DNA of 32,945 nucleotides from a bacterium (GTDB taxonomy: Bacteria; CLD3; SB21). Under the pieces are notes generated by a model, which saw only the letters and a program-made list of their open reading frames with translations, had not been told where the DNA came from and searched no databases. Location: NCBI GenBank assembly GCA_013360215.1, contig JABWCP010000032.1, positions 1-32,945 of the forward strand. Reading direction: 5' to 3'. Each line of letters starts with the position of its first letter. Position 1 is the stretch's first letter. A program made the position numbers and the translations under genes. Positions 1 through 32,945 of the stretch are shown one piece after another.

Positions 1-7
1 ATACTTG

Positions 8-14
8 CCTCCTT
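8..14 (-). promoter_or_regulatory. Shine-Dalgarno sequence of a gene starting at the left window edge
   Basis: Minus strand reads AAGGAGG-caagt-AT, then the window ends; spacing fits an ATG cut by the boundary. Confidence 0.5.
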
Positions 15-195
15 CACTAGGAGACAATAATACGGCTTTCTAACACGACATTTCTACTTTGCTATATTAGGACATTATTACCTTGCCGAGATAGTTATTA
101 TTCCCTTGCAAATCCGCATACAAAAATAATATCCCCGTGCCTTTATATTTAATGTGTAACTCGTAATCATTATTAAGTCGTCTATCACATCACAT

Positions 196-226
196 AAAAA
201 AACCTCCGCTTCATACAGCGAAGGTT
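196..226 (-). terminator. Intrinsic terminator after the 278..2260 gene
   Basis: Minus strand AACCTTCGCT-gtatga-AGCGGAGGTT (10-bp stem with one G-U pair) followed by a T run, about 50 nt after the stop codon. Confidence 0.75.
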
Positions 227-277
227 GATGATAATATGATTTTTGTTATGATGCTGGCCGGTGCGATCAAATGCAAT

Positions 278-2260
278 TTATAATGTTGCTGTAGTTACTT
301 TAGATGAGATTGTAAAGCTGCCTTTTTGCGTTCCACCGGAATAAGTGCCGCCGGAATACAATCCATTTGTCACGGTTGCTCCGGTACAATTACCGCCGGT
401 AAACACTTTGTAGGTCGCTCCATTTTGAAGAAGCGGTGATGAAAATACGAAGTAATAAGCAACCCTTATGGGTGCGTAGGTGACCAAACTATTTCCTTCG
501 GAATCCTGTATATTGAATAAACGGCCCGGCGATACATTGCTGTTTATTTTTATCAAAGCCGTGTATTGTGTAGATGTCGTACTCGTCGCTTCGATCATTG
601 GTCCGGCATTAGGTCCCGATGCAATGAGCAAACCTCCGGAAATGTTAAAATTTCCGTTACAATCAATAGCCACTTCCGGATATACCTTTGGCCCTTGCGC
701 GATCACCACACCGCCGGTCATTTCTATGTTTCCATTGGCATCGATCGCATCACCGTCCGATGAATTCAACGCTATCGTGCCTCCGGCAAAAGTTAACAAA
801 CTACCGTCAACCGCTTCGCCGCCGTTTCCATAGGTCGTATTGACTGCATCATCCGAAGCTGTAACCGATGCATTCCCGTTATTCATCGTCACAAAAGGCG
901 CTTCTAAACCTTCATAGGATTTTGTCACCGTAACTGTTCCGCCATTGATGGTCAACGCGGTTTCGGATTTTATCCCGTCATCGGCGGATGAAACCATGAT
1001 AGTACCGTCATTGATGGTTATTGCGCCATCGCATTTTATCGCTTTGGCTTCGCTCGTCAACGATCCATAGATATAGCCGGCACCGGTAGTGGTAACGCTG
1101 ATCGTCCCGTTATTCATCACCATCGTGCTGTCTATATTTATACCTTTACCCGCCGTACCGGAACTGGTAACGGTAACCGTCCCCTGTTCCATCAGAAAAT
1201 GGCCGTCGCAATCAATCCCCGATGAGGAAACAATATCCGAAGCCGATCCATCATAATAAGCATTACCACCGGTCGTGATCGTGATACTATTGTTGATCAA
1301 TGTAAGATTACCGCCGGTCTTGATACCTTTAGCACCCGGACCTAAAACCGTGAGTGTAATGGTTTCGTTACTATTGATAGTAGTGTGACTTTCGCTTTTT
1401 ATCGCATGTGCTTTAGTGCCGGATGTAGTGACATGGATCGTACCGCCGGTGATTTGTATGTACGGTGTGACGGATATATCTCCCTCTTCATACGACGCGG
1501 TGATGCCTTCGTCTATGGAGTTGACCGTGATGCGTCCGCCAAGGATAGCGATAAATCCTTCTTCGCATTCGATGCCGTCGCCGGAGGCAACAATATTGAG
1601 GTAACCGCTCTCCATAGCGAAATAATCATTGGCGTGCACACCATCGGAAGCCACGGCTACAATATCTATACTGCTCTCTTTGATATAAATATAATCATCA
1701 CTGGCAATGCCGTGTTTGTAATTCCCTTTCACTTTTAGTAAACCGGTACCGCTGAAACTAAGCTGCCCTTCGCTGAACAGCGCCGCTTTCTGATCCTCGG
1801 TCGTGGTAACATAGGACGCACCGTCTATCAATCGGTTATTGGTACCATAGACGATGTTGACCGAAACTTTTTTACTCGATTGCACATTTACAGCCGGCCC
1901 ATTATCATTAGTGATACTTACCCCGTTGAAAACCAAACCAAATTTGTAAGCGCTGTATATTTTGAATATTCCGTCGGAAATTTTTCCGGATAAGACATAC
2001 TGGATTTCCGTTCCCGTAATCGTGGAATTCACTACCACGTCACCGCCGTCTATAGAAATTGTGACACCTAACGTATCAAACGGATTACTAACCGAAATCG
2101 AAGAGTCGGAATACGCTATCGTAACAGCATGAGCAAAAGTGGTATCCAATGTATGACCAAAAAAGTCATCTTCGCTGCTGTTACGACTACGATGCTCATC
2201 ACAATTTTGTAATGCCGTTACTGTCAGAGCAAAAAAAATGATTACCAAAAGCCTCTGCAT
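278..2260 (-). CDS. Cthe_2159/DUF4353-like carbohydrate-binding domain protein (beta-helix), probable lipoprotein
   Basis: 660 aa from ATG 2260 (MQRLLVIIFF...LQNC signal peptide ending in Cys). Repeated I.I.GG.I.V.S.DDGI-type coils and KAALFSEGQL/HGIASDDY motifs typical of this family. Confidence 0.7.
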   Translation of the reverse strand: MQRLLVIIFFALTVTALQNCDEHRSRNSSEDDFFGHTLDTTFAHAVTIAYSDSSISVSNPFDTLGVTISIDGGDVVVNSTITGTEIQYVLSGKISDGIFKIYSAYKFGLVFNGVSITNDNGPAVNVQSSKKVSVNIVYGTNNRLIDGASYVTTTEDQKAALFSEGQLSFSGTGLLKVKGNYKHGIASDDYIYIKESSIDIVAVASDGVHANDYFAMESGYLNIVASGDGIECEEGFIAILGGRITVNSIDEGITASYEEGDISVTPYIQITGGTIHVTTSGTKAHAIKSESHTTINSNETITLTVLGPGAKGIKTGGNLTLINNSITITTGGNAYYDGSASDIVSSSGIDCDGHFLMEQGTVTVTSSGTAGKGINIDSTMVMNNGTISVTTTGAGYIYGSLTSEAKAIKCDGAITINDGTIMVSSADDGIKSETALTINGGTVTVTKSYEGLEAPFVTMNNGNASVTASDDAVNTTYGNGGEAVDGSLLTFAGGTIALNSSDGDAIDANGNIEMTGGVVIAQGPKVYPEVAIDCNGNFNISGGLLIASGPNAGPMIEATSTTSTQYTALIKINSNVSPGRLFNIQDSEGNSLVTYAPIRVAYYFVFSSPLLQNGATYKVFTGGNCTGATVTNGLYSGGTYSGGTQKGSFTISSKVTTATL

Positions 2261-2521
2261 GCGTACCACAGATTTCTCTTTTAATGCGTGAAAGGAAAGA
2301 ATATTTGAATCACCCGTGTTCATCATTCCGATGCTCGGTAAGTGAAGAAGTTTGATTTTTACGATTACTCTGACCGCTTCGTCCCGTCGGCAATGTCTTA
2401 AGCTTAACACAAATTTCCAAACAAAATAAACACAGACATTGCCCGTTCACATAACTAAATATTGAGGCGATGTAATTTTTTTTGTACGTTGGATGATTCA
2501 CATTCAATCCGGAATACCATC

Positions 2522-4852
2522 ATGGCTGATCCCAAATCTCTTGAAGCGTTAGAACAACGGCTCAATCATATCACGCATACACTTATCGCAGCCCAACAAG
2601 AAATCGGAAGACTGCGCAGTGAAATACAAACACTACGTGCAGACGGTCATCCCGCGTCCTCACCGCTTACGGTTGAAGAAAAATCACATACCGTTTCACC
2701 AACTCCGGTTACAACGGCTTACACTATCGCCAAACCGGCCGTCTCGGAAATACCCAAACCCAAAATCCGCGCCGAAGAACCTAAAAAGAATATCGAAGCT
2801 TTTATCGGCGGCAAACTTCTGACGATCATCGGTATTGTCGTATTGGTTATCGGATTGGGCATATTGGTGATCGCCGCCATAGAAGCTGACATGATCGGAC
2901 CCATTGGGCGTGTCATGATCGGGATTTTGTCCGGACTCGGTTTATTGGTCGTCGCAAAAAAACTCAAACGCACGTACGAATTGTTTTCTGCGGCTTTGTT
3001 GAGCGGCGGCATGGCAACGCTTTATTTTAGCGTGTTTGCAGCCTTTTCTTTTTACGCTCTGATTCCTCAATGGGCGGCTTTCGTGATGATGCTTATGCTC
3101 ACGATCTTTACCGTACTGGCGGCTACACGCTATGATCGCCAGATCATCGGCGTGATGGGCCTTGTCGGCGCCTACGGCGTGCCTTTTTTGATAAGCACCC
3201 AAAGCGGACAAATTTTAATTCTGCTTTCATACATCACTTTGGTCAATGCCGGTATTTTGATACTTGGTTTTCGTAAAAACTGGCGCATCATGAATCATAC
3301 GGCATTTGTTTTGACATGGGCTATTTTTACGGCGTGGTTGGTTGATCGTTATGACGAAAAAACACAACTCCCTATCGCGTTGGGATTCAGCACATTATTT
3401 TATATCAAATTTTATTTACTCTTTATTGCATACAAAATCCGCTCCAAAGAACCTTTCGCGGCATACGATATCATCCGTCTGCTGGGAAATAGTTTTGTTT
3501 ATTATGGCGTCGGATACGGTATTTTGGATTCGGTATCACACGGTGCATATCAGGGATTATTTACGATGGGCATCGCGACGACACATATCGCATTTGGTTA
3601 TTATTTACGAAAAACCCAAAACGGAGAGCGCGCTTTGGTGCTCGCCGTAGCAGGTATGACGCTTATTTTTACGGCTATAGCTATTGTCGTTCAGTTAGAA
3701 GGACATTGGGTAACCATGCTCTGGCTCGCCGTCGCATCGGTTGTTTTTTGGATGGGTCGTTCACAAAACGAGGTCTGGTATGTACGCATGGCCGTCCTAT
3801 TATACGGCATCGGATTCATTAGTTTTATTCATGATCAGCAGCATGTGGTTTTGGTTAATGCCGATCTTGTCGTCGTATGGAAACCCGTTTTCAATCTCAA
3901 TTTCCTGAGTGCACTGTGGGCCATCGGTGCGTTTGCTTTTTCCCAATACATTATTTTTCATCCGTCATACGTCACCAAGAATGCAGCCCCATCCCAAATA
4001 GATCGTATCGGTTTGATGATAATTTCTGGTTTAACAGCGCTGACCGTGTTTTTTGCTTTTGCGTATGAAATTCATTTTTATTTCCAATCGCTATACCGAC
4101 AAACATACACCGATTGGCATGATATCGCCCGTGCCGACATTTCGTTCTTATATTACAATACGGCATGGATTAGTTTATACGCCGGATTGTTTTTATATGC
4201 CTTCACGGTTTTGAGCCGTCGTTTTTATAAGGACTGGAAAGGCTTTATCGTGGCGTCCGTTTTAGCGGGCTTTTATCTTATCCTTGTGTTGACACAGACG
4301 GTAGACGCCATGGGCGCACTGAGAAGCTTTTATATTGCTCCGCCCGGTGAATATCCTTTTGTCGTCGGCTTCTCTTCGATGCTTATCCGGTTTGGCGTCT
4401 GGTCTGCCGTAGGATTACTTTTATACGGAATATCATCCTATGCCAAAGCGGCAGAACCCAAGTTTAGCGAACCCTTGCACGTCATCATCAACATCTGCGT
4501 GATTATCATCTTGTCCGTCGAATTAAAAAATGCCTGGCTCGTAACCCATGCGGATGATATTTCACTACTTGAAACACAAGTATATCGCATCGGATTTACC
4601 ATATTATTCGGCATCTACTCTCTGACGTTGATCGCTATCGGTATATGGAAACGCCACCGTATGATGCGTTATTTCGCGATCGCTTTATTTGCACTCACGC
4701 TCGTCAAAATTTATACTTACGACATGCAAAACCTTAGTTCGTTTAACCGAATTCTTCTTTTTATTCCTCTGGGGCTTATCTTGTTATTGGTTTCCTTCTT
4801 ATATCAAAAATTCAAACACATTATCACGGGCGATGAAAAAACAAATGCGTAG
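2522..4852 (+). CDS. DUF2339-family multi-pass membrane protein
   Basis: N-terminal coiled coil, then NIEAFIGGKLL..IGIVVLVIG and many TM segments; C-terminal K...YDM..L....RIL.FI.LG.ILL.VSFLYQK. Start moved to ATG 2522. Confidence 0.8.
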   Translation: MADPKSLEALEQRLNHITHTLIAAQQEIGRLRSEIQTLRADGHPASSPLTVEEKSHTVSPTPVTTAYTIAKPAVSEIPKPKIRAEEPKKNIEAFIGGKLLTIIGIVVLVIGLGILVIAAIEADMIGPIGRVMIGILSGLGLLVVAKKLKRTYELFSAALLSGGMATLYFSVFAAFSFYALIPQWAAFVMMLMLTIFTVLAATRYDRQIIGVMGLVGAYGVPFLISTQSGQILILLSYITLVNAGILILGFRKNWRIMNHTAFVLTWAIFTAWLVDRYDEKTQLPIALGFSTLFYIKFYLLFIAYKIRSKEPFAAYDIIRLLGNSFVYYGVGYGILDSVSHGAYQGLFTMGIATTHIAFGYYLRKTQNGERALVLAVAGMTLIFTAIAIVVQLEGHWVTMLWLAVASVVFWMGRSQNEVWYVRMAVLLYGIGFISFIHDQQHVVLVNADLVVVWKPVFNLNFLSALWAIGAFAFSQYIIFHPSYVTKNAAPSQIDRIGLMIISGLTALTVFFAFAYEIHFYFQSLYRQTYTDWHDIARADISFLYYNTAWISLYAGLFLYAFTVLSRRFYKDWKGFIVASVLAGFYLILVLTQTVDAMGALRSFYIAPPGEYPFVVGFSSMLIRFGVWSAVGLLLYGISSYAKAAEPKFSEPLHVIINICVIIILSVELKNAWLVTHADDISLLETQVYRIGFTILFGIYSLTLIAIGIWKRHRMMRYFAIALFALTLVKIYTYDMQNLSSFNRILLFIPLGLILLLVSFLYQKFKHIITGDEKTNA

Positions 4853-6065
4853 ATTGTTCCTTTTTTTATTAATCGTGTCCGGCACTACAGCGTACGGACA
4901 ATTTTCCTCCTACCGCATGGCCGCTGATTTGGACTCCGTTCGGCAAAACGGCTGGCATCATTTGCACATTTTACCTTCGTGGCTAGCACAGATGCGCGGG
5001 GACAAAGCCGACGTAAGGCTGTTTTCTTTTCGCAAAAATGATACGCTGGAGACACCGTACTTGGTGCACAAAAGTGAAGATCGTATGCGTACCAAAGAAA
5101 TTCCGGTTCACACTATCAATCGCGGCATTTCGGGCCGTACACTTTTTCTCACGCTGTCACAACCTTCAAAAAAGATCATCAATACTCTGACGTTTTCACC
5201 GGAAGCAATTAATTTTAACTGTGGCGTTATCATCGAAGGCAGCGATGATCAAAAAAACTGGATACGTCTCGCGACGGATGAACCGCAACGTATTTTCGGA
5301 ATTCAAAATTCAGATATTTCATATCGCTATACCACACTTCGTTTTACAGAAACCAATTTTCGGTATTTACGATTACAACTGAGTGACGCGAGCCAACTCG
5401 GTACGGTCCATGTTGAAGCTACCGAGAATACCGTGGATTGGGCCGAATTGGACACCTTACGTATAACCTCGACAACGACAACAGAAAGCCATACCGCCCA
5501 TACGACGGAAATGATTATGGAATTTGAAAATCCATCGTCGGTAGATCGCTTACAATTACGTTTTTCCAACACGGGAGACTTTTATCGGTCGGTGGATGTA
5601 CTGGCGCGCGGCGACAGTATCGGCGGTCGTAACAGAAACAACGCCTGGTGGTACCCTGTTTCATCCGGTGTAGTCAGTTCTTTGGAACCGGCCATCCTGC
5701 GCAACTTGTCAGTACGCGCTTCCGCGATAAAGCTTATCATCCACAATCACAACGATCAACCTTTGAAAATTACGAACGCGATTGCATTAGCCGAACGAAC
5801 CTACTTAGCCGCTAAGTTGGAGAAAAACACACGCTACGTTTTGACCTTTGGAAAAAAGAATGATCAAGCCCCGCGTTATGATGTCGTTTATTTTCAGGAA
5901 ACGATACCTTCGGTTTTACCGATAATTTCTGCCGGTGTAAGTTATAGCCTGCAAAGTGCGAACAACGTAACAACGTTTGGTCAAAACTGGTGGATATGGC
6001 TATTACTTATCGTAGCCGCGGTAATACTCGGATGGATGGCGATGGGTTTGATCAAGGAGAAATAA
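4833..6065 (+). CDS. Exported protein with C-terminal membrane anchor, DUF3999-like
   Basis: Signal peptide after ATG 4833 (or 4845), D.RL / IEGSDD...W / Y.L.FG....APRYD motifs and a C-terminal TM helix; overlaps the DUF2339 gene, its usual partner. Confidence 0.6.
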   Translation: MKKQMRRLFLFLLIVSGTTAYGQFSSYRMAADLDSVRQNGWHHLHILPSWLAQMRGDKADVRLFSFRKNDTLETPYLVHKSEDRMRTKEIPVHTINRGISGRTLFLTLSQPSKKIINTLTFSPEAINFNCGVIIEGSDDQKNWIRLATDEPQRIFGIQNSDISYRYTTLRFTETNFRYLRLQLSDASQLGTVHVEATENTVDWAELDTLRITSTTTTESHTAHTTEMIMEFENPSSVDRLQLRFSNTGDFYRSVDVLARGDSIGGRNRNNAWWYPVSSGVVSSLEPAILRNLSVRASAIKLIIHNHNDQPLKITNAIALAERTYLAAKLEKNTRYVLTFGKKNDQAPRYDVVYFQETIPSVLPIISAGVSYSLQSANNVTTFGQNWWIWLLLIVAAVILGWMAMGLIKEK

Positions 6066-6075
6066 AAACCGGTTT

Positions 6076-8313
6076 TCACTTAGCCCAATGATTCCACTGT
6101 AGTGTCAAATATGCATTTCTTCCGCGTCCCGGCATTTTTTGAATGTTGGCATGTTCACGGTAATCGGTATCCAAAACATTTTCTACACCCCATTGCAATT
6201 CCGCGTGTTTATTCACTTTTATACCGCCTCGGATTGTAAATAAGGTAAAACCGTGCGTGCGATGTTCAACCGCCTGTTGTTTGGCAAAACGGTTTTGTGA
6301 AGCGGCCGTTTTATTAGACAATTCAAACCAATACGAACCCGGCACCCAACGCACACTGTTTAAAACTTCAAGCGGCGCCATACCGGGCATCGGTTCATCC
6401 CATGCACTTACGCGGCTGTAACGGTATGAGGCTGTAATCTGCCATGCGATGGTATTGGTAATACTTCGAAAATGCGACGCTTCGATACCGGCAAGATCCG
6501 CGTGATGGACGTTTTCAATTTGTTTGAACAGCGTATCGGTGGTAATACCTGCGATATAGCGATCAATCCGTGTGTAAAAAATCTGCGCTTTGGAAATATG
6601 CTTATCCGTTTTGTATTCGTACGACAGTTCCGATTGATAACTGATCTCGGGTTTGAGATTGGGATTGCCTGTATAAATAAATCCATCGGACACATTATAA
6701 AAATAAAAACCATAGTTCTCGATATGCGTCGGCGTACGCGCCGTCCGTGCGAGCGCTAATCGCAATTTTTGATCGGCCATCATTTGCCATTCCGCAGCCG
6801 CACTGGCGCTAAAAGTTATGTATGATGTATTGAGGTGCGTCCGGTTCCAATATCCTTCCAACTCCCGGCGACCGATATCATCATGCAGGGAACGAACGGA
6901 ATAATCCAAACGGAATGATGATTTGAAAACAATTTTTTCCGTTAACAAACGACGGTATTCGGCGGCGGCGGCGTAGTTATAAACATGCGTTGACCCGATA
7001 TTGACGAGGTACATCGGCGAAACCTCGGGATCCAAACTTTGCATATCCATATCGGCAAACGCCGTCATACGATAAAAATCCACAACCCATTTGATGCCTT
7101 GAATATTGTCGCCGGTATAGAGATTGCTCGAAAAACCGATCGTACGCGTATTGCCGTACATCGGCATATACATATTCGGCATAAAATCACGTGCCGTGAC
7201 ATCTCTGTCGTAGTCATCCATATCATGATCCACCATGTTAAAATACACTTTGGTATTCAAAAACGATGCATGATGCCAAGGTTGTCTCCACTGGTGTTCA
7301 AGACCAAAAATATTGGCCACTGCGCGGCGGGTATCCATCAGCAAAACGGGATAACCGGCATCGGTTGCAACATCGCGAATATACGATGCCGTCCAGGTAT
7401 GATTACCGTTTTGGTGCGCAATATCCGTTTTAACGTTGGATTTATTATATCCTGAATTATGCATCAAACGGCCGTCACCGGCACGGAAATCATCGGACTT
7501 GCGAAGCGAAACGCCCGCGCGTGCGGCCCATGCACCGCCGGACCAATTGGTGGTCGAGCGCACAAAACGCAAATGAGATACGTTTTCATATCCGGTTTGT
7601 ACGCCGATGGCAAAGGGTACGGAAAAATCGGGTTTGCCCGTTCTGAGATTGAGTGATCCACCGATCGTCTGCCCGGCGCTCATATCGAAACCGCCTTTAG
7701 CAACTTCGATTTTTTCGAGATTATCTATTTCGACGTACGACGTGACGGGATCCATTTTGTCAATGCACGCGCCAAAAATTTTCATATCATCCACAAGCAC
7801 CTGAATTTGGCCGCCGCTTAGCCCCCGGATGGCCGGTTCTAATCCGAAATTGCCGCGACGAATCAGGGAAAGGCCGTCTGTTTTTTCAAGAATGTCGTCC
7901 GTGGTGTTGAGTTTCTTTTCAAGATAATACGATTCCTGCTGTTGCTCGATCCACGGGGCTGAAACAATGACTTCTTCTTCAAAACGAATCGCATTGCTGC
8001 GAAGAAAAACAGGCATGATTCTTTTTTCGCTAAAATGGTCCACGCTCACCCATGCGGTTTGGTACCCGACGCACGAAATGCGCAGTTTGTATTTGCCGTG
8101 ATGACGCGGAAGATGAAAGTAACCGGCGCTGTCGGCTATCGTACCTTCTTCCGTGCTGTCCATCCGTATATGCGCATAACGCACGGCTTCGCGGGTTTCT
8201 TCATCCACGATACGACCATGCACCATCGTAGCGTGTTCCTGAGCTTGTACGGATAGGGTTACCAAAACAACTAACCCTGTACAGTATTTGATGATCATTA
8301 ACATAGGTTTCAT
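6076..8313 (-). CDS. TonB-dependent receptor, OprC/NosA-like copper transporter with an N-terminal carboxypeptidase-regulatory-like domain
   Basis: Signal peptide; plug motifs (IRGLSGGQIQVLVD, IEVAKG); barrel motifs (GNPNLKPE, GVENVLD, PGRGRN); CxxxM (GACIDKMDP), HxM (VDHDMDDY) and a Met-rich loop (FMPNMYMPM). Confidence 0.8.
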   Translation of the reverse strand: MKPMLMIIKYCTGLVVLVTLSVQAQEHATMVHGRIVDEETREAVRYAHIRMDSTEEGTIADSAGYFHLPRHHGKYKLRISCVGYQTAWVSVDHFSEKRIMPVFLRSNAIRFEEEVIVSAPWIEQQQESYYLEKKLNTTDDILEKTDGLSLIRRGNFGLEPAIRGLSGGQIQVLVDDMKIFGACIDKMDPVTSYVEIDNLEKIEVAKGGFDMSAGQTIGGSLNLRTGKPDFSVPFAIGVQTGYENVSHLRFVRSTTNWSGGAWAARAGVSLRKSDDFRAGDGRLMHNSGYNKSNVKTDIAHQNGNHTWTASYIRDVATDAGYPVLLMDTRRAVANIFGLEHQWRQPWHHASFLNTKVYFNMVDHDMDDYDRDVTARDFMPNMYMPMYGNTRTIGFSSNLYTGDNIQGIKWVVDFYRMTAFADMDMQSLDPEVSPMYLVNIGSTHVYNYAAAAEYRRLLTEKIVFKSSFRLDYSVRSLHDDIGRRELEGYWNRTHLNTSYITFSASAAAEWQMMADQKLRLALARTARTPTHIENYGFYFYNVSDGFIYTGNPNLKPEISYQSELSYEYKTDKHISKAQIFYTRIDRYIAGITTDTLFKQIENVHHADLAGIEASHFRSITNTIAWQITASYRYSRVSAWDEPMPGMAPLEVLNSVRWVPGSYWFELSNKTAASQNRFAKQQAVEHRTHGFTLFTIRGGIKVNKHAELQWGVENVLDTDYREHANIQKMPGRGRNAYLTLQWNHWAK

Positions 8314-8354
8314 ATTTACACTCAATGAATTAGCGAAACTTTTTACTTTCAAAT

Positions 8355-8390
8355 CATGCGGCTTCCGGGAGGCTCTCCGAAAGCCGCATG
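8355..8390 (-). other. Intergenic GC-rich stem-loop
   Basis: CATGCGGCTT (8355-8364) and AAGCCGCATG (8381-8390) are perfect inverted repeats with further inner pairing; no clear U-tract on the minus strand. Confidence 0.7.
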
Positions 8391-8401
8391 GACTCTACAT
8401 A

Positions 8402-9193
8402 CTAATCAACGGTAACATCAAAATGCGTTTCCACAACGGTTGCCGCATTGCGGGTAATGCTGACATCCACTTGCCAATCGCCGGTCATCGTAAAATTGAC
8501 TTTTCCGCGATATACGGCGCCGCTAACATACACCGGATCTACGTTATTAGGCGATCCGTGTCCCATAGACGGCATCGTCGGTTCGATCGCAAGAGTCGCA
8601 TCGGTCACATCGGGAAATGACATCATGGATACGCGCTCATGCACCATCAGCTCCAATGTGTTCAAACCGACTTCCGGTACACGCGGTTTTTTCCATGAAA
8701 GAATGTACGACTTCGCATCCGTTCCCGTTACGACTTTACAACGATTGGAAGATTTGACCTTGGGTTCGATCATCACCGAACCTTCTTTACCGCTGTGGTG
8801 ATCGTGAAATTCCACTTCCAATTCCCAATACTCCATGTCATTGCCCGGCATTTGAAATACGACATACCCTTCAAATAATCCTTCTTCCGCTTCTTCACTT
8901 TCCGGATTACCGTACGGTGCGGCATGTGTCATTTCCGTCATATGCATCACCGGTGACAAGTGAATATGCCCTTCGTCAAGTATTTCTCCGCTCGCCGAAT
9001 CCTGCAAACGCGTATAGATCGCGTTATATCCGGTAGTCAACGTATCTTCGGAATACACCGAAACCAAAACACCTTGATCGTATCCTTGACCTATCAAAAC
9101 CATATCGTTGACGGGATCGGACGAATTTTTGTCTTTTTCACAAGACGAAATAAAAACAACCGTCATGATGATAATTGCTAACCAACGTAACAT
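8402..9193 (-). CDS. YtkA/FixH-like lipoprotein, Met/His-rich (putative copper-binding)
   Basis: Lipobox VFISSC; two related domains carrying PVMHMTEMTHAAP and PTMPSMGHGSP, plus FTMTGDWQV, typical of YtkA-like domains. Confidence 0.7.
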   Translation of the reverse strand: MLRWLAIIIMTVVFISSCEKDKNSSDPVNDMVLIGQGYDQGVLVSVYSEDTLTTGYNAIYTRLQDSASGEILDEGHIHLSPVMHMTEMTHAAPYGNPESEEAEEGLFEGYVVFQMPGNDMEYWELEVEFHDHHSGKEGSVMIEPKVKSSNRCKVVTGTDAKSYILSWKKPRVPEVGLNTLELMVHERVSMMSFPDVTDATLAIEPTMPSMGHGSPNNVDPVYVSGAVYRGKVNFTMTGDWQVDVSITRNAATVVETHFDVTVD

Positions 9194-9445
9194 GATAAAC
9201 GCTCCCAATTTTTTTTTGATATACTTCGCACACGCGTCGCTCCAAACTTCTTTTTTTGAAGCTTAACTGCAGGGCGCATAAAATTTGACCTGTCATCGTG
9301 ACGATACACCACACTCCGGTACGTAACTGACGGTCGTACTCAGAGCATTGTCATTGTATCTGTTCGATGATCCCATTGAACTAACCGGATGTCTCACATC
9401 ATTGCAAAGCACGATGCACCGAGCATCCGTTGTTTGGAAAAGAGT

Positions 9446-9817
9446 TTAGGCACGCGGCGGGTGAAAAATATCGGAAGGCGTTTTTGAAATGAAAATCGGT
9501 TGCGTGAAAGAGGAAAGTATCGTCGTATAATGAAATTCGGCTATAATTATAGCCGGTCGGATATGAACCGCAATTAATGATTCGCGTTGCATTTCGCCGT
9601 TACCTTTGGTGCCGCAGCCTTCATTGCGTATCGAGCAGGCGTCCGCATCCGCTTGTGTGACATTTTTATGATCGCAGGTACATGCTTTGCCTTGCGACAA
9701 ACAGCAACACGTTTTGACGCTGCTTTCGCTAATAGCACGAAAAGCCTGCGGCAACCCTGCTGAAAATAGCGTTACGACTAAAAGAAATGCCGGTATTTTG
9801 ATTTTTAAAATACGCAT
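9446..9817 (-). CDS. Small Cys-rich protein with signal sequence and C-terminal FHPPRA; candidate DUF2946/CruR/CutF-like regulatory ORF
   Basis: 123 aa; ATG lies 1 nt after the upstream stop (TGA-T-ATG); hydrophobic N-terminus; 7 Cys (CCC, CTC, C, C); ends PSDIFHPPRA. Confidence 0.65.
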   Translation of the reverse strand: MRILKIKIPAFLLVVTLFSAGLPQAFRAISESSVKTCCCLSQGKACTCDHKNVTQADADACSIRNEGCGTKGNGEMQRESLIAVHIRPAIIIAEFHYTTILSSFTQPIFISKTPSDIFHPPRA

Positions 9818-9818
9818 A

Positions 9819-10328
9819 TCACCACGGGTTTCCACGAACTATCATGACGGCCAAAAAAACAATAATCAGACTGATTAGCAGATTTACGCGGCCGATCCAA
9901 GACGCCGCTTTGCGCAGTCCGGGTACCGACGGATGATCCGGGGTATCGCGCCACATACGGGTGGCTTTGGGTCCAAGCCAAAAATCATGCAAACCGCCAA
10001 GCACTAATAGCAGCATAAACAGCGTGATTTTAATTCCCAGTGTGTGCCCGAAATGGCTGTCATAAAATTCGGATTTAAAAAAATCACCCCAGGAATACCC
10101 TCGGGCAAATACATTATATAAACCGGTAGTGAGCAGCAAACCAAATACGATCCAGCCCCAAAAACGAAAACGTTCTCCGGCCCATAATACGATTTTCGGT
10201 GCCACATTTTTATAATCCGGATTGCGGAGAAGCGGAACAAACACAATCACAAAAAAAATCAAACCGCCCACCCAAATCATGGCACAAAGAATATGCAGAA
10301 ATACGGATATAAAATAACCGGTCAACAT
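9819..10328 (-). CDS. CopD/DUF4149-like membrane protein
   Basis: 169 aa, four TM helices, LH..CA..WVGG and LHDF..GP motifs; begins 3 nt after the nosY stop. Confidence 0.7.
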   Translation of the reverse strand: MLTGYFISVFLHILCAMIWVGGLIFFVIVFVPLLRNPDYKNVAPKIVLWAGERFRFWGWIVFGLLLTTGLYNVFARGYSWGDFFKSEFYDSHFGHTLGIKITLFMLLLVLGGLHDFWLGPKATRMWRDTPDHPSVPGLRKAASWIGRVNLLISLIIVFLAVMIVRGNPW

Positions 10329-10331
10329 GAT

Positions 10332-11123
10332 TTAGAAATCCTTTTTTAAAAAGTGTCGCTTGGCAACAAATAACGGTATCACAGCCCATCCTACCAAGGC
10401 CGCCAAAGATACAATAACACCGAGAGAACCGCCAAAGAATTTTTTAAACGCAGCCCCTGTATAACCCATCATCGCGGCAACATCCATTTTCATCAGTATC
10501 ATCGAGCGCGCAATATTGATGGGATTGAGCATACTGATGCCGATCAGCGGTTTTTCCAACGGATAGTCGGCGAAGGCATACACGATGTATAACACCATGC
10601 CATCAAAAAGTAACGCCAGAGCGAACCACAGGCCTAGAGCAAAACCGATGCCTTTGAGTTTGTCATCTGTGCGCATTGCAATACCAAAAGCCAGCGCGCT
10701 AAAAATCAGCGTTAGCAATAAACCTGTCCCCAGCAACATTACAGGGATTCGCCAATCCGGTATCGAGTTATAACCGAACATCAGTATCGGAACACCTGCG
10801 CCGACGACAAACCCTCCTGCCAGCGGCAGCGCCATTCCGAGATACACGCCCCAAAATAGTTTGCTGCGACGTATCGGTTGGCACAGAAGAATTTCAATAA
10901 ATTCGCGCGAGTGATATACATGCATGGCGCCGAATATCATACTTACCAGCGGTACGATAAGAAGCAAAATCTGCGTCATCGTCAGAAATACGCGACTTGC
11001 ATCCCCTTGCAATTGAAACAACCCGAAGGTCAGCACAAAGAAAAAAGCCGTGTACAAAATGATCCATTTATTACGGATCTGATCGTACCATTCGAATTTT
11101 AGTATTTTTTGGAGAGCGTCCAC
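10332..11123 (-). CDS. nosY: Nos ABC transporter permease NosY
   Basis: Six or more TM segments, SREFIEILLCQPIRR, LNPINIAR, A.MGYTGA motifs; overlaps nosF; GTG start. Confidence 0.9.
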   Translation of the reverse strand: MDALQKILKFEWYDQIRNKWIILYTAFFFVLTFGLFQLQGDASRVFLTMTQILLLIVPLVSMIFGAMHVYHSREFIEILLCQPIRRSKLFWGVYLGMALPLAGGFVVGAGVPILMFGYNSIPDWRIPVMLLGTGLLLTLIFSALAFGIAMRTDDKLKGIGFALGLWFALALLFDGMVLYIVYAFADYPLEKPLIGISMLNPINIARSMILMKMDVAAMMGYTGAAFKKFFGGSLGVIVSLAALVGWAVIPLFVAKRHFLKKDF

Positions 11124-11833
11124 AGTCCAAGTCCTTTCATCAAATGTGCGATGGATCGTTCGAGCCGTTCTTCGCCGGTCTTTTGACGCAGATCTTCGAT
11201 CGTACCTTCAAAATTGACGCACCCTTCATTTAAAAACAAAACACGATCGGTGATTTCTTCCAATTCACTCATCACATGCGACGTAATGATCACCGTGCGA
11301 CCGTTATTTTTTTCTTTGAGAATTTTATCCTTGAGTAACGTACTCGATACGGGATCAAGCCCGGCGGTGGGTTCATCCAATATCAGTACATCCGGCCGAA
11401 AAAGAAAAGCGAGGTACGCATTCACTTTTTGTTTGGTTCCGCCGGAGAGGTGTTTGAGTGCTTTACTGATTTCCCTTTCGAGCTGCAGTGAACGCATCAA
11501 CTCTTCATCGCGATCCGTAACCATATCGCGAAGATCGGCCATAAGCGATAATAGTTCGTGCACTTTCATGTTTTCGGGAAACCGCGCGGTCTGTGGCATA
11601 TATCCGATACGCCGACGGTATTCGGCATCCTGTGGTGCTATCGCTTTGCCGTCCAGCGTGATCAAACCGCTGTCGGGTGTTACCAAACCGAGTATGGATT
11701 TGATAAGCGTGGATTTGCCGGAACCGTTAGGTCCGATGATGGCTGTGACTTTTCCGGTATCAAACGAAGCGTTGACGCGATTGAGCACGCGCTGTTCGCC
11801 AAAATTTTTGATTAGTGATTGGATTGTTATCAT
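11099..11833 (-). CDS. nosF: Nos ABC transporter ATPase NosF
   Basis: Walker A GPNGSGKS, signature LSGG, Walker B LILDEP, H-loop TSH; ATGA overlap with the nosD stop. Confidence 0.92.
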   Translation of the reverse strand: MITIQSLIKNFGEQRVLNRVNASFDTGKVTAIIGPNGSGKSTLIKSILGLVTPDSGLITLDGKAIAPQDAEYRRRIGYMPQTARFPENMKVHELLSLMADLRDMVTDRDEELMRSLQLEREISKALKHLSGGTKQKVNAYLAFLFRPDVLILDEPTAGLDPVSSTLLKDKILKEKNNGRTVIITSHVMSELEEITDRVLFLNEGCVNFEGTIEDLRQKTGEERLERSIAHLMKGLGLWTLSKKY

Positions 11834-13065
11834 AAGCACCGCCCCATTTTGGGTTTGTCGTCCATGAGCGCCGCCGGTGTAAGCGACGGAATAATGCGCT
11901 CGACCAGATCGAGGGCGACGATCGTGAGGCTGCGCATGAGGATCATCGCTTCCGTATGCTGTTCGGAAATCACGGAAAAAAGACTTACGGGGCGATACGG
12001 CTCATCACCGACTCCGTCGCGATCCAGATCATAACCGCTGTAATTGGACCAATAGTTCATCGAAAACGTATTGCGGTTACTGCGCGAATTGGTCGCTACG
12101 TCAAACGCATTATTCTCAAAATCGTTTTCCGTAAAAAAATTATCTGTACAGTTTCCTAAAAGCCGCAACGCCCAGCCGTTGTGTACAAAACGGTTCCTCC
12201 GCATCGTCATACGATTGGACCCTTCCATGTGCACGCCGGCGGTATTGTTCTCGAACACATTATCACGAATATCACTGTCGGTAATATCTTTGAGCAATAT
12301 CCCATACGATGCCGGACCCCAGTTACGGCGAAATGTATTACCGTACATCGCAATATACCGTGTGTACATCACGGCCACACCGGCCGAGTTTTCTTCAAAT
12401 GTATTACCCGTGTATGTACAACTGTCAGAAAACATGAAATGCAGCCCGTAGCGCAGATTACCTAAACTGTGATTATTGCGAATGATGCTGGATTTGACAA
12501 ATTCGAAATAAATACCGTCACGATGTCCGTTGATAGCATTATTTTCGATCGTGATCGCGCGGCAATACCAGAGATGAATGCCGTTACCGGACGAGGATTC
12601 TGTTTTGCCGTCGCTGGATATAAAATTATTTCGCACCAAGCAAAAACTGCTTTTGGCGAGATAGATCGCAAAAAAATTCTTTTCAAACCGATTATCTTCG
12701 ATCGTCACAAAACGTGCGTCGTTGACTTTGACGGCGGCATTTTCCTGCGTGTAACTTATACCTGCACGGACAAATACAAATCCGCGTACAGTCACATACG
12801 ACGCTTCGATGCGCCAGATTTCCGATGTAGCGAGACCGTCCATCACGGGCCAATCCACGCCGATCAGTACGACTTGTTTTTGGATCCAAAGCGGTCCCTC
12901 GGCATAACGTCCTTTGTGAACAAAGATCGTGTCTGTATTTTTCGCCGCTTCCAATGCCGATCGCACGGACGAATACGAAAATCCTTCTCCGACGTGCAAG
13001 GCTTTGGCAAAAACCGTCGTACCCAGCATCACGGCCAACAAACTATGTATGATCCATTTTCGCAT
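11830..13065 (-). CDS. nosD: Nitrous oxide reductase maturation protein NosD
   Basis: Signal peptide, beta-helix repeats, GNGIHLW, RDGIYFEF, RYGLHFMFS, GVAVMY, NYWSNYSGYDLDRDGVGD.PY. ATG 13065 lies 1 nt after the upstream stop. Confidence 0.95.
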   Translation of the reverse strand: MRKWIIHSLLAVMLGTTVFAKALHVGEGFSYSSVRSALEAAKNTDTIFVHKGRYAEGPLWIQKQVVLIGVDWPVMDGLATSEIWRIEASYVTVRGFVFVRAGISYTQENAAVKVNDARFVTIEDNRFEKNFFAIYLAKSSFCLVRNNFISSDGKTESSSGNGIHLWYCRAITIENNAINGHRDGIYFEFVKSSIIRNNHSLGNLRYGLHFMFSDSCTYTGNTFEENSAGVAVMYTRYIAMYGNTFRRNWGPASYGILLKDITDSDIRDNVFENNTAGVHMEGSNRMTMRRNRFVHNGWALRLLGNCTDNFFTENDFENNAFDVATNSRSNRNTFSMNYWSNYSGYDLDRDGVGDEPYRPVSLFSVISEQHTEAMILMRSLTIVALDLVERIIPSLTPAALMDDKPKMGRCL

Positions 13066-13066
13066 A

Positions 13067-14443
13067 TCAGAGTTTTTCAAAATGCGCCGTAAAATGACGC
13101 AAAAATTTCGGTTCGTAGGTGATTTTATAGCCGCGCACTTTTTCTTTATTCTTTACGATTTCATCGAAAACTTCGATCACATAATCCACGTGGCTTTGCG
13201 TATATACACGTCGCGGAATCGCAAGGCGTACGAGTTCCATCGGCGAAGGAATCAATTTTCCGGACGCTTCGTATTTGCCAAACATCACTGAGCCCACTTC
13301 CACGCAACGAATACCGCCGACTTTGTAAAGTTCGCAAACAAGCGCTTGCCCGGGGTATTGATCCACGGGAATATGCGGATACAGGTCTTTGGCATTGATA
13401 TACACCGCATGACCGCCGACGGGTAGCATGATCGGTACGCCGAGCGCGTTGATTTTTTCACCGAGATACTGCGTGCTGCGAATGCGATACTTGAGATAAT
13501 CTGCGTCAAAAACTTCCTGCAAACCCACGGCCATAGCGTCCATATCACGACCGGCTAGTCCGCCGTATGTGGTAAAACCTTCGGTAATGATCAAAAGATT
13601 GGTACAAGCTGCGGCGATCGCATCGTCACGCAATGCCAGAAATCCGCCGATATTGACAAGCCCATCTTTTTTGGCGCTCATCACACAACCATCGGCAAGA
13701 TCAAACATGGCCTGCGCAATTTCTTTATATGAAAGATGCGCACACTCCGCTTCGCCATGTTTGATAAAGTATGCATTTTCTGCGACGCGGCAGGCATCTA
13801 TGATAAACAAAATTTTGTACTTCGCGCAGAGTTCACTCAAAGCACGGGCATTGGCAAGGCTCACGGGTTGGCCGCCGCCGGTATTATTGGTAACGGTCAG
13901 GATAACGGCAGCGATATTTTCAGCGTTGTATTTTTTAATCCAATACTCGACCTGTACCAAATCAATATTACCTTTGAAAGGGTGTGGCTTACCGGGCTCC
14001 AGCGCCTCGGGGATGGGGCAATCGATCGCCGTGGCGCCGGAAAATTCGATATTGGCCCGGGTTGTGTCAAAGTGCGTATTACTCAAAAAAACTTTACCTT
14101 TGCCGCCCAGATGGCCGTACAGAATGCGTTCGGCTGCGCGCCCCTGATGCGTCGGCAGAATGTGAGGATATCCGGTAAGGTCTTTGACGACGGACTCCAG
14201 ACGTTCCCAACTTTGTGCGCCGGCATAGGATTCGTCACCGCTGATCATAGCGGCCCATTGTTTATGACTCATAGCCGACGTACCGCTGTCCGTCAAAAAA
14301 TCAATCAGCACATGCTCGGATTTGAGCAAAAAAGGATTGTAGTGCGCTTGATGCAAAAGTTGTTGACGTTCCTCTTCGCTCGTCATATAAATGGGTTCAA
14401 CCATTTTGATACGAAAAGGTTCAATAATAACATTGTGTTTCAT
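13067..14443 (-). CDS. tnaA: Tryptophanase (tryptophan indole-lyase; PLP beta-eliminating lyase)
   Basis: 458 aa; EPFRIKMVE, IDFLTDSGT, GDESYAG, THQGRAAE, PLP lysine motif MSAKKDG, RLAIPRRVYT. FDTT and LRHFTA match tryptophanase rather than tyrosine phenol-lyase (FTTT, LRFFTA). Confidence 0.88.
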   Translation of the reverse strand: MKHNVIIEPFRIKMVEPIYMTSEEERQQLLHQAHYNPFLLKSEHVLIDFLTDSGTSAMSHKQWAAMISGDESYAGAQSWERLESVVKDLTGYPHILPTHQGRAAERILYGHLGGKGKVFLSNTHFDTTRANIEFSGATAIDCPIPEALEPGKPHPFKGNIDLVQVEYWIKKYNAENIAAVILTVTNNTGGGQPVSLANARALSELCAKYKILFIIDACRVAENAYFIKHGEAECAHLSYKEIAQAMFDLADGCVMSAKKDGLVNIGGFLALRDDAIAAACTNLLIITEGFTTYGGLAGRDMDAMAVGLQEVFDADYLKYRIRSTQYLGEKINALGVPIMLPVGGHAVYINAKDLYPHIPVDQYPGQALVCELYKVGGIRCVEVGSVMFGKYEASGKLIPSPMELVRLAIPRRVYTQSHVDYVIEVFDEIVKNKEKVRGYKITYEPKFLRHFTAHFEKL

Positions 14444-14526
14444 TGTCGTTTTCCTGATAGTTTTTCGGTTACAATGGACACAATATAAATTTTCATGCTT
14501 CTTTTTTTTCTGACAAAAGTCATATT

Positions 14527-14985
14527 TTAAAAACGATTTTCTTTTTCTATGTAAGCTTTGAGTTGTTCCCAACTCATAATGTCGCCGCTGTTTTCTTTCT
14601 GTGCATTTTCGACGGCTATATTCCCGTTATAAGCGGAGAGAAACAAACCCATCGGGCTGGGTCTTTTTTCGCTGCGCAGATAGCGCGCATCTTTGGCCGG
14701 AATAAACGTTTCGGGCTGATCAAAGGTCGTCACCCAGATCGTACCTTGATCGTTGGCTGATTTTTGTTGATGATAATACTTCACCAAACATTCGATGGAA
14801 TCAAATTTGTAAATTTTTCCTTTTTCGGTTACCCACTCGCTGCCAAAACGGCGATCCGTAATGCCCATACGGCAATGGGCGCACTCGTCTTGTCCATAGG
14901 CGATGGGTTCGGGCCCGGACGTACAAGACCATACCAGTAATGATAACAGGCTAAGCAGCGCCGGGAATCGGTTTGACCGCAACAT
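14527..14985 (-). CDS. nosL: Copper chaperone lipoprotein NosL
   Basis: GGAGG RBS before ATG 14985; lipobox LVWSC; CAHCRM, FDSIECL and SPMG motifs. Confidence 0.92.
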   Translation of the reverse strand: MLRSNRFPALLSLLSLLVWSCTSGPEPIAYGQDECAHCRMGITDRRFGSEWVTEKGKIYKFDSIECLVKYYHQQKSANDQGTIWVTTFDQPETFIPAKDARYLRSEKRPSPMGLFLSAYNGNIAVENAQKENSGDIMSWEQLKAYIEKENRF

Positions 14986-15577
14986 GGTTTTTTTCCTCCG
15001 TGATGGACGTGTTTTTACGTGATACGAAAAGAACATACAACGTGATCAAAAATGATAATCCTGCCAGAATGCCTCCGATACTCGGTAGCGATGTCGTATG
15101 CATATTCAGAAGCTGTTTGCTTCCGATAAGCGGCGGTTGATAGCTCATACCGGGAATTTTGATCGCCGCATGCGGGTTGAGATTATGACCGTAGTCGTAT
15201 TCCCACAAATAAAAATCCACCAAACCTGCGATCAAAATCGCCAAAAATAAAAACGCCCATACGCCAAGGATTTTTCGTTTTCCAATCCACGCCGCTAAAA
15301 GCCCCGTTAGAATCAAAAAACCTACAAAATAGGGCATGATTTTAAGTTCGGGTATGGATTCGGGCGTAATTTCTTTCATGCCGATATAGTGATTGAGACC
15401 ATTGATAGTTCTGAGGTCGTGCTGATTTTCGCCGCTGATTTTATTGACCCAAATATAGAGACCGAGCCCTTCGGGATATTGCGGCGCATCAAGCGTGATT
15501 TTCCAAAGCGGCGTAAAATATATACCGGTCAGTATAAGCGAAGCCACCGCAATCAGTATTTTTTGTCGTTTATTCAT
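14951..15577 (-). CDS. nosB: Clade II nos membrane protein NosB
   Basis: PLWKITLDAPQYPEGL, INGLNHYIGM, DFYLWEYDYGHNL.P.A.IK.PGM.YQPPLIG.KQLLN; four TM helices; directly downstream of nosZ. Confidence 0.88.
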   Translation of the reverse strand: MNKRQKILIAVASLILTGIYFTPLWKITLDAPQYPEGLGLYIWVNKISGENQHDLRTINGLNHYIGMKEITPESIPELKIMPYFVGFLILTGLLAAWIGKRKILGVWAFLFLAILIAGLVDFYLWEYDYGHNLNPHAAIKIPGMSYQPPLIGSKQLLNMHTTSLPSIGGILAGLSFLITLYVLFVSRKNTSITEEKNHVAVKPIPGAA

Positions 15578-15589
15578 AACACACCTTAC

Positions 15590-15624
15590 AAAGAAAATAA
15601 AGGGGAGGTTTTTTGAGCCTCCCC
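15590..15624 (-). terminator. Intrinsic terminator/attenuator between nosZ and nosB
   Basis: Minus strand GGGGAGG-ctcaaaaaa-CCTCCCC followed by TTTATTTTCTTT, 12 nt after the nosZ stop. Confidence 0.75.
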
Positions 15625-15636
15625 CAAAATTCAAAC

Positions 15637-17601
15637 TTATTTACCTGTGCTAAATGTCAGCGCGGTATTGGAACCGGCAGCCGAAACGCGAACGTAACCT
15701 TGCATTTCCTGATGCAATGCGGAGCAGAAATCCGTGCAATACATCGGATAAACGCCGGGTGTCTTCGGTTCCCAACGTACGGTAGCGGTTTCACCGGGCA
15801 TGATCAGAAGTTCCGCATTGTTATTGCCTTTGATGGCAAATCCGTGCGGCACATCCCAATCTTGTTCGAGATTGGTTACATGGAAATAAACCACATCACC
15901 GACCTTGACGCCTTCGATATTGTCCGGCGCAAAGTGAGAGCGCGAAGCGGTCATATACACATGCACTTCTTTGCCTTCACGAACGACTTTGGCATCTTTT
16001 TCGCTCTTGGTCGCATACTTATGTTCGTTTTTATTGATGTCAAAAATTTTGACTTCATGTTTGCGAACGAGATCCGCCGCAATACCTTGAGCATAGTGCG
16101 GTTCGCCTATCGTCGGGAAATCCGACAACATGCGCATTTTGTCGCCGCTTATATCGATCAACTGAGCGGATTGCGTGAGCTCCGGACCCGTCGGAAGATA
16201 ACGGTCTTTGGTGATTTTATTCATCGCCAATACATATTTGCCCCACGGTTGTTTACTGTCGCCGCCGGGGATCATGAGGTGACCGATCGAATAGTAGGTC
16301 GGCATGCGGTCAACGACTTCCCACGTACCGAGTTTCCATTTGACAACTTCCGATGATACGAAGTGGGACGTATACGCATAACCTTTACCGTCAAATTCGG
16401 TATGGAGCGGTCCGAGGCCCGGTTCTTGTACTTCACCGGCCAATACGGCATCGTATTTGAGAACAGGAATACCATCGCGATCGCCGTCAAACGCTTTGCC
16501 TTCGATGGCTTTGATCATCTTGCTGAAAGAAAATACGGGAATAACTGTAGCCAGCTTTCCGCCACCGACGATGTATTCGCCGGACGGATCCACGTCAGCG
16601 CCATGCGGAGATTTCGGGCAAGGCATCAGATACAACATATCGGGACAATCTTTGGGATCCAGCATCATCACTTGTTTTTTCTTTTCGGAAATCGTGGTGT
16701 GCTTATTGTCATCATAACGGTTGATATAATATTCCGAAGCCCAAGGTTTCGCTTTGCCCTGTTTGATATATTCTTCGGCTTTCTTCCAGTTTACCGCCAT
16801 GATGAAATCTTTATCATTCTGGCTGGCATTGACTTCAAGCAACGTATGCGCTTGTTCCGTATTGTACGTGGAGAAGAAGAACCATCCATGAGACGGACCT
16901 TTACCGGCATGGCTCAGATCATAGTTGAAACCCGGCACCAGTATCTGGAACGCGAGATCCATGTGGCCTTCTTTAGGATCAACTTTGACAAATGAAATCG
17001 CGCCTTTGAAATTTTGTTTGTACGAATTGATCGCTACGTCGGCTTGCGGTGTCGGCACGCTAAAACGTGTCGCCGATACGACGTACTCCGTATTGATCGT
17101 CGTGAACGGCGAAGCGTGGCTGCCGCCGCTATTGGGAATTTCGATGATTTCTTCGGTACGGAATGTACCCAAATCAATACGCGCGATACGCGGCGAATTA
17201 TTGGCATTGATAAAAAGCCAACGTCCGTCCGGAGTACCGTCGGTCATGGATAATTCAGGATGGTGGCTGTCGTCCCAGGGAATGAAGCCGTCCGTCGTCT
17301 GAAGCATACCTTTGGTTTCTTCATTGAAGCCCCAGCCGTTTTCAGGGTTTACGGCAAAAACAGGGATCGTTTTGAAAAGGCGACCGCTTGGCAGACCATA
17401 GACAGACACCTGACCACTAAAGCCGCCGGAGAGAAATGCATAGAACTCATCATAACTTCCGGGTGGAACAAACACTTTGGATGCGGCATCACCGCTACCG
17501 ATCGTTGCCTCTTTTTTTGCAGGGCACCCGATCCAGACCGCGGCTAATGCGAGCACAACCAACGACGCATAAACTATGCGTGCGGATGGTTTTCGGAACA
17601 T
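15637..17601 (-). CDS. nosZ: Nitrous oxide reductase, clade II (Sec-type, probable lipoprotein)
   Basis: GAGGAG RBS before ATG 17601; no twin-Arg motif, signal ends VWIGC. All seven CuZ His contexts (DSHH, GSHASP, PHG, GPLH, GHL, EPH) and the CuA ligands (PHGF...CTDFCSALHQEM) are present. Confidence 0.97.
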   Translation of the reverse strand: MFRKPSARIVYASLVVLALAAVWIGCPAKKEATIGSGDAASKVFVPPGSYDEFYAFLSGGFSGQVSVYGLPSGRLFKTIPVFAVNPENGWGFNEETKGMLQTTDGFIPWDDSHHPELSMTDGTPDGRWLFINANNSPRIARIDLGTFRTEEIIEIPNSGGSHASPFTTINTEYVVSATRFSVPTPQADVAINSYKQNFKGAISFVKVDPKEGHMDLAFQILVPGFNYDLSHAGKGPSHGWFFFSTYNTEQAHTLLEVNASQNDKDFIMAVNWKKAEEYIKQGKAKPWASEYYINRYDDNKHTTISEKKKQVMMLDPKDCPDMLYLMPCPKSPHGADVDPSGEYIVGGGKLATVIPVFSFSKMIKAIEGKAFDGDRDGIPVLKYDAVLAGEVQEPGLGPLHTEFDGKGYAYTSHFVSSEVVKWKLGTWEVVDRMPTYYSIGHLMIPGGDSKQPWGKYVLAMNKITKDRYLPTGPELTQSAQLIDISGDKMRMLSDFPTIGEPHYAQGIAADLVRKHEVKIFDINKNEHKYATKSEKDAKVVREGKEVHVYMTASRSHFAPDNIEGVKVGDVVYFHVTNLEQDWDVPHGFAIKGNNNAELLIMPGETATVRWEPKTPGVYPMYCTDFCSALHQEMQGYVRVSAAGSNTALTFSTGK

Positions 17602-17670
17602 AAGAGCCTCCTCGATCACTCAGATCGTTTTTTTGTTTTATGTAAACGATGGTATAAGCCATCGAAATCA

Positions 17671-18174
17671 TCACGAAGGTTTTTTCGCGTTTTCATTAGC
17701 ATGGCGCAGATACTCTAAGATGGCACGGCATTCGTCCATCGTGAGATTCTGATTGGCCATCGGAATCAAAAATTGTGCGAATAATTTTTTGGCATCCGGA
17801 TGATTCTTGATCATACCTTCCGGATTGAGCATCATATTCATCACGTATTCCGGTTTTCGGATTTTGAGTACATCCTGGAGCGGCGGGCCGACCAGTTTGG
17901 TATCCAAACGATGGCAGGCGTAGCACTTGGTTTCAAAGGCTTTTTCGCCCTTTTTGACCAGTGTCGTATTGATGGCTTCCAATTTCAGTTCCTCTTTGAC
18001 CGGGCCGATACCGTGTTCTTTTTCAAATGCCGTCAATCCGGCATACGGGTCCGGTTTGGCAGGTTTATTGGCGGCTTCTCCCCAAGAAGCTTTGGCTTCT
18101 TCATTGGATGAACCGCAAGCTGTCATAGATATGGCGGCCGCGAAAATGGCGAGCGCTAACACATAGGATTTCAT
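17671..18174 (-). CDS. Monoheme class I cytochrome c lipoprotein associated with nosZ
   Basis: Lipobox MTAC; CYACH heme motif; VGPPL; distal Met in IPMANQ. Confidence 0.9.
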   Translation of the reverse strand: MKSYVLALAIFAAAISMTACGSSNEEAKASWGEAANKPAKPDPYAGLTAFEKEHGIGPVKEELKLEAINTTLVKKGEKAFETKCYACHRLDTKLVGPPLQDVLKIRKPEYVMNMMLNPEGMIKNHPDAKKLFAQFLIPMANQNLTMDECRAILEYLRHANENAKKPS

Positions 18175-18199
18175 GATATTTTCCTTTGAGGTTTATGAA

Positions 18200-18946
18200 T
18201 TAATTGTGTGTGGTTTTGTCGAAAATTTGTTTTTCCATCATGACGGCCTTGGGAAACAAAACATTGTTTTCGAGGTGCACATGTTTATGAAGGTCTTGTT
18301 CAAACTCTTGCAACTCATGCAGAAGCAGACGGTAGGTCGTACAAGCATCCACAGGAACATGGTAATCGGCCGTCAACGTGCGGATTTTTTCCATCTGCTG
18401 TCCCGCAAACGCATGTTCATGTTCCATGACATGGATCGGATTGAGCACGGTGCCAAACCCATTGGGACGGATCGGCGCGTGATGCGTGATGTAATTTTCC
18501 AATTCGCAGACGTAGGGAAAAAGAATCACTTCTTCTTTTTGCAAATGCAATTTGAGCTCGGATGATAGCGCTTCAAACGCTTCACGAACGGTTACCATTT
18601 CCGGATGGTGATCGCCATGAACCTGTGCCACTTTATTAAGGTGACGTTCGATCAGTGGAATCGCGTGGCGCATGTAGGTATGATGATTGCTTTGAATATA
18701 TTCGACTATAAATCCCGCTGGTTGTTCATGGATCGGCTTAGGTTGTTGACCTTGAGAGGGTGATTGAATAGCTTTTTCGATATCACGGCATACATCCGCC
18801 AGCGCGATATCTTTATCACGGCAAGCGTCGGATAAAATTTTTTTCCCGCCACAACAAAAATCCAAACGATAGTGTTCGAGAATTTCGGCTGAACGAGGGT
18901 ATTCCAATACGATTTGACCAAGAGGCATGTCTTCAAATGATTTCAT
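18200..18946 (-). CDS. ric: Iron-sulfur cluster repair di-iron protein (RIC/YtfE/ScdA)
   Basis: N-terminal LDFCCGG; hemerythrin-like HH, HLQKEEVILFP, MEHEH and HKHVHLENNVLFP motifs. Confidence 0.93.
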   Translation of the reverse strand: MKSFEDMPLGQIVLEYPRSAEILEHYRLDFCCGGKKILSDACRDKDIALADVCRDIEKAIQSPSQGQQPKPIHEQPAGFIVEYIQSNHHTYMRHAIPLIERHLNKVAQVHGDHHPEMVTVREAFEALSSELKLHLQKEEVILFPYVCELENYITHHAPIRPNGFGTVLNPIHVMEHEHAFAGQQMEKIRTLTADYHVPVDACTTYRLLLHELQEFEQDLHKHVHLENNVLFPKAVMMEKQIFDKTTHN

Positions 18947-18965
18947 TTTTAATCCTTTAGAAGAT

Positions 18966-18986
18966 TTAAGAGTATTTTATCTTTAA
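18966..18986 (-). promoter_or_regulatory. Candidate Rrf2 operator upstream of ric
   Basis: TTAAGAGTATTTTATCTTTAA (+ strand), imperfect palindrome with AAGA-N8-TCTT core; 17/21 identical to 19520..19540. Confidence 0.55.
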
Positions 18987-19009
18987 TATGAATAAAAAAA
19001 TTCCCCGCT

Positions 19010-19474
19010 TCACTTCGGTTGTTTTTTTTCTTCCTCATATCCTTCGTCGGCGATTCGGAAATTGAACGTATTGATTTTATCCGCCAGTGTATTGAGTGTA
19101 GCATTTTCAAACATCGCATTTATCTTCTCACGGTGTTTGGCCCATTCACTATGCAAGGGGCAAGGCGCAAGATTGCCACAGCCGGGCAATCCAAAAATAC
19201 ATTGATCAAAAATATTAGGACCGTCTATGGCTTCGACAATATCCGTAAGTGAAATATCTTTGGGGTCGCGCGCCAAGGCCACTCCGCCTTTGGGTCCGCG
19301 GTAGGATATCATGATATTATTTTCCGTTAGCTGCTGTAAAATCTTGGTCAAGAAGTGAAATGATATATTGAGGTTTTCAGAAATCTGCTGAATCGGCACA
19401 TATTCTTTATGACCAAGAGACGCCACATACATCGCGGCACGAATTCCGTATAAACAACTTTTAGTTAGTAGCAT
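19010..19474 (-). CDS. Rrf2-family transcriptional regulator (NsrR/IscR-like, probable Fe-S binding)
   Basis: Winged HTH (FLTKILQQL...SYRGPKGG..LA...ISL.DIV.AIDG) and C-x6-C-x5-CPLH (CIFGLPGCGNLAPCPLH). Confidence 0.92.
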   Translation of the reverse strand: MLLTKSCLYGIRAAMYVASLGHKEYVPIQQISENLNISFHFLTKILQQLTENNIMISYRGPKGGVALARDPKDISLTDIVEAIDGPNIFDQCIFGLPGCGNLAPCPLHSEWAKHREKINAMFENATLNTLADKINTFNFRIADEGYEEEKKQPK

Positions 19475-19519
19475 GGTAATATTTTCTTTTCCGGATAAAT
19501 CTTTGCTCTATTCCTGTAT

Positions 19520-19540
19520 TTCAGAGTCTTTTGTCTTAAA
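19520..19540 (-). promoter_or_regulatory. Candidate Rrf2 operator upstream of rrf2
   Basis: TTCAGAGTCTTTTGTCTTAAA (+ strand); overlaps the predicted -10 element and transcription start region. Confidence 0.55.
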
Positions 19541-19566
19541 ATAAGGTATTCGACCTCATTTGTCAA
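19538..19566 (-). promoter_or_regulatory. Sigma70-type promoter of the rrf2-ric-nos unit
   Basis: Minus strand TTGACA (19566-19561), 17-nt spacer, TATTTT (19543-19538). Confidence 0.6.
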
Positions 19567-19685
19567 GTATTTTGGTATGGTTTTTCAATTTTTTTTTGAA
19601 AATAAAAAAATTCGGGGGTGGCGTCATTTTATTGACGAATTTTCGAAATTTTTTTCTAAAACCTACACACTTATGTAGCCTCATT

Positions 19686-19701
19686 TGTGAGCTAAATCAC
19701 A
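19686..19701. promoter_or_regulatory. Crp/Fnr-family (CRP-type) binding site
   Basis: TGTGA-gctaaa-TCACA, an exact TGTGA-N6-TCACA match in the divergent intergenic region. Confidence 0.55.
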
Positions 19702-19822
19702 CGATATTGTGCCGAGTAGACGTACCCTAAATTTGATTAAAAATAAACAATTATACCTCTGTTTGAGGGAACCTTTCACCGTTCACATAACGTCATGTTT
19801 TTAGCATGCTTTTGAGGTAATT

Positions 19823-22800
19823 ATGAAAACCTTGCTCACGATGATCGCTTTGATTTTTTTTGCAAGCGATATGTATTCACAAACTGCGCTTACCGGCGGT
19901 ATTACACAGTCCGGTAATTTTACGGCCGCCGGCCAAACAGCCACCTACTCCTACAACCAATCGGTTAGTTACTGGAGTGTGGTGGGTATCCGGCCGCCAT
20001 CAACATCCGACTTTGACATCGAACTTAGCGCCAACACCAATTTCAGTCCTATACTCGCCAGTAGTACACTGGGTACCGGCAAAGTAGATTTCATCGTAGC
20101 CGATTATAACCATTCACCTACGGGTGCACAATACGTTCGCCTCAAAGACTATAGCGGCGCAGGTACGTACTACGTCGAATATGAGAGCGGCGCACATACA
20201 TTAGGTGTTCCATCCAATAGCGGTACACTATCCTGGACATCCAACGAAATCGTCAAAGTTTGGGACGTGTATCTGCAGGCCGGTGTGACTTATACATTTA
20301 AGCTCCGCACACTTTCCGGTCTTCAGGATTATGGCATATCGCTTTACAAATCCAATGCTGCCGCCTATTATGCAGGCCGCAGTTCGGCTGCCGCCACATC
20401 CGATATTGCCGCCAGCGGTACGGACGAATACTTTTCCTATACACCGAGCGTTACGGATTATTACGGCTTCGTCGTATGGTCCAATGATAATTACGGCACA
20501 AGCGGAACCTACGACATTACGGTATCAACATTGGCCACCAATAACCCGCTATCCAGCGCGGCTTCGCCGGGTCAATTTTCATATTATCAAACAAATACCA
20601 ATTGGTCCGTTGTCGCCTTACGCTCAGGTAGCGGCGCCAATGACAATCTCTCGCTTTATACCAATTCGTCCTATACGACTTTAGCTGCGCAAAGCGCATT
20701 AGCCTCGGGTGTCGAAATTATTGCCACTGAAAATGATACCATCACACAAGGTTACTTCCGTTATCCTAAGGTGGATCGCACCGGAGGCACTTCACAATAT
20801 ACTTTGGAGTGGGACGAATCCAGCGGATATATCGGTTTGGGAAGTTATACGACGACGTCATGGAACGCTAACACGGTCGCTAAAGTGTATAACCTGTCCA
20901 TGGCGCAAGGTGCTAAATACCGCATTAAATTGCATACCGTTTCAGGTAGTGTGGATGCAGGCCTTCTTCTTTTCAAACCCAATGGTTCACTGAGTTCCCA
21001 AGCGCGATCGGCCGCACTGCAATCGGCCGATGCCAATGGCGCCGGACTGAACGAAGAGATCATACTCACCGCGCCGGTTTCCGGATGGTATGCATTGGTC
21101 GTTTACAGCAATACGGCTACCGCCGGTTCTTTTGATTTGTCGTTCAATCAGGAAATTCTCGCCGCTTCCAACGTGTACGGGCAAGGCATCAAACATTATG
21201 CCTTCGATCAACAAAATGCCGCATGGTCCGTAGTCGGCGTGCGCCCGCCATCCAACGCGAATACCGATATCGTTTTGTATAATAATCATACGTACACCAC
21301 GCCTTTAGCGACCAGCAATACAGCCGGCACAGGCCAGGTGGATTTTGTCGTCGGCGATCAGCATCACACGGCCAAAGGCATTTACTACGTCAGCACGGAC
21401 GATCCCTTGAATCCGAGTCGCGTAAATTATACCACGCAATGGGAAGGCGGTAATGAATCGTTAACGGCGCCCGGAACAAATACCGGCTACGCCTGGGCCA
21501 AAACGGATGTCGTAAAAATATGGGATGTACAATTGGTGTCCGGAATCAATTATACATTTAATCTGAGCGTAAGCGGCGGTACACCCAATCTCGGCATGGC
21601 GATATTCCGCTCTTCGTCTACTACGGAATCATTTTATTTTGGCCGCTCCGGAGCGGCCGCGATCGCCGATGTGAACGGGAACGGGGGAGGCGAATCGTTT
21701 TCCTATACACCGAGCGGCGCATTAGGCACACTCGATCATTACGGTATTGTCGTTTGGAGCAATGATACCACATCCGCCGGAAGCGTCCGCATTGACATCG
21801 CCCAACCGCTTATGACCAGTGCGACACCCGTTTCCGCCAGCAGTTCTCCCGGGCTTTACGCGTTCAATCAATCCGTCTCCGGATGGGGCGTCATCGCATT
21901 ACGGCCGCAGTCTTTCGAAGATTTTGATTTAGAATTGCACGGCGCTTCCGATTACAACAATCTTTTGGCTCAAAGCACGTTGGGAACAGGCGCTGTAGAG
22001 TTTATCGCGGGCGATTTTCGTGCCGGACACGCCCCGCTTAAAACCTATTTCACAAAAGCCGTACAAAACAGCGGCAAAGGCCCTTATGCGATCGAATGGG
22101 AAGGCACCAACGAAACCCTACCCGTCGAAGGTAATTCCGGTACGATCAGCTGGGGTACCACGGCTATCGCTAAAGTATACAATGTGCCCCTGGTCGGCGG
22201 ACGCACTTACAAAATCAAATTGGATTTTCTGACCAATGCCTTCGATGCCGGAATGGCGTTATTCCAACCGTCAACAGGTAATAATTATTTTCCACGCGGT
22301 TCGCAGGCCATGCTCGCCGATGTAGCCGGCGCAGGCAATGAATCTATGACATTTACGGCGCCCATGACGGATACCTACGGCCTTGTGGTTTGGGGCAACA
22401 CACAACCGGCTTCGGCCGCCACGTTTGCCATAGACATCAATCAGCCGCCCGTAGTGAGCGTACCGATTCCCGACGTAAATTTTTCAGAAGATCAAGGCAG
22501 CGGACTTGTGGCCAATTCTAACCTCAACGGAAATTTTTCCGATATACAACCTTTAAGCTATTCGGCATCCGTACTCAAAGGCGGCGGTATCACGGTCAGC
22601 GTGGCGGGCAGTACACTCAAAGTCAGCACGGTTTCTGATTCCGTCGGCCAATATCCCGTCGTCGTGACGGCCAATGACGGAACTTTTTTTACCAGTGATA
22701 CACTCATTGTTACTTTGGCGCCGGTGAATGATCTTCCATACCGCTCCGCGCTGATACCAGATCCTAAAATCGCCGAAGATGAACAGTCTTTTTTTGCATC

Positions 22801-25800
22801 AAAACTCAGCGGTTATTTTACAGATATTGATAATCCCGTTCTTTCCTTTGGCGTTACCGCACTAAACAGCGGGGTCTCAGCTTATGTGTCCAACGATTCA
22901 CTGTACCTGAGCGGTCAGCAAGATTTTAACGGCAATGCTAATTTACGAATTTCAGCGACAGACGGATCTTTTAGCGTCTATGATACGATCAATGTGACTG
23001 TAACACCCGTCAACGACGTAGTGGTATTATCGCAAACGATTGCCGACACCACGTTGCCCGAAGATTTTAGCGGATTGGTTTTCATCCGTAAATTATCGAA
23101 TATTTTTCAGGATATCGATAATGATTCGATCGCCTTCCGCGCAACGGTTACCGGCGGCGCGATCGGCGCGGTGATACAGCACGACAGTTTGTATGTCGCA
23201 AGCAGTCCTGATTTTTACGGTCAATCTACCATCTCTATCCTGGCTAGCGACGGTTCCTCACGTGACGGATTGGGAAAACTCAGTGATTATTTCAGCGAGA
23301 GTGCCAATACGGTCGAAACATCGTTTCGCGTTACCCAATCACCCGTCAATGATCCGCCGATGCGATCCAACCCGATCGTAGATAAAACGTATGCCGAAAA
23401 CTTCAACAAAGTATTGGTACAAAAACTATCTCTCGTTTTCACGGATATTGATAATAGTTCACCGACCTATGGTGTCTCCACGATCTCCAAAGATCAGGAT
23501 GTTTTCGGTTTTATAAGCAACGACAGCTTGTATGTATTGAGCAGTAAAGACTCCAACGGCGTGGATAGTATTCGCGTCACGGCTAGCGACGGCATGTTTA
23601 CCGCAGCCGATACGTTTCGTGTCAATGTAACCAATGTGAATACGGCGCCTACGGTCACTTCCGCCATCAACAATGTGACGGTCAGCGAAGACTTCGGAAA
23701 AAACTTTGTCCGCCTTTTAACTACGGTGTTTTCGGATATAGATGGTAACGCGTTATCCTACAGCGTTTCCGTATTACCGGGTGACAATGATGTAACCGCC
23801 ATGATCAGCAATGATTCATTATACATTCTTTCCTCTGTGGACTCATCCGGCGGAGACACTCTCCGCGTCACAGCAAGCGACGGTCAATATTCCGTCCAGA
23901 CGCAATTTACGGTTACTGTCAATCCCGTAAACGACGGACCTAAAATTATTTCAGCCTTACGTGATACGACCTACAATGAGGATTTTCCAAAAACTTTAGT
24001 TCGCCGTTTATCGTCAGTTTTTCTGGACGCCGATCATCCCTCATTGACGTATGCGGCATCCGTATTGTCGGGCGGTGCATCGGTTGTTGTTTCAAATGAC
24101 AGTTTGTATGCAACCGGAACACTGAATGCCAACGGCACTGCGGCGATTCGGGTAAGCGCTACGGACGGCGCACTTAGTGTAGCGGATACATTTCAGATCA
24201 GCATCAAACCTGTCAACGATGCACCCGTGTTTTCTAAAACCGTCGCGGATACCAGTCTCTTGGAAGATTTCGGAAAAGTTTTTTATCGCAAACTGAGTAC
24301 GCATGTCTCGGATGTAGACAATGCTTCATTAACCTACAATGCGTACGTATTAAGCGGCACTATACAAGTTCAGATATCAACCGATTCGATTTCACTAATT
24401 TCCCAAGCCGATTATTACGGCGCGGCAACCATCCGCTGGGCCGCAAGCGACGGATCGTATACACTGGCCGATACTTTTACAGTCAATATCGCTAACGTAA
24501 ATGACGGCCCGGTTCGCGTAACCGCTTTACGTGACACCGCTTTCAGCGAAGACTTCGGCCACGTATTTGTCCGACAACTTGGTACGGTGTTTTCTGATGT
24601 AGACAATGCGACGCTCACTTATACGGCAACGGTCTTATCGGGAAATGCAACAACAGCAATCCCATCAGGCAAAGACAGTTTGTATATTCAGAGCAGTACG
24701 GATTTTAACGGAGATCTGATTATTCGCGCAACCGCTTCCGATGGCGCTTTGTCGGTCAGCGACACATTTACCGTTACCGTATCCCCGCTTAATGACGGGC
24801 CTTATCGCACCGTTAATATTTCCGATATTTCGGTACAAGAAGAATTTTCCAAAACCTATATTGCGAAACTTAGCCAGCATTTCAGTGACAACGACGACGC
24901 TTCGCTGAGTTACGCTGTTATCAACAATCCATCATCATTTGATGCGATGATCAGCGGTGACACGCTTTCCATCACAAGTCGCCCGGACAGTAACGGTGTA
25001 TATAGTTTGGTTGTACGAACCAAAGACGCCTCCTTATCAGCCTATGATACACTCACCGTTACTATTAACAATGTAAATGACGCACCGTTTGTTGCAACGC
25101 CGTTGTCGGATACGGATGTGGATGAAGATTTTGAAAAGTACTTCGTAACCGACCTCAAACAAATTTTCAGCGATATAGACAATAGCACGCTCGCGTATTC
25201 AGTTACTTCATTGACGCCCTCCGTAGTCCAGGCGCAAGTTTCAGGTGACTCGCTTTACCTTATCAGTGAGCCTGCCGTATATGGATCCGGACAGATTCGC
25301 GTGTCCGCCGACGACGGACAAACCTCCGCGGCCGACACGATCACCGTAACCGTAAACAATATCAATAATTCGCCCTATGTCGCCAATGCGTTGCGCGACA
25401 CGGTTTTACAAGAAGATTTTGGAAAAGTCTTTTTAGTAACGCTTTCCTCGCATTTCTCGGATATTGATAATGTATCTCTACAATATGCGGCACGTGCTTT
25501 ACAAAACGGACTAAAAACGCAGATCCATCAAGACAGTTTGTACGTGCTCAGTGATGCGGATTACTATGGAATCGTCGAAATAGAAATCACAGCCACCGAC
25601 GGATCATTGGCATCTCTTGATACGATGCAGATTGTTTTGACCAATACCAATGACGCGCCGTACATGGCGGCATCCGCACCGGATATCGTTTTGAATGAGG
25701 ATTTCGGTATATGGACTTACGGCAACGCCGGAACTTATTTTGCCGACATAGACAATGCGTTGACATACGGCGTTGAAGTTTTGAGTGCCGGAGTAAATGC

Positions 25801-28078
25801 CGCTGTGTTTGGAGACACCATAAAACTTTACAGTACCTCTCGTTTTTATGGAACCTCTCAAATTCGTTTATATGCGACCGACGGGCAATTTACAATTTCA
25901 GACACGACGACGGTACAAATAAGCAATGTGAATAACGCTCCGTATGTAGTGACCTCCGTTCCGGATACAACGATCCTCGAAGATTTCGGTTATACTTGGA
26001 TACGTACACTTAGCCCGTATTTTCAGGATTACGATAATGCTACGTTGACATTTGCTGCTACAGCACTAACTCCCGGTGTAAGTGTCGAAACAGGTCATGA
26101 TACGCTGTACATCCAAAGCCAATCCGACTTTTTCGGCTCGGTCGCAATTAAGTTAACAGCGGGAGATGGTGAATATACAACTACAGACACGATGGCTATC
26201 GCCATACAAAATGTTAACGATAGCCCGACGCTTTCCCACCCGATGCGCGATACAAGTCTTGCAGAAGATTTCGGTAAAACTGCTTTATACCAATTGACCG
26301 GCATTTTTTCTGATATAGATAATGTATCTTTGTCATACGGCAGTGAAGCACTGATAGCCGGAGTTACAGGTAGCATAAGCGGTGATACACTCTATGTCCA
26401 CAGCACACCGTATTTCAACGGAGATGCGTACGTACGAATTTTTGCAACGGACGGAGAATATCAAGTTTCTGATACGATCCGGATCGCGGTCACCGGTGTG
26501 AATAACGCGCCTTATCGTCTTGCCGCATTGCCGGACACATCACTTCCTGAAGACTTTGGAAAGATGCCTTACCGCGTTGTATCGCAATTCTTCAGCGATG
26601 TAGATAATATGACGCTCACGTATTCAGCGCAAGTGCTCCAAGGCCAGATCGGCGTGCAAACCGTCAACGATAGTCTTTATTTCATATCCGTACAGGATTT
26701 CAACGGTGCCGCATCCGTCAAAGTAACCGCTTCGGATGGATTTTTTACTGTGCATGACACATTGGTACTGACGGTGACGCCTATGAACGATGCGCCCGCG
26801 GCGGCTTTACCTTTGCAGCCCGGTCCGTCGGTGTTGACCAATAACCTGCGCCCGACATTTAATTGGCACACTTCGAAAGATATTGACGGCGATGCGATCG
26901 TCTACACATTAACCGTTGCGCGTGACAACGCCTTCAGCGATGTGATTTTAACTCAGCAAAGCACCGACACCGTTGTGACCGCTTCGGCCGACATGGATAC
27001 GACAGCCGTACTCTTCTGGCGCATCAAAGCCGATGATAATCATGGCGGCGTAGTGATCGGACCGGCAACAAGTTTTAGCACCGATGCCCGCAAGGCCGTT
27101 TTTCAAATCGGCGTTCTGGCCAATACTGTAAGCCCTCTGCACGTAGGTCTATATGTGCGCAGCACCAAACAGCTAAACGGGAACCCTGCCGGCCAGTTTG
27201 AACTTTCAGAAAACGGCAATTTAATTTCTGCACACAATGATACGTTTGAAAAATTAACAGCGCATACCGAACCTACTTATTATACCAACTATGTGATCCG
27301 GCAATCCGGAACTCTTAAGATTGCTGTTACGGGAACGGATATGGTAGGTAACGTTACCGTCGCACAGCGTAATTATACCGTAGATGTACTTGCACGCAAT
27401 AAACCATTCGCTACAGTTTCCGACGGTATTGTTTGGTCAGGCACGGCGATGTCCGAAGGTATGACCGCTATCACGCGTGAAGACGCAGACGCCGGGCAAA
27501 TGAATAAAAATACAAGCGCCTCCTTGTACACGGACGAAGCGGTCAGTCCCGTTTACGAAATGATCGTTACGGCGGATGTCAAAGGCAAACTAACCCTCAC
27601 TTACAGTGAAGATGCGATTTCGAACTTACATCGTATTTTTGCCGGTGAAGTGGATGAGCGATTGATCGGAATTTATACTGAAGAAAACGGGCAATGGGTT
27701 TATATCGGCGGTCAAGGGAAAAACGGATCCGTGACGACGTCATGGAACAAATCGGGTAAAATCATGGCCCGGTATAATCCGGCTCACACGATCATTCCGG
27801 ATCATGTTGAGTTATTGCAAAACTACCCCAACCCGTTTAACCCGTCCACGACGATTCGTTTCGGATTACCTGAAAACGGCATGCTGCGTTTGACGGTGTA
27901 TAATCTTCTCGGACAAAAAGTAAAAACTTTGGTGCAGCAGCACGTGACCGCCGGATATCATACTATCGTATGGAACGGACGCAACGAATCCGGTCATGCC
28001 GTATCCAGCGGCGTGTACCTGTATCGTCTTGAAATACAAGGTCATGTCGTAACAAAGAAAATGATGTTTTTGAAATAA
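19823..28078 (+). CDS. Giant secreted/surface repeat protein (adhesin-like) with C-terminal T9SS type A/FlgD-Ig sorting domain
   Basis: 2751 aa: signal peptide, four ~210-aa N-terminal repeats, 15 cadherin-like repeats, an FN3-like segment, then QNYPNPFNPSTTIRF...YNLLGQKV...SSGVYLYRL...KKMMFLK. Confidence 0.85.
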   Translation: MKTLLTMIALIFFASDMYSQTALTGGITQSGNFTAAGQTATYSYNQSVSYWSVVGIRPPSTSDFDIELSANTNFSPILASSTLGTGKVDFIVADYNHSPTGAQYVRLKDYSGAGTYYVEYESGAHTLGVPSNSGTLSWTSNEIVKVWDVYLQAGVTYTFKLRTLSGLQDYGISLYKSNAAAYYAGRSSAAATSDIAASGTDEYFSYTPSVTDYYGFVVWSNDNYGTSGTYDITVSTLATNNPLSSAASPGQFSYYQTNTNWSVVALRSGSGANDNLSLYTNSSYTTLAAQSALASGVEIIATENDTITQGYFRYPKVDRTGGTSQYTLEWDESSGYIGLGSYTTTSWNANTVAKVYNLSMAQGAKYRIKLHTVSGSVDAGLLLFKPNGSLSSQARSAALQSADANGAGLNEEIILTAPVSGWYALVVYSNTATAGSFDLSFNQEILAASNVYGQGIKHYAFDQQNAAWSVVGVRPPSNANTDIVLYNNHTYTTPLATSNTAGTGQVDFVVGDQHHTAKGIYYVSTDDPLNPSRVNYTTQWEGGNESLTAPGTNTGYAWAKTDVVKIWDVQLVSGINYTFNLSVSGGTPNLGMAIFRSSSTTESFYFGRSGAAAIADVNGNGGGESFSYTPSGALGTLDHYGIVVWSNDTTSAGSVRIDIAQPLMTSATPVSASSSPGLYAFNQSVSGWGVIALRPQSFEDFDLELHGASDYNNLLAQSTLGTGAVEFIAGDFRAGHAPLKTYFTKAVQNSGKGPYAIEWEGTNETLPVEGNSGTISWGTTAIAKVYNVPLVGGRTYKIKLDFLTNAFDAGMALFQPSTGNNYFPRGSQAMLADVAGAGNESMTFTAPMTDTYGLVVWGNTQPASAATFAIDINQPPVVSVPIPDVNFSEDQGSGLVANSNLNGNFSDIQPLSYSASVLKGGGITVSVAGSTLKVSTVSDSVGQYPVVVTANDGTFFTSDTLIVTLAPVNDLPYRSALIPDPKIAEDEQSFFASKLSGYFTDIDNPVLSFGVTALNSGVSAYVSNDSLYLSGQQDFNGNANLRISATDGSFSVYDTINVTVTPVNDVVVLSQTIADTTLPEDFSGLVFIRKLSNIFQDIDNDSIAFRATVTGGAIGAVIQHDSLYVASSPDFYGQSTISILASDGSSRDGLGKLSDYFSESANTVETSFRVTQSPVNDPPMRSNPIVDKTYAENFNKVLVQKLSLVFTDIDNSSPTYGVSTISKDQDVFGFISNDSLYVLSSKDSNGVDSIRVTASDGMFTAADTFRVNVTNVNTAPTVTSAINNVTVSEDFGKNFVRLLTTVFSDIDGNALSYSVSVLPGDNDVTAMISNDSLYILSSVDSSGGDTLRVTASDGQYSVQTQFTVTVNPVNDGPKIISALRDTTYNEDFPKTLVRRLSSVFLDADHPSLTYAASVLSGGASVVVSNDSLYATGTLNANGTAAIRVSATDGALSVADTFQISIKPVNDAPVFSKTVADTSLLEDFGKVFYRKLSTHVSDVDNASLTYNAYVLSGTIQVQISTDSISLISQADYYGAATIRWAASDGSYTLADTFTVNIANVNDGPVRVTALRDTAFSEDFGHVFVRQLGTVFSDVDNATLTYTATVLSGNATTAIPSGKDSLYIQSSTDFNGDLIIRATASDGALSVSDTFTVTVSPLNDGPYRTVNISDISVQEEFSKTYIAKLSQHFSDNDDASLSYAVINNPSSFDAMISGDTLSITSRPDSNGVYSLVVRTKDASLSAYDTLTVTINNVNDAPFVATPLSDTDVDEDFEKYFVTDLKQIFSDIDNSTLAYSVTSLTPSVVQAQVSGDSLYLISEPAVYGSGQIRVSADDGQTSAADTITVTVNNINNSPYVANALRDTVLQEDFGKVFLVTLSSHFSDIDNVSLQYAARALQNGLKTQIHQDSLYVLSDADYYGIVEIEITATDGSLASLDTMQIVLTNTNDAPYMAASAPDIVLNEDFGIWTYGNAGTYFADIDNALTYGVEVLSAGVNAAVFGDTIKLYSTSRFYGTSQIRLYATDGQFTISDTTTVQISNVNNAPYVVTSVPDTTILEDFGYTWIRTLSPYFQDYDNATLTFAATALTPGVSVETGHDTLYIQSQSDFFGSVAIKLTAGDGEYTTTDTMAIAIQNVNDSPTLSHPMRDTSLAEDFGKTALYQLTGIFSDIDNVSLSYGSEALIAGVTGSISGDTLYVHSTPYFNGDAYVRIFATDGEYQVSDTIRIAVTGVNNAPYRLAALPDTSLPEDFGKMPYRVVSQFFSDVDNMTLTYSAQVLQGQIGVQTVNDSLYFISVQDFNGAASVKVTASDGFFTVHDTLVLTVTPMNDAPAAALPLQPGPSVLTNNLRPTFNWHTSKDIDGDAIVYTLTVARDNAFSDVILTQQSTDTVVTASADMDTTAVLFWRIKADDNHGGVVIGPATSFSTDARKAVFQIGVLANTVSPLHVGLYVRSTKQLNGNPAGQFELSENGNLISAHNDTFEKLTAHTEPTYYTNYVIRQSGTLKIAVTGTDMVGNVTVAQRNYTVDVLARNKPFATVSDGIVWSGTAMSEGMTAITREDADAGQMNKNTSASLYTDEAVSPVYEMIVTADVKGKLTLTYSEDAISNLHRIFAGEVDERLIGIYTEENGQWVYIGGQGKNGSVTTSWNKSGKIMARYNPAHTIIPDHVELLQNYPNPFNPSTTIRFGLPENGMLRLTVYNLLGQKVKTLVQQHVTAGYHTIVWNGRNESGHAVSSGVYLYRLEIQGHVVTKKMMFLK
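19940..22438 (+). repeat. Four ~210-aa protein repeats (two-lobed, pre-peptidase C-terminal-like beta domains)
   Basis: WSVVGIRPP / WSVVALRSG / WSVVGVRPP / WGVIALRPQ and VKVWDV / AKVYNL / VKIWDV / AKVYNV each recur four times. Boundaries approximate. Confidence 0.75.
22439..26782 (+). repeat. 15 tandem ~96-aa cadherin-like/Ig-like repeats
   Basis: Recurring VND.P...D....EDF......L...F.DID...L.Y.......NDSLY......FNG...I.V.A.DG.....DT motif; 1448 aa over 15 units counted by eye. Confidence 0.85.
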
Positions 28079-28092
28079 AAATTTAAGGATAC

Positions 28093-28641
28093 ATGTCTAT
28101 GCAACGCATAAAATTAGGATTAACGCTGGCGCTTCTCTCGTTTTTGATCGCATGCGAAGAAGATCCGGCAACACAAGTCGAACGCGGATGGCAATTATTT
28201 GAAAGCGGCGATTTTCTGGAAGCCCGTTCGGCATTTATGAATGCCGCGACCAGCGGAAGCACCGATGCTTACAACGGACTCGGGTGGTCTTATCTACGAC
28301 TGGATTCGATTTCGGAAGCGCGTATCGCGTTCGCTTTTGCATCATCGGATTCCAATCCGGAAATTTACGCCGGTTGGTCATCAGCCAACGTATTGTCGGA
28401 AGATTTTCAAAAGGCTCTTGAAAAATCAGCGGTCGTACTCAGGCAGGATGCTAATTTTGTTTTTTCACATGATACCGACGTGGACTATAAAGATATGATC
28501 TGGCAGCGCGCCTATTGTTATTATCATCTTGGACAATACGCCCTGAGTCTTCAGGAGATTCAAAAAATAAGCCCGGATTTCAATTCCGCCAACCCTGCGG
28601 ATATTCTGAATAAACTAGAATCCCTGTCGAACGAACTGTAA
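28093..28641 (+). CDS. TPR-containing lipoprotein
   Basis: Lipobox FLIAC; TPR-like helices (GWQLFESGDF.EA, DAYNGLGWSYLRL, AYCYYHLGQY..SL); 14 nt after the giant gene. Confidence 0.75.
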   Translation: MSMQRIKLGLTLALLSFLIACEEDPATQVERGWQLFESGDFLEARSAFMNAATSGSTDAYNGLGWSYLRLDSISEARIAFAFASSDSNPEIYAGWSSANVLSEDFQKALEKSAVVLRQDANFVFSHDTDVDYKDMIWQRAYCYYHLGQYALSLQEIQKISPDFNSANPADILNKLESLSNEL

Positions 28642-28652
28642 TATTATTTTAG

Positions 28653-28711
28653 AAACCGGTAATTTGATGCTTTGGAGATCAACCCTCGGGCCCAAATTAC
28701 CGGTTTTTTTT
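28653..28711 (+). terminator. Intrinsic terminator
   Basis: Perfect 14-bp inverted repeat AAACCGGTAATTTG (28653-28666) / CAAATTACCGGTTT (28693-28706) running into a T8 tract. Confidence 0.8.
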
Positions 28712-28757
28712 CTATGATACGCCCTATCGGCTCATTCCGCACAGATTATAAAATCCC

Positions 28758-28786
28758 TTGAAATGAAGGCTCGTTATCTTTAGTTT
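28758..28786 (+). promoter_or_regulatory. Sigma70-type promoter upstream of the half-carB gene
   Basis: TTGAAA (28758-28763), 17-nt spacer, TAGTTT (28781-28786), about 30 nt before the TTG start. Confidence 0.45.
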
Positions 28787-28815
28787 GCGCCGGTCTAACT
28801 AAAAGCAGGTACCCC

Positions 28816-30621
28816 TTGACATCTCTTGAAATATTGATCCAAAAAATCTCCCGCGCGCTTCTGATCGAAGCCAAACAAAAAGGATTTTCCGATCGTCAGT
28901 TGGCACACATCTGGGAAACGGACGAAAAAACCGTTCGCCGGTTGCGGCACGAATTGAAGGTGTTTCCCGTATACAAAACCGTAGATACCTGCGCAGCAGA
29001 ATTTGAAGCGGAGACCCCTTACTTTTATTCCACCTACGATCAGGAAACAGAAAACGCGCCGTCGGATAAAAAGAAAGTGATCATACTTGGCGGCGGACCC
29101 AACCGTATCGGACAAGGTATCGAGTTTGACTATTGTTGTGTACACGGTGTATATGCATTGCAGGAAGAAGGTTACGAAGTTATCATGGTCAACTGCAATC
29201 CGGAAACTGTAAGCACGGATTACGATACATCGGATCGTTTGTATTTTGAGCCGCTGACATTTGAAGATGTGATGAATATTATCGAATCCGAAAAGCCCGA
29301 CGGTGTGATAGTGCAGTTTGGCGGACAGACGCCGCTCAAGTTGGCCATACCTCTGATGCAAGCCGGTGTAAAAATTCTTGGTACATCACCGGAAGATATT
29401 GATGTTGCCGAAGACCGTAAAAAATTCGGCGCCTTACTCAATCGTCTAAACATCAAATGCCCGGATTACGGCACGGCGTCTTCGTTTGAAGATGCCCGCA
29501 CGATCGCCCATCGCATCGGCTACCCCGTATTAGTCCGGCCTTCGTATGTTCTCGGCGGTCGTGCTATGGAAATCGTTTATGATGATACCGCACTGGAAAA
29601 CTACATGGCACGAGCCATCAACGTGTCGCCGGAGCATCCGATTCTCGTAGATAAATTTCTGGTAGACGCGTACGAATTTGACGTGGATGCCATTTCCGAC
29701 GGAAAAACCGTAGTGATCGGCGGCATCATGCAGCATATCGAAGAAGCCGGCATTCATTCCGGTGACAGCTCCTGCGTTCTACCGCCGTATTCGGCTTCGG
29801 ACGAAGTACTGGCCAAACTGAGAGCCTACACAGTTCAGCTCGCACGCGAATTGAATGTCATCGGACTGATCAATATCCAATACGCACTCAAAGGTGAAGA
29901 AGTATATGTATTGGAAGTTAATCCGCGTGCTTCACGTACCGTACCCTTTGTCAGTAAAGCGATCGGCGTACCCTTGGCTAAACTAGCCGCGAAAGTGATG
30001 GTTGGAAAAACGTTAGAATCATTAAATTACACAAACGAAATTATTCCGCCGTTTACCTCCGTCAAAGATCCGGTCTTTCCTTTTGCCAAGTTCCCCGGTA
30101 TTCGCATGTACCTGAGCCCGGAAATGCGTTCCACCGGCGAGGTAATGGGAATTGCCGAAACTTTTCCTCAAGCCTTAGCTAAAGCGCACATTGCCGCCGG
30201 TATGCAAATGCCTACGTCGGGCGGAGTTTTTGTCACTGTCAACGACCGGGACAAATCTAAAATTTCTCTGATTGCCAAAGAATTCATGGATCTGGGATTC
30301 ACGATTTATGCCACCGAAGGCACGGGCAAAGTTCTGGAACAATCAGGCATCGAATGTAAACATGTATTCAAAATTCATGAAGGCCGGCCCAACGTCGTTG
30401 ACCGCATCAAAAACAAAGAAATTCATATCGTCATCAATACACCGACGGGCAAAGCCGCAAAATTAGACGAACGCTACATCGGCGAAGCGGCCATGCTGTA
30501 CAAAATACCGATGATCACGACTTTGCCGGGCGCTCTGGGGCTTGTCAAAGGATTGCGCGCCATCAAAGAACAAAAACTCGATGTACGCAGCATCCAAGAA
30601 CATCATATGGCGCTGGTATGA
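28816..30621 (+). CDS. carB: Carbamoyl-phosphate synthase large subunit, C-terminal section only
   Basis: 601 aa, TTG start. Begins in the oligomerisation domain ([23 protein letters not shown]), then one ATP-grasp domain ([46 protein letters not shown]) and the MGS domain. Confidence 0.92.
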
Positions 30622-31019
30622 AGCCGGACTCCGGGCCGATCGTTTTTTTTGATGGGGTATGTAATTTGTGCAATCATGCTGTGGATTTTATAATCAGGCA
30701 CGACACACCGCATCGCATTCGGTATGCTTCCCTGCAAGGCGAAACGGCGGCATCACATCTACCAGCGGAAATACGATCCTCGCTTTCGACTTTGGTTTTA
30801 TTTCACAAAGAACAAATATTCACACATTCTACGGCCGTTATCAATATTGCCCGTTTGATGGGTTGGCCGTGGAATATGGCGATCGTGTTTTTTATAGTCC
30901 CACGTTTTTTGCGTGACGCACTCTATACGGTCATCGCACGCCATCGTTACCGGTGGTGGGGGCGTCGCCCAACATGCAGGATACCGTCGGTCGAAGAACG
31001 TCTATTATTTCTACCTTGA
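30618..31019 (+). CDS. DCC1-like thiol-disulfide oxidoreductase (DUF393/YuxK family)
   Basis: FDGVCNLC (DxxCxxC), ASLQ and [13 protein letters not shown]...C motifs; ATGA overlap with carB. Confidence 0.88.
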
Positions 31020-31026
31020 GTCATAC

Positions 31027-32103
31027 ATGCGATTTGAAGTATTACCTGCCCATAATCCTGCCGTACGTGAACGATGGAACATTTTCGCATCATCGGTTGA
31101 CGGTTCGTCCGTTTTACAAAGTTACGAATGGGGTGAGGTAAAACGCGGTTTATGGCAACCGTTTTATACGGCGGTTACTGATGAGACCGGCCAGATTATC
31201 CTTGCGGCACTGATACTCAAACGCCAAATGCCGCTTGTCGGTCGCGCCATATTTTATGCACCGCGCGGACCGCTTTTTAGAGAATTAAACGCCGCACTTC
31301 TAAAAACATTCGCCGACGGTGTCCGCGCTTTAGCTAAGAAAGAAAATGTTTTTGCATTGCGATGTGATCCTGAAATCGAAGAAACCGACACGTCGATCTT
31401 ATCTGTTTTTCAAAATGCAGGATTTTCAAGAAACCCGGAGAATATCCAACCGCGCGGTACGATTCTTCTCGATATTCGCCCCGGTGAAGACGATCTGCTC
31501 AAATCCTTTCATCACAAGACACGATACAATATCAAATTAGCGGAAAAAAAAGGCGTTACGGTTGAAGAGATGAATTCCTCCGCCGGCATTGATATCTTTT
31601 ACGATTTATTTGAGATCACCAGTGCGCGGGACAAATTTATGATACTTCGGCGTTCGTATTTCCAACACTTACATAAAACACTTTCCGATAGCAGCTTAAG
31701 TACTGTGTTTGTTGCCAAGTACGACGGTAAACCTTTAGGCGCTGTGATTTTGACTACCTTCGGAAAACGCATGGTTTATTTATACGGCGCTTCATCCAAT
31801 GAGCATCGCAACCTTATGCCTAATCATTTATTGCATTGGCGCGCGATTCTTTGGGCTAAAGAGCACGGGTTGACGACATACGATTTCTGGGGTGTTCCGG
31901 CCAATCCGACAGAAACCAGCCCGCTGTGGGGTGTGTACCGTTTTAAAAAAGGATTCAACGAAACGGAGACGCGCTGGATGGGTACGTACGAATTGGTCTT
32001 TAACCGATTTTGGTATTTTGTCTTTGAAAAAGCTACCGTGGCATTCAAAACCGCCATTCGATTTTTGAAAACCGGAAAAATAAAATCTTCGGTCGGGGAT
32101 TAA
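31027..32103 (+). CDS. FemABX-family aminoacyl-tRNA-dependent peptidyltransferase (FemX-like)
   Basis: LQSYEWGEVK, YAPRGP, KTRYNIKLAEKKGV, YLYGASS, YDFWG, GVYRFKKGF motifs; start moved to ATG 31027. Confidence 0.88.
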   Translation: MRFEVLPAHNPAVRERWNIFASSVDGSSVLQSYEWGEVKRGLWQPFYTAVTDETGQIILAALILKRQMPLVGRAIFYAPRGPLFRELNAALLKTFADGVRALAKKENVFALRCDPEIEETDTSILSVFQNAGFSRNPENIQPRGTILLDIRPGEDDLLKSFHHKTRYNIKLAEKKGVTVEEMNSSAGIDIFYDLFEITSARDKFMILRRSYFQHLHKTLSDSSLSTVFVAKYDGKPLGAVILTTFGKRMVYLYGASSNEHRNLMPNHLLHWRAILWAKEHGLTTYDFWGVPANPTETSPLWGVYRFKKGFNETETRWMGTYELVFNRFWYFVFEKATVAFKTAIRFLKTGKIKSSVGD

Positions 32104-32112
32104 AAAAACGTT

Positions 32113-32610
32113 TTATTTAACGGTGAGTTCGGAAAGTTTGGTTTGTTTGGGCTTGCGATCCGGCGATTGTTGACACTCTTCACAGATACCGAATAGATGC
32201 AAAATATGATGCGTCATTTTGAAATTATATTGACGGCAAATCACATCCTGTAATTTTTCGATCTCTTCCGATTCAAATTCGATCACGCGACCGCACGACG
32301 TACACTTCATGTGCTCATGGTGGTGGCGCCCGTAAGTATGTTCATAATACGCTTTGGTATCGCCTAACTTGGCTTTGCGTATCAATCCGCATTTTTCTAG
32401 AAGCTCTAAGGTCCGATATATCGTTGCACGCGAAGCCATGCTATTTTTTTTTCGCATCCGCATTAAGATGTCATCGGCATCAAAATGGAAATTGGTAGCG
32501 TATATCTCATCTAAGATCGCGAAACGTTCGGGCGTAGCTTTTAATGAATGCGAAATCAGGTAGGAACGAAACGCTTTGTGAATTTCGTCTTTTTTAGGTT
32601 CTTCTGTCAT
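32113..32610 (-). CDS. fur: Fur-family transcriptional regulator
   Basis: T.ER.AIL, HFDADD, SRATIYRTLELL, HHHEHMKCTSCG.VIEF and G.CEEC motifs; start moved to ATG 32610. Subfamily (Fur/PerR/Zur) not resolved. Confidence 0.88.
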   Translation of the reverse strand: MTEEPKKDEIHKAFRSYLISHSLKATPERFAILDEIYATNFHFDADDILMRMRKKNSMASRATIYRTLELLEKCGLIRKAKLGDTKAYYEHTYGRHHHEHMKCTSCGRVIEFESEEIEKLQDVICRQYNFKMTHHILHLFGICEECQQSPDRKPKQTKLSELTVK

Positions 32611-32845
32611 ATGCACGATGAATGACGCTTTCTTGTCTGATTCTCGTATCGCGTTTGATATTATACCCGTAACATACCCTTTTATAATAATTTTTCCGCA
32701 ATAGTTCAATACCGGTTCGTGGTTTTTTCCGCTTATTACTGGCTCTACAATTTTTGGATACGAGGCCTTTCAAAGCGTCATCGGGTAAAAAAATGAACGT
32801 GTTGCCGATTTTTTAAGACCCCGTGAGACGATTTTATCTTAAAAT

Positions 32846-32945
32846 TTAGGGATACTGAATAAGATCATACCCCCTTTGGCTGTTGTTTTCAAGTTTGAAT
32901 TTCCAGAGCAGGTCGAGATTGAATGTAGGAAGCGTAGCAATTTTC
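32846..32945 (-). CDS. Possible 3' end of a gene entering from the right edge
   Basis: Open frame KIATLPTFNLDLLWKFKLENNSQRGYDLIQYP* ending at 32846; no recognisable motif. Confidence 0.25.
   Translation of the reverse strand, partial: KIATLPTFNLDLLWKFKLENNSQRGYDLIQYP

Follow-up and report, generated by a model that had tools for sequence, protein, structure and literature searches.

The stretch of 32,945 nucleotides analysed here (hereafter, the window) holds a genuine N2O-reductase gene cluster of an uncultured sludge bacterium. The cluster is probably a three-layered operon, induced by low oxygen (or nitric oxide), of an N2O reducer that does not denitrify, and it combines real copper provisioning with a co-regulated catabolic passenger. 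These layers would be a standard clade II core (cytC-nosZ-B-L-D-F-Y plus RIC), at the operon tail a portable module for copper import (leader-ytkA-receptor), and the ordinary tryptophanase of the lineage, brought into the operon by its need for the same low-oxygen switch. An earlier note on this DNA had proposed 14 consecutive minus-strand genes at 6076..19474; all 14 ORFs are real and their labels hold. They are given here 5' to 3' on that strand, together with the associated elements.

19538..19566, minus: sigma70-type promoter candidate (TTGACA-17-TATTTT) ahead of rrf2, from the promoter scan
19520..19539, unstranded: 20-bp palindrome, candidate Rrf2 operator 1, score 22.8, joint top in the 3.7-Mb genome
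19010..19474, minus: rrf2, Rrf2 repressor, PF02082
18966..18985, unstranded: second palindrome copy, ahead of ric, score 17.7, genome rank 4
18200..18946, minus: ric, RIC/ScdA di-iron Fe-S repair protein, TIGR03652 passed (234 bits, cut-off 205)
17671..18174, minus: cytC, monoheme cytochrome c lipoprotein (CYACH), profile match
15637..17601, minus: nosZ, Sec-type clade II NosZ, intact, TIGR04246 953 bits (cut-off 625)
15601..15625, minus: 8-bp G+C hairpin followed by a U-rich tract, 3' of nosZ, from RNA folding
14951..15577, minus: nosB, NosB, with LNHYIGM and YGHN stretches
14527..14985, minus: nosL, NosL copper chaperone lipoprotein, PF05573
13067..14443, minus: tnaA, tryptophanase-type PLP beta-eliminating lyase, NF009709 681 bits (cut-off 285)
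11830..13065, minus: nosD, NosD, TIGR04247 417 bits (cut-off 300)
11099..11833, minus: nosF, NosF ABC ATPase, ABC ATPase match
10332..11123, minus: nosY, NosY permease, permease match
9819..10328, minus: copD-like, small four-helix CopD/DUF4149-family membrane protein, PF05425 passed
9446..9817, minus: leader, Cys-rich ORF with an N-terminal hydrophobic helix and a C-terminal FHPP, from sequence features
8402..9193, minus: ytkA, Met/His-rich lipoprotein with two Ig-like YtkA domains, PF13115
8356..8389, minus: strong 13-bp hairpin without a U tract, between ytkA and the receptor gene, from RNA folding
6076..8313, minus: receptor, OprC/NosA-like TonB-dependent receptor with a CxxxM-HxM copper site, all four ligands aligned with 6fok (E 8e-19)

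With the most plausible start codons, the junctions from rrf2 to the receptor gene measured 63, 25, 69, 59, -35, 83, 1, -4, -25, 3, 1, 252 and 88 nt. The overlapping or 1-3 nt junctions described in the earlier note were found at six of the 13, the other seven being 25-252 nt; a tight run extends through tnaA-nosD-nosF-nosY-copD-leader, and the widest gap lies upstream of ytkA. A neighbourhood comparison found all 14 gene types together in five of 14 family relatives, so that the arrangement is not unique to this assembly. Misassembly was rejected on the basis of the shared gene set and of bridging contigs from three independent studies, which span rrf2-ric-cytC-nosZ, ric to nosL, tnaA-nosD-nosF and nosY-copD-leader; the nosL-tnaA junction is spanned by a contig of a related strain. 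Among the matches listed, no contig bridged the nosF-nosY, leader-ytkA and ytkA-tonB junctions, adjacencies that are shared by relatives. Rfam and tRNA searches gave no match, and riboswitch control was rejected.

The core of the operon is of a common type. NosZ scored 953 bits with TIGR04246 vs 378 with the Tat-type model, placing it in clade II, and keeps the CuA motif and all seven CuZ-His motifs; it is predicted to be an active N2O reductase. NosB had no Pfam match and carries the two stretches given for this protein (PMC9697520). As in the clade II clusters of Bacteroidota and relatives (Flavobacterium, PMC9697520), the window combines a Sec-type NosZ with NosB and with the order cytC-nosZ-nosB-nosL-nosD-nosF-nosY (nosB and nosDFYL present, nosR and nosX absent from the cluster), and Rrf2 and RIC lie nearby (PMC9697520, PMC6264515), Rrf2 being enriched on clade II nos scaffolds (PMC6264515). 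Among nos loci of at least 10 kb outside the family, rrf2 was present in 25/36, ric in 10/36 and a cytochrome c gene adjoining nosZ in 32/36; the cytC lipoprotein encoded here is likely the electron donor to NosZ. NosL is encoded directly upstream of nosD in 62 of 63 scorable outside loci. The bundled Fe-S repair of the earlier note is real as a gene, though RIC is not special here because it is a common nos neighbour, lying within 15 kb of nosZ in 24 of the 44 Bacteroidota genomes carrying both. The rrf2/ric/cytC-nosZBLDFY part is common, while tnaA between nosL and nosD, a CopD-family gene and a copper-import tail were found in none of 80 related outside nos loci. All 15 family genomes carry nosZ, and the host is probably a non-denitrifier with NrfHA, a common type among sludge genomes (PMC11409646); a NirS search gave 0/5 matches, its control query matching nowhere either. 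The hairpin 3' of nosZ, not reported by a terminator scan with a loop limit of 8 nt, may act as a partial terminator or stabilise the mRNA. In wastewater sludge, the greenhouse gas N2O is removed biologically mainly by clade II reducers without NO reductase, which are limited by copper supply and oxygen control.

The regulatory part of the locus, also proposed in the earlier note, is supported by rrf2 and by an operator-like palindrome conserved at its promoter. Residues C93, C100, C106 and H109 of Rrf2 stand at the cluster-ligand positions of IscR. The palindrome (consensus TTAAGAY-N6-RTCTTAA; matrix trained on relatives only) covers the last part of the -10 box and the expected transcription start, and occurs ahead of rrf2 in 12/12 relatives, 11 of which have a TTGACA-like -35 at similar spacing (one of the 12 rows is mis-anchored); a regex match lies ahead of ric in 8/12. 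Both window copies are within the genome top 4. From these conserved sites we infer that an Fe-S Rrf2 repressor might bind the palindrome over its own promoter and the copy ahead of ric and shut the operon off, with low oxygen (or nitric oxide) as the presumed signal. The palindrome also heads the nos clusters of G141, G168, G200 and G264 of the Bacteroidota sample and of one Balneolaceae locus; in addition to nrfH (G008), it precedes oxygen-labile catabolic genes, namely a BadF/BcrAD-type CoA activase in G011-G014 and a hemerythrin/Hgd-Bzd-type operon in G003. It gives a defined candidate operator for the Rrf2 proteins heading many clade II clusters. In the host genome, the matrix is barely above shuffles and yields false positives (18 sites >12 vs 22-28 in shuffles; five >16 vs 2-3 per shuffled genome), and no site >10 precedes nrfH. 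Two further host sites are leads only: a top site at C9:21404, preceding pstS and a probable porin, and a weak one (14.1) ahead of a fasciclin gene.

NsrR/IscR-type regulons (PMC1274295) likewise show an autoregulated Rrf2 protein, a ric (dnrN) target and a palindromic site; the site here is unlike the NsrR consensus (gATGyAT-N5-ATrCATc). Rrf2 of the window scored 51 bits against the 182 of the NsrR equivalog and was far below the IscR equivalog cut-off. Among the open-access main texts searched, no paper gave such an operator box for a nos-linked Rrf2.

Copper uptake, the next function suggested by the earlier note, is supported by the sequence at several points. The receptor keeps all four ligands of the CxxxM-HxM site defined for OprC of Pseudomonas aeruginosa and shared by NosA of P. 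stutzeri, the latter proposed to load copper on NosZ (PMC8610252); it is distant from both, has an extra N-terminal CarboxypepD_reg domain and a YtkA lipoprotein partner, and lies inside a nos operon. Its best NCBIfam model was TonB-copper TIGR01778 (129 bits, below the cut-off of 472). The YtkA lipoprotein, to which H. pylori CrdA (9ll2) aligned with a target TM-score of 0.78 and an rmsd of 2.9 (rank 28 by E-value), is on this structural model a candidate periplasmic Cu(I) chaperone. The receptor would carry copper through the outer membrane, and the lipoprotein would keep it in the periplasm for NosL/NosD.

The Cys-rich leader starts 1 nt after copD, leaving no room for a promoter, and by analogy is a candidate copper-sensing arrest peptide of the kind modelled for CruR (DUF2946) in Bordetella cruR-crtA-bp2921 (PMC9426467). 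Shared with CruR are a small ORF with an export-like N-terminus, a Cys cluster and a C-terminal PP, near-constant Cys-to-PP spacing, a long intergenic gap, a downstream copper receptor and the presence of Rho (5/5 genomes). In contrast to CruR, the leader matched no Pfam family, DUF2946 (PF11162) included, has CxC-type cysteines with no CXXC, ends in F[HR]PP with no RAPP, as in the family leaders, spaces its last Cys from PP by 51-52 (5/7 family leaders) rather than 45, and is operon-internal rather than the first gene. The ESM Atlas returned only unnamed clusters and one DUF6769 cluster. If it works like CruR, the leader would let transcription proceed only under copper shortage, making an 'anoxia AND low copper' gate. 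A C>G bubble, which ranks first among the windows of 13.5 kb and reaches the 99th-100th percentile in six family leaders, was not counted as evidence for a Rho site, given that a synonymous-codon simulation explains the C-rich tail by amino-acid content (p 0.74 here; p<0.05 in 3/18 leaders).

The leader-ytkA-receptor order recurs in 10 of 12 Bacteroidota receptor loci. NosZ was encoded in 14/19 receptor-positive genomes vs 64/200 overall, and three of those 14 have the receptor gene no more than about 3 kb from nosZ: in G200 and G204 it is divergent and has a separate box, a dedicated palindrome standing ahead of the copper leader, and in G221 it lies between nosL and nosD. Within Bacteroidota, independent events have brought the copper module into nos clusters, which makes it a candidate copper-gated importer wired into an N2O operon more than once in evolution. 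It is not nos-specific, because it is absent from the nos cluster in 8/15 family genomes and follows ctaA in G005. All 15 family genomes have the CopD-like gene in their nos cluster; the copD label overstates a copper role, since the protein (169 aa vs about 290) scored 51 bits with NCBIfam CopD NF033808 (cut-off 195) and has only one invariant His. Its predicted structure (pLDDT 89.5, four helices) matched no PDB fold at E<=0.001; the weak matches came from haem-binding bundles in bd oxidase and cytochrome b.

The tryptophanase is encoded by a single-copy gene and has no signal peptide. It passed only the subfamily model NF009709, scoring 523 of 826 bits with TIGR02617 and 534 of 750 with NF053783. 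Asp, Val and His (HFDTT, EVG, LRHF) stand where tyrosine phenol-lyase has Thr, Arg and Phe (YFTTT, ERG, LRFF; Thr124, Arg381 and Phe448), so that its motifs mark it as a typical tryptophanase by predicted specificity. It shares the catalytic and specificity motifs of tryptophan indole-lyase from E. coli and Proteus (PDB 1ax4, 8sij), which do not differ between nos-linked, unlinked and most outgroup copies. The E. coli gene sits in a tnaC-tnaB context, absent here, where the enzyme is of a Bacteroidota-type subfamily found in low-oxygen gene islands. Recurrent neighbours at 77 tnaA loci outside the family were RIC, Crp/Fnr, Rrf2, tyrosine phenol-lyase, NadAB, HemN, class II ribonucleotide reductase, U32 proteins and cbb3 oxidase, i.e. 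low-oxygen catabolic genes and oxygen-independent substitute enzymes. As tnaA is present in 5/5 order or class relatives without nosZ, it predates its link to nos. Tryptophan dioxygenase is present in 15/15 family genomes vs 0/3 of the sister family; without O2 it would be unusable, and the lyase might then turn tryptophan (and serine or cysteine) into pyruvate that fuels the cell and provides electrons for N2O reduction, with sulfide, if any is released, as a by-product. If tryptophan is an anoxic fuel, the likelier answer, indole release during N2O respiration is predicted. A dedicated palindrome precedes tnaA in G141; outside the family, tnaA operons show no enrichment of the box at their heads (2/93 heads >11 vs 5/384 others), and for this reason the predicted shared Rrf2 control of tnaA is limited to this locus and G141. 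The 1-nt tnaA-nosD junction is tighter than co-regulation alone needs. Among the open-access main texts searched, no paper joined clade II nosZ or N2O reduction with tryptophanase.

The earlier note suggested a sulfide supply, and the locus as a possible self-provisioning system for both inorganic cofactor components; copper acquisition is well supported by sequence, whereas sulfide supply by tnaA is not supported as the main reading, and tryptophanase feeding the cell without oxygen is more likely. We regard as improbable that the lyase was recruited beside nosD to release H2S from cysteine for CuZ, perhaps also for RIC-assisted Fe-S repair. It would account for tnaA lying directly before nosD or one gene away in 10/15 family genomes (6/9 genera) and in the cluster tail in two more on a separate tree branch, and for proximity to nosZ outside the family (5/77 tnaA loci within 10 kb; 3/32 Bacteroidota carrying both, within 15 kb); moreover, the sulfur route to CuZ is unresolved (PMC13685413) and E. 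coli TnaA has adventitious desulfidase activity (PMC9040844). The host yielded no sulfite reductase (0/5, control 11/14) and no convincing PAPS reductase; lacking sulfite reductase, it must therefore draw sulfide from organic sulfur or from outside. However, a dedicated CuZ cysteine desulfhydrase would be expected always to accompany nosZ, and tnaA was found in 0/80 related outside nos loci (0/36 long ones), with 31/64 nosZ-bearing Bacteroidota having no such lyase at E<=1e-100. G004, nested within the tnaA-nosD clade on the NosZ tree (98/94), has nosL and nosD adjacent and intact CuZ motifs, its interrupted off-cluster tnaA preceding an ADP-forming acyl-CoA ligase; in G007 tnaA lies elsewhere, ending a cbb3-crp-thiH run, and none was found in G010 (91% complete). 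The lyase shows no active-site shift and no signal peptide, whereas CuZ assembly is periplasmic, and the genome has other sulfur enzymes (SufS, two more desulfurase-like genes and five trans-sulfuration-family enzymes). The fuller proposal, a long shot, is that in a lineage unable to reduce sulfite the nosD-coupled tryptophanase is a working cysteine-to-sulfide source for CuZ, one Rrf2-controlled transcript supplying enzyme, copper (through the copper-gated importer) and sulfur; if true, it would give a first candidate for the enzyme's sulfur donor. The lack of sulfite reductase in the host, together with the unsettled sulfur route to CuZ, keeps sulfide supply worth considering. Among the open-access main texts searched, no relevant paper dealt with NosD and the CuZ sulfur source or cysteine desulfuration.

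Possible, though unlikely, is neutral hitch-hiking, in which tnaA and other inserts landed once in a rearrangement-prone low-oxygen island and were inherited, position mattering little and tail genes being self-controlled. The nosL-nosD slot is occupied in various relatives by ctaA, fasciclin, ywiC or DUF6448, malic enzyme follows nosY in G003, the trees allow one tnaA gain plus losses among non-independent kin (the branching of the NosD tree was not resolved), a weak promoter-like match (9/12) lies in the 83 nt between nosL and tnaA, and a gap of 252 nt stands ahead of ytkA. Against this, the linkage is kept over 6-7 genera and recurs in unrelated lineages, dedicated boxes precede tnaA (G141) and the copper leader (G200, G204), and the leader has no promoter room. 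That the tail imports copper mainly for haem-copper oxidases (aa3, cbb3), using the nos promoter only as a low-oxygen promoter, is very improbable: the genome encodes both oxidases, ctaA precedes the module in G005, OprC/NosA also occurs in non-denitrifiers, and NosZ remained normal in a nosA knockout of one P. stutzeri strain (PMC8610252), but the repeated attachment to nos clusters, including the nosL-nosD insertion in G221, and the enrichment of the receptor in nosZ genomes count against it.

The locus occurs in activated-sludge RNA libraries. Contigs of both X1 and X5 end at 14467, 24 nt ahead of the tnaA start; no internal promoter is claimed there because X1 has an adapter end at this position and X9 reads through. 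Contig depth, which is unfit to rank genes (contigs were used, runs were picked with 9450-19400, X1 carries the flag 'probably DNA' and there are holes where records were filtered out), was 114-677 in X1 and 58-164 in X5 over rrf2-nosL, 11-36 and 2-9 over tnaA-leader, and 1-8 and 0-1 over ytkA-receptor, a fall that would fit a polar transcript with attenuation.

The locus runs on the minus strand from 19474 to 6076 and comprises 14 genes, whose labels in the earlier note (rrf2, ric, cytC, nosZ, nosB, nosL, tnaA, nosD, nosF, nosY, copD-like, Cys-rich ORF, ytkA-like and oprC-like) were borne out. Six of the 13 junctions overlap or measure 1-3 nt, and the widest (252 nt) lies ahead of ytkA. Between rrf2 and the Cys-rich ORF, most junctions were spanned by contigs from three studies, two of them without a letter difference. 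With 953 bits NosZ clears the cut-off of the Sec-type clade II model, and it has the full set of CuZ and CuA motifs. The host genome (3.7 Mb, 100% complete; the window is its contig C1) belongs to a small uncultured phylum, for which 20 genomes were available, and activated sludge predominates among the public runs containing the stretch; in the available part of PMC11409646, sludge nosZ genomes are described in terms of nosZ and nosB. Since the host encodes NrfHA and aa3 and cbb3 oxidases, and neither NirK over cut-off nor NO reductase was found in its genome, its gene content describes a facultative aerobe that would reduce N2O without producing it by denitrification. A NirS search matched none of five genomes, but its control matched nowhere either. 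Divergently from rrf2, the window encodes a 2751-aa secreted protein (19823-28078) with tandem-95/cadherin-like repeats, BNR motifs and an FlgD/T9SS-like tail; at 28816-30621 a carbamoyl-phosphate synthase large subunit is represented by its C-terminal half alone (profile positions 477-1057), with no N-terminal half in the window.

Set beside 14 relatives of the same family, the locus stands as a genuine, expanded clade II operon, as predicted from sequence, that is shared across the family. nosZ was present in 14/14 family relatives and 0/5 order/class relatives, and tryptophanase in 13/14 and 5/5, respectively, with the following placement.

Position of tnaA in family relatives (fetched loci)
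Immediately before nosD: G001, G002, G003, G006, G008, G012, G013, G014
One gene from nosD: G011
In the cluster tail: G005, G009
Away from the nos cluster: G004, G007

No tnaA turned up in G010 (91% complete). Host included, tnaA stood at nosD in 10 of the 15 family genomes and within the cluster in 12, and all 15 had a CopD-family gene in the nos cluster; leader, ytkA and receptor lay within the cluster in seven, ytkA-receptor lay elsewhere in two, and none was found in six. All 14 gene types occurred together in five of the 14 relatives, but with extra inserts (ctaA, fasciclin, ywiC) and a moved copD, so the exact order is particular to the host genome. The fasciclin gene lies in the host on a separate contig (L133:8501-10545, C2), behind a weak palindrome (14.1); the gene after it is methionine gamma-lyase-like, and its product might also release sulfur. 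A pair of small membrane proteins weakly similar to the COX1 family, which ends the nos clusters of most relatives, here precedes ferrochelatase (L135:7496-8381, C49).

The core of the locus is ordinary. Of the 80 metagenomic nosD loci closest to that of the host, 63 could be scored for the order of nosL and nosD, and in 62 of these nosL came immediately before nosD. Of the 36 loci of at least 10 kb, 32 had cytC, 25 had rrf2 and 10 had ric, while not one of the 80 contained tnaA, copD, ytkA or the receptor. In a sample of 200 Bacteroidota genomes (seed genome G061 excluded, as chosen for its linkage), 44 had both ric and nosZ, and in 24 of them the two genes lay no more than 15 kb apart. Rrf2 enrichment at clade II clusters, and core gene order with NosB motifs, are already published in the portions available of PMC6264515 and PMC9697520, respectively.

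Upstream regions share the palindrome TTAAGAY-N6-RTCTTAA, just behind a TTGACA-17-TAT promoter. It precedes rrf2 in 12/12 relatives and ric in 8/12, upholding, with a candidate operator, the suggestion that regulation is encoded within the locus. With a matrix built from relatives alone, the two window sites ranked first-equal and fourth genome-wide, against a background of 2-3 sites above 16 per shuffle, which is not negligible. Nos clusters of other phyla carry this box too, and in family genomes it also stands ahead of nrfH, CoA-activase genes and an Hgd/Bzd-type operon. At the IscR positions Rrf2 shows three Cys and one His, and the protein may be an Fe-S repressor that lets go of its operator when O2 is low or NO is present. 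Its identity as NsrR was ruled out by score and by site (NsrR site from the part available of PMC1274295). In the main texts of open-access papers, none was found giving this operator. In G003, 11 kb upstream of nos, the palindrome heads an operon (L240:2995-11201) of hemerythrin, alcohol dehydrogenase, two HGD-D subunits, two BcrAD activases, an SDR and an enoyl-CoA hydratase, which resembles an anaerobic benzoyl-CoA-type pathway.

The lyase has tryptophanase rather than phenol-lyase residues, its motifs being identical in nos-linked and unlinked copies. A quick-method tree, built without the G004 fragments, duplicates or short rows, grouped 11 of the 13 family copies with one class relative and set those of G005 and G009 apart. 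The off-cluster tnaA of G004 (L138:5-831) is broken around codon 215, its pieces lying on two contigs, either as a pseudogene or through an assembly error. Among Bacteroidota, tnaA lay within 15 kb of nosZ in just three of 32 genomes having both. In G141, tnaA has a box of its own and is divergent from rrf2-ric-cytC-nosZ, with two palindrome copies in the 100-nt gap (L249:10509-10609), tnaA being followed by a QPP-ended leader and an RND efflux gene. The box was not enriched before tnaA in general (tnaA heads outside the family), and no open-access main text was found linking tryptophanase to nos clusters.

We consider it rather likely that the locus is an operon for low oxygen which brings in its own copper, with tryptophanase on board to provide fuel when O2 is absent. 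Five of the 77 closest outside tnaA loci had nosZ within 10 kb, well beyond what chance would give in a 20-kb window. Commoner neighbours were RIC, Crp/Fnr, Rrf2, tyrosine phenol-lyase, NadAB, HemN, B12 ribonucleotide reductase, U32 proteins and cbb3 genes. Most of these substitute for O2-dependent steps. The O2-dependent tryptophan dioxygenase was encoded in 15/15 family genomes and in 5/5 outside genomes with tnaA near nosZ. The earlier note had suggested possible self-provisioning of both cofactor parts, copper and sulfide; copper uptake is supported, sulfide supply is not supported as the main reading. Tryptophanase as true sulfur donor would fit the junction of just 1 nt between tnaA and nosD, a host lacking sulfite reductase, the ability of TnaA to act on cysteine as a side reaction (PMC9040844, available part) and CuZ sulfur delivery, which remains unclear according to the accessible text of a 2026 review (PMC13685413). 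It is nevertheless improbable given at least eight other candidate sulfur-releasing enzymes in the host genome, the 31 of 64 nosZ-bearing Bacteroidota without such a lyase, the 80 outside nosD loci devoid of tnaA, and G004, which nests inside the tnaA-nosD clade yet has no insert. NosZ maturation reportedly occurs in Pseudomonas putida, which is not known to carry tnaA.

Several outside loci place tryptophanase among low-oxygen genes. Tryptophanase and tyrosine phenol-lyase genes are often adjacent in Bacteroidota low-oxygen islands (L065, L072, L075, L096, L110 and others), some pairs standing between norC-like and norB-like genes. nadA-nadB-tnaA runs (L049, L107, L114; palindrome before nadA in L114) set an O2-independent NAD route next to an O2-independent tryptophan route. 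In G015, a relative without nosZ, tnaA diverges from the gene of a glycyl-radical enzyme of 902 aa that may serve to degrade aromatic amino acids anaerobically (L038:375-4740).

Copper provisioning by the locus, as predicted from sequence, is well supported, because OprC ligands, a CrdA-like fold, leader-module anatomy, nosZ enrichment and repeated nos linkage concur. Aligned to OprC, the receptor retains C143, M147, H323 and M325 (site from the available part of PMC8610252, which also gives NosA as a precedent for copper provisioning, although whether NosZ requires it is disputed). In the ytkA lipoprotein the lipobox Cys is invariant and Met/His residues form two clusters; its model has two Ig-like domains (pLDDT 91) matching mostly generic Ig folds, the copper protein CrdA fitting one domain best (target TM 0.78). 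nosZ was present in 14 of 19 receptor-positive Bacteroidota genomes versus 64/200 overall, with only five candidates per genome scored and kin not independent, and three Bacteroidota genomes hold the copper module beside or inside nos. In family clusters the Cys-rich ORF, ending in F[HR]PP, occurs solely alongside ytkA-receptor, and 10 of 12 Bacteroidota loci have an xPP-ended leader in front of ytkA-receptor. The anatomy of the ORF is like that of CruR, described in the accessible part of PMC9426467 as a copper-relieved arrest peptide governing Rho termination, but it fails the CruR family test; its C-rich tail was not accepted as independent evidence. Another cruR-headed importer is described in PMC12914433, YtkA being unmentioned in the part available. 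A second, shorter Rho-like gene below cut-off was seen in 5/5 family genomes tested (host coordinates C32:144628 and C19:255091).

Follow-up and report, generated by a model that had tools for sequence, protein, structure and literature searches.

Why should an intact gene for a tryptophan-degrading enzyme sit inside an operon for nitrous-oxide respiration? In the window, by which we mean the whole stretch of 32,945 nt that was analysed, tnaA lies between nosL and nosD, and a sequence-only reading of this DNA had proposed that the enzyme was recruited to generate sulfide for the CuZ centre of NosZ. We found that, in one family of an uncultured FCB-group lineage of activated sludge, tnaA has become an established gene of the clade II nos operon, within its nosDFY part. 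The literature searched contained no paper that connects tryptophanase with nos clusters, and none that our search reached describes a tryptophanase gene placed between nosL and nosD.

The genes around tnaA (Table 1) form a clade II nos cluster, with a Sec-dependent NosZ, NosL, NosD and an ABC pair (PF00005 and PF12679). The membrane protein gene after nosZ, a putative 'nosB', had no match in Pfam or NCBIfam, and the Rrf2-family regulator may be termed NsrR by analogy only. The CopD-like gene is found 3′ of nosY in relatives too, and the pair of YtkA-like and TonB-dependent receptor genes also follows the nos genes in three other loci (L003, L006 and L089). Neither NirK nor NirS was found for the source organism, thus it looks like a non-denitrifying N2O reducer. 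The palindrome upstream of the Rrf2 regulator gene is the sole window copy of TGTGA-N6-TCACA, none being near tnaA, and the genome holds 12 copies versus one of a reversed control pattern. Other copies precede msrA, msrB, a CBS / Cys-Met PLP enzyme cluster, an alcohol dehydrogenase gene and an isocitrate dehydrogenase gene; because this set of sites is not a clear anaerobic regulon, we dropped the palindrome as evidence of control.

Table 1. Features of the nos locus in the window, listed in the direction of transcription of the operon
Feature	Position	Strand	Basis or remark
Perfect TGTGA-N6-TCACA palindrome (CRP-like)	19686..19701		212 nt upstream of the Rrf2 regulator gene
Rrf2-family regulator	19010..19474	minus	PF02082, E 1.5e-29
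scdA/RIC di-iron protein	18200..18946	minus	ScdA_N and Hemerythrin domains
c-type cytochrome	17671..18174	minus	PF00034
nosZ, Sec-dependent (clade II) nitrous-oxide reductase	15637..17619	minus	TIGR04246, 953 bits, cut-off 625
Membrane protein at position after nosZ	14951..15634	minus	conserved after nosZ in related loci
nosL	14527..15036	minus	PF05573, E 7e-10
A-rich gap nosL-tnaA, 83 nt	14444..14526	minus	bridged by X17 record 21 (RNA library) and X8 record 27 (DNA)
tnaA, tryptophan indole-lyase type beta-eliminating lyase, 458 aa (P0001)	13067..14443	minus	PF01212, PRK13238
nosD	11830..13065	minus	TIGR04247, 416.8 bits, cut-off 300
nosF (ABC ATPase)	11099..11839	minus	PF00005
nosY (ABC-2 permease)	10332..11123	minus	PF12679
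CopD-like membrane protein	9819..10328	minus	PF05425, E 1.7e-13
YtkA-like protein	9208-8402	minus	downstream of nos genes, domain search
TonB-dependent receptor	8352-6076	minus	downstream of nos genes, domain search

The tnaA frame is intact, running on the minus strand from an ATG at 14443-14441 to a TGA at 13069-13067, and the gene is present as a single copy in the source genome. In its product, PF01212 (Beta_elim_lyase) covers residues 48-423 (E 6e-73), which indicates a full-length fold, and the NCBIfam tryptophanase subfamily PRK13238 covers residues 5-457 with 680.7 bits against a cut-off of 285. The PLP-binding lysine pair is KK 258-259, which corresponds in the alignment to the KK of TnaA and TPL chains of solved structure, so the full-length tnaA with catalytic motifs that had been reported between nosL and nosD is indeed there. 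The protein did not reach the TnaA equivalog TIGR02617 (523.3 versus a cut-off of 825.8 bits), the equivalog NF053783 (534 versus 750 bits) or the TPL equivalog (514.5 versus 720.7 bits), and it is placed by sequence in a separate clade within the PRK13238 subfamily. At the specificity positions the alignment gives D126, F290, V381, V383 and H450. The accessible part of PMC5805759 lists D137, F304, V394, I396 and H463 for indole-lyases and T124, M288, M379, R381 and F448 for phenol-lyases. Four of the five residues are therefore identical to those of indole-lyases, and the fifth is a conservative I-to-V change that occurs in 26 of 78 rows of the window's clade (DFVVH in 23, DYVVH in 3). The first position is Asp in all of these 78 rows; the remaining 24 of the 102 aligned rows are paralogues reading T-L-M-R. 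Judged by its residues and family, tnaA encodes a genuine cytoplasmic tryptophan indole-lyase, the location being assigned because its N-terminus is homologous to those of soluble enzymes, and a sulfide-releasing side activity on cysteine is to be expected from its family.

The tnaA stop codon is separated from the nosD ATG (13065-13063) by a single nucleotide (TGA-T-ATG), as the sequence-only reading had stated, and this junction predicts translational coupling from tnaA to nosD; junctions of tnaA in relatives are 4-nt overlaps or 6-nt gaps. In the gap between nosL and tnaA, the sole ORF has 27 codons (14523-14440), contains no Trp and overlaps the tnaA ATG with its stop codon. Moreover, the Trp/Tyr permease family PF03222 has no match in the whole genome (marker-gene completeness 100%), and hence the earlier statement that a Trp-containing tnaC leader and a tnaB permease are lacking holds, for the permease also beyond the window. 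A promoter and terminator scan found no terminator-like site on the minus strand of the gap. It gave a 9-of-12 sigma-70-like match at 14516-14489, which is evidence neither way, because the scan returned 15 such sites versus 20.8 in shuffled sequences and FCB-type promoters lie outside it. Logan DNA contigs from run X8 of an independent study span the two junctions, with record 25 covering 10266-13682 and record 27 covering 14138-16332, and this supports the assembly. With regard to co-transcription, RNA-library contigs likewise span tnaA-nosD (X13 record 12, 12128-13826) and the nosL-tnaA gap (X17 record 21), but DNA may be present in RNA libraries and contigs cannot show a single transcript. 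RNA contig depth in X12 and X13 was 116-145 over scdA-nosL and 5-13 over tnaA-nosD, although contig depth cannot rank genes; and none of the X12 and X13 contigs listed lies over the nosL-tnaA gap, a hole in contigs that proves nothing.

The insertion is not confined to this genome. In the window's family, tnaA lies between nosL and nosD in 10 of 15 genomes, directly 5′ of nosD in nine of these ten; in two it follows nosY/copD, a second position that is found in genus g2; and in three (G010, G011 and G013) the nos cluster has no tnaA and nosL is directly followed by nosD. The frame is intact and the junctions are tight across family copies that are 67-78% identical. The final tree was built from TnaA-type rows with a TPL outgroup, and four of the 81 rows of the first set (L042, L049, L052 and L071) were left out because they gave no ORF, or one of fewer than 400 aa. 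On this tree the nos-embedded copies form one group (SH-aLRT 87). Thus tnaA has indeed been recruited into the nos operon and is conserved and tightly coupled there, and this part of the earlier proposal stands. In the phylum as a whole, tnaA is present in 19 of 20 genomes, the only one without it being G010 (91% complete), and it is present in all five that have no NosZ or NosD. A dedicated maturation factor, such as nosD, nosF, nosY and nosL encode, should accompany every NosZ of the clade and be absent where there is none. This is not what the genomes show, since these nos-less genomes keep tnaA, and three of the 15 nos-bearing ones have it elsewhere than in the cluster or lack it.

In other lineages tnaA is linked to nos in differing arrangements, and the nos-linked state requires seven changes on the tree. 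The gene stands repeatedly next to nos, scdA/RIC, nsrR, Crp/Fnr regulator, cbb3 oxidase and nrfA genes, and a phenol-lyase paralogue often accompanies it. Of 80 loci of relatives, 15 have scdA around tnaA, 10 an Rrf2 regulator gene, 10 a Crp/Fnr regulator gene and 8 NosZ; scdA is at most 440 bp from tnaA in eight loci (L011, L027, L034, L051, L064, L072, L075 and L077). In 24 of the 80 loci the flanking sequence retrieved also carries the phenol-lyase-type paralogue (T, L, M, R, F), which the window lacks. Single genomes show tnaA next to cbb3 oxidase genes and a Crp-like regulator gene (G011), nrfHA and ccoNO (G005) or a glycyl-radical enzyme gene (G003). COX1-like neighbours were considered as NO reductases and ruled out in G005 and G011, where they are COX1+FixO fusions of cbb3 oxidase. 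Separately, a 454-aa COX1-like protein cluster occurs in five loci. In a sample of 401 Bacteroidota genomes, 67 of the 134 that bear NosZ have no TnaA/TPL homologue; the two genes lie within 10 kb of each other in 3 of the 67 that have both, versus 0.34 expected, and most clusters with both are unlinked.

We regard oxygen-independent tryptophan catabolism wired to N2O respiration as the best reading of this locus, although we hold it with a little less than even confidence. Amino-acid catabolism fuelling N2O respiration had been listed before as an alternative, and it fits the evidence better than a dedicated sulfide supply for CuZ. The observed parts are the gene identity, the specificity residues, the gene order, the junctions, the bridging contigs, the absence of trpA-D and the presence of a dioxygenase. 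None of trpB, trpA, IGPS and trpD reaches its family cut-off in the source genome (G000), and this genome carries an O2-dependent tryptophan 2,3-dioxygenase (E 1e-115), encoded at C49:59042-60037. Of the 15 genomes in the nos-bearing family 14 have the dioxygenase, and none of the five from nos-less families does; the joint pattern of dioxygenase, nos and tnaA may be a single evolutionary event in one family. The bacterium would be unable to make tryptophan and would live on imported amino acids or peptides, opening the indole ring with the dioxygenase as long as oxygen is present. During N2O respiration without oxygen this route would be closed, and TnaA, transcribed with nosDFY, would cleave tryptophan, in a reaction that needs no O2, to pyruvate, ammonia and indole, the pyruvate serving as carbon source and electron donor. 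Since tnaA would be transcribed with nosDFY, we propose that control comes from the nos promoter and not from a Trp-sensing tnaC leader. We infer the direction of flux, the oxygen logic and this co-regulation. Retention of tnaA in nos-less relatives argues for a function that is independent of nos, which together with the low-oxygen and N-oxide gene company of tnaA in other genomes speaks for the catabolic reading, and the phenol-lyase paralogue likewise gives pyruvate without O2. Against it, there is no evident reason why tryptophan alone, of all amino acids, should be tied to the maturation half of the operon and coupled to nosD, and one would hardly expect a bacterium that depends on external tryptophan to destroy it, unless peptides are abundant. 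Moreover, the copper-handling surroundings (NosL, NosD, CopD-like protein and TonB-dependent receptor) and the lack of sulfite reductase would also suit a role in sulfide supply.

In that role, TnaA would be mainly an L-cysteine desulfhydrase, whose H2S would cross the membrane to become the sulfide of CuZ during NosL/NosDFY assembly and, beside scdA/RIC, would serve the repair of NO-damaged Fe-S clusters. We consider this unlikely. The siroheme sulfite reductase domain is found in none of the 20 phylum genomes, that of the source included, so that under a sulfide role free sulfide must come from organic sulfur. The position of tnaA exactly between the copper chaperone gene and nosD, coupled to nosD and kept in most of the family, the independent nos linkages elsewhere (the tree changes and the excess within 10 kb in Bacteroidota) and the close scdA genes of eight relatives' loci all favour such a role. 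In the accessible part of a 2026 review, sulfur delivery to CuZ is still open, as the sequence-only reading had said, and cryo-EM maps of NosDFY show no sulfur transport. For E. coli TnaA, the accessible part of PMC6401616 describes the main degrader of added cysteine, but with a Km for cysteine of 11 mM and with H2S production in LB medium unchanged by loss of tnaA. The indole-pocket residues are kept in the nos-embedded clade, the nos-less relatives retain the gene, and tnaA also stands beside cbb3 oxidase, nrfA and Crp/Fnr regulator genes. Half of the NosZ-bearing Bacteroidota do without a homologue, as do the nos clusters of three family genomes; the source genome has other possible H2S-forming enzymes (CBS-type and Cys/Met-metabolism PLP enzymes); and CuZ is assembled in the periplasm whereas TnaA is cytoplasmic by homology. 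Thus the sulfide part of the earlier proposal is without direct support. Its wider form, in which tryptophanase (in relatives together with its phenol-lyase twin) would be an on-demand generator of sulfide from cysteine within N-oxide regulons of lineages that lack sulfite reduction, for CuZ and RIC-assisted Fe-S repair, appears to us slightly more doubtful again. If it were true, tryptophanase would be the first genetic candidate for the long-sought source of CuZ sulfur.

Alternatively, indole itself may matter: TnaA, running in the synthetic or replacement direction, would salvage environmental indole to tryptophan in an auxotroph, or indole would be a signal or a trap for nitrosating species under N-oxides. 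The chemistry of indole with N-oxides and the growth of trp mutants on indole are general background here. The retained indole-binding residues and the scdA and Rrf2 regulator neighbours agree with such a role, as does the finding that trpB was not found in 18 of the 20 phylum genomes while tnaA was in 19; G010, which has no tnaA, has trpB without trpA, and no phylum genome lacks both trpB and tnaA, but this complementarity rests on a single genome. In Bacteroidota, a TnaA/TPL homologue is present in 28 of 53 trpB-less and 106 of 348 trpB-bearing genomes (odds ratio 2.6, uncorrected for kinship); 106 genomes with both enzymes and 25 with neither indicate that TnaA and TrpB are not generally interchangeable, and we rejected TnaA as a general stand-in for TrpB in this group. 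The tie between salvage and nos also stays unexplained, and we judge an indole role improbable. Equally improbable is a hitch-hiker, a mobile tnaA that landed in a permissive nos slot and was vertically inherited without being functionally connected with N2O reduction: family members differ in what they carry between nosL and nosD (from no gene at all to one or more of the ctaA-like, fasciclin, YwiC-like and unnamed genes), the TnaA tree mixes Bacteroidota, Ignavibacteriota, Acidobacteriota, Gemmatimonadota and Wenzhouxiangella, which implies frequent transfer, and a single insertion suffices for the one group of nos-embedded copies, but tnaA is the constant occupant beside nosD, has a second position in g2, is linked to nos repeatedly in unrelated lineages in other arrangements, and keeps its frame and tight junctions across diverged copies.

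To our knowledge, nitrous-oxide reductase is the only known biological sink of N2O. If the catabolic reading is true, non-denitrifying N2O reducers in wastewater sludge tie O2-free amino-acid breakdown to N2O respiration, and in FCB-group bacteria tnaA and tpl are repeated companions of nos, of scdA and of genes for respiration at low oxygen. Both would matter for understanding which substrates sustain N2O consumption in treatment plants. Kinetics of the enzyme on cysteine versus tryptophan, and the cluster with versus without tnaA, would be a concrete and cheap test of the CuZ sulfur question.

Compared with known clade II nos clusters (nosZ, the membrane protein gene, nosL, nosD, nosF and nosY), the gene set and order of the window are otherwise standard; the window differs in that tnaA is inserted between nosL and nosD, that the operon is headed by Rrf2 regulator, scdA and cytochrome c genes, and that CopD-like, YtkA-like and TonB-dependent receptor genes follow it. 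The tnaA of E. coli belongs to the tna operon, tnaCAB, with the Trp-containing leader tnaC and the permease tnaB, whereas the window gene is embedded in a nos operon and has neither. The fold and PLP lysine pair are shared with E. coli TnaA (PDB 2C44 and 2OQX), and the five positions that surround the indole ring read D, F, V, I, H in that enzyme and D, F, V, V, H in the window protein. By phmmer the match to 2C44 (E 5e-127) is not better than those to phenol-lyases, the overall similarity to tyrosine phenol-lyase of Citrobacter freundii and Erwinia herbicola (1TPL and 1C7G) being equal (E 1.6e-136 to 1C7G). Tyrosine phenol-lyase shares the family of the window TnaA and its products are alike save the aromatic leaving group, but it has T, M, M, R, F at the same five positions. 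The L-cysteine desulfhydrases of E. coli are TnaA, MetC, CysK, CysM, MalY and YhaM; release of H2S from cysteine is common to TnaA-family enzymes, and the cysteine activity of E. coli TnaA, with its high Km, is a side reaction.

The tryptophanase gene that separates nosL from nosD is intact, and it belongs to a long string of genes, all in the same orientation on the minus strand of the window, a complete contig of 32,945 bp. The sequence-only reading had described this split with a TGA-T-ATG junction, and both were confirmed, a single base standing between the tnaA stop codon (TGA, 13069-13067) and the nosD start codon (ATG, 13065-13063). It had also noted neither a Trp-containing tnaC leader nor a tnaB permease, which held as well: the sole ORF of the nosL-tnaA gap (14440-14523, minus strand; 27 codons, stop overlapping the tnaA ATG as ATGA) contains no Trp codon, and the Trp/Tyr permease family had no match in the whole window genome. 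The gap itself is 83 nt long and A-rich, and a scan of its minus strand found no terminator-like hairpin. At the far end of the string, the genes of the Cys-rich ORF, the YtkA-like protein and the TonB-dependent receptor may constitute a copper-uptake module joined to the nos operon.

Genes of the nos string in the window
Feature	Position	Strand	Remarks
Rrf2-family regulator gene	19474-19010	-	
scdA/RIC	18946-18200	-	
c-type cytochrome gene	18174-17671	-	
nosZ	17619-15637	-	Sec-dependent, clade II; TIGR04246, 953 bits
membrane protein gene	15634-14951	-	without family match
nosL	15036-14527	-	
tnaA	14443-13067	-	P0001, 458 aa
nosD	13065-11830	-	TIGR04247, 417 bits
nosF, then nosY	3' of nosD	-	
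CopD-like gene	3' of nosY, before Cys-rich ORF	-	
Cys-rich ORF	9446-9835	-	small, exported; CCC...C.CDH motif, no family match
YtkA-like gene	8402-9208	-	
TonB-dependent receptor gene	6076-8352	-	

Divergent to this string is a gene (19823-28078, plus strand) for a 2751-aa protein that has cadherin-like repeats and, at its C-terminus, a domain of the FlgD-Ig type, and a perfect TGTGA-N6-TCACA palindrome lies at 19686-19701. The window genome holds 12 copies of the palindrome, on contigs C3, C9, C10, C14, C28, C39, C40, C49 and C50, versus 1 copy of a reversed control, and 10 of the 12 are intergenic. Copies precede the Rrf2-nos string (or the giant gene divergent to it), msrA and msrB, and also a CBS/Cys-Met PLP enzyme cluster and the genes for an alcohol dehydrogenase and an isocitrate dehydrogenase; the palindrome probably serves as operator for a regulator of the Crp/Fnr type.

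The nosL-tnaA-nosD arrangement is neither a one-off nor an assembly error. Logan DNA contigs from an independent study (run X8) bridge both tnaA junctions (record 25, 10266-13682; record 27, 14138-16332), and the stretch is present in activated-sludge runs, with 20 rows from 11 studies holding all or part of it. Among 20 species genomes of the phylum, 15 of which make up the window's family, tnaA is found in 19, and NosZ and NosD occur in 15/15 family genomes and 0/5 others. Gene coordinates place tnaA between nosZ/nosL and nosD in 10 of these 15 family genomes (G000, the window genome, with G008, G009, G012 and G014-G019), so that the insertion is not confined to one genome, and in 9 of these 10 it immediately precedes nosD; in relatives the genes at its junctions overlap by 4 nt or stand 6 nt apart. 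In G006 and G007 it comes after nosY and the CopD-like gene; in G011 it is at another place, in G013 it is on contig ends, and in G010 (91% complete) it was not found. The nosL-nosD interval is variable in the family and may hold, beside tnaA, CtaA/COX15-like, fasciclin-domain, YwiC-like and unnamed genes; this variable slot was seen at loci L003 (7453-9962), L089 (4655-9526), L092 (6044-6673) and L093 (6448-8377). The operon is also covered by RNA-library contigs from two studies: record 12 of run X13 (12128-13826) spans tnaA-nosD, and record 21 of run X17 (14270-18134), from a 95-99% identical strain, spans nosL-tnaA. Both junctions are thus bridged, which is compatible with the co-transcription of nosL-tnaA-nosD that had been put forward for checking, but RNA libraries can hold DNA, and such contigs are no proof of a single transcript.

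Linkage of tnaA with nos genes extends to other lineages. NosZ was in the fetched flanks of 8 of the 80 closest tnaA loci from species genomes: L003, L005 and L006 are arranged as in the window, tnaA directly follows nosY in L067 and adjoins scdA upstream of nos in L011 and L051, and in L043 and L076 the distance is 3-4 kb. The commonest specific neighbours in the 80 loci were scdA (15), Rrf2 regulator genes (10), Crp/Fnr regulator genes (10) and NosZ (8). In a tree built from 87 rows of TnaA type, with 6 phenol-lyases as root and a poorly resolved backbone, the seven copies embedded between nosL and nosD form one group (SH-aLRT 87), as the clade test had asked, and the nos-linked state as a whole requires 7 changes, the starred branches forcing fewer. 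TnaA sequences of Wenzhouxiangella (Gammaproteobacteria), Pyrinomonadaceae (Acidobacteriota) and Gemmatimonas are nested among those of Bacteroidota in this tree, which suggests that the clade has often been transferred horizontally. Among 401 Bacteroidota genomes sampled separately, evenly and without regard to likeness to the window TnaA, 134 had a TnaA/TPL homologue, 134 had NosZ and 67 had both, an odds ratio of 3.0 that is overstated because it is uncorrected for kinship; half of the NosZ-bearing genomes had no TnaA/TPL homologue. The two genes were ≤10 kb apart in 3 of the 67 (G020, G100, G223) versus about 0.34 expected, and about 12-14 kb apart in two more (G127, G283). Hence the linkage is recurrent and above chance, but rare. 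Where tnaA of the phylum lies outside nos, it is 3' of cbb3 oxidase genes (ccoNO, ccoP, ccoG, fixH) and of genes for a Crp-like regulator and a radical-SAM protein (G011), near nrfH-nrfA and ccoNO (G005), adjoining a glycyl-radical enzyme gene (G003) or 3' of a cNMP-binding protein gene (G004). What unites these sites with the scdA and Rrf2 neighbours is respiration and stress at low oxygen or with N-oxides, rather than the assembly of copper centres as such.

Mutagenesis work, in the portion of PMC5805759 available, sets indole-lyases (D137, F304, V394, I396, H463) apart from phenol-lyases (T124, M288, M379, R381, F448) at five active-site positions. In our alignment, P0001, the window TnaA, has D126, F290, V381, V383 and H450. 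As an internal control, a second paralogue with the phenol-lyase pattern T-L-M-R-F is present in the fetched flanks of 24/80 related loci. These findings mark P0001 by sequence as a tryptophan-type lyase whose indole pocket is kept by selection. The paralogue loci (L027, L034, L037, L055, L058, L060 and 18 more) belong to Bacteroidota, Ignavibacteriota, Acidobacteriota and others, and in many the paralogue is directly adjacent to tnaA.

Whole-genome searches of the window genome (100% complete by markers) found one tnaA copy and neither NirS nor NirK above cut-off, which would make the host a non-denitrifying N2O reducer. The tryptophan pathway appears absent: trpA, trpB, IGPS and trpD gave nothing above cut-off, with search controls positive in all 14 named genomes. 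In the phylum, trpB was not found in 18/20 genomes, and G010, the sole genome without tnaA, has trpB without trpA. A tryptophan 2,3-dioxygenase (E 1e-115; G000:C49:59042-60037, L103 7019-8116) is encoded in the window genome, and in 14/15 genomes of the nos-bearing family and 0/5 others; its gene stands alone, followed by genes for an RnfC/Nuo51-like protein and a BMC-domain shell protein. The window genome also encodes a CBS-type enzyme, a PLP enzyme of Cys/Met metabolism and six class-V aminotransferases that resemble cysteine desulfurases.

We tentatively favour, at somewhat less than even confidence, a reading in which the enzyme is ordinary and its regulatory setting unusual, with O2-independent tryptophan breakdown tied to N2O respiration. 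The bacterium would be a tryptophan auxotroph using amino acids as food; in the oxic state the O2-dependent dioxygenase would act on tryptophan, and the O2-independent lyase would be placed in an operon expressed during N2O respiration. Such catabolism accounts for the kept indole pocket, the lack of tnaC and tnaB, the occurrence of tnaA in relatives without nos, its phenol-lyase counterpart in other lineages and the neighbouring cbb3, nrf, Crp/Fnr, scdA and nos genes, but leaves the coupling to nosD in particular unexplained.

The sequence-only reading had instead proposed that TnaA was recruited to supply sulfide for CuZ, the copper-sulfide centre of NosZ. The position next to a copper chaperone gene is suggestive of this role, and PF01077, the siroheme sulfite/nitrite reductase domain, had no match in any of the 20 phylum genomes, so that the phylum would be unable to derive sulfide from sulfite and probably depends on organic sulfur. 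E. coli TnaA degrades cysteine (PMC6401616, accessible part), and the available text of a 2026 review (PMC13685413) leaves the sulfur route to CuZ open, with NosDFY cryo-EM maps showing no sulfur transport. However, tnaA occurs in nos-less relatives and has no homologue in half of the sampled NosZ-bearing Bacteroidota, and, in the same part of PMC6401616, the Km of E. coli TnaA for cysteine is 11 mM and its loss leaves H2S production in LB medium unchanged. Recruitment for sulfide is therefore unlikely, and less likely than catabolism. We are still more doubtful of a role that centres on indole, its salvage into tryptophan included, and, to the same degree, of neutral hitch-hiking of tnaA in the nos operon.

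Among the papers listed by full-text searches of the open literature, none connects tryptophanase with nos clusters; PMC3306737, which has both tryptophanase and nitrous oxide reductase in its text, is, in its accessible part, not about gene linkage. In the open literature searched, a conserved tryptophanase embedded in a clade II nos operon is thus unreported. The arrangement is real, conserved and easily tested against an open question, although the mechanism that would be exciting is the less probable. Compared with known enzymes, P0001, a beta-eliminating lyase of full length (PF01212, E 6e-73), scores within the NCBIfam tryptophanase subfamily (680.7 bits, cut-off 285) but below the equivalog cut-offs of both E. 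coli-type tryptophanase and tyrosine phenol-lyase. Among solved structures, tryptophanases and phenol-lyases are equally near to it (E about 1e-137 each), yet at the specificity positions it carries D, F, V, V and H, not the T, M, M, R and F of tyrosine phenol-lyase.
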